A DNA stretch of 63,856 nt, filler included. It is 14 parts of 14 records of this genome, joined end to end, with 100 filler letters (N's around TTAATTAATTAA, not from the genome) between each part and the next. Parts side by side here need not be neighbours in the genome. Positions count along the whole stretch, not along the records: positions 55,112 to 60,575 come from SRR15195285_941; 13 more parts are not named here. One strand, given 5' to 3'. Each line of letters begins with the position of its first letter. Positions within the stretch are counted from its first letter, which is position 1. The position numbers were made by a program, and so were the translations under genes. Under the pieces are notes generated by a model. It was not told where the DNA came from, did no database searches, and saw only the letters and a program-made list of their open reading frames with translations. Of this stretch, positions 1 to 63,856 are shown one piece after another.

Positions 1-2961
1 GCTGCTGCTGCTGCTGCTGGTGGTGGTGGTTCCTGTTGCGGTGTAACTCTTCGTTCCGCTTCTTTTGGTACGCCTGAAACCGCTCGAACCGTTGGTTCTG
101 GGACATTTCTGGGTTTGCTGCTTGGTCGTATCTGCCTTTCTGTGTCGTAGCACGATTGTCTTGTTGATGCGTCGGGATAGGCGGTGGCGAGAGCATCGGT
201 GCAGGGGCCACAGGAGGTGGGGTCGGCCGGGAGCGCAACGGCGGAGGAGTAGGTGGGGCTGGAGGCACCGGCGAACTCGCTGATTTCAGATTTGACGCTG
301 GAGGCCGTGGTGCAGAACGCGCCACCCCGGGCTGTGTGCTCCCCGTGTCTCTATTTCTGCTGTCCAATCTTTCTTCTGGCTGCGCCTTCTTTGGTGACGG
401 TGTAGGTGGGGGCTGCTGCGGCTGTCTATCATATTGCGTCTGCTTCTGCTGCGCCTGTTGCTTCGTGCGTGTTTGCTGTTGAACGTGCTCGGCACGTTCA
501 CGCGCTTGCTCGTCCTGCTGCTTGCGCATCCGTTCCTTTTCTCGGCTGTGCTTCTGCTTCTCCTTCTTTGACATAGGTGTGCGTGCCGGGCGCGCTTCCT
601 GCTGTGTTTGCCTTCTTTGTCCCAATGTTCCGGGTCTTCCCTCGGCCTCTTTCGGTACCTGTCGCTGCTCAGTAGCTGAGAGCTTGTTCGCAGGCTGCGC
701 CGTCTGCCTCCTTTTTCCACCTGTCTCAAGCTCCCGCTCCCGCATTGCAGCAAGCTCGATGGCGGCACGAAACTGTTGCTGGCGAGTGGCAGGTGCTTTA
801 GCCTTCAACGCGGACAATCGCGCGCGCAGGTCCACGGCAGTACTGTTCCCGTTATCCCAAACCCATTCTTCTTCTGCAAGCAGCATCACCCTCCACGCCG
901 CCACATCTCCCTCGCCGTTGCCATCAGAACCGGCCAGCTCCAGCTCTGCCAGAATGAATGCTTCCAACTCGTACATTGCTGCGCCAGCCTCTGCGACAGC
1001 AGCAGCACCTGACCTCAAACGCTGCACCGTCTGCCGGCTTTCCCCTAGTGCAGCAGCTTCCATCGCACCGCAAGTTGGTGCATCAGAAGGCGGAGGCGAC
1101 GAGCGAAGATTGCTTGGCGGACGCAAATTGCGACCAGAAAGAGCCAAAGGTGACTGCTTTGCGACGGCGAGAAGCGCGGCACCGTGTGCCATGGCTTCGT
1201 CAGCATTGAGCTCGGCTCCGAGTGTCAGCACAGGTTCCTGATGATTCTGAGAGGCAGGGTCAGAACGATGTACTCGCTGCAATATCTGGCTGACAGCAGC
1301 TTGCAGCATGGGCACGCGACTGCCGCCCCCAACTAGCTGCACAGACTGCAAAATCTGTCGCTGTTTCGTTCCAGTGCGTTTCTGCTCGGCCATCCACTGC
1401 CTGAGGACTGTCTCTACCGGCGCGACCGACTTTACCACCAGTCCTTCAGCTGCCTTTTCAAACTCGACCCGCGAAACATTTGTCCGAAGCACCCCGTCCA
1501 CCATCGCAGCACGTCCGGCTGAATCAGTCTGATCCTCGCTATCTGTGGTCGGTAGCAGCAGCGGCAAACCCTCCAGCGTTACATATGCCGTTGTCGATGC
1601 TGATAGCACCTCCTTCACTCGCTTACCCTCGCGTAGCAGAGTCGCTGTCGCTCGGGCACCGGCGAGCAAGTCTTCTATTCGGCTGCTGTCAGTGTTGCTA
1701 CCAGCACCATCCGAGCCGGCAGTGAGCTGCGCAGCATACCGATCGCGCAGAATGCTCGCTATGAGCTCATCAAAAGAGCTGCCACCGACCGTTGGCTCCC
1801 AAGCTACGGCCTGGACGCTCACAGACTCAGGCTTCAGCGCACGGGCAGCTTCACCAGAGCTACTTGCAAGCGTCACGATGCTCGCAGTGACTGCTGTTGA
1901 ACCAATGTCAATTAGCAGTGCCGTCAGGCTGTGCGCCCGGTGCTGGGCAGCCGCAAGCTCCTCATCACTGCGACGAAGAGACCACTCGTGCACATACTTG
2001 AACGCAAGTGCAGCGTGGCTGTCCACTAACTCAATATCTCCCGGCAAGGTGCCACCGATGCCACCAATCACAGCAGCATCACGCAGCGCAGCTCGCTCGC
2101 ATGATCCCCACCATGGTGGTACCGTAATCACCGTCCAAACATCTGTAATGGTGCGATCTAGTCCTCCGAGGCGCTCCTCCGCGAGCGTGGCCGCGACGCG
2201 ATCCGAGAGGTGGGCGAGGAGGATCGCGTTCAGCTCCTCGGCGCTCACACACAGGTGTGGGCAGCAGCTCGTCATGCGCAGAGTGCCGCGCCCTTCGGCT
2301 TCCAGCCACGAGTACCACGGCATTCCCGCGTCCTCAAACCATCGCGGTCCTCCGCGCCCAGCGGTGCCTGTGCTGCCCCAGCCGAGCAGCTGGCGCAGAT
2401 GCACGAAGGTGAGGGATGGATTTCGGATTTGCGTAGCCAGCGCATCGTCTCCGTAGAGGATCGTGTCGTCCCGGAACCGTACGGTGGCCGCGGTCTTGCG
2501 CTGCAACCGGCACCATGCGACCGGGCAGCACAGCGAGCATCGCGCTCAGCAGCGATAGCCAACGTGTCACAGCAGCACGCGAACGACGCGGGGCTGAGCC
2601 GGCGATCGGTTCTGGAACAGACGCGCACCTTGCCGGCAGGTGTGAGCACGATGGGATCGGATCGCCGCACCAGACCACGGCACGAGCCACCCGAAGCCCT
2701 CACCTGCGCATCTGGCCCGCAGTGCCCCGACACCAGCTCCAGTGCCACCTGAACACGGAGCAAACACTATGAGGGGTAGCGTTCTCAAGAGAAACTCAGC
2801 CGTATTCACAGTCGCACCTTCGCGAATTCACTGCCGAGGTCAATCCCGACGTGCAGCCGCTGTGGATATACATCACCCTGAGCCGGGTCCGCCACTGCAG
2901 AGGCGGCGAGCAGCGAGCCCGCCGCAAGCAGCAGCGGGCCCGCAAGCCGCAGCAGCGCCAT
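1..2961 (-). CDS. HYOU1: Hsp70-superfamily ER chaperone, Grp170/HYOU1/Lhs1-like; 3'-partial. Exons 2961-2818, 2748-2629, 2500-<1.
   Basis: Manual translation: signal peptide MALLRLAGPLLLAAGSLLAASAVA, then VGIDLGSEFAK|VAL, IVLTPAGK|RKTAATV, TVITVPPWW..ERAALRDAA, LLIDIGST, VGGSSFDELIA, LLREGKRVKEVLSAS, VSRVEFEK, VQLVGGGSRVPMLQ, LNADEAMAHGAA. Two phase-0 GT-AG introns (2749-2817, 2501-2628). The frame runs off the window start. Confidence 0.85.
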
Positions 2962-3214
2962 GCTAGATCTAGCACGCGCCGCCACGCCAGCCTGCCATAG
3001 CCACCAGTGCTACGCCGCACAATCTGGGGGGAAATCTCCCATTGGAGGAGGAGTGCCAGGATCGACCGTATTTCGGCCCAGCAGCGCCGAAATTCTGGCC
3101 CTAGCACTTGCAATCCGTTGACCCACTCACGCGCGCACGCTCTAGCTCTTGATCAATCACAGCAGCCACGAGCCAGCCCTCACAGGGTACGGCCACCACA
3201 ATGTGATTCCTGGG

Positions 3215-3314
3215 NNNNNNNNNNNNNNNNNNNNNNNNNNNNNNNNNNNNNNNNNNNNTTAATTAATTAANNNNNNNNNNNNNNNNNNNNNNNNNNNNNN
3301 NNNNNNNNNNNNNN
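3215..3314. other. Artificial contig-joining spacer (first of 13)
   Basis: N44-TTAATTAATTAA-N44, a six-frame stop linker. Identical spacers start at 6697, 11460, 14946, 23047, 26814, 30652, 35452, 43096, 46273, 51743, 55012 and 60576. Adjacency across spacers has no biological meaning. Confidence 0.98.
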
Positions 3315-3643
3315 AGACACTGATCCAAGCTCTTCAGTCCCAGAAACGGTCACAGACGAATTGACGAGCTCGCACGAGCTCAGAATGGTACGTGGCGCGA
3401 GAGAGAAGGAGAGCTTGTAGTATTGCATAAACCGTACATTGCATTCATAATTATGAACTTGTCACTGTCACTGTCACTGTCACTGCTGGCACACAGGGCA
3501 TACGCCGTATGCCCTGTGTGTATGCGTGCGTGCTTGTGCAGGTGCTCAGTATTCTCACGCTGCGTGGTATACTAACGCGCAACATTAGAAACTTGCTTGA
3601 TTTACTCGATCGCGAGCATGATCCGTCTACCACCCCACTCGCA

Positions 3644-6331
3644 TCAATCAAAGGCAACTGCAGAAATCGTCATACCGTAAATACCCATCACACGGAGACA
3701 AACGCCGTTGTTGTGATCACCACTGTAGGCACCTGTTTGCTGCTGCAGCGGCGGAGTGTAGGTGAGCGTCCACCACGCACCCATCTGAAAGTCTGCGAAA
3801 TGTGGCTCCGGCGCGATCAGCTTAAAGCTGCGTAGATCCATCGGTCGTATGGCCTGTGCAGACTCGTTAGTGCCGACGGCGTATACCGAGACGTTGAGTG
3901 GGATGCCAGCGCTCGAATTGATTTTGAGCAAGATTCCCTGGCCCATGCCAATCGCAGCAGGGTAGCCAAGGCTCCTTGCGCCGGAAGGGTTGGCTGGATC
4001 TTGCAAGAACGATGCGTTGGTTTGCGATGGGCCCACGCGGATCCTCGGCATCGAAAGAGTGCCACGAAACCCATGCTGGGTGAGAGTAACACTCGATACC
4101 GAAGGTGGCATCTTCACGCGGTCAATGCCCATGGCCGTCTCGTTGTCAGCTGCGACATCAAAACCGAAGAGCACGTAGCCTTTGCTGCCATATTTGCCGA
4201 TCCAAGTGCCTTGTGTATCTTTGTCCAGCATGGGACTACTACGAGCCTTATATTGCGGCTGGGGAAATGGCATGTAATGCTCGATTCCCGCTGGTCGCGA
4301 TGGTGGAGCATGGCGATCCGGCGTTACAACAGCATGAGCCACTGGTGTCGGCAGCGCACATCTGTACCTTGCCTGTATGACATGCTGGCCTCGACTCAGA
4401 GCCGACCACACAAAGCGCGGGTGCTCAAAATCGTGGAGCAAGCCAACCTCAGAGGACGCCAGCGCTGACATGGGTGTGGCAGTACCGTCAACATGCACAG
4501 AACTGGGCACCAACTGGCACTCCGGATAACCGCGTCGTACGCCAACCATGCCTGCCACGGGTGCACTGATTCGAATCGTTGCCACACGTCCATCCATCGA
4601 ACGCCAGCCACTCATAGTTATCGGCTCACCTGTGTATGTCATGACCGAGACGTTCACAGATGAGGCACCGTCGCGTCCACGGTGATCACCCAAATAGGGC
4701 GAAGCGGTGTAGCTGGCGAAGCCCGGTCGGGATGGCTGCAGCCCACCCACCGCATGAGTGAGCCAAGCTGTAACGCCCGACGCCCAGGGATGACAATAAC
4801 TCGGCATTGTAGGGGCTTTGTCTCCTGGTTGCATGAACGAAACCCATTCTGGAGAGTAGATTTCCCAAAAGCAACCTCGACCGAGTTTCAGATTACTTCC
4901 CCAGCACAATCTGACTGATGCCAGCGCGTAGTCCATCATTCCTGCGTTTGAGTAAGCTTGCAGGTTCCAGTACTGATTGAAGGGCGAGAACGAGCAGGCC
5001 ACTGTCGAGTCGTTGAACTCACGGCTAAACATGACCTCAGTCTCAGCGCGGGTCGGCACGCCTGCATTGATTGCGTTTGCAGCCGCGTGCAACCCAAAGT
5101 TTGCATGCCATGCCCCGCCGCCGGCTGGCTCCAGCTGCCGCAAGCGAGCCGCGAGCTGCGTGACTGTAGCGGTATAGTTTGCAGCGAGCGCATCCTCCCC
5201 CGCGTGCTTGAGCGAGCGGCCCAGGTCGGCGGCTGACCGTACCACCAGTGGTGCGAACGCTAGTTGGCCGTCGGGACCACAATCTACACCGCAGAAGCCG
5301 TTGCCGAGCCGGTCGTCCCAGCCCATCCACTCTATATGAGGCTGCTGAAGGAAGTCTGCTACTCGGGCGTCAATAATGGAGCGCATGTCAGGCACCAGTG
5401 CGAGAAAACCTGCTTTGTCGCCGCTAGCCCAATAGTAGTCATTGACGGACATGGTCCAGTACAGCGGGTATGACATAATGCTGGCGTCTACTACCTTGTG
5501 ACCGTTCACACTTCCGCTGTTAGTTTGTTGGAGCATGCTCAGGACGAGCTTGTATGGCGAGAAGGCAACGAGTCCAGCAGCCATCGTTGGGTGTCCGTCG
5601 CCTTGAATTGAAACACGATCGCCCCGATCCATCAAAACCGAGTTGAAGCCGTGAGCCTCCATGTTCAGCCGAACGCCGTACGCGCCAGAGTACCACACCT
5701 TAGTGAGCACATCATCACTGCTGGCAAATGAGCCGGTGTACCGCACGGGTTTGACCTTGGCCACAACAGATACATTCGTGATACGCCAGGCAGGCACTAC
5801 TGTATCATCTGACGACGATGGCTCAAAAAAGATCCACGCGAAGCGTACCCCTTCATACAGCTCCGGGTTGGTCTCAAGCCGGTAGGTGGTGCCATAGGCC
5901 TTAACCGGCTTGGTTTTACCAGGCCACGGGTGATTGAACTCGGACACACAGGCCGAGACCGAGGCTGCGGCGGCTGCGCCGAGGTCCGGTGACTCAAACT
6001 CGAACCATCCCGCCCGCTCGACACCAAAGTCGAGGCGGAGCGCCCCTGTGCCTCTCACAGTCACGCCGACGGCTCCTCCTGTAAGCAGGCTTGACGTGCC
6101 GCTGAAAGACGTTTCTGGGGTGGCGCTCACTGCGCTCACAGCCCGTGTGCGATACACCTGAAGGGCAGAATCATTCGTCTGCGCGGACCACACGAAGCGG
6201 ACGAGAGGATCGTCGGCGTCAGGTTGCGCGGGCAGAGCTGTCTCGTTGACGCCATGCAACGGAGCGAACGGCTCGGGCGCCGACCACGCCAGCAGGGCGG
6301 CGGCTGCGCATTGGGGCAGCAGCATCAGCAT
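3644..6331 (-). CDS. Secreted alpha-L-rhamnosidase-like six-hairpin glycosidase (GH78-like) with an extra C-terminal module
   Basis: About 895-aa single ORF. Signal peptide from ATG 6331; LDFGVERAGW, F.SSDDVLTKVW, DRGDRVSIQGD, WMGWDDR, GCFWE, SYCHPWASG motifs typical of bacterial rhamnosidase-like enzymes. Confidence 0.75.
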   Translation of the reverse strand: MLMLLPQCAAAALLAWSAPEPFAPLHGVNETALPAQPDADDPLVRFVWSAQTNDSALQVYRTRAVSAVSATPETSFSGTSSLLTGGAVGVTVRGTGALRLDFGVERAGWFEFESPDLGAAAAASVSACVSEFNHPWPGKTKPVKAYGTTYRLETNPELYEGVRFAWIFFEPSSSDDTVVPAWRITNVSVVAKVKPVRYTGSFASSDDVLTKVWYSGAYGVRLNMEAHGFNSVLMDRGDRVSIQGDGHPTMAAGLVAFSPYKLVLSMLQQTNSGSVNGHKVVDASIMSYPLYWTMSVNDYYWASGDKAGFLALVPDMRSIIDARVADFLQQPHIEWMGWDDRLGNGFCGVDCGPDGQLAFAPLVVRSAADLGRSLKHAGEDALAANYTATVTQLAARLRQLEPAGGGAWHANFGLHAAANAINAGVPTRAETEVMFSREFNDSTVACSFSPFNQYWNLQAYSNAGMMDYALASVRLCWGSNLKLGRGCFWEIYSPEWVSFMQPGDKAPTMPSYCHPWASGVTAWLTHAVGGLQPSRPGFASYTASPYLGDHRGRDGASSVNVSVMTYTGEPITMSGWRSMDGRVATIRISAPVAGMVGVRRGYPECQLVPSSVHVDGTATPMSALASSEVGLLHDFEHPRFVWSALSRGQHVIQARYRCALPTPVAHAVVTPDRHAPPSRPAGIEHYMPFPQPQYKARSSPMLDKDTQGTWIGKYGSKGYVLFGFDVAADNETAMGIDRVKMPPSVSSVTLTQHGFRGTLSMPRIRVGPSQTNASFLQDPANPSGARSLGYPAAIGMGQGILLKINSSAGIPLNVSVYAVGTNESAQAIRPMDLRSFKLIAPEPHFADFQMGAWWTLTYTPPLQQQTGAYSGDHNNGVCLRVMGIYGMTISAVAFD

Positions 6332-7960
6332 CGCCGCTGCGGCGCGGTCCGATCCGCACACCTTGACCGGCGTTAAACGCGCCCCGGCGCCAACGCGCCG
6401 CGGCGCCGCCGGTTGCGATGCCGCGCGCGCGGCGGCGGATGCGCGCGCCGGACGCGTGCGGAGTGCGGTACGATACGCGGGTACGGGCTACGCGCGCGTG
6501 CGCCGCGGAGTGCGGTACGGGGGCCTGGCACAAGTTTTTAAAAGTTCATTCCGGCGCTTGCGGCTGTCGTCATCAATGATTCTACCGTACAAAATACGGC
6601 TGGGTTCATTGATATGACCGGCCGGTGTCGGGGACGTCGCCTAGCATCGTGTAGGCGTTCCCGGCACGGTCTGGAGAGCTACGAGCGCCAGCAAGGNNNN
6701 NNNNNNNNNNNNNNNNNNNNNNNNNNNNNNNNNNNNNNNNTTAATTAATTAANNNNNNNNNNNNNNNNNNNNNNNNNNNNNNNNNNNNNNNNNNNNGCTA
6801 TATCACGTTGTACTTAAACGCTGTGGTCTTCAGCACGCGCATGCACGCGCGCGCGCGCGCCAGCGAATCGAACGCACGCGCTCTCGCGCACCTGTGTGAA
6901 TGACAATTTGATCGATGAGCCGGCGGGAAGCGGGACTCACACCGCGCGGTGGTGATTCACACGTGCGTGTATTCGATGTGCCCAGATTGCTCTGCCAGAT
7001 GCATACTACTAGTAGTACGCTGCAAAAGGGTAATGTCTTGCTGCTGAAGTTGGCTGCAGAGAGGAGAAGGCATAGGACGGCGTCGCGCCCAGAATCATGG
7101 TACATGTGCGATGATGACGCCCCCGACAGACCCGCCGTAGCGACTGCTAACCTGGAGGGCACGCGCCTATTGCATGCTGATAGAGCTCGAGCAGCGCAGC
7201 GCTCACAGGAAGCATTGGAACTGCAGGTGAACGTGTGGCGCCCTAGGGTGGCTCAAACAACAACGTTACGACAGACGTGGTGTGAAGCGATGGAGTTAGC
7301 TGCTGAGTAGCTACAGCTTCTGGATCGCCCTGGCTGTTGAGACGTCGTACTGTATGTACTGTAGACAGACTTATCGGATGGAGTGGTATAGTAGTATGAA
7401 CTACCAGGTACCTGAACGGGTAGTATACTACTAGTAGTATGGTGTTGCGTGTTCAATGTGTGTTAGTGCCACAGTACCGAGTAGGCAGAGTGACTGGTAG
7501 GTGTACTGTACCGTCCATTTTGAAAATCAAAATCCATGGTGCGTGGCATGGTGGACCATCTGGCGGGTCGCGGGTGCACCCTCGAGGAGTTGACTGTGCA
7601 ATTGGGCACCACCACCCCGACGAGCACGCGCGCGAGGTGTGCCACGCGCATGAAGGCGAGTAGAAGTGCACGTCACGCACCGTAGGCCAAGGGAGTGGTG
7701 CAACGACCATGTCGGTGAGCAACCGGTGCGTGGCAGACACTGCGCACATGGTGGCAGGTGCGTTCGACGGCATCGCGGGTGCTGTATGCGCAGAACTTCG
7801 CGCTGTGGACTCCCAGCCGGATAGCCGTGAGAAGGTACTAAATATCTCGTACCTGGTAGAATCTAGTGGGCTACTAGGCTCAGAATATTCGGTACCTCAT
7901 TGGAAAACTCTGCTGACGCGAGAAAACACCGAGCTTCGCAGTACACGCCGTTGGCCTCAT

Positions 7961-10900
7961 TTACTGGCTGCACTCCTGCGGCGCGATGCACTCACACTTG
8001 CCGGTTTTGATTTGTGCGATAAATGGGTTGGCTGGTAGGCCGCTGCTACCCATGATTGGGCAGTTTGCGATGCATGGCTTTGTTGTAAAAGCGTCGGGGT
8101 CGGTGAGATCGCTGAACGCCGCCGACCCGACAGTTGCCAGTTGTCGAGGCGAAATTGGACAACAAGCGTGGCCAAGTGCGGAGCACACGCCAGGATACAG
8201 GTTCAGTCGCAGTGAAGGGTACTGGCAGTTTAGAGTTTTACAGAGTGTGGTGTACGAGCCATCAACTACAGTAGAATGAAGTGCTGTTGTCAACGAAGTC
8301 GGGTGTGCGCACGCACCAGCAGTCGACAATGCCCCTGTAGTCCCATGGAACCAAGAGTTGCCAGCAGTTATATGTTACCAGTCGTTAAAGCGAGAAACAA
8401 TTGTAGCACAAGGAGTAGACATCACATACGCCAGGTTCAGTTATAGTACCTCAGTGACCGTACTATTTCACTCTTAGAAATGAAGCACCAATTCTCACAG
8501 GAAGAGTGAGCTAAGTCCATGTCAGTATACGTCCTCTATAGGGTCGTTTGCATTGCGCACGCACCAGGCGTATTTGACGGCAGTAGGCGTTGCACCACGG
8601 AGAGGAGCGAGGTCTACTGTGATCGAAGAGTCAGTGGGACCCGCAAGGATCGGAAGATTAATCCACCCCATGTTGAACTCTGAAGAGTTGCTGGTTGGCT
8701 CCATGCCATCGCCACCGAAGGTTGGGAAGCGCCCGTTTGGTGCCCGCTCCTGACGCGTCTCGCCCTTCCCACCAGCCCAGGTTGGACAGTAGACGTTGCT
8801 GGTCGCATCGCTCTTATTTACAGGGATTGTCTCCAGACAAAACGCAGGTGCCTTGGTCTGCACATACAGTTGACTGCCGCCGTGCCACATTGGATTTCCA
8901 TGACCATGATAGTACGGCGTAAAGACTGGTTTGCTGTAATTTTGAAGGACGACCTTGTCGCCACGCAGCATCGTGGGGTCGAACTCAATCGTCAGCGACT
9001 TGGAGTCCAGGGAACAACCGGAAAGTGTCGGGCCAGTGAAAGATTGCTTGCCACCGTACGACGGCACCGTGTTAAATGCGGCCTTCGCGAGTCGCTTCCC
9101 TACATATATTTTGGATCGTGCTGTTGCCCCGCGGTGGTACCCAGCACATGGCCGTCACAGGTGACAGTCAGTGACCGTGGACGACAGCACGGACCTCAAG
9201 CACTGTGGTGTAGTGACTCACGGTGAATACTTCCCATATACTGGCTAGTGCCAGCATTGGCAGCGCACATGTTTGCACACTTGGCCTGCCATGCTGGTGG
9301 ACACGTTGACTTGTTCTCATTGAATCCTGCTCCGTCGAAAATGTATCAGATAGTTCCTGTACGGTCGTGGATTTGCACGAAAGTCAAAACTTCAAGTGAT
9401 TTCAGTGCTGTACCATGATTGTCACAGCATGCATGGGTGGGCGAGCTGGCGTTCCAGCCGACCACGACACAAGGCCCACGATCTCCACTCCATTCGTCGT
9501 CTGTGTCATAAGCCTGGGCTAAGAAGGTGCCTGCCATCAGATCATGATGTGGGTTGGAGCCAGGCGGAGGAAGTACCCTGGTCATTTTGACAATGTGCGG
9601 CGAGCAACGAGTATCTAGGATAGTTCAACGAAGAGCTCAGACAAACTCGCTCAGACACAAAAACACATCTAGATAAACGGCAGGCAGAGGGAATTCCATG
9701 TCGCACCCAAACCCGGCGGTCTGTGCTTGGCGCATAGCGCCCATGGCCAAACTGCTCGCTCCCTCAGACCCAGAGCTCGCGAGCGTCACAATGCCGAACG
9801 GGGCATGCGGGTCGGTGGTGCCAGCAGTGGCACTCCAGAGCTGGCGCCACTGGGAAACGAGTGCGGCCATCTCGCACGAGTACCCCGCCTTGGCTTGCGC
9901 ATTGCCCATGACGTTGTGACAGTCGTTCTCCCCTTGGTACCTAGCCATGACACAGTGGCCAGGTACAGTCCAACTTTCAGAACGAATTTCACATGCCGGC
10001 AGAGCTGAGACGTTCAATTGGGATAGCTGAACTCACCAGAGAAATCCTTTGAGAGTCATGGACACGTACGGCATGACTCGTGTGTCGTGGTATTCTTGAT
10101 TGCTCGCAGACTTGCTAGTAAACTGACATGACGCGATGGTGTCGTTCGTTAGCCACTGCTCAATCGTGCTTCCTCCCCAAGCTGTATGAACCTGCACAAC
10201 ACGCATGTAGTACGAGCAAGATAGTATGCAGTGAGACAGGTTGCGATAACGACCTCTCTTCATACCAGAATGGTAGTGTCAGTCTTGAAAGCTGAGTTCA
10301 AAGTGCAGTGCACACCAGGCCAAGCGGTGGCGAGGTCGCCCCGTTAGTCGCGTGCATGTCGCTGAGCTCTTGGCCAAAGTAGAAGCAGCTCGCAGAGAAT
10401 TTCATCAAGCTGACGTTCGTGGCACACGGTACGCGCTAGAATCTTAGAGTCCAGGCGCTACACGAAAGTAATGTCAGCTACCTCAGCAAGTCTCATGCTC
10501 TCGAGAATGCACTTTACCTGGAGCTGTCCGAGTCCGCGCCGGCTGCACCAGGGCTTGCCGGCTGCGCCAGAGCTTGCTTCAACGTAGCCCATGGTTGGTC
10601 GATATTCATGTTGCCAGCGAGCCCGTGTATACGGATATTCGCATATTTACCGTCTTTAATCGCGTCGCGGGTCTCGTTCCTTGAGTACGTGTGCAGAAGC
10701 GGCAGAGCCATGTTCGATTGGCCGGAGCAGTACCTAGATCAGAAGATTAGGGCGCAACAGCGAAATTCCGGGTCCGGGAGCGTTAATACACTGGGCGTCA
10801 CACTGCAATACATCAGACATTGTGTGCGTACAGACCGAACAGCATACTCACCATACATCGCCGAACGTCACGTGTTCAGCGCTGACAGCAGCTTTGGTGT

Positions 10901-11288
10901 CCGAACACCCCGTGCACGTAGCTGTGACGGTGTAGTCGCCGCCAGCCTTCTGTGGCGCGAGACAGGCTTTCCAGTGGCCGCCAGCTGTCACCTCAGCGGC
11001 AACCTCCTGCGCTAGAGAAGCATCGGAGTCGTCCGACACGCTGCTTATCTTGACCGTCGCAGCGGTGCCACCAGCTCCCAGCATACCGTACACGCACGCC
11101 TTCGCCGGGGCCTGCTGAAGCACCATGTACGAGCCAAGACTCTTGCTGAAGCAAATGCCGGCGCTGGCGTTGCACGGGACCCATGCAGTCGGCGGTTTGC
11201 TCGCGAGCGCTGAACCTGACGCCGCCGCGAGTTCAGAAGATGCTGCCGCCGCCGCCGCTATCAGCGCCACGTATGCCTGATGCTTCAT
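7961..11288 (-). CDS. Secreted sialate O-acetylesterase (SASA/SGNH family), multi-exon
   Basis: Signal peptide; spliced motifs TFGDVW|YCSGQSNM, TAWGGSTIEQW, GFLW|YQGEN, LVSQWRQLW..PFGIVTL, MRQAQ, AVKYAW; last exon ends ..GLPANPFIAQI..CECIAPQECSQ* at 7961. GT-AG introns at the motif junctions; not all exon boundaries resolved. Confidence 0.85.
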
Positions 11289-11559
11289 AGTTGATCTCGC
11301 TGCCAGATGCCTCACTTGAATTAGCTGAATGCGCGCGTGACGTGTGGGTGTGGGTGCCAGGCGTGACGACTCGCTCCGGAGGGGGTGATAACGGCTGATA
11401 ACGGCTGATATACGACCAGGGGGGTGCCTGATGCTCTGTCGCGCTGCAGCTGCGCGAGGNNNNNNNNNNNNNNNNNNNNNNNNNNNNNNNNNNNNNNNNN
11501 NNNTTAATTAATTAANNNNNNNNNNNNNNNNNNNNNNNNNNNNNNNNNNNNNNNNNNNN

Positions 11560-14500
11560 CAGCTGGCCAGTTCAAGGTCGCTAGTGGCGTGGATACATGC
11601 ATCCATTGTGCCGGTGGACAGTACCAGCCTCAAACGCATCAGGTAGGATGCATCAGCTGTCAACCGGGAAGGTACAGATCGACCAGTGACGCTGCAGCTT
11701 CCTGCATCCTTTGTGACCAAGGAAAATCGTTAGGCACCTCCGGCGCGAGTAGCGTGAATAGCTGCATTGACTGTGAACCCGGTCAGTTTGCTGCTAGCAA
11801 GGGTACGATCGCGTGTACCTCATGCGGAGTATTGGATGGGTGCACGTGCTCAGGTATTTCAAACCAGTGGCCGGTTGGCACATCCGTCGAGGATAAGAAG
11901 CTCACTCCAGATGGAGCTTTGTACCCGCAAGCGGGAGGCATCTGCGCACAATCGGAGCGGTGTCAGACTGATGTAGACTGCAACAGAAGGGCGGTGTGTA
12001 CACCGTCAGGACCGGACAGAACGGGACATACGTGTGTGTGTCATAGTAGTCTTGTATTTGGGCAAAAGTGCGATAGAACGTGCTATGATGAGCACACGCA
12101 TGATGAATCCAAGACTGACGAGGCATGGTGTGCCAACAACGCGCCGTGTGTGTACGATGAGAATGATCCGCGAGGCTACCGTTGTGACTGCTCTGCGGGC
12201 TATGGTGGCCCAAATTGCGTCGAAATGGACCCGTGCATCGTGACACGCCCATGTCACAACGGAGCCAATTGTAGTAGTGGTTTCACGTCCGAGTACAAGT
12301 GCACTTGCCCTACTGGATTCTCAGGGGATAACTGTGACACACTGACGCCTGCGAACCTTCGACGTGTCGATGGTGGGGTACATATGCTGGCTGTTGACAC
12401 TCTTGGAGCCATGCTTTGTTTTGGTGTCTATTGGTATGTCATGTGCCAAGTGCTTGCGAAAGACACGTGGTCAACGAAGACCACTCCCGCTTGCGCGCCA
12501 AGGAAAGCCTTTCCACAATCAGACGCACAGGATCCGCCGTCCTTATTCCAATTTGACACCGATCAACATGCAGATGATGGAGCAAGCGATTCAGTTGTGC
12601 AAATTTGCGGGCAGACACGCATCTTGAGCTGTTGTCACCGGCTGGGCGTACGAGACACCAAACCTCAGATCATTCTGGGTGTCTTCGTCGCTGCTCTGGC
12701 GTTAGTCTGCGTTGTCAATCATATTATCAAGAATGACCCAGCAATACTTTGGTTTGAGATCATGGCAGGTTATTTTTTGGCGATCATCATTTGCATAACA
12801 GTCGATGACACAGGTTATTTCCGAGATGAAACGAAAGAGGAACTGTTGGCTGCAGAGGGGCTACTCGCCGTCATTCTTCTTACCTTATCAGTTGCCGTGT
12901 TAGTACCTGCCTGGGTGGTACATTTTACGCTTGGCTCTACATTGTCCTGGCTTCAGGCGACAGGTTATTTAACCCTCGGTGTAGCGATGATCATTTGCAT
13001 AAAGGTCGGTGTCATACGAGAGGCTGTAGCACGATTTTGCGCCAGGATTGTAAATCGTTGCCTTATCCGTCCGACTGATTATCCAAGTCGCAAAAAGATG
13101 TGGGCAATTATTTTGGCGGCTGTGGGGTCGTGCATCTTCTTCGCCGTCGTTGGTGCTATGTTTCCAGCCAATCGGCCATGCAATTACATCAAGATGGAGT
13201 CATGGTGGTTCTGGCCTGAAGATTGGGAGTTCACTAACCGGGCCGATTTGTGCAAGCCCGCTAACCTTGGATCCGATCTCAAGTCGACAATACTCGAGTC
13301 GTGGGAGCTGTACAGCACCGTGGCACTGATGACTTTGCTTCCGGTAGGGCTCCACACAGCACTGTCACAAGCGAGGCAGGTGTTGACACGTAATAGTAGC
13401 GCGCTGAATGTGCGGGAAGGGACACTCGTGAAACAAACAGCGGAGACGGCAGCGGCCCAGGGGTTCACTGCTGGCACCATCTATGGAAGTCCAGAACCAG
13501 ACTCAAATTTGGAAGCGGATTCCGAGTCGGGAACCTTGTGGATCGAAATGCTGTCCGGCTTCGCAACAGTAGATGGGAGTAGACTGAAGCGTGGCGCCAT
13601 GCTTCCGATGTGTGCCCTTCTGTGTGCCTTGCCGTCAGCCGCGGTAGGTATTCGCATGAATCCAGATCGCTTGACACCATTCATGATGTGGAGCCAGTGG
13701 GGAAGTGCTCGAGCGTTCGGGTCTGGGCCGGACCAAGGGCTTTCAGACAGGACGGGTGGAGGCCTAGACCTAGTTCAAATCGACACTGTGGTTGATGAAG
13801 TACTAATCTACAGTTGGCAAGTGACCACATTCGGAGTACTGGTGCCAAGCCTTCCGATTGGTGTGGCACTCGCCCGGGTTTATTTGAAGGAGATATATCG
13901 CCGAGAGCAGTCACCCCTGTGGGTTGAACAAAAGGGGGACTTTTTGCAGTCTCCCAATCCGCTGGATGCTGGCGTTCCTCGGCCTGAGCTCTTTCGATGC
14001 GCTGAAAAGGGCTTTGCGGCACTATCTGGCCTGATGTTTCCATTCTTCTGGCTATCTTACATGGTGAACGAGATGCAGTTCTTCTTGTCCTTTGGTGAGG
14101 AGCGCAGGGAAGACGGTTACTATAAGCGGGGGAACGAGCATGCGTCGTTGGATGGTGTCCGTGCGCTATCTCCGGTTGTATGCACATTGAATTTTGCGAC
14201 GGCCGGGTGGGGGGTCTATATGATAGTGGCATTTCCTGCCCCACTCAAGTGGACGCCTACCATGTACTTCGGCGTAGTATGGTGTGCTTTGGTAGTGACT
14301 ATGCAGACTGTGTTGACGTTCATGCTCATCTGGTCGTTGTCCGAAGACAGCGAAAAAGCAGGTGATACTCAGTTTAAGGATGGTGGTGGGCTTGAGGATT
14401 GGTGGCCATTGGACACTGGAAAAGCAAAGGAATTTAAAGGGACATATTCACGATACAAGGAAGATCAGAAAAATCAAGACCAACGGTCCGACGGGGAGCA

Positions 14501-14936
14501 AAATTTTGTGGATGGGCTAGCTGCACGGTTAGTTAGAGTCGAAACGCTCGAGCAATTTAAAGTGTTGCTCCGCTGCCTCAAAACATTTGTCACATCCTGG
14601 TCAGGCTCAACAGCGATTAGTGGAGTGAATCACTTCTTCGCGATCGTGCTCTTCTGCTATGGAATCTACAACTTCGAGGAAAACTTTAGTCTTGAGCTGA
14701 TGAAATACCTGTATTGCGGCCTTGGTTTGACCATAACTGGCGTTGTCACCTCTGCTGGCTCCTTCGTGCAGCGGACCTGGACCCAGTACAAATTCTTCCC
14801 TACGGATGATTCGTTCAGACTGGCGTGCGTGCTGAAGGCCTTGCTTGTCATGAATAAGGCACTGATAGTTTACGAGCTCTCAAAGATTGATGCCAGCACG
14901 ACAGTCAGCATCGAGCGCCATGGGACTCCGTTTTAA
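11560..14936 (+). CDS. Multipass membrane protein with Cys-rich CxxCxxG (ephrin-receptor-like/GCC) repeats and EGF domains; 5'-partial
   Basis: ORF of at least 1115 aa: CxxCxxGxY/F repeats, EGF motifs (YRCDCSAGYGGPNC, YKCTCPTGFSGDNC), then more than 10 hydrophobic segments. Confidence 0.75.
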
Positions 14937-14945
14937 AACGGAGTC
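14924..14945. repeat. Perfect 22-bp palindrome at the contig end
   Basis: GACTCCGTTTT|AAAACGGAGTC runs up to the N spacer. Confidence 0.9.
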
Positions 14946-15652
14946 NNNNNNNNNNNNNNNNNNNNNNNNNNNNNNNNNNNNNNNNNNNNTTAATTAATTA
15001 ANNNNNNNNNNNNNNNNNNNNNNNNNNNNNNNNNNNNNNNNNNNNTGCAGTGCCCAGGTTCTATTGCTATTCTATCTCTAGAGAGGCTCAATACTATTGC
15101 TACTAGTACTACAGCTGTAGCTAGTAATTGCCTCAAGAAGTGCATATATTTATATATAGCACTTCAATCCGGTCTTCGCTGCAGTACCCAGGTTGAATGG
15201 ATGACCAATTGACCGGCCGCGTCAACTCGTTCGATTCGGCGACATGCAGACCGAGACCCAGACGGCGATGCTTTGCGATCGTCCTGCAAACTCAGACTCC
15301 GCAGGATTCCGGTGGAAAATACGGTCGAGTTTGTACGCGGTTTCGCTGCACTGCAAACTCAAACTAAAATACATACTATTGTATGATCAGACCTCCACAG
15401 AATTGCAAGTTCGCACAGGGCACGTGAGTCGTACATGTACCTTGTGTACACGGGGAACTGCTGGAATTCCTACGAGTTTCGAGCGCGCTCGCGCGCATGC
15501 ATGGATCCAAAATTCATGATCTTCAACGTGTGCCCAGCCTGGCACGCCGGGGCCGCCCCGCCCCGGCCCACACCGACGCTCTAGCTCTAAGGCGGCGCCG
15601 GCCACACCTCGTGAGCGATCCCGACCAGCGAGGACACCTGCCTCCGTCATCC

Positions 15653-18526
15653 ATGCAGGCTGTGAAGAAATTTGCTGCTGGTCGCTGGTCTCGCGCCAGC
15701 TTCTCCACACACGACCGAGCCGATCCCCCGCTACACGAGCGGCTCGAGCTGCCGCAGTTGCAGCACGCTGCGGAGGTGCTGCGCGATGAGTTCGGTGTGC
15801 CACACATCTACGCCGAGACCGAGCATGACTTGTTTTTCCTGCACGGGTTCTGCCAGGCGGAGGACCGGCTGTGGCAGATGGAAGGCCTGCGGCGCGTTGC
15901 GGCAGGCCGTGTCTCCGAGATGATGGGCCCAGGCGCGCTGACGGTAGACAAGTTCGCGCGCACGCTGGGGTGGTCCCGCCGCGCCGCAGAAGAGTGGCAG
16001 CTCCTGTGCCAGTCGGACGACCCGAATGCCACGAAGGCTGTTGCGATGCTCACCGCATACTGCGACGGTGTGAATGCGTTCATCGACCAGGCAACTGCAC
16101 AGGGTGGCCGCGGCAACATGCTGACTGGCGGCCCACTGCCTTTCTACTTCATGCTGCTGAAGATCGACCCGGAGCCTTGGCGGCCTGAGGACACACTCGG
16201 AATCCTGCGTGTGCTGTGCTATCAAATGAATCATGGTGGCCAGCATCCGGCAATTCGGCAGCTGCTCGCCAATATCGTAGGCGAAGACGACGCTTTGCGG
16301 TGGTCCCGTACCGATCGCGATCCAGCGACCGACAAAGAGTGGCCACCGACTCGACCGTCGCTATCAGACCCAAGCGCAACACCCGATTCACAAGGCCATT
16401 CAAGCACAGCAAAGAACGCACCAACTGCCAACCCAACTGCACAGGCTTCCGCGCACTGTGCTACTGCAGTCCCAGATGACGTTTTGCTCCGCACGCTAGC
16501 GGGTCAGCCATCGGAGCGTGACCTCCCGTCTCAGGGGCAAGGCAGCAACTGGTGGGCCCTAGGGACGGAGCGCACGTCCACTACTGGGCCGCTTCTGGCA
16601 AATGATCCGCACCTGAGCGTTCGTGTACCTTCCATCTGGTACGAATCTCATTTGCACGCAAAAGAAACCAAATTGCATACCACAGGCGTCCAGATGCCTG
16701 GATTTCCTGTCACAATTATCGGGCACAACGACCATGTCTGTGTTGGAGTCACTCTCGGGTATACAGACACCGAAGACCTTTTCATAGAGCGGTTCGTTGG
16801 CAAGACAGATCTACGGCTGGGACACTCAACGTCATACATGCATGAGGGACTAATAAAAGAGGTTACCACGTATGAGGAGACTGTTGTGGTGAAAGGCGAG
16901 ACTGAGCCGGTCATGATGATGGTGGCGGAGACTGTGCACGGTCCAGTAGTTTCGCAGTGCGCTGGCGACCATGTGACGGCCTACGATGTCGCGCGTGCGG
17001 AGGCCGTCGCAGCAGATGATGGGCACTTCGGAACACATGACGCAGATGGCGTGACAATGGAGATTTCTTTCTGCGCGAAGGGCCTGGCACCGCGCACTGG
17101 TGCTATGGAGGCCCTGTATGCGTTGGCCCATGCGACGGACGTAAAGTCTGCACGTGCAGCGTTTGAGCACGTTGCAGCGCCGTCATTGAACATCGGTCTT
17201 GCTGACGACGCGGGAAATATTGGTTACGCACTCGTTGGGCGTGTTCCAGTACGTGGATGCATGCCTGGAGCAGAGATGATGCCACTTGCTGGTTGGACTG
17301 GAGACAATGACTGGCGTGCAGACACACCATGGGAACTCATGCCACATTCCATCAACCCACACGGGGGAAAGCTGGTCTCGGCTAACCACCGCATCGTCCC
17401 GACAACGGATGAGAAGGTTTATCTGGGGAATATTTGGGTTGCTGGATGGCGCGCGTTGGCGATTCATGACGCGCTGGATGAATGGGAGGCCAACGGCGTG
17501 CGAGTTGGGATTGACGAGAACCAGGCTCTGCAGATGGACTTCCGCTGCATTCCAGGCGAGCATTTCCGTGACTTTTTCTCCGTGAATCAGATGAAGCTCG
17601 AGACTACACAGCAGCTTAGTGAGACAGAGGTCGCAGGGCTTCGCGAGCTGGTGGCATGGGATGGGAGAATGGAAGCAGACAGTATCGGGGCGACTCTGTA
17701 TGAGTTAACTTCTGACGCAGTCGCTGATCTGGTGTTTGAGTCTTTGCTAGCTCGAAATGAAGCCACAGATAGTGGAGACGACGCAAAGAAAAGAATGATG
17801 TCAGCAGAGAGGCTACTGCAGCTGGCGACTGGTCAGGGGATAGATCCATCCCTACGGGGACGGTCAGAGCTCAAGAATGGTGTTGTGAGCACGGTTCTCG
17901 AGGCGCTGGCGCAACCTTCTTCCTGGTACCTTCCGGATGGCGACGCCGTTCCAGTGATGGCACAGGCGCTGCGCGTTGCCTGCACATATCTCCAGGCGAA
18001 GCTCGGTGAAGATGTGAGCGAGTGGCGGTGGGGTAAACTGCATGTCTGCCATTTTACGAACCAAGGCGCAGGACAACTAGGAGACTTCCTGAACGCGCCC
18101 CCGTTTGAGTTCGGTGGCAACGCTGATACGATCGCGCAGGTGAGCATCGCCAACATTGGTGCTGATCAGGTGAGTTGCTTGCGCGCTGTTCAGCATTATC
18201 CTCCCACCACGAGATCGTACTCGCACTGTTCCACAGTCGGATTCAAGTCGATTGTACTGCAAGTGATCATGCGATGCCCACAGGTGCCATCCCAGGATCC
18301 ACCGGGCACTGCTTCATACAGGGTTGTGTATGATCCGATGGATTGGGACAGCTGTAGAAACATCAATCCAGTAGGGCAATCCGAGAAATACGGCAGCGTA
18401 CATTATCACGACCAGACGGAACTTTGGGCGAGCGGGACACTGAAGCCGATGCGATTCAGCCGCGCCGCAGTCGAGTCGAATGTTCGGACTCGCAAGGAGG
18501 TGCTGCCGAGACACGCTCGCATGTAA
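15653..18526 (+). CDS. Penicillin acylase family (peptidase S45) Ntn-hydrolase; probable in-frame intron 18170-18283
   Basis: RDEFGVPHIYA, GFCQAEDRLWQME, beta-subunit nucleophile G/SNWWAL, LLANDPHL, ETVHGP, ADDAGNIGY, WRWGKLH, GQSE..SVHYHDQ. The 114-nt GTGAGT..CAG segment interrupts the C-terminal region in frame. Confidence 0.9.
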   Translation: MQAVKKFAAGRWSRASFSTHDRADPPLHERLELPQLQHAAEVLRDEFGVPHIYAETEHDLFFLHGFCQAEDRLWQMEGLRRVAAGRVSEMMGPGALTVDKFARTLGWSRRAAEEWQLLCQSDDPNATKAVAMLTAYCDGVNAFIDQATAQGGRGNMLTGGPLPFYFMLLKIDPEPWRPEDTLGILRVLCYQMNHGGQHPAIRQLLANIVGEDDALRWSRTDRDPATDKEWPPTRPSLSDPSATPDSQGHSSTAKNAPTANPTAQASAHCATAVPDDVLLRTLAGQPSERDLPSQGQGSNWWALGTERTSTTGPLLANDPHLSVRVPSIWYESHLHAKETKLHTTGVQMPGFPVTIIGHNDHVCVGVTLGYTDTEDLFIERFVGKTDLRLGHSTSYMHEGLIKEVTTYEETVVVKGETEPVMMMVAETVHGPVVSQCAGDHVTAYDVARAEAVAADDGHFGTHDADGVTMEISFCAKGLAPRTGAMEALYALAHATDVKSARAAFEHVAAPSLNIGLADDAGNIGYALVGRVPVRGCMPGAEMMPLAGWTGDNDWRADTPWELMPHSINPHGGKLVSANHRIVPTTDEKVYLGNIWVAGWRALAIHDALDEWEANGVRVGIDENQALQMDFRCIPGEHFRDFFSVNQMKLETTQQLSETEVAGLRELVAWDGRMEADSIGATLYELTSDAVADLVFESLLARNEATDSGDDAKKRMMSAERLLQLATGQGIDPSLRGRSELKNGVVSTVLEALAQPSSWYLPDGDAVPVMAQALRVACTYLQAKLGEDVSEWRWGKLHVCHFTNQGAGQLGDFLNAPPFEFGGNADTIAQVSIANIGADQVSCLRAVQHYPPTTRSYSHCSTVGFKSIVLQVIMRCPQVPSQDPPGTASYRVVYDPMDWDSCRNINPVGQSEKYGSVHYHDQTELWASGTLKPMRFSRAAVESNVRTRKEVLPRHARM

Positions 18527-18828
18527 AGAATTGTCTTGTTGATATGTCCCGTCTATCCCAGGTGGCGCGTCTTCCCGTTGCCTTCAGTATCGCCCACTGC
18601 GTGGCTCAACGGAGCAGTCATGCGCCAGCCCACTACCCTCCGCCACCTGCCCCGCGCCCGGCGCCGCCATAATTATGCCGTGCTATAGTTGCTAAGATCA
18701 GACTTCATTACGTCTAAGGCGATTGCGCGGCGGTTCCCATCAATCACAGTAACAGATTGTGTGAATGGTGGCAGTGGGTGCATAGCTATTGATACACCAG
18801 TCATTTGAATGTACACAATCCATTAATG

Positions 18829-18896
18829 TGCAGTGCTTTCACACTAGTCGAGAGACTAGTGTGAAAGCACTGCGAGACTAGTGTGAAAGCACTGCA
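18829..18896. repeat. 20-bp unit present once inverted and twice direct
   Basis: (T)GCAGTGCTTTCACACTAGTC at 18829-18849 is the reverse complement of GACTAGTGTGAAAGCACTGC(A) at 18854-18873 and 18876-18896. Confidence 0.9.
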
Positions 18897-19236
18897 TTTC
18901 GCATTGATGTACCTGTGGCAGGCCACACGGGCTTACGCGGAGACAGAGAGGCGACCATGGCCAGTGGGTTCAACGGTAGCGATGGCGTATGCAGAGATCG
19001 CACGAGTGTTCTCAAGCATCCCCTCACCAGTACAACCCGACCCGGCCAAGCGACACCTTAGCGAGAATGGGCTGACGCTTGCGGTGATGAAAGACGAAGT
19101 ACTAGAGATGCCACACATCGGTATACTATTCATAGTAGTACCGATAGCATTCGAATAGTAGTAGCAATGACAATGTTCATATGAGACTTCACTCTCTCCC
19201 TAGCCTCACAGATGCAGAGGAAGCTCACCTCAGTAG

Positions 19237-20365
19237 CTACTCCAGCGAGGCCGCAGCAGCACCCCCTTTGGACTTGGACTTGGACTTCTTGACCTGGACA
19301 CCTTGCGCTTCCCCACCGGTTTTGCTACCACGGGCCTGCTTCTTCGCATCCTTCTCGCCCTTCTTCACCTTGCGCTTGACCTTCTTCTTGCCTGTGACAG
19401 GATCAACCACTACAATCTTCTCAACACCCTCCTCCCCTCCTTTCTTCTTCTTTCGCTTCTTCTTTTTCCCGTCCGGCCCGACGACTACCACCACATCACC
19501 TGACGTCGCACCTCGCGACCGGCGTGACCGCCTCCCGCCTTGAGCGTCGTCGCCGCCGTATATTACCGGAGCACCCTGGCCCTGCGCTTGTAGGTTCGTA
19601 TCCATCCGTGGCACCGGCTCGTACTGTTCCCGCTTCTCGACAGTGTTGCCCATCGAAACCATGATGCCGTCCTTCACTAGGCCACCGAGGCTCCCCCAAA
19701 ACCTTGCATTCGGGATCTGCAGGAGGCACACAGCGAGCGTGAGCGGCGATGCCGGGCAGGCAGTGACAGGCAAGTATTCCAGTGGGACTGTCGGCGGGAG
19801 CGAGAGTGCAACACACCAGCTCGGCGCCGGTCTTTCCGGCGTTAACATTGGTATAAATGCCGGCCACCATGTAGAGGCCGCAGACCCCCGCGAGGGACCA
19901 GCAGAAGAGTACTCCCCAGTTCGACTCTGCCTCGTCCTGCGTGCAGTGAACCCCAACGCATTTCGCGCCCGGAGCGATGCCACCTGGCGCAGGAGCCGGC
20001 GCTGGGCCGGGTGCGGGCGCGGGTCCTGGGCCTGGCGCGGGTCCCGGGCCTGGCGCCGGCGCGGGCCCGCCCTTCCCTTGCTCCCCCTGCCACTCGACGC
20101 CGCCCGAGTCACCGTAGTCGCTCGAATCCCCGCTCCAGCAGTTTGGCGGCGTCATCGGATCGTCGGACCACTGCCAGACCGTACAAGTGGCATCGCTGCA
20201 GCAGTTGCTCTTGCACTGGTCCGAGCTCTGCGCCGTGCTGTCGCCGTTCAGGTCGTTGTACTGCGTGTACGGGTCGATCTCGTTCGTGAAGGTGCACTGC
20301 GCCGCGGCCCGCTGCGACGCCCCCACCAGCACCAGCAGCACCGCGCCGACGATCCGCCCACACAT
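19237..20365 (-). CDS. Type I membrane protein: PAN/apple-like Cys domain, Pro/Ala/Gly linker, ATG27/CD-mannose-6-phosphate-receptor-type TM and tail; intron 19717-19816
   Basis: Signal peptide MCGRIVGAVLLVLVGAS; CKSNCCSDATCTVWQW..CW; (PAPGPG)n; spliced LYMVAGIYTN..GKTGAEL|IPNARFWGSLGGLVKDG; YEPV motif; Lys-rich tail. Confidence 0.75.
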
Positions 20366-21417
20366 ATCTCCGCCGGCTGGAGCGACCCCCCGAAGCCCCG
20401 TATCGCACACGCACGTCACGAACAGGTCGGTCGCGTCGCCATCTGCGTGGTCACACGTCACAGCCACCGGCGGCGCACAACAGGCAGGGCGATTCTCAGT
20501 ACCGAGCTACCGACCCTGCCTGCCCTGTGCCCAGGGGGACGCGGTCTAGAGCAGAATGGTGCTGTTTTCCAGTGCAGACTGCACAGAAATTGAAAAGAAT
20601 GATACGTCGGCGCTTGGTTTTTTTCACACGAATGATGAACGGAATCACCCTGGTCACAGGCCGGAACCGGCGGTGAACTCACCCAAATAAATAGCATGCG
20701 GGACATGATTCAGCATTCAGATTCACTGGTACAGTGCATTATACGAAAACTGCGTGTTCTGAAATGAAAATCTATTTCGATTGAATACCGGTGCTTCATT
20801 TTTCTCAAAACCTACCGCAATTCCAGTACTAGCTAGGATCCTATGCTCCTTACCGCGACAACCGGGAGTTCCATCGATCGTTTGAAGCGCCGGAATCGTC
20901 TTCAGCACCGCCGCACCCATACGTATTCCAACAAGTTTGAGTAGGTTTTGTTCGGACAACTCACTGATAAATACAGCGCACTCCTCGAGCCGCCCGAGTC
21001 GCTCCCTGATTATCCTGCGTCAGTACGAATATCCGTATTGTTTTAGAAAGTCAAACTCATTGAAGAGCCGATTCATACTTCATAGCAGAGATCCGGTAGG
21101 AATCTTGATTTTCAAAATTACGAATATTGGTGCTGGAGAAGAACGGCGTCGGCAATGGTCTTTTTCCCAAAATTCGCGTCATGCCAGTTGCGCTAACTCC
21201 ACGTCAGGAAACACACCATACATTGTTATAATAATGATGATTTTGTGTTATTAATCAAATTGGATAATTATGTACATTGGACTGTGTTTTTTTTCAGTGC
21301 CAAAATTGGCAGGCGTTGGAAATATTGCAGCGCTGAGCACCAAGAACACGGTAAGCCGCCGCACACTCTGCCCCACACACCGTGTGTTTCACAGCTGACC
21401 GTCTGGCCGTCAGCAGC

Positions 21418-22803
21418 ATGGCGACGACGGGCTACGGCACCGATGGGGTCCGCTACGGCCCGAAGAAGGCATCGACCTCCTACTTCATGTTCACGGCGTC
21501 CGTGCGCGCCCAGGTCAAGTTGGACAACCCCGACGTGCGTGCCGTGCTTTGCGTCCATCTCCGGCTTCGCCTCGTCCGTGCTTTGCGTCCATCATTCGCA
21601 TCGTCTGCGCTTTGCGTCCATCTCCAGCTCCGCCACCTCCGCCTTCGCTGTCATCTTCGCCTTGGCCTCCGCCTCGGCCTGCGCTCTCGCGCGCGCCATC
21701 GTCCTGGGCAGCCACCCTCCCTGTGCCGCAGCGTGCTGCTCTCTCTTCGGCTCCGCTTGCAGCCGCTGTCTCCGGGTTTGTCGGCGGCTGGTGTGGAGCA
21801 ATGGGAGGCGGAGGGTTAGAGGCTTCGATCGGTGTGCGGGAGGAGTGGCATCTTGCCAAAGCTGAGCTGCTTGCTCCCCGTATGCAGATCGCCACGACGG
21901 AGATGACGAAGCTGATGGGCGCGCAGTGGCGCGCGCTCACGGCGAAGCAGAAGGAGCCCTTTGAGAAGCAAGCGGCGCAGGACAAGGTGCGCTATCAGCA
22001 GGAGTTCGAGCGCTGGGTCGCCGAGCACCCTGAAGAGGTGGAGATGGTGGCCGCCGCCAAGAAGGAAAAGAAGCAAGGCAAGAAGCGTTCCATGAAGCAG
22101 GAGGGGGGCCCCAAGCGCGCCTGCACGGCGTACATCTTCTTCACGAACTCGGTGCGGGAGGAGACTCAGCAGGAGGCGCCCGATGCCAAGGTGACCCAGC
22201 CCCACCCGCTGACTCGTCGCTCCTCGGATCAGAACAAGCAACCCTGCGTTGCGAGCGTGCCGCCCGCGTGGCCGCCTTCCCCGCCTGCAGGTTTACCTGA
22301 AGCGCTACCGCCTGCTGACCGAGCGTGTGCCCTCGCTCGGACAGATGACGGACTTGAGCAAGTTGATGGGAGCCAAGTGGCAGGCCCTCTCGGAATCGGA
22401 AAAAGCTCCGTTTGTGGCGAAGGCGAACGAGGATAAGGAGCGGTATGACAAGGAGAAGGTGACTTGGCTTCAGCAGATGGCGGAGGCCAAGCATGCTGCC
22501 TCACTCAAGACGCTGGGGGATTTGATCGCCAACCAGCAGCTGCGCGCCGGCTCCTTGCCCGGGCCGCCCACTATTGAGGCAGTCACGGCACTTCTGGCGC
22601 GGCTGGAGATCTTGGTGGCTGATGATCTGTTGACGAAAGAGGAGGCCTTTTCCGTAGACGATGTGCTGGCGATGTTCAAGGGGCGGAAGCGCACGTCGCT
22701 GTGCGAGACTCTCCGACAGATGTGCGACCTCTCGGTCGGGATTGCGGCCGACCGACGTTTCGCAGAGCAGCTCCGGGACCAGTTCTTCTCTGCCGCGGCC
22801 TGA
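21418..22803 (+). CDS. Tandem HMG-box protein; introns 21535-21887 and 22191-22344
   Basis: PKKASTSYFMF..NPD|IATTEMTKLMGAQWRAL..KEPFEKQAAQDKVRY and PKRACTAYIFF..PDAK|MTDLSKLMGAKWQALS..KAPF..DKERY. Both introns are GT-AG and restore the frame. Confidence 0.9.
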
Positions 22804-23360
22804 GCTGGCGCTATCCATGTGCCCGCTGTCAGCTGTGTGTGTGGTGGTGGTTTTGTGTCTCTTAGTTGGTATCCTTTGTGTCTCAGTTTGTAAACCCAAG
22901 ACAAAGACACGGTGCTCCTGACTGCAAGACGGGGCCTCGTTGATGTTTTGGTTGTGTGGGCTTGACTCATTAAATTGTAGCGGTCGGAAAATCACCCAGT
23001 CTCTTTGCATCCTTGAAAACCTGCTAAGTATGCTGTTGCTGCTGCTNNNNNNNNNNNNNNNNNNNNNNNNNNNNNNNNNNNNNNNNNNNNTTAATTAATT
23101 AANNNNNNNNNNNNNNNNNNNNNNNNNNNNNNNNNNNNNNNNNNNNCGACATTGGCGCCCTGGGCACTTCGTGCGGCAGGATTTGACTGGTACTGGCGCG
23201 CGCGCGGGGATCCGGCGCGGACGCGCGCCGCGGGATACGATCGCCGCGAGCCCTGGCGCCGCAGGGTCCGTCGGCGCTCTGTGCCATTGCGATCGTCCAC
23301 GTGCCCTCTCTCGCCGCGTGGCGTGACTGTGGCCACGCACGTAGAAACGTCTACTCTGTG

Positions 23361-24470
23361 ATGACCAGCAGCTCGGATGTTACTATTACTGCACACCGTG
23401 CGCCCCTAGACTCCAAGCCTGTTGCCGTGGTTAATGGAGTCGTCGTGGAAGACCTGCAGCGCGAGTGCTTAACGCGCAGCGCCGAGCTATCAACCTTAGT
23501 GGACACACTGCTCGCCCGTGTGCGCGCCACAAAGCGCCAGCCATCAACTGCGGCGAGCACTCCTCCACCTGCAGCGACGGTACCAGCGACAGAGCCACCG
23601 ACAGCAGTGTTGCCGAAAGCGCCAGCAAGCCCACTGGGTGACGGGGACCCAGACACGGTGCAGCGGGTGCTAGCTGAGGCAGACGAGTGGCTCGTCGGTG
23701 CGGAATCTCTTTCCGAAAGGACCAACGCTACCAGCGAGCCAGCTGAAGCTGCCAGCAACCACGAGAGCACGCTAGTCGAAGTAGACAGCAGGGCTCAGGC
23801 GGCGTTGGAAGAACAGTTGAGGTCAGTGGAACAGCGTCTCGCGAAAGCCACGGTGGAGATCGAGAGCCAGGCACGAGCCCGGGCAGCTGTACAGCAAGAA
23901 CTCGATGAACTGAGACGCAGTAGCACCAACGCACACCACCTAGGTGGCAGCGACGGCGAACATGGAAGGGATGAGGCGTGGGAACCACTCTGGCATCCCA
24001 CTGCCGAGGCAGCGATTGCCTCAGCAAGACAGGGCGAGGCAGAGGCGCGGAGGGAACTCGCTCAATTGAAGCAGCAATTGGTGCAAGAGCAAGCTGTGGG
24101 AGCAGGGGCGACCAAAAAGGATATGTCGACAAGCGACGCCACTGCTCTGGAAAAGCACTCTGGGGCTGTAAGCATACATCACGACTTGGGGGCAGTGGAC
24201 GCCGCAGACTTGAGCGCGGCCGCCTCTGTAGCTAGCGCTGCGTTCTCAGCATTGAGTGCCGCTGCGTCGTCCAGCGACCCAAACGACCCACGGAACGCTG
24301 TCAATGGGGCCGCAGCTGGCGTGGATGACGCCGTGCAATCGTTGCGTGCACTTTTCTTACAGTGGTCCCCACTGCTACATCTACAGTGTACCCCAGTGTT
24401 AGAACAGGCTGTGGCGCGTTGGGTTATTGTCGACGAGGCAACCAAATCTAGTGAACCACGGAGAAATTAA
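23361..24470 (+). CDS. Hypothetical coiled-coil, Ala/Glu-rich protein
   Basis: About 370-aa ORF with heptad-like segments (LEEQLRSVEQRLAKA..; EAEARRELAQLKQQL); no recognised domain. Confidence 0.55.
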   Translation: MTSSSDVTITAHRAPLDSKPVAVVNGVVVEDLQRECLTRSAELSTLVDTLLARVRATKRQPSTAASTPPPAATVPATEPPTAVLPKAPASPLGDGDPDTVQRVLAEADEWLVGAESLSERTNATSEPAEAASNHESTLVEVDSRAQAALEEQLRSVEQRLAKATVEIESQARARAAVQQELDELRRSSTNAHHLGGSDGEHGRDEAWEPLWHPTAEAAIASARQGEAEARRELAQLKQQLVQEQAVGAGATKKDMSTSDATALEKHSGAVSIHHDLGAVDAADLSAAASVASAAFSALSAAASSSDPNDPRNAVNGAAAGVDDAVQSLRALFLQWSPLLHLQCTPVLEQAVARWVIVDEATKSSEPRRN

Positions 24471-24852
24471 TACCACTAGCGAGTGCCAGGGTGTGCACTG
24501 TGGTAGTTTACACGATATGCCACGGAATGCTAAACAGTACTACAAAAGTCTTTTGTGGACATGTCTCGCTACCTGGTACTGGTAGCATTCTCTGGATTCA
24601 TTGTTTCCTAACGCTCTTTCATCGGTTGTGCTCTGAGCTTCGGCCAGCTTTCGGTGCAGAGAACGCACCCAGTCCGACGCCACCGCTTGTCAACCCTGCA
24701 CTGCCCAGCATCAGTGGATTCGCTCGCGCCTGCTTCACCTGGCAGCTCGACCACAAGTACCTAGTGAGAACATCGATATCTAATCGGGACGAGCACAGCT
24801 GCCACTAGGAAATGCACTAGCTGGTCGATGGCAAAGATAGAGACTTCTATCT

Positions 24853-26813
24853 CTATCCAACGCGTACAGCTTCAGCGAAGAACTGTGGTAGTGCGAACGC
24901 TGCACGGTGCACCTCTCGGTTGTAGTAGTGGGTTTGCAATCGCTTGTGGTCCCAGCCAATCCAGTCAACACCGTCCGTTGACAGTGGTGGTAGCATACCA
25001 TGCAAGTCCTGGTCGTCGCCATTCGTACTCTCTGCTCTCGATGGTGCTGCCTCAGACACGTCCTCGGATGGCACCGGGTCAATTCCGTCCGAGCAGAACA
25101 TGAAGGCGTACGCTCCAGTGGCAAACTCTGGCTGTGTGATGAGATATGGGCGCACGTGTTTGAACACAGGCGACAATACTTGCACCGCTGGAGTGACGTG
25201 TGCGCTTGAAAGAAATGGACTATCCAGATTGGCGAGCATAATCGAGTCTCGGCCAGCTCCCCGCATCAATAGCTTGATCTGCGCATAAGTCTCAGGTGAC
25301 CACTCTCCACCAACAGAAAAATCTGTGGAATCAATCACGACAAGGTCAAAGATCGGGCGCGATGCCACCGGCCGTGAAGATTGTTCCGTGACCCAGCGTG
25401 GGGCGTCACCGACAACAATGTTGACTCTGGAGTCCATTTTGCTGGCGCCAACTTCTGTGCTGACCGCCGACATTTCTCGTGCCTACGACGAGTGCCCAAC
25501 AATGGTGCAGTCCGGATGCAATTCATGATAAGAGCGTAGTCGACAGCAGAGTGTAATCGCACACACGCGTAGCAACAGCTCGGAGGGTGATGATAGTCTC
25601 AGCTGGTGTCTGACACTGACGTCGTGCTAATCCATAGGCCTGGTGTGAGGACGTACGAATGAGAAGTAATGTGCTGCAGTCGCCATGACGATTTTGTCGA
25701 TCTCGACAATGGTGACATGCACCACCTCGTCATGCTGTAGCAACCTAGTGTCATCACACAAAAGCAAAATGAGCGGATGATACAAGTACAACGTGCTGTT
25801 GGACTATGGATTGTTGGATGGGCTACATGCATGTGTGTGTGCACCTATGTAGCACGCCGCCGTCCCCTCCGCCAAGGATCAGCGCCCGAAGCACCGGTTT
25901 TGTCTGTCGGCGGTAGCTTGCGCCAATGAGGAGGTTGACGGGTAGATGGGAGAGCATCTCATGGTAGTTGGCTTCGAACCGCTCAGAAAGCTGTTGTGTC
26001 TCGATGTCGCCAGTAAACGAGGAGCATCAGGCAGTCGTCGGATTCGCAACAACGACAAAGAGGTTAATCAGACAGCGCTTTCATGCAACAATGCACAAAC
26101 GAGTCCGCACACTGTGTTCTAGTGCCATCACACCTGCAGCACCCCATCCAGAGTGAGCACTCGGCCGAGCTTCTCAGACTCATACACGGCGACCTCCTGG
26201 TATGGAGTAGATACCGTAAACATTCGCGATGACATCGCGTACTCTGCCCGCCAGTCTTCGTCTGGGTTTTTCTCAACAATTGTGAGAGGCGAGAGGCAAT
26301 GCCGCCAGCCGGGCGTCATCAACTGCTGCAAGTGCAACGGCACGGGTGGGAACACAAGTTGCAAGGCAGACAGACAGGCCCCTTGGTCCACGACGAGTGC
26401 TGCTAGAACCGGCAAAATCAAGAACAGTGACCAGCGGCTCCAACCGTCGGCAGGGCCCGGGTCCGCCGACGCTGGGCTGGTGGATCCTGCTGGAAACTCC
26501 GCTCCTGAAGCTCTGAGAGCACTGGCGGGTACACGGACAAGCAGCTGGGTGCCTGGCATAGCGCCAGCGGGTACCAGAACACTGAGTGTGGCCACAATTG
26601 GGTCTACTTCAGCGCCATCTTGTGGCTCCGGCTCCAGCTCCAGCCCTGGCGCTGCATCTACCTGCTCCGGTAGGTGCAACCTTGAGCTGCAGGAGCGGTC
26701 AAGACAGGTACAGAATTCCAATGCAAAAACCGATCAGTGCCTGGTAGGACATGCACCCTTGCAGCAGCCGGAGCAGTCACAGCCTCTAGCTCTGGCTCTG
26801 GCTCTGGCTCTGG
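24853..26813 (-). CDS. Spermidine-synthase-like aminopropyltransferase with an N-terminal hydrophobic segment; multi-exon, 5'-partial
   Basis: TPYQEVAVYES..GRVLTLDGVLQ|LSERFEANYHEM, ALILGGGDGG, TIVEIDKIV, RVNIVVGDA, FDLVVIDSTD, HYYNREVHRAAFALP; GT-AG introns between the motifs. Confidence 0.85.
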
Positions 26814-27198
26814 NNNNNNNNNNNNNNNNNNNNNNNNNNNNNNNNNNNNNNNNNNNNTTAATTAATTAANNNNNNNNNNNNNNNNNNNNNNNNNNNNNNN
26901 NNNNNNNNNNNNNCCGCCAAATGGCGACCCCCTCTGGGCGACTGCAGAACTACTGAATTGACCGGCGCTCGCTCCGGCCGCGTCGGCGCCGGCCGGTGGC
27001 GCAGGGCGGCCGCGGCTGTGCTGTCAACCGCCGCCACTGCAGCAGCAGGCTGCGCGCTTCCTCTACCCAGGCTTTCTCAGTGCGGCTGTCGGGGGCTGTG
27101 GGGTTGAAGTGCGGTTTTGTGGTAGAGCTTCAGTCGATTCGCAGTGGCGTGTCGTCTCCGGTTCGCTATCTAGGCTCCTTCAGCAGGCTGTCGTCAGC

Positions 27199-29295
27199 AT
27201 GCCGAAGAAGAAGAAGGCGTTCATCGACAAGGACGCGGCGTCGACCTTCCAGGTCGTCAACCGCGCGCGGCGCGACCCGCTGTCCCAGCAGGAGGGCGCG
27301 ACCCCGAATGTGCTCGCGCCGTCGTTCACGGGGAACCAGCGCAAGAAGGCGGACCGGGAGCGGCTGTCGGCGGCGACTGCACCGGCGGACCTCGGGGACT
27401 TCGCGCCGCGCTTCAACCAGAAGCGCTTCGGCGGCTCGGAGCTAGATGCGACCGAGGCCGCGAATTGGCAGTACGATAGGCGGGAGTGGGAGAAGTCCAG
27501 CTACCAGCTGCCGCAGGATGGCTACGACTATATGAAGCACATGACGGAGATGGGCGGTGGCCACTACCAGGGAATCACTTCTGACCAGATTGCGGCCCGC
27601 GAAGCCGAGCTCAAGGAGGCCGCCAGGCGCAAGGCGCAAGGGACGGTGGAGCTGCGTGAGGCCGTCCTCCCCGAGGAAGTGCTCCCTAACGTCGAAAACT
27701 ACCACAGCAGCGGGTACGAAGAATTGGAGTACGAGCTTGACCCAGAGGTCCTCGCGGCAATGGAAGACGCCGAAAACGACGCACACGACGACGTCGGGTG
27801 GGAGATGCTGGAGGACGATTTCGTGGCGCAGGTGAGCGACCCGAACTTCGGCATGCATTTGGACCACGCGATGCAGCAGTACGAGGAGAGGAAGGCGGCC
27901 GAGGCAGCGCGTGGCGAGCGGGAGCCGGAGCCTGCGGGCGACGGGAGCTCCGATGACTGGCCTTCCGATGACGACGATAGGCTTGGGCAGGAACAGTATT
28001 CTGAAGAAGAGGAGGAGCCGCCGACGGAGGAAGAGATGATTGACCAGATTTTCACATACGCGGATGAGGACGGCAACGGCCTCATCAACATGCAGGAGTT
28101 CATTGAGCTGCAGGAGGCATGTGGCAATGAGACGCCTAACGAAGAGCAGTGGAGGATGATGCTTGGAGCACTGAAGTGTGACCCGGATCCACAGACCGGT
28201 GGCCTTACCCAAGCGTCACTGACACTGCTTTACGGTGCAGAAGGCCCGTGGGACGACTTCGCAGCACTCGGGTTTGGTCCCGGAGATGACGACGGGCCCA
28301 TGCCGGAAGCTCTGGCACAGCTGATCGCGGAGAAGGAGGGCAAGAACGACGGCGCGGGGGCCACCCAAGACCGCGGTGATTCGCGCGTGCTAGACGAGCA
28401 GTTTGCGGCGATGGCAAATGAGTGGGATGACGATGACGACATCGGCAATCTCGACGGTGACGAGGACCGAACACGGTTGGAGAATGGCGGAATGGATGTG
28501 TCAGCGTATGAGGGCTTGCTGGATGAGTTCATCAGTGAGCAAGAGCGGGCAGCTGGCGAGGGTGCAATGATTTTGGACAACAAGGCGCAGTCATCGGCGT
28601 TGAAGGAGCACGTGCTTGCGAGGGCCGAAGCCCAGGCGGAGCGTGAGGAGGAGAGAAAGGCAGCGGGAAAGACGGACGACAAGCGGTTGGCAGACGTGGC
28701 TGAGTATCGCAATTCCGCACGAGCACAGGAGCTTGCAGACGATTTTGATGCTGAGACGATTGTGTCGACTTACTCAAACACGGAGAACCACCCTGGGTTC
28801 ATCCAGACGGGGCGGCGGATGGGCTCGAAAGAGAGGAAGCGAAGAGAGGCCGCCAAAGCACGTCAGAAGGAACGTGGCGTTGTTTTTGGCTCTGCGCTCG
28901 ACCCACTGAAACCACGGACTGGTGACATCATCTTAGGCAGGAAGGGCTTGCCGATGCTGCCAGAGCAGAACGAAGCGGCCATAATCGCGGCAGAAGAGGA
29001 AGAGGAAGAAGAAGAGGAGGAGTGTGAGGGCGAGGAGGGGGAGGAGGAGGAGCAGCAAGAGGAGGAGGAGTGGTTTGACACGGCGATAGGACGAAACGGG
29101 AAGAAAGGGAAGGGCCCAAAGGAGACCCCAGAAGAGAAACGGGCGCGCAAGGCGGCAGTGAAGGCAGAGCGCGCAGCAGCCCGGGCGAGGAAAAAGTCGC
29201 TGAAGTCAGCTTACAAAAAGGAGGAAGCAGTGCAGGGCAAGCGGCAGACAAGTGCAGCAGGGGCGATGCGTGGCCGTGTTGTAATTGGGCTGTGA
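27199..29295 (+). CDS. LTV1: LTV1 40S ribosome biogenesis factor with an inserted EF-hand region
   Basis: MPKKKKAFIDK..TFQVVNRARRDPL, DGYDYMKHM, FDAETIVSTYSNTENHP, ETPEEKRARKAAVKAERAAARARKKSLKSAYKKE are LTV1 hallmarks. Confidence 0.9.
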   Translation: MPKKKKAFIDKDAASTFQVVNRARRDPLSQQEGATPNVLAPSFTGNQRKKADRERLSAATAPADLGDFAPRFNQKRFGGSELDATEAANWQYDRREWEKSSYQLPQDGYDYMKHMTEMGGGHYQGITSDQIAAREAELKEAARRKAQGTVELREAVLPEEVLPNVENYHSSGYEELEYELDPEVLAAMEDAENDAHDDVGWEMLEDDFVAQVSDPNFGMHLDHAMQQYEERKAAEAARGEREPEPAGDGSSDDWPSDDDDRLGQEQYSEEEEEPPTEEEMIDQIFTYADEDGNGLINMQEFIELQEACGNETPNEEQWRMMLGALKCDPDPQTGGLTQASLTLLYGAEGPWDDFAALGFGPGDDDGPMPEALAQLIAEKEGKNDGAGATQDRGDSRVLDEQFAAMANEWDDDDDIGNLDGDEDRTRLENGGMDVSAYEGLLDEFISEQERAAGEGAMILDNKAQSSALKEHVLARAEAQAEREEERKAAGKTDDKRLADVAEYRNSARAQELADDFDAETIVSTYSNTENHPGFIQTGRRMGSKERKRREAAKARQKERGVVFGSALDPLKPRTGDIILGRKGLPMLPEQNEAAIIAAEEEEEEEEEECEGEEGEEEEQQEEEEWFDTAIGRNGKKGKGPKETPEEKRARKAAVKAERAAARARKKSLKSAYKKEEAVQGKRQTSAAGAMRGRVVIGL

Positions 29296-30858
29296 ATACA
29301 TTTATGCATTAGAAAGAGAAATGCTTGCACTTTGTTGCTCTGGGCGGCAGATTCAATACAACACCTGAGGTCCCCCGCGGTTCCGACACGCACGCAACAC
29401 GAGTGTGTTCCTTGGGACCACGAAATGTGTAGACCACTGCGGCCGGCTTGAGGAATCGACGCGTTTGCACCAGTGGAACGCACACCGATTCGAAAGTCTG
29501 GAGTGCGCGAGGCGTGGGCGGCAGTTTCTGTAAGAACATCCGAGAGGACGGCCGCAAACCGATGGCTCGAGCACACGCTTTGTACCATCGACATACCGCG
29601 CCAGCGTGCACATGACACACGACAGTGCAGCCACACCACAGCCCGCGAGGCTGTTGCTGACCGACCCAGGATGAGTAGTAGTCGTACCGTGCTGCCAGTA
29701 ATGTCAGTCGCCCTGCGGCCCTTCAGCCGTCCGCATCAACCGCACGTCCAGTGGGGGTCCGGGTGGGGTCGGCGGCGGGGGTGGGGGCTGCCGGCGCAGG
29801 CCCTGTAGGGCGTCGAGCGCCGGTGGAGCAGGCGTCGGTTTAATGTCTTGTTTGCTCAAATTCGTGCGGCACAAGCCCACAGCTTGCGATTCGGCGCCGG
29901 CCCGGGGGCAAGAGTCCGGCACGACGTGCAGTGCGGCGCCAGCACCACCGGACACCCACCGCGCTGTCCAGCGCAGTACCGTGCGGTCAGAAATGTACCC
30001 GGACGAGAACTCGTCCATTCCACCTTATATGTGTGGTGTGTGTGTGTAGCCACACTGCCCACTCGTCGCAGGTTCTCGCTGATATGTTACGGCTAGCGCT
30101 GGCCGCGCTGCGTGCGTCGGTGCCCCAGCCTGCAGCGCAGCTCAGCAGCGAGCGAGCACCCCGCACGCCAACGCTGCTTGCCCGCCCACGCGCGCACGCG
30201 GGCGCCGCGCCCTCGGCCTCGCGGGGCCGCTGAGAATCGCGGCTGAATCGTGCGCACGTGTGATACTGGTACGTACTAGTATGTGAATCAGACGAAGAGC
30301 ACTCTCGCGTACTATTGTAGATAGTAGACTGACTACCTGGCGGAACAGTGTAAGTTGTGTACCAGCTACCACTGTACCTACGTACCACCAGTACCTGGTA
30401 CTGAACTCCCAGGAGTGGGGAATCTATAGCCTGGGCTGCGAATTTTAGAGAGGTCTTTTTGAGTAATACACTTTCTTTACTGAAGGTACTAGTAAGTGAT
30501 GAATCGAAAATGTGCAACTGTAAGAGCAGGACACGAGGACAGTCGCAACGCCGGGATCGCCGGGGATGCGGATGGATCGGACCAGGCAGCACTGGCGGAG
30601 GGCAGGCTGAGCTGCTGACCGGCTGCTGTGCTGTGCTGTGCTGTGCTGTGCNNNNNNNNNNNNNNNNNNNNNNNNNNNNNNNNNNNNNNNNNNNNTTAAT
30701 TAATTAANNNNNNNNNNNNNNNNNNNNNNNNNNNNNNNNNNNNNNNNNNNNGCACACTTCAAATTGCCATCCATCGGCATTCTTGTCGACACTCCGCCAC
30801 AATTCAAACCTCGACGGTTTGCTCTCTGACACGAGAACGTCGTGAACATTGCTGCAGG

Positions 30859-31949
30859 TAATGCTGGCGCCAACATTTGGACTGTTTTTACCCCAGGCGT
30901 CTATGGAAACCAGCATGGATATTCTCCCTGGGAAACGATTGCCGAAACTTGTTGGCGGAAAGTGCGTCAACATTGCACCACTTCGTGTTAGCGTGCTCTC
31001 CGGCTCGTGCGGCGTACATTACCTACGATATCGTCGCGCAGGTGCTTCCGACGAGTGCCTACATTAAGCCCCATGGCGGCAGAGATCACGGTCCCATCCA
31101 ATCAGCCGTACGCTGTGTCTGTGCTGAAGCTGCGCAACGTCGGGCAGGCAGCATTGGTGGTCGACGAGATCAATTTCTTGCCATCTAGCTGGGCCAGCAT
31201 TCCCGATTTGCAGTTGCCTTTGATCATACACGCACCAGAGCAGTCAGGTAGCAACGACTTTCTCCACCACATTACATCCAGCCTCTCCTGCTCTAGTGAG
31301 CGTAGCGTGACCGCGCACTCCTTTCGACGACGCGTGTGTTGCACAGGTGAAGGACGCCCTGCCGCTGTCGAGAAAGAGCTCAGGGTGCGCTTCGACGTCC
31401 CGGAGCAATTTGAGCTGCGTGATGGCCAGAACAACCCCGATGAAAGTGGCCTGCTGGACGGTCATTTTGAATCTGGTACGTTCGTGGATTACAGCCTCGC
31501 AGGCTGCTGTTAGCGTTCTATTCGAATAGGTTGCTACTGTCGATTGGTATCGTACTGCCGTGTCCTCGGAGTACACTGGGTCGTGAGCTTCATGTGTTTC
31601 TGACACAAATGTGATTGCGTGCACTACTCCGCTGTTGGCAGACCTGGCGCAGCCTCCCGACATTACAATCAAGCCGTTTAGAACAGAGATGAGTCTGGTT
31701 ACAAATGATCCTGCTCGCCCGTTGCTTAAAGTGCCTCTTGAAATTCAAGTGAGGCATCAGAGACTGCCACCAACAACGTCGCCGGAGGTTGAGCCCGAGC
31801 CGGAGCCCGACGAGCCGCGGGTGGACTCATCGCCACCGCCACCAAATGCGCCGGAGCCGCAGCCGCAACTGGAGCCGCAGCTGGAGCCGGCACAGCTAGG
31901 TGCGCTCGTGGAGTCTGAGTCTAGTCACACGGAGTCTGAGACGGACTAG
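30859..31949 (+). CDS. 3' part of a multi-exon gene with an Ig-like (ASH/DUF1573-type) domain and an EP-rich tail
   Basis: LKLRNVGQAALVVDEI and LVTNDPARPLLKVPLEIQV patterns on separate exons; exon boundaries only approximate. Confidence 0.45.
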
Positions 31950-32263
31950 ATTCAAGATGGGCCTAATGAGCCTACCTGGTATGGAATTAGATAGACAAAG
32001 GCGATGGCGCTCTTCGATCATTAGCTAATGTTGGACGAAGACGATGGTGCTGCGCGGCCCAAGAGGCCCAGGTCGCAGGTGTCGAAGTGCCGGAGGCAGT
32101 TTCTGCCGCAGCAAGCGTCGGGACCGGGCGTATAGGCATCGACGCCATAGCTGGGAGGCTATCAGTTCTGTATGCAATAGATACCGATACCAATCGACTC
32201 CATTGCTGCATCGGCAGCGGATTTTGTCGCTGGACGCTCACGATACAGGGGTGTTTCGATGCA

Positions 32264-35200
32264 TTAGCATTCACTTCCAGCCTTAGGTGCAGGAGCAGTC
32301 GTTGCAGGAATGTCGCAAACGCGCAGGAGCAAGCGTCGCGCGTAATCAGCAGTCTTCACAGTTTTCGCCGCCACGGCCCGTAGATGCTGTCCAAAAAACC
32401 ACAGCGACCAGCACGAAGAATGAAATTCAGCGTCAGCAAGAGGCGTGTCAGCAAGTTCTCACTGAAAAAGGCCACGGTGGGAGCGCAAGCACGTCAAGAA
32501 CTTACTGTCGGTGGCCGTTTCTTCATCGGAACCCGATCGCCTGTCCAAACTGTTGCTGGCCGTATGTCGTACTCCGAGGCGGGGACGGGCGGTGGCGGTG
32601 ACCTGTGCAGAACCAGGTGGTTGGTGCACCTAATGGAGCGGCCGTCTATAGAAACACTGCAGCCACAACACGACAGATGCGGGATGGATACGCCGCACCT
32701 GACAAGCAGGTGGAGAACGCGGCCAGCCCCACCGGCGCCTGGGACGCGCATTTACGGATCTTAACATTGCAGTCAGAGAGAGATAGATATATAAAGGAAA
32801 ATCGTGTCATTTGGGCCCGCACCACTAGACAGAAAGGCCTGGAAAGCCATCGATCGACGGGAGTGCAGCGACCCAGCGTGCGACGCTGTCAGCTCGTCTT
32901 CGGCTGTATATCATGCATGTTTTAGATTATCACAAAACAGCCCGCACTGAACAGCAAGCAGGCGTACACTGGTGCGCACCTGCGGCAGAGTAACTCTGTG
33001 GTCCCAAACGTATGGCAGCATTCTGAATTTCCGTGAGTACCGACGGCGCCATTCGAAGTACACTCTTGGTTAATGTCTCGCCAGTAGACCAGAGTCGACA
33101 CTCTGCAGTACCGTCATCGACAGTTATGCAGCCTTCCGCAACCCAGCGCTTCGATGCACTGGTGCAGGCACCGCTAGTGCACTCCGCGGTTTCCTCGCCC
33201 GGGGGCGCGCCGGGGAGCCGCTGGGCACAACCAGACAGAGCTTTTAGCATTGCAATTGTAGGCGGCGATAGAGGCATGTCCTACCTGGCCACAACCTCTG
33301 CATTGCCAATACATTTCAAGCTTCAACAATCGATCCTGATCCAACTCAAAAGGCTCGTTTTGGTTAGATGGCGAAAGTGAAAAGTGAGACGAATAGTAGA
33401 TCGAGGCATGTGTTGCAGAGTGAGCACTCACACAGCGTGCAATGATGTGGACTACCGTGCCACGTCTACTTTGGCTGCCCTGCCGCCCAGTCGAAGTTGC
33501 ATTCGACGCCTGCTACGCAAGTAATATTTCACCGTCACGGCAAGCTACTGACTCTAGGGTTCACTTTGGTACGCACCGTAAAGCCATTGCCGTGACGTGG
33601 GGCGACGAGCTCCGAAAGAAAACACCGCGGTCTACGGTCGGCCCAACCGTCCTCCTCTACTGCCACTGCTGGGTCTGTATGCGTGGACCGCGGCGCTGTT
33701 GTGCCAGACTGGCTAGTGGTGGCATTGATCCTTTGCTCAGGCCATGTTGCGGCCTGATCTACTGACATCGATGCCACAGCACTCTCCATGGCACCGCCCA
33801 AGCCGATACTCAGGGACGAGCAGGGCAAGAATTTGCAGTAGAGCTGCAAAGCCAACAGTAATTCAGACGGTAGCTGTCTTGTAAACATGTCGTTTCGGCA
33901 CGTGCTAGAATGATAATCGAACGCACCTGCCCTGAGCCAGAGCGCGATAGCAGCTTCTCCACCCGTCTCAGGACAATCCTGCGGTACCGCCGTGAGAGTG
34001 CCCAAAAATGTCAGTAGCCCACAAAACTGATTTGGAATTAGAACGATGTAGAAGACGCACACTGCTCCTGGCAACAACCCGCCGCTAACTGCCGCAGCAC
34101 CTCGGTAACAGTCGATGTAAACCTTGATTGTGTCGAACGCACTGCCGCACAGACCAAGTGCAATCTGAGGCTCAAAATTAGTACTCAAGAGATGAGGGTC
34201 TGCCGGACACACCTGCCAACTTGGCCTATTTCCAACATTACGGTCTCCCCGATACCTCCTGCCCAGTGCCCAGACCTGTCACGCATGCGTAATGTGTGAT
34301 TTAAATTCGGTGGAAAGCTAGCGCAGTGCAAGGCTGATTCTGTCGAAGATTCATGAAAATGTAGACAGAAGTCACACCATCGGTAATGATCAGAAGACCG
34401 AGTCTGACGATCGATCACCACTCCATGCACATTCACAAGTGAGCCGTACCTGTCCCAGCGCAACGAAACACTTGTAAACGACCTTCTTGCACATTGGATA
34501 ACCGTGCAATCGTTCGTTTGGTGATTGCAATTAAGTACACACTCATCAATTCCATTGTAGGACGATCCTGTGACAGGTAAGGACAGCAGCTCGGCAACGC
34601 CTGTCAAGCAGAACCACCTCTCAGATAGTCAACACAATGGGAAAATGGACGAGGAGCGCACCGAGCAGGGCTTTTGCGGCAGCTGCTATCGCTCGCTTTT
34701 GAATTGTAGTGACGGTAGTCAGAGCTGGAGGCGATAACGTAACAGTTGTAGCTAAGGCTGAAACGTGTGGCATCTCAACGCCCAGCGATGCAGCGACACT
34801 CTGTTCTTCCTGGCTGCAAGTGACGGTGTTAGCATCCGACAGTGTAAACTGTAGACTTTTCACCGTTGCACGCTCCCCAACGGTATATGTATCCGGTGGC
34901 AAATCATCTGGCAATGTTGCTTTCATCGTCGCTGCGTTACCGTCGCTATCCCCTGCGCTAACTTGGTGGTGGGCAAAATGTGCCACTAGGTCTGCGCCAC
35001 AGACCTCATACCAGCCAAATGTCCTCAAAAACGGGTAGTGCGCGCTGGCAGCCGCGCCACGAAATGACAGCTGAGCCAACCGGGTACGTGACTCTGAGCA
35101 CGACCAACAGCAAGGCTTTAGTTCCTGGGAAAAACATTCGGTTCCATGCTGTCTTGGTAAATCAATAGGTTGATAACTATCTAAGACACACTGTCTTTCG

Positions 35201-35451
35201 AACATGTACCAGGGTATACATGGATCTCCACGTCGGCGTAGAAGAACGGCTCGCCTGTGCCGATCGGCCTAGGGCCCGAACAGGTGGAAGTGGAAGAAAC
35301 GGGATGCCGTTGCTGCGGAGTTGATGACATAGTCGACTTGTGTATAACGAGCACCCACATCCGACTTCGTGAAGCGACTGGAGCATTAGCCATGGCACCC
35401 TCAGCCGAAGTAAGATTTATAGCGTCTGCTGCTGCTGCTGCTGCTGCTGCT
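32264..35451 (-). CDS. CTC1: CST complex subunit CTC1-like (OB folds); intron-rich, 5'-partial
   Basis: Splicing gives DTIKVYID..GLLPGAV|IVLRRVEKLLSRSGSGQ|LYCKFLPCSSLSI, which resembles the conserved CTC1 GLLPGA.V.F..LEK.VSRS..VYC block. A Cys cluster (CRGC..C..C) and ITVDDGTAE follow. The stop position is tentative. Confidence 0.75.
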
Positions 35452-35910
35452 NNNNNNNNNNNNNNNNNNNNNNNNNNNNNNNNNNNNNNNNNNNNTTAAT
35501 TAATTAANNNNNNNNNNNNNNNNNNNNNNNNNNNNNNNNNNNNNNNNNNNNTCTTCCCCCCCCCCCCCCCCCCCCATATAATACATGCTTGCAGCTACCA
35601 GTCGAACTGGTCCGCCGAGGCGCACACGCCGCAGTCGGAGCAATCGGAGTTCGACCCCGACAATGGGTACCACGGGTAACGAGACGAGACAATTGATGAA
35701 TTTCGGACAACTGTGATTATACCAGCTGGGTCGGGTGGTGTGCAGCTAAGTAGGCTGCAGTGCACTTGACGCTGATGAAGCAATGACTACTGTTTTTTGG
35801 ATTCCATTCGAATTTTGCGAACTTGAATGGAATTCGAAAGGGGTTCCAGAAAAACCCTTTCTCCTATCTGTTCCCATGCATCAGCCAATCAGTCCAAGCG
35901 GCTACCGATC

Positions 35911-38900
35911 TCAGAGCAGTCGCTGTGCACCCACGACGTGACGCGCCGCGCGTGCAATTCCTCTCTCTGCGCCGTCTCTTGGCCACACTAAGTCTTGTGC
36001 CCAGGTAGGCGATGTATCATCGCGAGTTGCCACAACCAGCAAAGCTGAATCGCCCGTAGTCTTGGGTCTGTAGCAATTATAGAAGCAATCAGCTGCAATT
36101 TCGATCAAGTTGAGCGGCACTGGGAGCGCAGTGGCGAAGAAATATTCTCTGACGATACCGCCGAACAAAAAGCTCCATTCTTCGGTGGCCTGATCTACGA
36201 TTCGTGCAAACGTGTTGGACATCATAGCTATCATGAGGTTGACGAGAACAATTGATGACATTAACCAGAAGCTTGAGTTGAATAGCTCCTGTAGTATGAC
36301 CACGCGCACGTCCGGTTCATTCCACGCAGTTGCATTGGTTGGTGCATTATATGCTGCAGGGGTGTAAGTGCCGATGCCAGGGTCCATGCCACCCTTTGCA
36401 GTTACCATATTGCGCTCCAGACGAAAATCGGTAAGGGTTGAGATCGCAAAGTTAGCCAGCCAAAAATGGTGTTCGCTTCGATAACTGGGCTGCTCCAGCG
36501 ACCAAGAGAAGATGAATGCAGTCGTCTCGAAGCAGACCGTGACAAGCACCAGATATGGTAAAAAAGGCAAGACATCGTTCTGGCACATATTTGCGACGAT
36601 GATGTTGATTTGGCCCACGCGCGGCCATGCCGAGAAGCACTTGAGCAACCGCCAATGACACAAGAAAAGGTTCAACGTTAGCACGATAAACATTGCAGAG
36701 TATGCCTCGGGCCATTCAAAAGCAATGGCAGCTACCCGAAGCACAGATGCCACCAGAAAAAGCGCTGCAGTACAGATTTCCACGGCATTGCCCGAGCCCT
36801 CTACGTATTCTCGAAATGTTGCAAAATTAGAAGAATATTGTTTGAGCTCGGTGATCATGTAAGCAAAAGTCCAGGCCCAGAAAACGTACTCTAACGTCGT
36901 CGGACGGCGGCTCATATTGCTAGCCCAAGGAAATCCTGAGAGATACACATATATAAAACACGCAAGAAACATCACATACCCCACCGTAAAGCTCGCCCAC
37001 TTCGCTTGCGGTGAGGTCGAAGGAAAGAGCGTGTCAAAGCATCTACCATTGCCACGTCTAGACCTCCATGCACGCGAGAGAAACGCTATTGTAGCCGGAT
37101 GGCCCATAAAAGCTTTATTTTGGGTCATCATCGCCAGGTCCAGACGTGTGACGAAGGAAGCTGTCGGACTACACCCAAACAATTGCAAAACGGCACGGCG
37201 CCTAGTGTTCCACTCTTTCTGATCCTCGGTCATACGCTCGAGTATTGCTTCATTAGCACAAATCAAGTTTTCGTCGAAGAGCACGGTCAACGTGTCTCTC
37301 TGGGACAGATTGAACACTTGATGTTCGCCTAAGTAAGTCAGGATGGAACACAGCTTATTGTCCCATGCTGTGGCACATCCAGGTAAGTTTCGTTCTCTAA
37401 GAACAAAGCTGCACAGAAGACAGGCGACGATAGCGTCACCGCCCTTACCATGCTGATCAGCAATGTTGCCTTGGGCCCAGAGAATTTCTGCCATGTTGTA
37501 TCTTCCAGTCACTATTGCCCAGTACAGCCGCAAGAGTGGATCTAATGGGCATGTAAAGCGATCCGTAGTTGCACTAATACCATCATGCTGCAGCTTGCCG
37601 TCAAGTCGCACACCGTCAAACGAAATCCAGGGACAAAAAGCTTTGCATGAAGCTTTGAACAGACGCTTCGGTGTCGACGCGCTAGTCCACCCTGTCGTCT
37701 CGGCCACAGCTGACTGCTCCCATGGATTGTCAACGGCATCGAGAGCTGCGCCACCACGACTAAGACACTGGATTACTTCGTCGTCAATCACTTGCTGGAG
37801 TAGCACCAGACCGTGTCCTGGATCCTCAATGCATATCCACTGATACCTGTCCCAGTCTACTGCACTGATCGTCTGCGATTTTCCAGTTTTCAGGGATTCT
37901 AGATCGTTAGGATTCTTGACCATGTCTCTGTACAGGTACGTACACCTCTCTTGAAGTTGTTTCATCACCTCCGCACTGGCCACCTTACCTTTCACGTGCT
38001 TTGTTTCATCTCCGTGACAAATCAGCTCGACCTCAAAGTAGTTTAAATCAGGTGCAACTAGCTTATGCTCTACTCTACGTTGCTGAAACAGCTGTCCGAT
38101 TCTGATAGACCACTCACTTTCGCTTAACGTGGTGGGTGCATTTTGATCCGGCAAATATCCAACGCAGCAGAAGCTCCACCCACTCAACAATCGGAGCTGG
38201 CGCCATTTCACATGTTGATTAGCCTTGTAAAGAAAGCGGGACTGCTCAGATTGGCTAAGTTCGTTCCACTCATGTTCAATGGCTGCGACTAGAGTTGCAT
38301 CGCCGCGATGACCTTTGTGCTCCAACAGCTTCATCTGTCGCCATTCTGCGGGCATGTGAAATCTGGGCGTTTCCCAGCGTTTGCCTGCAAGGAGCTCCAT
38401 CTCGGACATCTGTCGGAAATTCAGGAGGATAAGATGGTCGAGAGAGTTTATATCAAAACCACAGCCGCACATCAGTTGCACAGCTTCCGCTTGATCATGA
38501 TATGAGGCCAATACAAGAGGCCGTGCGTCGATTGTCAGCTCGTCGTGGCCACTTGATTTGAGCACACCCTGCTCTTTCAAGACGTTGCGCAGCGAGTTCA
38601 TATCATTGTACTGAAGTGCCAAAGGCAGTCGAATCTGCGGCGTGACCATCTCCGATTGAAACACAGCCCTTAACACCATCAGCAAGAGCTCACCATCCTG
38701 TTTCTCGGTTGAGCCCTGCAGGTCAAATACATGCAGGTCCTTGTAATCTGCAATCTTATCTAATGTCTCTGCTCGGTCACTCAGCAAGTTGCGCAATTCC
38801 AGTTCCTTTTCTCTGGAATTTGGTAGCATACCACTGTAATGTTGATCCAGAAAGTATTTTCGTAGCGTACTGATTCGCTGTTGCTCAGCCTCTGCTGTCA

Positions 38901-40455
38901 GACCAGTTCCTGGCTTCCACTCAGCAATCAGGTCTGCTGCTCGACCAGACCCTTTGAAAATAATGACAGGAAATCCTTTGCATACAAACTGCTCGACAGT
39001 TTCAATCGTATTGGGGCCGCCACCAAAAACGATCCCTATGACTGGGACGCTTCGCTCGCCTGATGAACTCGCGTCTGCCTCTCTCTCTGCAGCAAAGTTT
39101 CTGCTTTGGTTCAGTCGGACCTTGTCTGTCAATTTGGTCAGACTGTTGTGAAGCTTTGGTTTTGCATCATAACGAAATGATACAAAATCAACCAGCTCTT
39201 CCCGGAAGTATACCTCACGCCCCCAACGATCTGTGCCACCATCTGCGTCTGGTGGTGCAACATAGCCGTCATCAAGCAGCAGGTAGTGACTGTGATTCGG
39301 ATTGAGCGCAGCCCCTTCCCACGGCCCTTCACTTGCTTCTTGGTAGACCCCTGTGTAGCGAAACGGATTATCACCGGTGCCCTTTCTGGTCTCTGTGTCG
39401 TCTATCAACTCAGTCCGACCATTGACTACTACCCACGGCGCGATTCCAATCGCTGTATGCATCGCTTTGTTTTGTGCCAAAATGTCTCCCATGAGCTTCA
39501 TTACACCTGAATCGGTCCCACCAGAAACAATCCAACTGTTGGTGTTCTCAATAGCGTGAATCATTGCGTCTTGGAAACTAGAGAGCGCATCTGGACGCAA
39601 CGGTACAGGAGTAGCACTACCTGTCACTGAGAAGATGATGGAAGGCATTGTCATTTGCCATGAAGAACGCATCAACCCTACGAGGTCGCGCAGTATGCTC
39701 ACGCGCAGCTCCTGCTCAAATGGCTCGAGCTCGGAGAACGGGCGAACGTCAGTCTGCAGGCGCATAAACTTTGCTTGCTTCGATTCGGCCGAATGCTTGG
39801 CGTTCCAGTCGATCACGGTACGCAGCGCACAGTCCCCTACAAACTCCATCTGTCCGTGCTCACCTTGCGTTGCCTCTGGGGCGAGGAATACGTGCGTGAG
39901 CATGTGAAAGTGGAACCCTCCTGGGATTCCCGCCGGTGCCGAGCGGGTATAGGTGAGAGTCTCAACAACGCTGCTGCGCCGACCAGCGTGATAAGAGGTC
40001 GACCGCGCACGCCGCGCAAGGCCTTTCAATCTTGATGCGAATTTCGCCGTGTCCGCCACTGATCCTGTAGCAGACGTGTGCTGCGGCGAAAACTCCAGTG
40101 CCCTCGAGGCTGCTTGGCCGTCCGTCATCCGCTGGAAGGACCCTGGTTCGGGTAGGGGGGAATGGCCGAGGCTGCCAAACCGCGGTCGTTTTGTGAGCTT
40201 CCCAGAGCCGCCTGAAGTGATGTCACATCTTGGTCCGGCTGAGGTGATCTCATAGCTTGATGTCCTCGATGAAGTGGGCGTCAAGCTGCTACTATCTCCT
40301 CCAGGCTGGTCTACCGCTGGCACCAGCGACGGCAGGCTTCCCAGGGGGTGCCCCACGGCGGAGCCGTTATGTGTGGCATTTTCTGGTCCGGCGGCGGAAT
40401 CCATCACGAGGATGCATCCCTGCTCGTCGGCCGAATTTGTCCCCTCGTCGGCCAT
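35911..40455 (-). CDS. TRPM-family cation channel
   Basis: 1514-aa ORF: PSIIFSVTGSA, WIVSGGTDSGVMKLMG, AIGIAPW, LNPNHSHYLLLDDG, GGGPNTIETV, GSGRAADLI (MHR1/2, SLOG-like); LYWAIV.GR..MAEILW; TM helices; S6/TRP box IVLVNLMIAMMSNTF..EEWSF..EYF..LPVPLNLI. Confidence 0.92.
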   Translation of the reverse strand: MADEGTNSADEQGCILVMDSAAGPENATHNGSAVGHPLGSLPSLVPAVDQPGGDSSSLTPTSSRTSSYEITSAGPRCDITSGGSGKLTKRPRFGSLGHSPLPEPGSFQRMTDGQAASRALEFSPQHTSATGSVADTAKFASRLKGLARRARSTSYHAGRRSSVVETLTYTRSAPAGIPGGFHFHMLTHVFLAPEATQGEHGQMEFVGDCALRTVIDWNAKHSAESKQAKFMRLQTDVRPFSELEPFEQELRVSILRDLVGLMRSSWQMTMPSIIFSVTGSATPVPLRPDALSSFQDAMIHAIENTNSWIVSGGTDSGVMKLMGDILAQNKAMHTAIGIAPWVVVNGRTELIDDTETRKGTGDNPFRYTGVYQEASEGPWEGAALNPNHSHYLLLDDGYVAPPDADGGTDRWGREVYFREELVDFVSFRYDAKPKLHNSLTKLTDKVRLNQSRNFAAEREADASSSGERSVPVIGIVFGGGPNTIETVEQFVCKGFPVIIFKGSGRAADLIAEWKPGTGLTAEAEQQRISTLRKYFLDQHYSGMLPNSREKELELRNLLSDRAETLDKIADYKDLHVFDLQGSTEKQDGELLLMVLRAVFQSEMVTPQIRLPLALQYNDMNSLRNVLKEQGVLKSSGHDELTIDARPLVLASYHDQAEAVQLMCGCGFDINSLDHLILLNFRQMSEMELLAGKRWETPRFHMPAEWRQMKLLEHKGHRGDATLVAAIEHEWNELSQSEQSRFLYKANQHVKWRQLRLLSGWSFCCVGYLPDQNAPTTLSESEWSIRIGQLFQQRRVEHKLVAPDLNYFEVELICHGDETKHVKGKVASAEVMKQLQERCTYLYRDMVKNPNDLESLKTGKSQTISAVDWDRYQWICIEDPGHGLVLLQQVIDDEVIQCLSRGGAALDAVDNPWEQSAVAETTGWTSASTPKRLFKASCKAFCPWISFDGVRLDGKLQHDGISATTDRFTCPLDPLLRLYWAIVTGRYNMAEILWAQGNIADQHGKGGDAIVACLLCSFVLRERNLPGCATAWDNKLCSILTYLGEHQVFNLSQRDTLTVLFDENLICANEAILERMTEDQKEWNTRRRAVLQLFGCSPTASFVTRLDLAMMTQNKAFMGHPATIAFLSRAWRSRRGNGRCFDTLFPSTSPQAKWASFTVGYVMFLACFIYVYLSGFPWASNMSRRPTTLEYVFWAWTFAYMITELKQYSSNFATFREYVEGSGNAVEICTAALFLVASVLRVAAIAFEWPEAYSAMFIVLTLNLFLCHWRLLKCFSAWPRVGQINIIVANMCQNDVLPFLPYLVLVTVCFETTAFIFSWSLEQPSYRSEHHFWLANFAISTLTDFRLERNMVTAKGGMDPGIGTYTPAAYNAPTNATAWNEPDVRVVILQELFNSSFWLMSSIVLVNLMIAMMSNTFARIVDQATEEWSFLFGGIVREYFFATALPVPLNLIEIAADCFYNCYRPKTTGDSALLVVATRDDTSPTWAQDLVWPRDGAERGIARAARHVVGAQRLL

Positions 40456-41142
40456 CGATCGCGCTACCTAGGCGCCATTCTGAGCCCTGCTTGAGAAAAC
40501 ACACAGCACACTGTACACACACACGCACACACACTGCACCACTAAACTGAGTACATGTTTGAGCGCTGCACCGTTTCGATCACTGGAGTTGAAAAGAGGG
40601 CGGGAACTGCCCCCAGAGCCAGTGCGTGGTCCAGAGCGCGAGCGTATATCATACGTATCGCGTGCGCGCAGCACGGACGTCCGTGTCGACGCAGCACGGA
40701 CGCGTCGACGCGCGCTACCCGCGCTTAATATCGCGCACGCGCGCAGCGCGCTCGCTCGTTCACGCCTATTCCTGCCGCGCGCGGGCGCATGCTCCAGTGA
40801 TTGCTCCTCGCGACGCGATGAGAATGCTCGCGCTCGTGCGCGGCGTGCTGGGCAGATAGAGGGCACTCGCGCGCACCTAGTACGTAGTAGTACAAGTAGC
40901 AATCAGCAAAATATACCGGTAGTATACACCAATACTGAATACAGACACCCCAATAAATCCTATATACAGTCAGTGCCCGCCATATCGATGTGTAAAACAT
41001 TTCGACGTCACCGACACACGCAGCGGGTGCTGGTGGCCCCTGTGGCTCGCCGGCACGTCCCCCGCCAACTGGACACGACGATAGACAGTGTTAGCACCTG
41101 ACGGAGCCGTGTACATCCAGGATTGTGCGGCCCCATGATCGC

Positions 41143-42632
41143 ATGATGCGAGGCACCGCGCTGCTGCTGTACACTGCGGCCTGGGTACCGGCGACGGGCC
41201 AGCAGGCGGGAGGAAACTACGACGCGCCTGTCGGAGGCTACTGCCGCGGCCCTGGCGGCCAGCACCAGGGCGTCAACGGGCTAAGCTGCCCCGGAGTTGC
41301 GGACCTTGCGAATTGTCAGCGCGGCTGTGACCTCAACCGCCCGCGGTGCGTCGCCGTTCACTGACGAAAGAGGAACTTAGAGGACGTGGGTGCGCGCGCA
41401 ATCCTACGTGGACGTTGCACTAACCCCTATCGTCCATCTTGGCGCAGGTGCATCGGCTACACCTGGCGCCCGCACAGCGACCGCACTGCGACTGACCTAG
41501 ACGGCAACGGAATAATCGATCCTGACGAGTATTCAGACCACGACCACAGCCTGTGCTCGATCAAAGGTGCTGGCATGGGTAAGAACGCATGCAAGCGATT
41601 GGTTCAAGAGGACTCCGGGTCTGCAACTGCTCACAGGTTGCGTGTGCTGACATCCCAGTCACCGATCCAAGCTGGATCGATAATAGCCGGAGCGTCGCGG
41701 CCGGTAGGGGTGGGGATCCGGTGCCAGGAGGCTGGTAAGTCAAAGTCATCAGCAGCAGAGCGAGCGATTAGGTGTCTGTATAGCTAGCGTCGTGTTGTCG
41801 TTCGCGTTCCTCAGTGTTTGTCTGAAGAGAGAGCATTGCGGTGGGGTGGGCGCAGCCGGGAGGTCACGGGCCAGGCCGACATCATCGCTTACGGCTCGCA
41901 AGCGGTAGGTGGTTCCACAAACGGGGTGGATGCGGAGGCAATCTGTGTCACTTGCGCGGACCACACGCCAGGCGAGGAGGTGCATTTCGATCCGCTTGGC
42001 AAGGTAACAATCACTGCAGCACTTCTATTGCACTGCCAGTTTGATTGCCTGGAAGATCTGGTTTCCAAAGAGTGCTGATACCCGGGTACTTGATAGGGGG
42101 ATGATGGCTCCTTCACTTACCAGGGACTAGAGCGGGACGGTCCCGGCGGCGCTGCTGAGCCGAGCGGCGTGGACTGCACAGTCGTTGGACTCGGAGTGTA
42201 AGTCGAGTCGAGTTCGCAAACAAACAGCCTAAACCAAAAGCCGTTTCTCGCGGGAGATTACCTTCTCGAGAGCCTGACAAATTGGACGGGTGGTGCGGCG
42301 ACAGGGTGACCACCGCCCACTGCCTCGCATCAGACGATGGTAGGAATGCATGCACCCCCGCTCCTCCCCCCACCCACCCCCCCCGCGGGCGAAGCACAAC
42401 TTGATTGCATATTGTATGCCAAGCGGCACGCGTATAAAAGTTTGTTCATGACTGTGCAGGCGCCGCAGTTCCCACGAGCTGCCCGCATGAGTGCGCACAG
42501 TACTTCGGTGCGTGGAACAGCGCCTGCCATGGGACCGCAGCGTTCCGTCAAGCAGACCAGATCCTCGATGGGCAGCTGATTGCCTTCGCGGCGACATGCC
42601 TCCTTTCACCTGGGGACGAGGGTGGGCACTGA
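41143..42632 (+). CDS. Secreted Cys-rich multi-exon protein (PAN-like N-terminus, DxDxNG Ca-loop motif)
   Basis: Signal-like MMRGTALLLYTAAW; GYCRG..CQRGCD..|CIGYTW; DLDGNGIIDPDEY; last exon ..PTSCPHECAQYFGAWNSAC..GGH*. Middle exons uncertain. Confidence 0.5.
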
Positions 42633-42745
42633 CGCTTATGTTTGTGGAGTGTGATGTGTTGTGTGAGTGAAGAATCTATGCAGCGTTCTTCGTGCCATTT
42701 GTTGTTTGAACGTGTTACAAGAGAGCGAAAATAGGCGTCCCTAAA

Positions 42746-43033
42746 TTATATACTTTGGAACGTTTCAAAGCGCGCAACCCCCACACTGCTCCTACTGGCG
42801 CTACAAGTTGCACACATTAAAATGTGGCGCCACTCTATAGTGGTTTTCGGAGTATTACAAAAGCCATAAAGGCATACCTGCGCCTGCAGCTGCCGATGCC
42901 GCTTCCACCCTAGAAACATAAACATGATGAGTTCCTTCTTGTTCATTCTCGAAATCGTTTTGCCGTTGCCGCACATGAGCAGTCGCCGGCGAGCCTCGGC
43001 TCGAAGGTCCTTGACAGTCACTCGGGGTGCCAT
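42746..43033 (-). CDS. Small protein with a Rho-N/HeH (SAP-like) nucleic-acid-binding motif
   Basis: TVKDLRAEARRR..ISRMNKKELI matches the T.x.eL+..A+..G..S+m.K.eLI pattern; 95 aa, no introns. Confidence 0.45.
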   Translation of the reverse strand: MAPRVTVKDLRAEARRRLLMCGNGKTISRMNKKELIMFMFLGWKRHRQLQAQVCLYGFCNTPKTTIEWRHILMCATCSASRSSVGVARFETFQSI

Positions 43034-43599
43034 TGTTGCAGTGTGTCGGTTTACCTACTGTAACATGAGCAGTGGCGGGAAGGCGGGCCGACGCTNNNNN
43101 NNNNNNNNNNNNNNNNNNNNNNNNNNNNNNNNNNNNNNNTTAATTAATTAANNNNNNNNNNNNNNNNNNNNNNNNNNNNNNNNNNNNNNNNNNNNCGCCG
43201 ACCCAGGAATCACATTGTGATGGCCTCGCGCGCACCAACGATACATTCTAACATCTCGAGGCCGCGCGCGCCACGCGCCGGCTCGACCGGCGGCGCCGGC
43301 GCGCCCAAGCGCGCAGCTGCGCGTGGCATGCACCGCGCCGGCCCGCCGCTCCTGGGTCCGTCGGTCCGACCGTGTTACGGACTCGAGTCGACGGACGCAG
43401 AGCTCTACATGCAACGTCCGTCCGAGTAGTACATACCGTATATATCTTCCGTAGCACTAGCAGGTATATGTACTAGTAGCATACTTCGAGAGCGCTCTAT
43501 ATCGCGATCTGTCGCGCGTCGTCGTCTGTCCGCGCGCTGCGCGCTAGCTCGCTGAGCCGGCACGCGCCGGGAGCGCGACGCAGGCCAGGTCTGCGCACA

Positions 43600-45594
43600 A
43601 TGACCAGCTTGCTTTTTCTTCTGCTTCTGCTTTTCTGGTCGGCAGGTCCTCCTGGAGGGCCACCAACCTTCAAACTAGCTCTCTCAGCTCACTTTCCCGA
43701 CGAGGAACGTGCTGTGGAGAGCAGCAGCACGGAACATCCGCATGCAACACCAAGCGCCGAAGAGCTGCAGGCTGCGCTGACAGGCGCCATTCATAGTGGT
43801 GCTGCATCTGTCACAATCCAAGGTGGAACATATCGCTTTGCGAACAACACTAGCCTGTTGATTCACAACGCCACCGACCTGTCAATCCGTGCGCCCGACC
43901 CTGTCGAGCTGATCTTTGCTGGGTCTGCGGGGGTAAGTTTTGTTGACGCTGCTCGGGTTTCGATCGAAAACATCGCGATTGACTACGACCCGCCACCTAC
44001 GAGGTCGTACGCCAGCATCACGTATGCCTTAGTGAACTCAAGCGATGTACTTACGCAAGACCTCACAATACGGAGTGCACCGTACATGGCCGTGACAGCC
44101 TTCACAGGAGGTGGCAATCACACCTTCAGGCGGCTGCGATTTGCCCCCCGTCAGGGAGCACGCTGGGCATCGCAGCGCGATGCAATTCATTTCAGTGACG
44201 TTCGCATCGGACCGACAATTGAGAACAGCAGCATCGGCTGGTGTGGCGACGATTTTCTAAACATAAAGAACACGCTGATGTTGCTCTTGCGGTGCACCTC
44301 CGCCAGCTCGTGTATCGTCATCAATCCGCATGTGTCTGGCGAGCAGCCCATCCCTTTCGGTGGGACTTCTGTGTTGGCCACAGCGCGGCCGGGGGATCGC
44401 TTTAGCTTTTATCAATGGCCTTCGCATGATATGATCTTGCGTCAGCTGAGGACATCTGCTGCCCAAGGCAGTGCTAGACTGGCCAGTCTTGAGGCAGCAA
44501 CAGCGTCATCTTCGCTAGCTGCTGAGGCAGCTCTACTTGAGAGGTCTCTGGTTGGTGTGTGGCCGTGGACTAGGTGGACTAACCAGACTATGCCGTTCGG
44601 CACGAGCGAGCTGTGGCAAGTGGATTTTTCAGCAGAGCTGCCTGAGGCGATCTGGCGGCGGGCTTCGCCTGGTCAAGTAACCTTAATCAACATCGACGAT
44701 ATAAGCTGCACAAGCTCGCGGATACACCACAGCAACTTTACGAACACAGGAAGCCAGCTTGGCCGGTTTAAAAGTCCGAATGGAGAGATCGTGGGCAATC
44801 GATTTGATACCGGGCGTGGTGCGTACAATCTAGAGTTCAGCGCGCTGCCACAATGGTTGGAGGGACCAGTACGACTGGAAAACATCACAGTCGCGCACAA
44901 TATGTTCATTTCGCGCGACAAAGACCTGGTGTCGAATCACGATCGGTTGCCATTCCATTGTGGCCCACTCTGTGAGGCTGTGTGTGATCGTAGCGATGCT
45001 CATCCTCAGTGCATGCTAGTCAGCGACAGCACTCCATGCCCAGGTTGTCCAAACTGCTCGGAAGCAACCCCGTGGGCTGATGTCGAGGCGCGGAACAACA
45101 GCATTTCTGAAGCACCACCACTACCACCGTCACCACCAGTACCGGCACCACCTGGCAGCCCGCGCATGGTTCTAGTTTCAACGTGCAACAGCAGCGACAT
45201 CAAGCAACAGTGGTCATTTGACGAGTCGCACGGCGGACAGATCAAATCTCTCCAAGCAGATGGCTTATGCCTGTTGGGCACTGGTGCTTTGGTCGGGCCA
45301 TGCGATGTTGCTCCGCGCTGGTCCATGAGCCTACTGGACGGTGCGACTGGCAAGTGGCTGGTGCTCGAGAACGCTACGGGTCAACCTTGCCGCAATCTCC
45401 AAGTCTACAACTACAGCGGCCCGACTCTGTCCCAGGAAGCTTGCCGCACTCCACCCGCAGAGGGCACGCGTGGCTCGCAAAACGAGGAGTGGGCATACAT
45501 TGGTATCCAGTTTCGAAGCGTCGCGACCGAGCAGTGTTGCGGGTCTAGGTCTCGCCCAATCCCGAGAGCCGGTCTATGCATGACTCGTGCATGA
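43600..45594 (+). CDS. Secreted right-handed beta-helix protein (GH110-like) with a C-terminal ricin-B lectin domain
   Basis: Signal peptide; LQAAL..VTIQGGTYRF, IENIAIDYDP, RDAIHF..GPTIENSSIGWCGDDFLNI; Pro-rich linker; QQW..GQIKS..LCL, NEEW ricin-type motifs. Confidence 0.7.
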   Translation: MTSLLFLLLLLFWSAGPPGGPPTFKLALSAHFPDEERAVESSSTEHPHATPSAEELQAALTGAIHSGAASVTIQGGTYRFANNTSLLIHNATDLSIRAPDPVELIFAGSAGVSFVDAARVSIENIAIDYDPPPTRSYASITYALVNSSDVLTQDLTIRSAPYMAVTAFTGGGNHTFRRLRFAPRQGARWASQRDAIHFSDVRIGPTIENSSIGWCGDDFLNIKNTLMLLLRCTSASSCIVINPHVSGEQPIPFGGTSVLATARPGDRFSFYQWPSHDMILRQLRTSAAQGSARLASLEAATASSSLAAEAALLERSLVGVWPWTRWTNQTMPFGTSELWQVDFSAELPEAIWRRASPGQVTLINIDDISCTSSRIHHSNFTNTGSQLGRFKSPNGEIVGNRFDTGRGAYNLEFSALPQWLEGPVRLENITVAHNMFISRDKDLVSNHDRLPFHCGPLCEAVCDRSDAHPQCMLVSDSTPCPGCPNCSEATPWADVEARNNSISEAPPLPPSPPVPAPPGSPRMVLVSTCNSSDIKQQWSFDESHGGQIKSLQADGLCLLGTGALVGPCDVAPRWSMSLLDGATGKWLVLENATGQPCRNLQVYNYSGPTLSQEACRTPPAEGTRGSQNEEWAYIGIQFRSVATEQCCGSRSRPIPRAGLCMTRA

Positions 45595-45738
45595 AAGGCA
45601 CGGGCATGTAGCAAAGACTAATTTACAGGCGCTGATGGGTTGTAGCGAGCTGGCAATGAATTCTTGTGAAGACAAATACAACCATCGTCTTCATCAACAA
45701 ACGAGTACGTCATTGAATCTTAATTCTTTGCGGGTCTG

Positions 45739-46272
45739 CTACAATTCACCTTTGCTCTGCCGACGGCCCTTGCGTTTTTCTGCCCACCAGCCTCCGACTG
45801 CAGCTTTGATCACAGCGTGGTGCGGAGTGCCCTCATCCGCGCGCATCACTGCAGTGTAATCGTTCAGATCCTTGAGCAGCGGATCTGCTCCTGCATCTAC
45901 CAGAGCAATCACGCTCTCGAGCCCACCCTCGTTGTCATTAGCGAATTCAGCAGCAAATGCCAACGGGCTCCAAGCTTTGTTGAATTGAATGTTAACGTCA
46001 GCGCCGGCATCGATCAGGGCTTGGACAATTTCTCTGTGCCCGTCCTGCGCCGCAACGTGCAGCGCGTTCCAGCCTTTCTTATTCATCGCGTCGACCGGAA
46101 CCCCATCAGCCAGTGCTTGTTTCACGCCCTCGAGGTCGCCCTGTCTAGCAGACCACACCAGAAACTCCGTTCCAGGTGGAGGGCTACCCACATCGGCAGC
46201 TCCTGCGGTAGCTAAACCGCGCTGGCCCTCGGGTAGAACCAGTCCCAGCAGCAGCAGCAGCAGCAGCAGCAG
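45739..46272 (-). CDS. Ankyrin-repeat protein with a poly-Leu signal-like N-terminus and C-terminal KGEL; 5'-partial
   Basis: GWNALHVAAQDGHREIVQALIDAGADVN and WSPLAFAA repeats; frame open upstream through LLLLLLLLGLVLP. Confidence 0.85.
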   Translation of the reverse strand: MLLLLLLLLGLVLPEGQRGLATAGAADVGSPPPGTEFLVWSARQGDLEGVKQALADGVPVDAMNKKGWNALHVAAQDGHREIVQALIDAGADVNIQFNKAWSPLAFAAEFANDNEGGLESVIALVDAGADPLLKDLNDYTAVMRADEGTPHHAVIKAAVGGWWAEKRKGRRQSKGEL

Positions 46273-46492
46273 NNNNNNNNNNNNNNNNNNNNNNNNNNNN
46301 NNNNNNNNNNNNNNNNTTAATTAATTAANNNNNNNNNNNNNNNNNNNNNNNNNNNNNNNNNNNNNNNNNNNNAGGACACTTTGTTCTTTTCATTTTGATT
46401 TATTTTAAAAAATTGAACCCTCAACAGTCACAGTCAGTCGCGACGCGCGCTCTCGCGCCGGAGAAAAGAGGCGGCCGCCGGGCCTCTCGCTC

Positions 46493-48268
46493 ATGCTCGC
46501 CGGGCTCTCGCTCTCGCTCATGGCGGACCACCTAGGTAACGGTTTTGAACCCCGGTTTTTGTCAGCGCTGACAGCACTTGCTCCCGGCTCAGCAGCCACG
46601 GTGGCCGAGAAAGAGCAAGCCACGCGAATTGTTCGTCTGGCACTATCCGTCGAAGCCGACCCTCCAATCGACGCTGTGCTCCAGGGTGGCTTGGCCCCGA
46701 GCTTGGTGGAGTCTCTTCGAGCGTTCGACAACCCTCAGCTGCAGTTCGAGGCGGCGTGGGCGTTGACCAACATTTGCTCAGGAACATCTGACCACGTTGA
46801 GGCCCTGGTCGCCTGTGGTGCCGTGCCCGCGCTGGTGGATCTGCTGCCCCGCCCTGCCTGTGAGTCGGCCACACTCGGCTCCGATACTGGAACCTCGAGC
46901 GAAGCCGAGCGTCCTGACATCGAAGAGCAGGCCATTTGGGCCCTGGGCAACATCGCCGGCGACTCTGCTAGTTGCCGTGACCAGGTCTTGGCGACTCGAG
47001 GACTGGCGGCGCTCGTGCACCTACTCAAGGGTCACGATGCGGGTCTTCCGATATCACTTCAACAGACAGCGGTGTGGGCCCTGAGCAACCTATGTCGAGG
47101 GAAGCCTCTCCCGGCAGCTGCTACTATTCGCCCCGCCCTGCCCTGCCTGGCCGACTTGCTGACGTCCTCAGACAACCAGACAGTGGCTGACGCGTGCTGG
47201 GCGCTTTCGTTTCTGATGGACGGAGGGTCGCCAGAGCGGGTCCGTGAAGTGATTGTTGCTGGCGGTACCCATACCTGTGTGGTAGGAACGGCGCTTCAAG
47301 CTGCTCACTTGCGGCTCGACGTCGCACGATTGTCGCATGGTCGCATTGGATCGTCATCTCCGTTCCCAGATGCTTTGGACATCGAGGTACTCGCACGTGT
47401 ATCGGCCCATATCGTGGAGGGGCAGGTCGCGCCACGGCTGGCAGCACTCTTATGCCATGACGCAACCAATGTCAAGTCTGCGGCATTGGCTGCGATTGTG
47501 AACATCACTGCCGGGATAAAGACCCACTCAACGATCGTGGTTGACTGCATTGGATGGAGTGGTTTGTGTCACCTGCTCGCAAATAGGGATGTGCATGTAA
47601 AGATGGACACGTGCACGGTTGTTTCGCACACCGTAACTGCAGCCAACGCGCAGCTGCAAAGTGCTATCGACTGTGGAATGGTAATGGATCTGGTTAAACT
47701 GATTTTAAGGGAGGACACGCGGCCGGCCACTTCGTGCGCTGCTGCTCGAGCGCTCGTAAGTGTGGTTACCCACGCTACCGACGACCAGATTGTTCGGCAC
47801 TTTGTGCGAGAAGGGAAGCCACAGCCTGGGCACCTGTGCTTCGCTATGCTAAGCGTGCGGTATGCGCAGGAAAACCGCGAGCAGGATGTAGATACAGATG
47901 TAGCTGGATTAAGGGAGGCGTTGGTAGCCGTGTCGAGGCTTCTAAAATCAGTCGTAAAGCAACGATCTAAGGATTCGGATGCAGAGGCCACCATTCCCAT
48001 CGGCCTTCTCGCTACACCTAGGGACAGTGATGGCACATTGCTGCCTACGGCCTGTATGCAGGTGGAAAGCGACGAGCTGTTTGCGGTCGCAGAGAGCCTT
48101 GCCGAAAAGCTTACGGCCAATGAATACGACCTCGATGAAGAAGTCATAAGACGAGCGGAGCAAGTGCTCGAGGCAGACTTCTTAGTGGCCTCCAGTGTGC
48201 ATGTATCTCCCGCTCCTGCTCTCGAGGCTGATGCGAGTGGTGATGGTCGTTGTGGCACAGAGGCATGA
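46493..48268 (+). CDS. Importin-alpha-like ARM-repeat protein (no IBB domain, divergent C-terminal half)
   Basis: PQLQFEAAWALTNICSGTSDH, EQAIWALGNIAGDS..RD, TAVWALSNLCRGKP, DACWALSFL match importin-alpha ARM2-5. Confidence 0.8.
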   Translation: MLAGLSLSLMADHLGNGFEPRFLSALTALAPGSAATVAEKEQATRIVRLALSVEADPPIDAVLQGGLAPSLVESLRAFDNPQLQFEAAWALTNICSGTSDHVEALVACGAVPALVDLLPRPACESATLGSDTGTSSEAERPDIEEQAIWALGNIAGDSASCRDQVLATRGLAALVHLLKGHDAGLPISLQQTAVWALSNLCRGKPLPAAATIRPALPCLADLLTSSDNQTVADACWALSFLMDGGSPERVREVIVAGGTHTCVVGTALQAAHLRLDVARLSHGRIGSSSPFPDALDIEVLARVSAHIVEGQVAPRLAALLCHDATNVKSAALAAIVNITAGIKTHSTIVVDCIGWSGLCHLLANRDVHVKMDTCTVVSHTVTAANAQLQSAIDCGMVMDLVKLILREDTRPATSCAAARALVSVVTHATDDQIVRHFVREGKPQPGHLCFAMLSVRYAQENREQDVDTDVAGLREALVAVSRLLKSVVKQRSKDSDAEATIPIGLLATPRDSDGTLLPTACMQVESDELFAVAESLAEKLTANEYDLDEEVIRRAEQVLEADFLVASSVHVSPAPALEADASGDGRCGTEA

Positions 48269-48587
48269 TCGCCGTTTCTGCCGAGGTTTAGGCGATGCTA
48301 GTGGCCTGCGGTCGGCCGAGCGGACTGAAGAGTCTTCTCCAGAGCTGGCGTTCTCCCATGCGATGCGCCGTACTCGTGCCACCGATTAATGCACTGATGA
48401 AGAACAATATTCAGTGCACGGGAGAGAGTTGTGTGTTTGTTGCTGGGCGAGATGTTTTGTCCCCGGCATGCGGACGCGCCCGGCGAATTCAAAAAAAGTG
48501 GACGGTGAGTTCTCTCGAAAGGTTGCGCCGAGAGCTGTCGGCACGATCTGAGAACTTGCGCTGAGAGTTGTCGGCGCGCGACATCAA

Positions 48588-48715
48588 AAGCCACTTGTCA
48601 GGGGTGTCAGGGGTCAAAACCATTCTACAAAACTTTTGGGTGAGGGTGAAAGAATAATAACACAATGTTTATGGATTTGACCCTTGGCACCCCTGGCAGG
48701 CCTGACAGGTGGCTT
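48588..48715. repeat. Inverted-repeat element built from 9-bp units around an AT-rich core
   Basis: Left arm AAGCCACT-TGTCAGGGG-TGTCAGGGG-TCAAA. Reverse complement of right arm AAGCCACC-TGTCAGGCC-TGCCAGGGG-TGCCAAGGG-TCAAA. Spacer about 57 bp, AT-rich. Confidence 0.85.
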
Positions 48716-49378
48716 ATCCTAGCACAAAAGCCATCTTTGACTCACGTCGGACGATGGCGCCTCACACCACGTTCTCCCACTGCGGCTCCGCGTACAGGGC
48801 TGCCGCCGGCATCTGAACATGCAGACGAAGGTCTCGGTGATCACCGCCCAGCGCCGATTGGCGCCACTGGGGGGGCAGCTTGGCGCCGTCTGTGGCGGTT
48901 TCCGCTATTAAGCAGCGGAAACCACCACAGACGGCCACTCTGCGCAGCATTGAAACATTCCGGCGCTTATCGATTGACTCCAAGAGTATGTTTTATAATG
49001 TACCTTCAGGTACCGGTACTGTAGGTACCTCCTCCGCAACTGTAAATCGCAGAACGCAGATGCATTGTACTGTATTGGATTGTGTACTAGTATGGGATTT
49101 GATGTGATGGCGTGGCGCCCACAGTGGTCGCCGGGTTTAAGGGCAGCGGAGGCGGCAGCACCCAGCAAATGCTGGGGTAGCGGCCGGTAGAGGTGGGGTA
49201 GCTAGGCAGGTCAGGATGTAGACACATCCTAGGTAGGATGCCTATGGCTAGGCTTATTGGCTGCAGCATCCGGTCCCCAAGCCGCTTGCCAATGTCAAAG
49301 ACGAGGGCGCCATATAATTGTTTCTCGCGGCACCACGCAGTGCATTTCCACGCACACATCCACACACGTTCTTGAGGC

Positions 49379-51463
49379 CTACTCCAGGCCCGACAAAAGC
49401 GGCGATTTCAGTCCAGCCGTCGACGTCTTGCCCTTTAGCTTCGCGAGCTCCGACGGTGAATAGTGCTCCGCATCAGCATCGGCCGCGAGCTCTCCATCAA
49501 ACTGCGCGTGCATCTTCTCCATAGCCGATGGCTCCCAGTGGTTCCACACGGCCAAGAATGGCACAAACTGGAAACACCAGAAAATGAATGCTGATGCCCA
49601 TAGTGCGCACGGCCCGATCTCATCATACGCCCAACCAACGAATAGAGATGCTGACAGCCTCGCGATACCCATCCTGCAGATTATCATGCCACCGCACTTC
49701 TGTGTCAATTGTGTCAACAGTGGCAGCATGATCAACTTGATAATGATGTCGATCCAGTAGCAAGCAAGGTGTCTGCACAGAGTGAATACATCGATGCGCT
49801 CGGCTAGGCCTGGCGATTCGGCCTGTATCTACAGCTATCATGTACAATGTTAGGCAAGAAACGACTAGCAGTGGGCTTACAGTAGCTGCAGAATGGACAT
49901 GAACACGCTCATGTGGTGCTGGCCCAGGAGCTTCGAGTAGATCCCAACGTTTGATGGCACCTGCTCATGTCACCACCGTCATTCCCGAGCGTCATGGTCA
50001 GAATTCACGGAACACACGTGATATTCGATGCATAGGCTTTCTTCGTAAACCAACAGGTAATCCATAGTGGCCACATGGTGAAAAAGACAATTGCAGATGC
50101 ACACAGATACCTGTGCGGGAAATGTCATCTGGTAGTAGCAAGTGAGCGCAACGAACCCCACCAACGAGTGCAATCGCGGCTCGTCCGGCGAGTGTGGGGT
50201 GTAATCGCTCCAGCCTGAACCTGCAGATTCTTGGTCGATGCAACCCCATAGCAACATCATTGTAAGAAGGCCTGGTCCAATAAACAACTGCGCGACAAAA
50301 ATGCAGTTTCGATCTTTGAACCCGTTTCGCGGGAGCCGCCCGGTGAAGGTTGTCGAAAATATTCCCAGCGGCGCGGTCGTGGCGGTAAGAATTGAGTTTT
50401 CGAGCTGTCCCCAGCCAAAATTATGGTTTGAAACGATCGAGATCGCAAAGTTCACGACTTGGCTGTTGTAGTTGTTTTGCATGGACAACACATAGCTGAC
50501 CCACGCGCGAGTGCGACGCAGGTGATGCAACGTCCATCGTACACTCGGTAGCTGTGGCTTATTCCCAGAAACGATCCCGACTCCGGGTCGCGGCGGCTCG
50601 ATAAAACGTCGCCTCAAGAAATATAAGCTGAATGCATTTGTGCAGAAGATGAACCAGCCGACGTACGAGTATCGGGAGAACATGCAGTAAGTCTCTGGCG
50701 ACTCCGGATCGGACCCGCATTGGCCAGCTCCGTCAGGAAAGAACCACGGTGAGAATGCAGGCAGCGCGATGAAAAACAAGTTCAGCGCAGGACCAGATGG
50801 CGTGACCATTCGCCCAAGCGATTGATTGTAACCGACATATGTGCTGCGCTCAGAGACCGGCGTCTGCGTCGCGAAAAATGCCGAGGAAGGTACGCTCATC
50901 CCCGACCCAATTCCCGTAACGATGCGCCCAAGATATAGTGTCAAGATACCCCAGTACCCGAACATCGCAACCGCCAAGGGGGCCATGGCGTATAAGACGC
51001 CGCCTAACATACCGCAGCAAAGCCCAAAGCTCATCGTCGTTTTGAAGGGCAGTCTATCAGAGTACGCTCCAAAACCGACGAGCGAGATGCAGCGGAACAG
51101 CCAGAAGACGGCTCCCAGCCGCCCGTACGTCCGGGCATCGCCTCCTAATGATACAGTGTACAGGAAGAGCGAAGGGTTGGCTAGGGTACCTTCCATAGCG
51201 GAAACGAATGTGATTGTGAACAGACACCAGACATTCTTCTTGAACAGGTACATCCGCTCTTCCGGCGTGATCGGGTAGCGCATGTGGATTGTGCCGACGT
51301 CACAGTTGGGAGGCGCCTCCGGCTCCATGCGCAGCTCATTCCAGAAACTGGGCTGCTTGGCAGGCGCCACAGGTGTCTGGCCCGTTTCGCGCTGCTTCTC
51401 GAGCTGAAGGAAAAGCTCGTCTATGTCTACCGCAGCCGGCTGCTTGCGGAGCCCAAACACCAT
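49379..51463 (-). CDS. Major facilitator superfamily transporter (MFSD8-like), multi-exon
   Basis: FGAYSDRLP, YLGRIVTGIGSG, TPVSERSTY..LGRMVTPSGP, about 12 TM segments; further exons near 49882-49960 (IYSKLLG) and 49379-49673. Confidence 0.85.
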
Positions 51464-52056
51464 CCCGCCCGCACAGCAGGCTGGCTATATGTGCTCCGGC
51501 GCGCGATCCTCGCTCCGATCCTCTCTCGTCCACGCAGCTGGCCGGTGACTGCTCCTGCGCCGACCGACACCAGAGTGCTGGTTTTAGGAGGACAATGTTG
51601 TCGAACACACACGCGCGCTCAGCCTCCGCCGTCGTCCGCACCGCCACATCCAACGCCGAGTGGACGTGCGCAGCACCCGCGGGCGCGGCCGGCGCGCACC
51701 CCAGCTGCATGCGCGCCGGGTGCGTCGATCAGACCCAAGGCCNNNNNNNNNNNNNNNNNNNNNNNNNNNNNNNNNNNNNNNNNNNNTTAATTAATTAANN
51801 NNNNNNNNNNNNNNNNNNNNNNNNNNNNNNNNNNNNNNNNNNATTCGTGGGCCGCGCCAGCATGCACGCGCGTCGTCCGGCGGCGGCGCGCGGGCGTGCA
51901 TGTCGTCGTCCGCGCGGCGCTTACAAGTTCGCGTGGCGTGTAGTGCGTGAAACCCCCTGCAAGTGCGAGTGCGGTGGTGGGCGATTTGTCAGTTGCGCCC
52001 TGGCGACGCCCGCCGAAGGACGAGAAGGAGTGTAGAGCACGGGCACGATTCCGGCC

Positions 52057-53533
52057 ATGCAGCGGCGGCGCTATGAGAACAGGCTCACCCCCATCGAGCC
52101 ACGGCCGCTGCTGGCGCAGTGGCCTCAGTTTGTTCAGCCGGTCGTTTCTAGGGCACATTACGAGGCACCGATGCTGGTGGACGACGGCGAAGAGGCAGAG
52201 ATTTCCGTCCGCGCGTGGCGGTGGAGCTATAACGGTGCGTCCGTGAGCAATGTCTGGTTCGCTTGTGACTACAGTGTAGAGCACCGCGAATCATCACAGG
52301 GTGCGCACCCTTTCGCTGCGTGCGTGTGGCACAGCGCGGGGCATAGTCGAGCTCCCAAACCGGCTCAGGGCGGCACAGACTGTAGTCGTTGTGGTTCATC
52401 CATGGTGAACTCCTCCCCACCCATCTGCGATGCCCAAGCAGTGTCCGCATTTCAACTGCGCCGTTGGATTGAGCGGGACCGTTGAACAGTCTGCTGCGCA
52501 TGCAATGGACGGCAATAGGGGGATCGATGATGGACAGGGCTGGCGAACTCCACAGCCGGCAGGGGTGTGTGACATGTGCACAGAGGAAAAAAATGCACTC
52601 GCAGGCCAACATACGGTGCAAGTCGTCAACCCACTGGTAGGCCGGCTGAGAGATGTCGGGTGCGCAGTTGTCTACAGCATGCGAGGTAGAACGCACCCAA
52701 TTACAGATCGACTGTACCGCACCCTGCACACAGTTCCGCCTAGTGCTGCCGATCGCGATACCGCCAGGCTGGAGCTCAACGCAGCGCTGCAATCGTTTGA
52801 TTACGATGGTCACGACAGCATTCCTACCGAGCTCGACCTGTCGCAAAACTCACCTGTTAGCGATTACTTTAGGCAGTTTCCAGGGCTAGACGCTGGTCCA
52901 GCATACAATGGGGAGGGCTTCTGGGAGCTGCCTGTGCCGGTGGTCAAGTATCTAGAGGTCCACAACAACGACGTGGTGTGCTGGGATGAGCAAGTAAGCC
53001 CCCAAATGCAGACTACCCTGAAGAGGCAACACGCCCCTTCAATCCCCGACAATTGACGGGTGCGGCATAATTGTGTCGCAGGGCTATCCACTCCTTCGCG
53101 ACTTCCTGCGCAATGGTGGCATTCGCCATGTCATCATGATGGGTTACGCGGCAGACATGTGCCTGATCTCGACGACGGCGGGATATGAGAATATCTCCAA
53201 GGACTTCAACTGTTTCGTCGTAGGGGATGCTACGCTCGCGACATTCCCCGCCAATGACACCCCGGCCTTTGCAACCGTATGGGCGATACTCTACCTTTTG
53301 CTGAAAACAATTGTTTCGGAAAAAATTATGATTTCTTCCTCTTGATTGCCGACAATGGGCTCTGTTCGTTATTGATACTCACTTACACTCGTGCTGCCCA
53401 CACGGTTTCACAGAACGCAGCGATATCGTTTGCGAGTTTGCAGCAGCTGATTACGGAGTGCTCATGGATCGAGACAGGACAGCGAGACTCTGACGAGGAC
53501 ATGCCGAGGAGGAGCGGCTCAGCACGTCTTTGA
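52057..53533 (+). CDS. Isochorismatase/cysteine-hydrolase-like protein of bacterial type; introns 52235-52334, 52405-52518, 52994-53081, 53277-53413
   Basis: Splicing yields one continuous protein: RAWRWSYN|ARGIVELPNRLRAAQTVVVVVHPW|GIDDGQGW..WDEQ|GYPLLRDFL..GIRHVIMMGYAADMCL..VVGDATLATFP..AT|NAAISFAS. The start codon is uncertain. Confidence 0.75.
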
Positions 53534-53739
53534 CCGAGATCACGCCGATACCACAACCAATATCACGACCCTATCGGCACGATCCGGACGTGGTACCCAA
53601 TAATTATCGAAAGCAATGGTGATGTACAAACCAAAACGATCCGAATGATACGTACTGACATCGAGGCATAAGGCGCCCCCTTATGCCGGTTGTCACCGCT
53701 CACGGTCTGCGCAACTGCGCTCGAACCCACACACCGTAC

Positions 53740-54634
53740 TCAGGCAGGGGCTGGTGCCGGCTCCGACTCGTCTGGACCTGCCGCCGATCTGTTCTCCATT
53801 CAAAACGATTTGTTAGCATAGGAATGGTGGCTGACGATCCACAACACGTGCTGCCATGGCAGGTGGGAGAACAACATGGTGAGGACGCACCCCTCCAGCA
53901 ACCAATGCCGCATCGTTGTATCGGACCCTAGCAGGGTGCCTAACTTCTCGGACCCCGCCGGCGCCAGGTGCAACCCATCGCCCTCCCAGTACCCATCCGT
54001 CTCCGACCATGGAAGCTCCTTAGTAACATCCACCCATATAGTCTGCGCTGTATCACGTGCCCATCTCTCTAGTAGCTCGTTAGTGCGCCGCCAATTTCCT
54101 TGATATGCCTCCAGCTCTGGCCGCTGAAGGGTGGTGAACTTGTTCGGAGGGATCGGAAGAGTGGCGGTGCGGATCCCGTGGCCGTGACAGACCTGGTGCA
54201 GCTGTTGAATTGCCTGGCAGATACTTTCAGGCGTCAGGTTTGCCTCAGCCAGGTCGTTTGTCCCCAGCTGCAGTGACAGTCAGCAGTGTGAGCTCCGCAA
54301 CGCGACAAGCGCTACACGAGTGAGGTGAAGTTACCATGATGAGCGCAGCCTCGTATTGCTTTGACTGTGCTGCACGCTGACAAAGAACGTTCAACCCGGA
54401 GTACTCTTGCCCACATACATCGCGCTCTGACTGCGACTCCAGCACGTGCACCAACTGCGTCGCTTGAAGCCCCGACGCCCCACACACATCGATCGCAGTG
54501 GTAGGGCAACCAATGGCGCTGGCAAGTGCGCCTGCGTAGGGCGAAAACGCGAGGCCATCTGAGTGGTAACCTGCAGTGAGGCTATCGCCAAACGCCAAGA
54601 AGCATGGCGGAGCAGCTGGGCCAGGAGGATCCAT
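53740..54634 (-). CDS. SGNH/GDSL-family hydrolase, two introns
   Basis: Block I FGDSLTAGY, block II GASG, block III M|LGTNDL, block V DGLHL..G. Confidence 0.85.
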
Positions 54635-54843
54635 GCTAGTTCTCAGAGCTTCCCCGGCTGTGCTGGACCCGGGCTCGGAATTCACGTGCGCGCACAGACA
54701 GCACCGCATACTAGATCTAGTATCCACATCAGACCCGCACGAACGGTCGGTGTCCCGAGGAACGCCACCTCGCGCGGATGCACATGTTTTAAGACATATA
54801 TATCCACCCGCGCCGGATGACCGGTTTAAGGATTGCAGAATCC

Positions 54844-54871
54844 GTTCGGGTTGGGACGTCCCAACCCGAAC
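54844..54871. repeat. Perfect 28-bp palindrome upstream of the SGNH gene
   Basis: GTTCGGGTTGGGAC|GTCCCAACCCGAAC. Confidence 0.95.
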
Positions 54872-55111
54872 TTTTCGTCCAGAGTTCTGCCGCGCGCGCA
54901 AGCAAAAGATCAGGGAATTGCTCTAGTTTAGGAGCACGGCTGCACCGGCGCGCGAAACGGCTCCCTTCGGAAATTCGCCTAGTTTTCGACAACTCCTGTA
55001 TCCGCCCATTTNNNNNNNNNNNNNNNNNNNNNNNNNNNNNNNNNNNNNNNNNNNNTTAATTAATTAANNNNNNNNNNNNNNNNNNNNNNNNNNNNNNNNN
55101 NNNNNNNNNNN

Positions 55112-55141
55112 GGGTGTGACGGTGAAGAACGAAGGACTGAC
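55112..55141 (+). repeat. 30-nt direct repeat, identical to the contig's other end (60546-60575)
   Basis: GGGTGTGACGGTGAAGAACGAAGGACTGAC at both termini. Confidence 0.95.
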
Positions 55142-58100
55142 GATTGCATCCGGAGGCATCGATGTTCAGGACGGAGGATGTCGAGTTGCTGGAGGGCTTG
55201 CTGTCTCGTGCGGTGGAGTCACCGTGGTATCAGGCCACGTCAACGCGAATGGTGGCTTGGAAATATTTTCGGGAGGAACTCAAGTTGGCGAGAGTATGCG
55301 TGTTGCCAACGGTGGCATGCAGGTTGGGTTTGGCGTTTCTGTACAAGCCGGAGGGGCCTTGATGCACGGCCCAGTCTCCGTCCGCGACCTAGGTGTTAAC
55401 AGTTTCGGGTTGTCTACATTTCGGGCAGGCCTTCGCGTTCGCGGTGGAGTTTCGATAGGTGATGTTGGTGTTCAGATCGGAGGCGGTGTGGCCATTTCAA
55501 ACGGCCGCTTAGGACTCGGCAGCGACGATGTTTTCAACCAAATAGTAGTTCGCGGACAATCAAGCATAGGACCTGTTGTGTCACAGTCGAACCCGAGCGA
55601 TGTCGTTTTCGAGGGCCCGTACAAGGGCTCTGCTTACCCAGCACGCATCGAGGTTCATATCGACAGCTCGGCAGGCGCTGAACCGACTGATACTTTCGCT
55701 TGGCTGAAATGCACCACAGTCGATGGAGGTGAGGACCTCGCATTTTTCGTTTTTTTTCCATTTGTTTTTGTTTTTCCGTTTAGATCGATTTTCAAATCGA
55801 TGATCTAACCCTCCTTTATGCTCTGAACCGCGATGCAATACTAGTGTGCGTGCACACTGAGGCGTCTCAGACTGGTGTACCAATAGCTGTAAGACCCGAT
55901 GGCCGGCCCGTGCCACAATTGCTCATCGACGGTGTACGTGTAACGTTTGTATCTGCCACGGGCCATCAAGTAGGAGAAAGTTGGTCAGCGACTCTTTCTG
56001 CTGTGAATGCACTAGCATTACGTAGCGTCCGGTCGGTCGAACGAGTTGTTGTTGGACAGGACGGAAGCATAGCAGCCGGCGGGGGGTTGGCGCTGGGCGC
56101 TGGAATGCGCGCCGGGGACGCCGTCCAGGTAGTGAATGGCCGAGTGATAGTCTTACAAGGCTCGGACATCTTTGGTCAGCTGAAGACCGATGGTGCGATA
56201 TCTCATCTGGCCATCTCGTGCAATGCCGACTGTGCAATGCAAAGATGACCGTATGATACTCAGGGACGTTCGTGCTTGGTGTTCAGGGCTCGCTATACAA
56301 GAAGGGAGTCTGACTAGCTCTGGTAGGACCCTCCACATGTGTATCTTGACAGGTCACGCCAAGCATCGTAGCACCTTGAACGCTCATACCGTCCACGCGG
56401 TTCTCGGTCCAGTGCTCCTGTCGAACTTTGCACGCTGATGTCCTTGTCGCCCGTCTTGCGCTGCAGGTGCCACTACAGTTGCAGCAGCTGGACAGCTTGT
56501 CGTGCACTCGGGGGCTGATGTACACGACAGTTTAGCGGTCTTCGGCGCCGAAGTAGTACATGGTGCTCTGGTTGTGAATGGCAGCGTCAGTAGTGCAGGT
56601 GGCCTCGTTCTGTCGCATGGCAGCGTCCAGATTGATGGGGATGTGGAACTTCATGGGACCACGAGTGCTGGTTTGTCATCTCTTGCTGGAGGAATGCTTG
56701 TCTCCCACCAAGGCTTGCGGGTCGGTCACAGGGTCAGCGTTCAAGGCTTTGCTGGATTCGCCAGTGGTACAATGGGCTTGGCTGCGTCGGGGGGGTTAAA
56801 TGCCAGCAGAGGTACGTCTTTTATTTTCAGGGTGCTGGTCAATTGCATTGACACGCAAGCAAGACTGCTGCAGTCCACTCGTGTCACGTTTCTGAGCATA
56901 GCGTTTGACGTTTGCCGTTTGCCGTTTGCCGATCTGGCAACGGTACGTAGGCGCTACGGTCAGCGGGTTTGCATCTGTATCGAATGGCGTCGATGTGCGG
57001 GGAGGAGGCGTGCATGTAGCAGGTGGAGCCTTGCTGCAAGGTGGGGTGAGGACCGGCGCAGGCTTCATCTCGGTAGGCACACTACACCTTGACGGTGCTC
57101 CAGCTGACTTCTCTCAATCAACCATCGCAGGTGGGTTGCGAGCAAGCGGATCAATGGATATCTTGCACGGTGGTCTGGCGGTATCTGAAACAGGTGCATA
57201 TGTTAGTGGAGGTCTTCATGTGTCTGAGATAGGATTGAACGTTGTTGACGGAGGCTTACATGTGGTTCAAACTGGTGCCTTGGTATCGGGCGGTGAGCGA
57301 GTCGCGGGTGGTGGTGTGCTGGTTCGTGGAATCGGAGACATAGTTGGAGCAGCACGAATCAGAGGGGGCACACGCTTGGCCAACACGACCACGATTGGGT
57401 CTGGCGGAATGCATGTTCTCGGGGGTGCTGGCATGGCTGTGGCGAACGGAATGCGCGCCATCGATGCAGGGGTGGAGATGGCTGGGAGATTTTCTGTGGT
57501 CAGTGGTGAAACGCTTGTTCACGGTGGCATAGACGCAAAAACTGATGGAATTTGGGTTGCAACTGGTGGCGTCAGTGTGCAAAGTGGCGAGGTTTCTGTT
57601 GCTGGATACGGCAATGCTAGTTTCTTGCTGGATATCGTTGCCAGTAGCAAAGCGTCCGCTGGCATGCGGGATGTGTCAGGCGCGACAGGTGTGATCATCT
57701 CAGACGCGGGCGAGATGCGAATCAGCGGAGGAGCAGCAGTCCGCGGTGGAATGACGATGGTAGGCGAATTGTCTGCTCTCAATGGCACCGAGATCAGCAG
57801 TGGCGGCATGAAAGTTTCGGGTAGGTTGCTGGTGCAAAGCGGGTTCGCTGTTGTTGGCAACACAAGCAGTACAAGCGGCGCAACAGCCCATGGCGGGATT
57901 TCTACCTCTGGCTTGCCGCTAATCGTTGATGGAGGCGCTACGATTGTTGGCTCAAGCAAGTCGAGAGTGTTTGGTGGATTGACGGTATCAGACTCTGGCA
58001 TAGACATCCGGTCTGGCGGGGCTACCATGTCGGGTGGCGCAGTTGCGCACGCGCCGATCACCGTGAGTGCGAGTGACTTGTCAGGTGCGGGCCGATCGTG

Positions 58101-60575
58101 TACATCTTGGGATGCAAGCAGTATCGTTGTGCTTCATTTTTCTAATTGTCTGTCTGTTTCGTGGATGTTTCCTGTCTGGCTGGAACACAACGTTCACAGT
58201 TGAGGGTGAGGCAGCTTCACCCGTCATTCCTGCTCATTGTGCGACCATACCATGTCTTTATTTTTTTTGTTCCGGTGGCGTTTGTAGATGCTACATACTT
58301 TCGCGGCGGGGCCTCAGTGGTGAGTTTCGCGTAATTTTGTGGTTGGAAGTGGTGCATTTGTGCGCAACCAGTCTTAACGCGTGGGCTTGCCACGCGAATA
58401 GGACGATGGTATCAATGTTGTGGCAGCAGGAGCCAACGTGTTGGAGGGTGTCACTGTGACAGGTGGAGCAATAGTCCACGGCGGTCTGACAGCTGGCGCA
58501 GATGTTCACGTGGTAAGTCATTTGCCGGAACGTGTCTTGGTTAACAAGCAACTTGGCCTTCCATCGGATCCGAGCAGGAATTACATCTGGGGAATTTATG
58601 GTGGCTGCCTTGATACCCACCCTTGCCTCACCGGCACAACCGGAGCCTACGATCGCAACGGCACAGAGCGTTTCTCCATTTCAGATCACGGTGCTAGCTT
58701 TCATGCGGGTGGATTCAGTGTTCGTGGCGGCGTTCTAGTCAACGGCGGTGGTGTTAGAGTTGGTGATGGTCTCCGAGTCTCTAGGTCAGCATCTGTGAGT
58801 GGTGCAGCCATCGTCATCGGTGGCGCAGACATTTCAGACGGATTGACAGTCCTCAACGGCAGCATTCGTGTAGCTACACACGACGTTGTATTGTACGGGT
58901 CTGCATTAGTTGGGCAGAGCTTGCGCGTCGCTGGGCTTGGGGTTAGTGCTACTGGCCGGATTGCGGTTCAGTCAGGCGGGGTAGCAGTTGGTCTAGACGG
59001 TGTCTCTGTAACTGGTGGAGCACAAGTCTCAGGCGCAGCAGATGTGTTCAGCCCTGTCACCATTTCTGACAGCGTCAAGGTCTCAGGAAGTGTCATGCTA
59101 ACAGACGGGAACCTACTGGTTGCTTCGGGCGGCGTTGAAGTTCGATGCGGTGCGAGCTCGCTACACACCCAAGGTGCTGTGGCCCAGGGTGCGACCTTGG
59201 GCGGTCGAGTGGAAATTGCTGGCTCGTTGAGCGCGTTGCAAGGCGCGGTAGTGCACGGAGGCGTATCTGTTGTGCGTGACGGCATCCTAACAAATGCTGG
59301 TGTGCGGATTCGTGGAGGTCTGTCTACAGCAGGTGGTTTGTCGCTCCTTGATGCGGGCTTAAGTGCCTCTGGACACGTGCACGTGCCTGCCGACGGAGCT
59401 TCTATTGCTGGAGGCGTACGTGTGCATAACGGTGCGCAGATGCATGGAAGCATGCTGCTCGAGCACATGGTTGCGTCGAGTGGTATGCTGGTCAAAGCTC
59501 GGGGCATCGCTGTTATGGACGGAACAGTAGGGCTGAACGAGGAAGCCGCGGAGGCGTCCCTTGATGCGACTGCTGTGCCCGAAATTGGCCACATAGATTT
59601 TACTGGGCGTGGCTCTGCAGCATTTACTGTGATGGGAGCGTACAGTGAAGACGTGGAACGTGACTTCGTTGTAGTAGTCACGAACGCCGTGCATGTCTGC
59701 GACGACACGTGCGCGGCCCACACAGCCTTCTCGTGTCACAATGATCACCTGTGCGAGCCTACTGGTGACCTGGTGGCTCCGTGCGTTGCGAAAAATGCAT
59801 CCTGCACAGCTGTCACAGACTTGCCCACAGATGCAAACCAGGCGCGGGTACTGTGTGAGCACAACCATGCATGTGAGTACAAGGCTCAAACTTTCGAGTG
59901 GAGTAGTTGCATCAGTAACGTAGTACCTACGGCCTGCAGCGCTGGAGCTGCAAGTTTTTCTTCGAGAATGCCGGCCTATGTCGATCACGGACTATCTGTC
60001 TTGTTTGACTATACCGACGGTGTGAGTATCAACGGGTGTCGCGATGCTCATGATGCCATCTTGCCGGACAAAACAAGCCGCATCTCATGCGAAAGTGCCC
60101 CGACTGGTTTCACCTGGGATGCAGGTGTGTGCTCTAAAGCGGACGCTGATCAGAGTTCGTGCGAAAGTATCGGGGCAACATGGGCAGGTGGGTTGTGTAT
60201 CAAGGAAGCAGATGACCAAGGTTCTTGCGAAATCGAGGAGACGGGCAACGCATGGATGCCTGATTCGTGGGCTTTTCACGTGGCACCGTCGCTGCTACTG
60301 GCTGCAAGGAGTGCCATTGGAGCTAGATCAACTGTCGTTGCGCCTGGCGGGTCTATTACTTCTAGTGGTGGAGCTTCGTTTGCAGACGGGGCTGCAATTG
60401 CTACCGGGACGTTGCATGTACTTGGTGACGGCATCAGCGTGGCGAGTGGTGGCGCCAATGTTGCTGATGGCGCTACGCTGGATTCTGGCATGCTGTGGCT
60501 GCGCGATGGGGGTGCCGAGGTGCGTGGCGGGGCTACGCTTAGTGGGGGTGTGACGGTGAAGAACGAAGGACTGAC
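55112..60575 (+). CDS. Internal fragment of a very large Gly/Val-rich beta-repeat (fibre-like) protein, multi-exon
   Basis: Long runs of GGxxVxGG repeats across ORFs 55116, 55844, 56502, 56905 and 58420, joined by GT-AG introns (e.g. 55729-55844, 56193-56286, 56323-56467, 56812-56950). Open at both contig ends. Confidence 0.75.
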
Positions 60576-60675
60576 NNNNNNNNNNNNNNNNNNNNNNNNN
60601 NNNNNNNNNNNNNNNNNNNTTAATTAATTAANNNNNNNNNNNNNNNNNNNNNNNNNNNNNNNNNNNNNNNNNNNN

Positions 60676-63654
60676 TGCGGCTGCGGCTGCGGCTGCGGCT
60701 GCGGCCGTAGCGCCTGGTACCTACGATTGGTTCGGCTGGTTTTGTCTCGTATCGGAGCGAGGGCGACCTTGAACGCGACCGTCTGGGCGACCTGCAGTAC
60801 ACATCTCGCTCAGATCAACATTCCTCAAAGGTTGTGGGGGGACACGTGTGTGGGTGTGATCATGTGCGTGTGAGTGGTCAGAAGACAAAGATGTTCAGGG
60901 GCTTACCTCGAGATGCCGTCGGCTTGCGAGGGTAGCGCCGCGCCCGACCGGTTTAATCGCTGACGAAGTTCCTCTGCACGGGCCTCCGGTATCGGTCCAT
61001 TCGCCAACGCGAGGACCTCCCTGCCCACACACGTGCGCCAGGATATTCACCTCAAACCATAAGTTTACAATTGTTTCTAATCACTCTGAATTCACATCCA
61101 AACCACAGACGTCTTGCAGCGGCCATGTACCTCCCGTTGTGGTCGCGAAGTAGCCGTGGAGACGAACTCGGAGACGGAGAGCGGGAGCTGCGGCGTCCTT
61201 GGCCTCGCCTGCCACGTGTGCTAGCTGTCACTCGTAGCGCGAGATCTTCGCGACGCCATTTTTCCTGCAGAAGCCTGCTGTACATCACCTGCTGTAAGCG
61301 TCTGTTCGAAACGAGAATGTGTTTTGCAAGCAACGTACCTATCGGCTGCTTGATCACTGTCCGAGGACCAAGACGATGCGTCTTCCTCCTCACTGTGGCC
61401 TACAGGATTTGATGACTGCTCGGTGGCACGAGCAGCAGCAAATCGCCGATGGTGACTAGACCTGCACAACCCAACGCCAAAATCAGTTTGTTTAGACTCT
61501 CGCTGATGGCTTACAACTTTAGCAGAAGCAACAGCCACGCGGGTAGGTAGTGGAGGCCTAATGAAGGACATTATGTGATGGGCACCTTAGTCGACGCGAT
61601 TGGCTCGTAGGGCGCTGGCGTGGGCCAAAGCCGCTACCGACCCCACCACCCACAGGAACAGCTGCCACTACTCGTCGGTTTGCCCGACGCTCAGCCTCAC
61701 GTTCTATCTCTTCCGTACGGTCCGCAAGTTCGTCCGCCACAGCGCTTGAGATCTCCTGTCGCCGCCGCCGTTCTTCGTAAGCCCAATTCTTCGTCTCCTC
61801 GAGCTTGAGCTGCAAGTCTTCTGCGTGCTCTTCCGCCAACCGGCGCTCGCGTTCAAGCTGGCGCATCCGACGCCGAGTCTGTGGCGAAGTTTTTATGCCT
61901 GGTCTGTACTGGTTCTGAAGCCTTGCGTAGTCGCGTCGCCTCGCTCGCCGTAGTAGTCTTCTCACCAGTCGCTCCCACCCGCTGGCTTGATGTCGAACAG
62001 CACGGGAGCCCGCGAGCTTGTGCTGAAGGGCAGTCTCCTGAAGGGCATCCACCCACAGCTGCTTCTGGCTGATACTCTTTGCGACGATTGCTAGCTGCTC
62101 TCCACTAGAGGTAATCACTGTGAACCCCAACGGGTTTGCTGCCGAGCTGTCTGGGCGCACGCTCACCACCGTGTGCGTTTGGTGTTCGTGTGGGTCAATT
62201 CCTGGACACCAGTGCTTCTTTTCGTGCACTGAGAGCCGCCCTGCTTCGAGCGAGAACTCACGGTGATGGCGATGCTGTCCGTCCTCGTGGCGCAGCTTCA
62301 TCATCGTGGGGTCCAAGCGTGGCCGCATATCCACGTCATCCTCCGCTCTGCCTGCGCTGCCTCGAGAGAAAGATCGCGGGGACAGCGCCGTCCTGGGCGT
62401 CGTCAATGAATCAAAATATGTTGGCGACCTAGAACGGCTTCTTCTACTGGGGTGCCGAGCTGACCCAGTTCCGGAGCTGCCCCGCCTACCCATCGATAGC
62501 GCATGATCCTGGAGCATCTGCTTCTTTGCCTCGCTGGATGTGGAGCGTGCAACGCCGCGGAGCACACCCGCGCCATGCGCGGCGCGGTCTTCGTTTCTGC
62601 GACGACCAGCACGACGTCCAGGGTGCGAACGAGACTGCTCTCCAGTTTCTCGGTTGACCCAGTAGCGCTTACCAGTACGGCTCGAGACAACTGCGGTCCA
62701 GTCTGGTGGGAGCTGCCAGCGACCACCATCTGAGTCGTCATCGCTGCTGCCGTCGTGCTCGGACTCATCCATGGAGGAGCTGGACGGCCAGGATTCCATC
62801 GAGTTCGCATCATCGTCATCATCAGAAAGTGTGTGCCCACCGCCGCCAGCGGCAAAACGCAGAGACTGCTTCCAGCGGCGAAGATCGCGCTGGTTTGGTG
62901 TAGAGATGCGCAGCTCCTCGCCAGTATACGTCGTCACGACCAGCACGCTCTGCTGCCCAACTCGCTCCTGCTCCACCTCTGCACCGTGCAGGTTCCAAAG
63001 ACGTGTGCTATTGAGCCTTAGTGGGTACGTCCCCTCGTATGCCGTGCCGTTTAGGGTCGACTTCGTCACTGGATGCCCAGCATAGCGCACGATATCCCCA
63101 GTGTCATTGAGTTTGACGAGCCAGGGATCAAAGGGCGCACTGGTAAGCTCACGCGCCAGCTCCTCAAGCGGTGCGTCATCGTCTTTCTTCGGGTCGCGTA
63201 CCAGCAGCAGCCCTTTCTCAGGCACTAGCTCGAGCTCGCGCGATTGCCACGAGGCCACCCAGCTGTTCTTGCAGTACTTATCCAGTGTCCCATACATTGG
63301 CGACGTGCGCACGTCATGTCGAGCAGTTGGCGACAACGGCTGCCCTTTGGGCCACCGGCCGGCAGCCTTGCTGTTCTTCGTGCTGTGCCGCGACGGGTTT
63401 GCCGAACAGCAAAAGGCACCCTTTGGCGGGTGCCGGGTGTCGGTAGCGCGGGGCGACCCAGATAAGAGGTTCAGCGATGACGGCGCTGGAGACAGTCCAG
63501 GACTCCTCGGCCGAGCATTAATCTGAGGCCGGGCTTGGATCAGCCCCACCGCAGCGCCATCACCCTGCCTCGCCACACCAGCGCGGCGCCCGGCGCCGCG
63601 CACAGGCCGCGGTGGCGCGTCCAGGCCCCGTTTTTCCGCGGCTATCGCCGCCAT
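60676..63654 (-). CDS. PH-WW-PH domain protein with coiled coil and RS-rich C-terminal exons; 3'-partial
   Basis: YGTLDK..SWQSREL..LRRWKQSL (PH), LPPDWTAVVSSRTGKRYWVNRETGEQSRSHP (WW), KQLWVDALQ (second PH), then a coiled coil; downstream RSPSP/SRSRSR exons. Start and exon boundaries approximate. Confidence 0.65.
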
Positions 63655-63830
63655 CCACGCTGCCAGCAAGACACTGCGGTGAACTACCCACCCAACCACC
63701 GCCACACAGCGCCCACGTCCGTCGGGGGGCCGCAGAAAGCAGCCAGCAGCAGCAGCGCCTGCCCTGCTGGTCAATCCTGCTCTGCGCGAGAGAGATACAG
63801 AGCGAGCTAGCTACAGAACGAGAGGAGGCC

Positions 63831-63856
63831 AGCAGCAGCAGCAGCAGCAGCAGCAG
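63831..63856 (+). repeat. (CAG)n microsatellite at the window end
   Basis: Pure AGC/CAG run. Similar simple repeats end other contigs (1-19, 35426-35451, 46246-46272, CTGTG at about 30626-30651, CTCTGG at about 26790-26813, TGCGGC at 60676-60705). Confidence 0.9.

Follow-up and report, generated by a model that had tools for sequence, protein, structure and literature searches.

A spliced giant protist gene encoding glycine-rich rods and node domains of a probable secreted fibre or adhesin

What kind of gene encodes long glycine-rich repeats interrupted by globular nodes, a build reminiscent of viral tail fibres? The locus in question occupies positions 55112-60575 of the window, by which we mean the whole 63,856-nt stretch of DNA that was analyzed. 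It is a complete contig of 5,464 nt that abuts an N run with TTAATTAATTAA at each end; 13 such linkers occur across the window, which therefore comprises 14 unrelated contigs. The coordinates in the first-pass annotation, made from the sequence alone, were exact, matching one whole contig between artificial linkers. The region is a real, transcribed, spliced piece of a giant protist gene, and its product, in a picozoan-like protist, is probably a modular beta-helical fibre or adhesin that the cell secretes; the contig would be one unit of a larger tandem gene (Table 1).

Because its two ends are identical, the contig forms a closed cycle of 5,434 nt; a terminal overlap of this kind is found in one of the 14 contigs. 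Two RNA contigs of run X13 bridge the end to the start, jumping back 5434, and in two DNA runs 60361 and 55141/55142 are points where contigs join and leave the cycle. We take the contig to be probably one 5,434-nt unit of a far larger gene in the nucleus of an uncultured marine protist; successive units of this gene would have near-identical stretches in common, and this sharing would account for the closure of the contig by an assembler that works with short words. The endless frame could instead be an artefact, arising from a free DNA circle of 5.4 kb or from a single-copy region whose assembly was closed wrongly: the identity at the ends extends for just 30 nt, as word-based assembly would give, and depths are alike for the body and the branching contigs, though depth is no copy number. 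This is very improbable, however, because the end-to-start continuity recurs in RNA contigs and on linear contigs of a different organism. Thus, in P0001 and the metagenome contig L001 the exon 5 homologue reads directly into the homologue of the exon at 55113-55728, and L001 shows, in linear order, the end of exon 5, the homologues of exons 1-4 and then exon 5 once more. Relatedly, the 10.2-kb contig of P0006 (Picozoa sp. SAG25) has a single open frame of 2,229 aa that follows the order of the cycle for about 1.5 turns and then ends in a different C-terminal part, an arrangement that favours tandem units within a linear gene. The branching contigs, and a spliced unit that is stop-free and an exact multiple of three, likewise speak against an artefact.

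The gene model was built from metatranscriptome contigs and from L001, a 60-70% identical relative; a first version with four introns and 1,522 aa was superseded by one with seven introns. In the final model a spliced unit spans 4,662 nt and encodes 1,554 aa without a stop, in line with the initial reading of well over 1000 aa. Its frame continues into the next unit, so that the real gene exceeds the contig; it is open at both ends, the true N- and C-termini lying outside the window. All seven introns are of the GT..AG type and 82-144 nt long. Five GT..AG joints are directly visible in RNA contigs of run X13, and a sixth intron (58206-58287) was deduced because the same X13 RNA contig carries the letters of the micro-exon between its two sides. 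Spliced forms came from X13 only, RNA contigs of run X9 being unspliced, and introns were retained in DNA contigs of runs X1 and X2. Exon DNA is 65-71% identical between the unit and L001, which has the same 6-, 32- and 36-nt exons and conserves the positions of all seven introns, whereas the four introns of the first model were unalignable with it except for two short islands that are the two mini-exons. The dN/dS ratio between the unit and L001 is 0.11-0.25. The proposal of an intron-containing gene was thus borne out by splicing in RNA, with more introns (seven per unit) than reading by eye had suggested, and splicing together with dN/dS upholds a giant eukaryotic gene.

A location in a giant virus or other cell-associated element, rather than in a protist nucleus, has next to no probability. 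Relatives do derive from metagenomes and single-cell genomes, sources in which viral DNA is also present, and fibre-type viral proteins fill the list of BFVD matches, but that library is limited to viral proteins and the matches have TM ≤ 0.28. Introns of the spliceosomal type, seven in 5.4 kb, are conserved across two lineages and spliced in RNA, in agreement with the host nuclear gene first proposed; the GC content of 0.555 lies inside the 0.519-0.613 range of the other 13 contigs, and no relative was found in IMG/VR with two peptide patterns or in phage records by tblastn.

Table 1. Features of the contig, in window coordinates
Positions	Strand	Feature	Evidence and remarks
55112..60575	+	Whole contig, one repeat unit of the gene	N/TTAATTAATTAA linkers on both sides
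55112..55141	+	30-nt terminal word, copy 1	Identical to 60546-60575; frame equal in both
60546..60575	+	30-nt terminal word, copy 2	Identical to 55112-55141
55113..55728	+	Exon, 616 nt; beta-repeats and first half of node A	Continuous with last exon of preceding unit
55729..55844	+	Intron 1, 116 nt, phase 1	GT..AG; predicted, outside RNA joints; position kept in L001
55845..56192	+	Exon, 348 nt; second half of node A, junction, repeats	Gene model
56193..56286	+	Intron 2, 94 nt	GT..AG; RNA joint in X13
56287..56322	+	Mini-exon, 36 nt	RNA joints at both edges; 36-nt AG/GT counterpart in L001; 28-nt conserved island
56323..56466	+	Intron 3, 144 nt	GT..AG; RNA joint in X13
56467..56811	+	Exon, 345 nt; beta-repeats	Gene model
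56812..56950	+	Intron 4, 139 nt	GT..AG; first predicted, later seen as X13 RNA joint
56951..58084	+	Exon, 1,134 nt; Gly-rich beta-repeats alone	RNA and gene model; dN/dS 0.25 against L001
58085..58199	+	Intron 5, 115 nt	GT..AG; RNA contigs and final model
58200..58205	+	Micro-exon TTGAGG, 6 nt	Letters inside X13 RNA joint; identical AG/TTGAGG/GT in L001
58206..58287	+	Intron 6, 82 nt	GT..AG; RNA contig and final model
58288..58319	+	Mini-exon, 32 nt	X13 RNA contig; 32-nt counterpart in L001; 41-nt island, 85% identity
58320..58401	+	Intron 7, 82 nt	GT..AG; RNA joint in X13
58402..60575	+	Last exon: junction 3, long repeats, node B, repeats	Continues into next unit
55587..56089	+	Node A, ~125 aa, all-beta, split by intron 1, with VGQDG junction	E 1.8e-27, relatives-only profile
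59623..60390 (approximate)	+	Node B, divergent, two Cys-rich insertions, then junction	Two collinear profile pieces
58657..58692	+	Third junction NGTERFSISDHG, no full node ahead	Profile match weak, E 0.28

The two nodes, described from the outset as related, were compared using a profile made solely from nine node copies of four relatives. It matches node A strongly and node B in two collinear pieces (E 2.6e-4 and 1.8e-3, with one sequence as the search space), so that the nodes are related and node B is a divergent copy. The pieces are separated by the cysteine-rich insertions, which hold 16 of the unit's 23 cysteines and may be of disulfide type; node B is conserved in P0001, and its P0006 counterpart has no insertions. 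The third junction noted at first reading is present as NGTERFSISDHG, and after each node comes a conserved R...VGQDG...GG junction of re-entry into the rod. Further copies occur in P0011 (four full and one partial) and P0015 (three). The node has no match in Pfam, PHROGs or PDB, three resources from which the whole family is absent. Its second half weakly resembles legume lectins (3ujo, E 0.12 to the node profile, below significance), whose domain is about twice as long, and CBM2 carbohydrate-binding beta-sandwiches (two of eight node sequences match CBM_2, best E 0.012, below the Pfam cut-off). The node model, with pLDDT 31-47 over the node, was too poor for fold comparison.

The remainder is largely rod, GGxxVx-type strands making up about 1,100 of the unit's 1,554 residues. 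Composition, taken from the first four-intron model (1,522 aa), is 17.7% G, 12.8% V, 11.8% A and 10.4% S, and glycine returns at a spacing of ~6.3 residues. Glycine autocorrelation over the 1,554-aa unit peaks at lags 6/7, 13, 19 and 25, as it did on the first gene model, at heights reached by none of 2,000 shuffles. The glycine-rich repeats claimed earlier are therefore genuine and, together with the node profile, sustain the picture of beta-repeat rods punctuated by related globular nodes. An AF2 model of exon 5 shows 3-residue strands at ~6-residue spacing (mean pLDDT 44; 52-67 in the rod part). With low to middling model confidence, the rod would be a three-sided single-chain right-handed beta-helix with ~19 residues per turn, and arithmetic from the modelled helix would give it a length of ~25-30 nm per unit; because pLDDT is low in both structure models, neither the beta-helix fold nor its single-chain nature is secure.

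VIA-align comparison, which took in residues ~56-411 of the rod model, gave the Vag8 passenger as the best match (Z 22.1, rmsd 3.4 Å, 316 aligned), with further matches to EtpA (Z 21.7), the upper tail of phage Andhra (Z 19.5) and a pertactin entry (Z 18.5); phage tailspike bodies scored Z 16.1 (Pam1) and 15.6 (CBA120 TSP3). Foldseek against PDB returned no match at E ≤ 0.001. The modelled fold is thus like that of bacterial two-partner-secretion (TPS) proteins (EtpA, HMW1, FHA; Fil_haemagg, PF05594) and autotransporter passengers (Vag8, pertactin), with Z of 22.1, 21.7, 18.5 and 16.8 and rmsd 3.2-4.2 Å over 244-362 residues, and a period of about 19 residues per turn is common to the two. Relatives P0015 and P0022 exceed the Fil_haemagg cut-off; a Pfam search found no Fil_haemagg match in the exons of the unit. 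Unlike the bacterial adhesins, which have no node domains, the gene is eukaryotic, has introns, is interrupted by nodes and has no TPS or autotransporter secretion module.

The build also recalls phage spikes. Phage tailspikes and tail fibres, some with Peptidase_S74 (PF13884), are elongated beta-rich rods with knobs, like the protein encoded here, but no sequence homology connects it to phage records or PHROG families: tblastn of exon 5, exon 4 and the node-bearing relative P0012 against 50,697 phage records found nothing, two peptide patterns tried against IMG/VR retrieved no relative, and PHROGs gave no significant match. The tail-fibre reading of the first-pass annotation therefore holds for the rod-and-node build and the giant eukaryotic gene and is unsupported for homology to phage or giant-virus fibre proteins. 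The interpretation as a tail fibre is supported in part; the searches revealed no viral ancestry.

Could the rod nonetheless be a virus-derived trimeric fibre, a three-chain triple beta-helix with trimeric knobs of the sort found along long tail fibres and a C-terminal S74 domain beyond the contig that, as an intramolecular chaperone, would assist its folding? Four of eight scanned distant matches to the repeat region (P0018-P0021) carry Peptidase_S74 downstream of similar repeats, at 45-66 bits against a cut-off of 22. These marine-metagenome protist proteins combine EGF domains, glycine-rich repeats and S74; their GGxxV-type repeats are 29-31% identical to those of the unit over 200-290 residues (E 6e-5 to 3e-4), and they have in common with it eukaryote-style Cys-rich extracellular modules. 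Their N-terminal EGF domains and C-terminal S74 and coiled coil, on the other hand, are not seen in the unit, and a pattern search found no node motifs in them, so the likeness may reflect a shared repeat type alone. The S74 chaperone domain that the first-pass annotation advised looking for at the gene's ends did not appear in a Pfam search of any exon of the unit, the ends themselves being outside the window. In the ESM Atlas, the nearest entry to the node is an all-viral 210-aa cluster (feature score 0.86, TM 0.54 over 85 residues) and the repeats have an unnamed viral cluster as their closest neighbour (0.91); both favour a viral fibre, but on the search's own calibration scores below 0.9 are leads only and 0.9 arises by chance 4-10 times in 100. 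Glycine autocorrelation falls smoothly with no extra peak at 19, as equivalent faces would give, and low monomer pLDDT would, in our estimation, be common for obligate trimers. The best structural matches of the model, however, are single-chain beta-helices, and with the empty phage, IMG/VR and PHROG searches they make a trimeric phage-type fibre unlikely.

A secreted fibre or adhesin, the reading we prefer, would sit on or around the cell, its rods serving as spacers and its nodes perhaps as binding or hinge modules. The first-pass annotation took it for a possible hair, spine or extrusome component. Weak hints of secretion are the N-terminus of one relative, P0011, which is signal-peptide-like as judged by eye, and the nine N-x-S/T sites of the unit and the clustering of cysteines in node B. 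Electron microscopy of Picomonas judraskeda, the single picozoan described, is reported to show no scales, hairs or glycocalyx (PMC3608682), so that a conspicuous surface fibre is not favoured. The same paper describes basket fibres in the feeding apparatus of Picomonas and a surface devoid of any visible coat, which would suit a cytoskeletal polymer inside the cell akin to bactofilin, for instance in those fibres. The distant match P0013 (Tetraselmis striata) hits Pfam Bactofilin at 6.7e-19, and the Atlas feature neighbours include Bactofilin clusters (0.85-0.87). No window exon matches Bactofilin at E ≤ 1, however, and the node B cysteine clusters, N-x-S/T sites and P0011 start point to the secretory pathway; EGF-like domains, moreover, occur in related proteins. 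A non-secreted polymer is improbable.

Relatives are very rare, with 23 among 1.84 billion representative proteins, and the close named ones are proteins from Picozoa single-cell genomes. The host may accordingly be named picozoan-like, going by the relatives' names at 30-61% identity and not by a marker gene of this genome. The picozoan node-and-rod proteins, namely P0006, P0011 (COSAG01, 2,917 aa), P0015 (COSAG05, 938 aa) and the P0001 cluster with its COSAG02 fragment, have the node domain, junction motif and glycine-rich repeats in common with the unit; our literature search found no published description of them. Identity of the unit is 61% to P0001 and 30% to P0006, in which the parts stand in the same cyclic order. 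Node spacing in these relatives differs from that of the unit, and the SAG25 gene is intron-less across its 2,229 codons, unlike the seven introns per unit here, the stretch homologous to the intron 1 site being uninterrupted in P0006. The sequence itself is present in 19 sequencing runs from 14 studies, six of the runs being RNA libraries and all of them labelled marine or seawater metagenome.

The window contains 13 copies of the linker TTAATTAATTAA within N runs, dividing it into 14 contigs of 3.1-8.0 kb, exactly one of which, whole, is 55112-60575, the contig of the giant rod gene. Because the window consists of separate contigs joined together, the genes adjoining this interval are not its neighbours, and neighbourhood across linkers is meaningless. 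An identical 30 nt stands at both ends of the contig, alone among the 14, which gives a period of 5,434 nt, and both ends encode the same peptide, GVTVKNEGL, in open frame. Two contigs from the public RNA run X13 link 60545 to 55112 with 9 and 12 mismatches, and thus derive from a diverged copy. A 1,812-nt contig seen in two DNA runs shares 55112-55165 with 3 mismatches, the first at 55142, and then extends beyond; over the 30 letters shown, the part beyond looks by eye like a diverged copy. A 328-nt contig of the DNA run X1 joins the cycle at 60361. In our reading the contig is a single unit from a tandem array, and neighbouring units share near-identical stretches. As the spliced unit is open and a multiple of three, translation would pass from unit to unit. 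Short-read assembly collapses such genes into false "circles", so that gene size is underestimated. An estimate of copy number from contig depth was dropped, depth being no copy number.

Read by eye, the contig has five long open stretches. A first model, with four GT..AG introns chosen to preserve frame and 1,522 codons without a stop, was replaced by a seven-intron model guided by RNA. Contigs of X13 skip four stretches (see the table) and connect 58084 with 58287, with TTGAG between the two sides; these joints divide two introns of the first model and add three small exons. In the revised unit the seven introns span 82-144 nt and are all GT..AG, and the coding sequence of 4,662 nt specifies 1,554 amino acids with no stops. 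The first-pass annotation had described a giant intron-containing repeat protein with nodes, an observation that is confirmed and sharpened here, and the X13 joints show splicing in the gene. Intron 1 is predicted; its placement rests on GT..AG ends, an in-frame stop beyond, a position kept in the metagenome contig L001, and an uninterrupted corresponding stretch in P0006, a protein of Picozoa sp. SAG25. Introns are retained in DNA contigs of X1 and of a second DNA run, X2. RNA contigs of another run, X9 (56310-57079 and 57752-58657), are unspliced, unlike those of X13, so that the spliced forms come from one run; the unspliced X9 contigs mean pre-mRNA or carried-over DNA. A short tandem stretch of GTTTGAC type in intron 4 differs in length or sequence in X2 DNA contigs, probably a microsatellite polymorphism, and an unrelated 1,103-nt X1 contig of depth 123 matches a T-rich stretch of intron 1 at all but 3 positions, probably through low-complexity cross-matching from another organism.

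Coordinates of features along the window
Feature	Position	Strand	Length	Remark
Linkers	3259, 6741, 11504, 14990, 23091, 26858, 30696, 35496, 43140, 46317, 51787, 55056, 60620			TTAATTAATTAA
Intron 1, predicted	55729-55844	+		GT..AG
T-rich stretch	55743-55775			in intron 1
Skipped in RNA	56193-56286	+		GT..AG; X13
Mini-exon	56287-56322	+	36 nt	X13 RNA
Skipped in RNA	56323-56466	+		GT..AG; X13
Skipped in RNA	56812-56950	+		GT..AG; X13
Tandem stretch, GTTTGAC type	56903-56931			in intron 4
Micro-exon	58200-58205	+	6 nt	TTGAGG; X13 RNA
Mini-exon	58288-58319	+	32 nt	X13 RNA
Skipped in RNA	58320-58401	+		GT..AG; X13
Second node B insertion	60022-60279	+		
Ephrin-receptor-like frame	11508-14936	+	1,142 aa	another contig
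Penicil_amidase frame	15428-18526	+	1,032 aa	another contig
SLOG-domain frame	35911-40467	-	1,518 aa	another contig, intron-less
(TGCGGC)n run	60677-60705			opens next contig

The only close relatives were two proteins, P0001 and P0002 (61-62% identity; 2 matches among 8,000 scored candidates), and L001. Exons share 65-71% DNA identity with L001, and protein identity is 50-69%. The four stretches of the first intron model could not be aligned with L001, except for islands of 41 nt (85%) and 28 nt (82%) that are the two mini-exons; L001 carries the 32-nt and 36-nt exons at the same places and, at about 3052-3057, an identical TTGAGG flanked by AG and GT. With the exons of the unit and of L001 sharing only 65-71% identity, so small an exon conserved within a repeat unit is unusual. 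Values of dN/dS against L001 were 0.15 for exon 1, 0.11 for exon 2 and 0.25 for exon 4, with dS of 1.2-1.6; the glycine-rich parts are thus constrained coding sequence. L001, a linear contig, runs from the end of an exon-5 homologue through homologues of exons 1-4 to exon 5 again, and in P0001 exon 5 reads directly into exon 1; linear contigs of another organism thus show the end-to-start continuity. P0006 is a single frame of 2,229 aa that tblastn against the contig aligns collinearly over roughly 1.5 turns of the cycle, in which residues 204-321 and 1635-1741 both match 60220-60573, followed by a different C-terminal part. The order rod, node A, rod, junction 3, rod, node B, rod, repeated, was found in P0006, P0001 and L001. 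The gene structure is unusual and well supported, and gives a clear example of a repeat unit several kilobases long that has introns of its own and a 6-nt micro-exon kept at 60-70% sequence identity.

The searched sequence databases hold almost no further relatives of this node-and-rod family. A whole-library search of 1.84 billion representatives returned 23 proteins at E ≤ 0.001; seven of these pass a threshold of 1e-10, and five one of 1e-30. A metagenome scan with a single protein confirmed none of 69 pattern matches, and a second scan, with an alignment, found L001 alone. Sources were checked for eight family proteins (seven whole-library matches plus P0001); those named were EukProt Picozoa sp. 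SAG25, COSAG01 and COSAG05, and Tetraselmis striata, and a COSAG02 fragment belongs to the 90% cluster of P0001. The stretch itself recurs nearly identically in 19 runs from 14 studies, every run bearing the label marine or seawater metagenome; 13 of them contain at least half of its words, and the 19 include six RNA libraries. The names of the relatives suggest that the source organism is a picozoan or a close relative. In PMC8599508, Picozoa proteins are described as Prodigal calls on SPAdes single-cell assemblies, so that the frame of P0006 is genuinely uninterrupted and the introns seen in the unit are missing from the SAG25 lineage. A literature search found no paper on such proteins in Picozoa; the supplements of PMC8599508 may list these contigs.

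Iterated local search recovered the node as a domain of about 125 aa that recurs across the unit and its relatives, with four full copies and one partial in P0011 (COSAG01), three in P0015 (COSAG05), one plus partial copies in P0006, and node A with a split node B in the unit. Its consensus is G.YTG...EV.ID...DTF.W.KC...VPI...LIEGV.V.F..TGH...W...A.N.L..R...VGQDG...GG. A profile of 9 copies from four relatives, built without the window sequence, matched node A (E 1.8e-27) and picked up node B as two pieces in collinear order, which bears out the earlier proposal that the two nodes are related. Node B is split by two Cys-rich insertions holding 16 of the 23 cysteines of the unit; these are common to P0001 and missing in P0006. 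By eye, the second insertion contains two to three copies of the motif SCE..G..W..G.C, with no Pfam match.

Searches with the node gave nothing significant in PHROGs (one of eight sequences, E 0.24), nothing significant in Pfam (CBM_2 in two of eight sequences, best E 0.012, 14 bits against a cut-off of 24), and nothing in the PDB by sequence at E < 0.1 (a legume lectin at E 0.12). A word search with P0012, a node-bearing relative, returned itself alone among 133 candidates of 157-503 aa. The structure model of the node (pLDDT 31-47) is too poor for fold comparison, and a row at E 9.2e-4 from a Foldseek search against the viral-only library BFVD was discarded (TM ≤ 0.28, rmsd about 9-46 Å, pLDDT 31-47). 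In the ESM Atlas the nearest cluster to the node is 210 aa long and all-viral (feature score 0.86; TM 0.54 over 85 residues), a lead and not a finding by the calibration of the tool. Lacking any match in Pfam, PHROGs or the PDB, the node is a new domain that is now definable and searchable; a giant beta-helical repeat protein is of a known kind.

Glycines in the rod recur at lags of 6/7, 13, 19 and 25, autocorrelation peaks reached by none of 2,000 shuffles, and no Pfam family matched the exons of the window. AlphaFold2 on exon 5 with 14 sequences gave a model of low confidence (mean pLDDT 44, pTM 0.33), with 3-residue strands every ~6 residues and pLDDT 52-67 at residues ~110-330. Foldseek found no match for this model in the PDB at E ≤ 0.001. 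In VIA-align 2, residues ~56-411 matched single-chain right-handed beta-helices with high Z: the Vag8 passenger (Z 22.1, rmsd 3.4 Å, 316 aligned residues), EtpA (21.7, 3.5 Å, 362), the phage Andhra upper tail (19.5, 3.8 Å, 332), a pertactin entry (18.5, 3.2 Å, 286) and the HMW1 secretion domain (16.8, 4.2 Å, 244), followed by tapirins and many phage tailspikes at Z 12-16. At the level of this low-confidence model (pLDDT 52-67), the rod is predicted to be a three-sided right-handed parallel beta-helix. Among Atlas feature neighbours of the repeats, a viral cluster scored 0.91, a Fil_haemagg cluster of eukaryotes 0.87 and Bactofilin clusters 0.85-0.87, all leads only. A trimer prediction for three copies of exon-5 residues 80-400, run without alignment or controls, scored 0.00 (mark 0.32) and says nothing either way.

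To Fil_haemagg (PF05594), the Pfam repeat family of two-partner-secretion (TPS) adhesins, the exons of the unit gave no match at E ≤ 1; among relatives, P0015 (25.8 bits) and P0022 (29.6) pass the cut-off of 21.5 bits, and P0012 (17) falls below it. Of the bacterial secretion modules of such adhesins and of autotransporters, a TPS domain or an autotransporter barrel, Pfam detected neither in the exons of the unit, P0006 or P0011, and the gene of the unit is eukaryotic, with introns. Bactofilin (PF04519) gave no match in the exons of the window and was found only in P0013, a distant Tetraselmis match.

The first-pass annotation had likened the protein to a viral tail fibre. Searches with tblastn against 50,697 phage records gave no match for exon 5 (E ≤ 1e-3) or for exon 4 or P0012 (E ≤ 1), the exons reached only E 0.0013-0.03 in PHROGs, solely on Gly-rich stretches and without significance, and none of 142 pattern matches in IMG/VR was confirmed. 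By sequence there is thus no viral or prokaryotic homologue within the phage records, PHROGs and IMG/VR searched, and the proposed likeness did not extend to a detectable relation with the viral fibre proteins in these collections. The viral reading is supported in part only: the modelled beta-helix lies near phage tail proteins, and some distant matches carry a chaperone domain. In phages this domain, Peptidase_S74 (PF13884), folds trimeric fibres and spikes. It was not found at E ≤ 1 in the five exon translations; the C-terminus of the gene lies outside the contig, and the C-terminal ends of P0006 and P0011 are missing as well. Of the eight distant matches scanned, four (P0018-P0021) combine EGF-like domains with Gly-rich repeats of a similar kind (29-31% identity to the window over the repeats) and with Peptidase_S74, which scores 45-66 bits (cut-off 22); they show none of the sequence motifs of the node. 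Their joining of S74 to such repeats is the best argument, an indirect one, for a phage-like build.

PMC3742443 presents MYRF as a known eukaryotic borrowing of a phage fibre-assembly module. If the S74 link is true, such borrowing would extend to structural fibres. Picozoans are tiny heterotrophs, reported to feed on colloid-sized particles. That they bear very long phage-derived extracellular fibres, as trimeric beta-helical rods with a C-terminal S74-type chaperone and lectin-like node knobs catching colloids, viruses or bacteria, strikes us as improbable; if true, a eukaryote would possess a domesticated, tail-fibre-like apparatus for capture.

We infer that the protein is probably a secreted extracellular fibre or adhesin, because the modelled fold of the rod is that of secreted adhesins and spikes, the cysteines of node B are clustered, the unit has nine N-x-S/T sites, the relative P0011 starts with a segment that by eye resembles a signal peptide, and related proteins contain EGF modules. 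Only one species of Picozoa, a group of abundant marine protists, has been described and cultured, and to our knowledge almost nothing is known of picozoan cell biology; the family offers a concrete candidate for an extracellular structure specific to the lineage. Picomonas was described (PMC3608682) as having smooth flagella and as lacking scales and a glycocalyx, which counts against a conspicuous surface coat, and as having a feeding apparatus with basket fibres, so that an intracellular reading is kept alive.

Other contigs of the window hold further large frames. One matches Penicil_amidase along its entire length (E 3.3e-167); as most members of this family are bacterial, either gene transfer or a contaminant contig could explain the frame. 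Another carries an SLOG domain of TRPM type (LSDAT_euk, 1.5e-39) and, at its C-terminus, a weak resemblance to a YVC1-like channel, and a third combines EGF with ephrin-receptor-like Cys-rich modules, making it another large extracellular-type protein. The contig that follows the rod gene opens, straight after the linker, with a hexanucleotide run.
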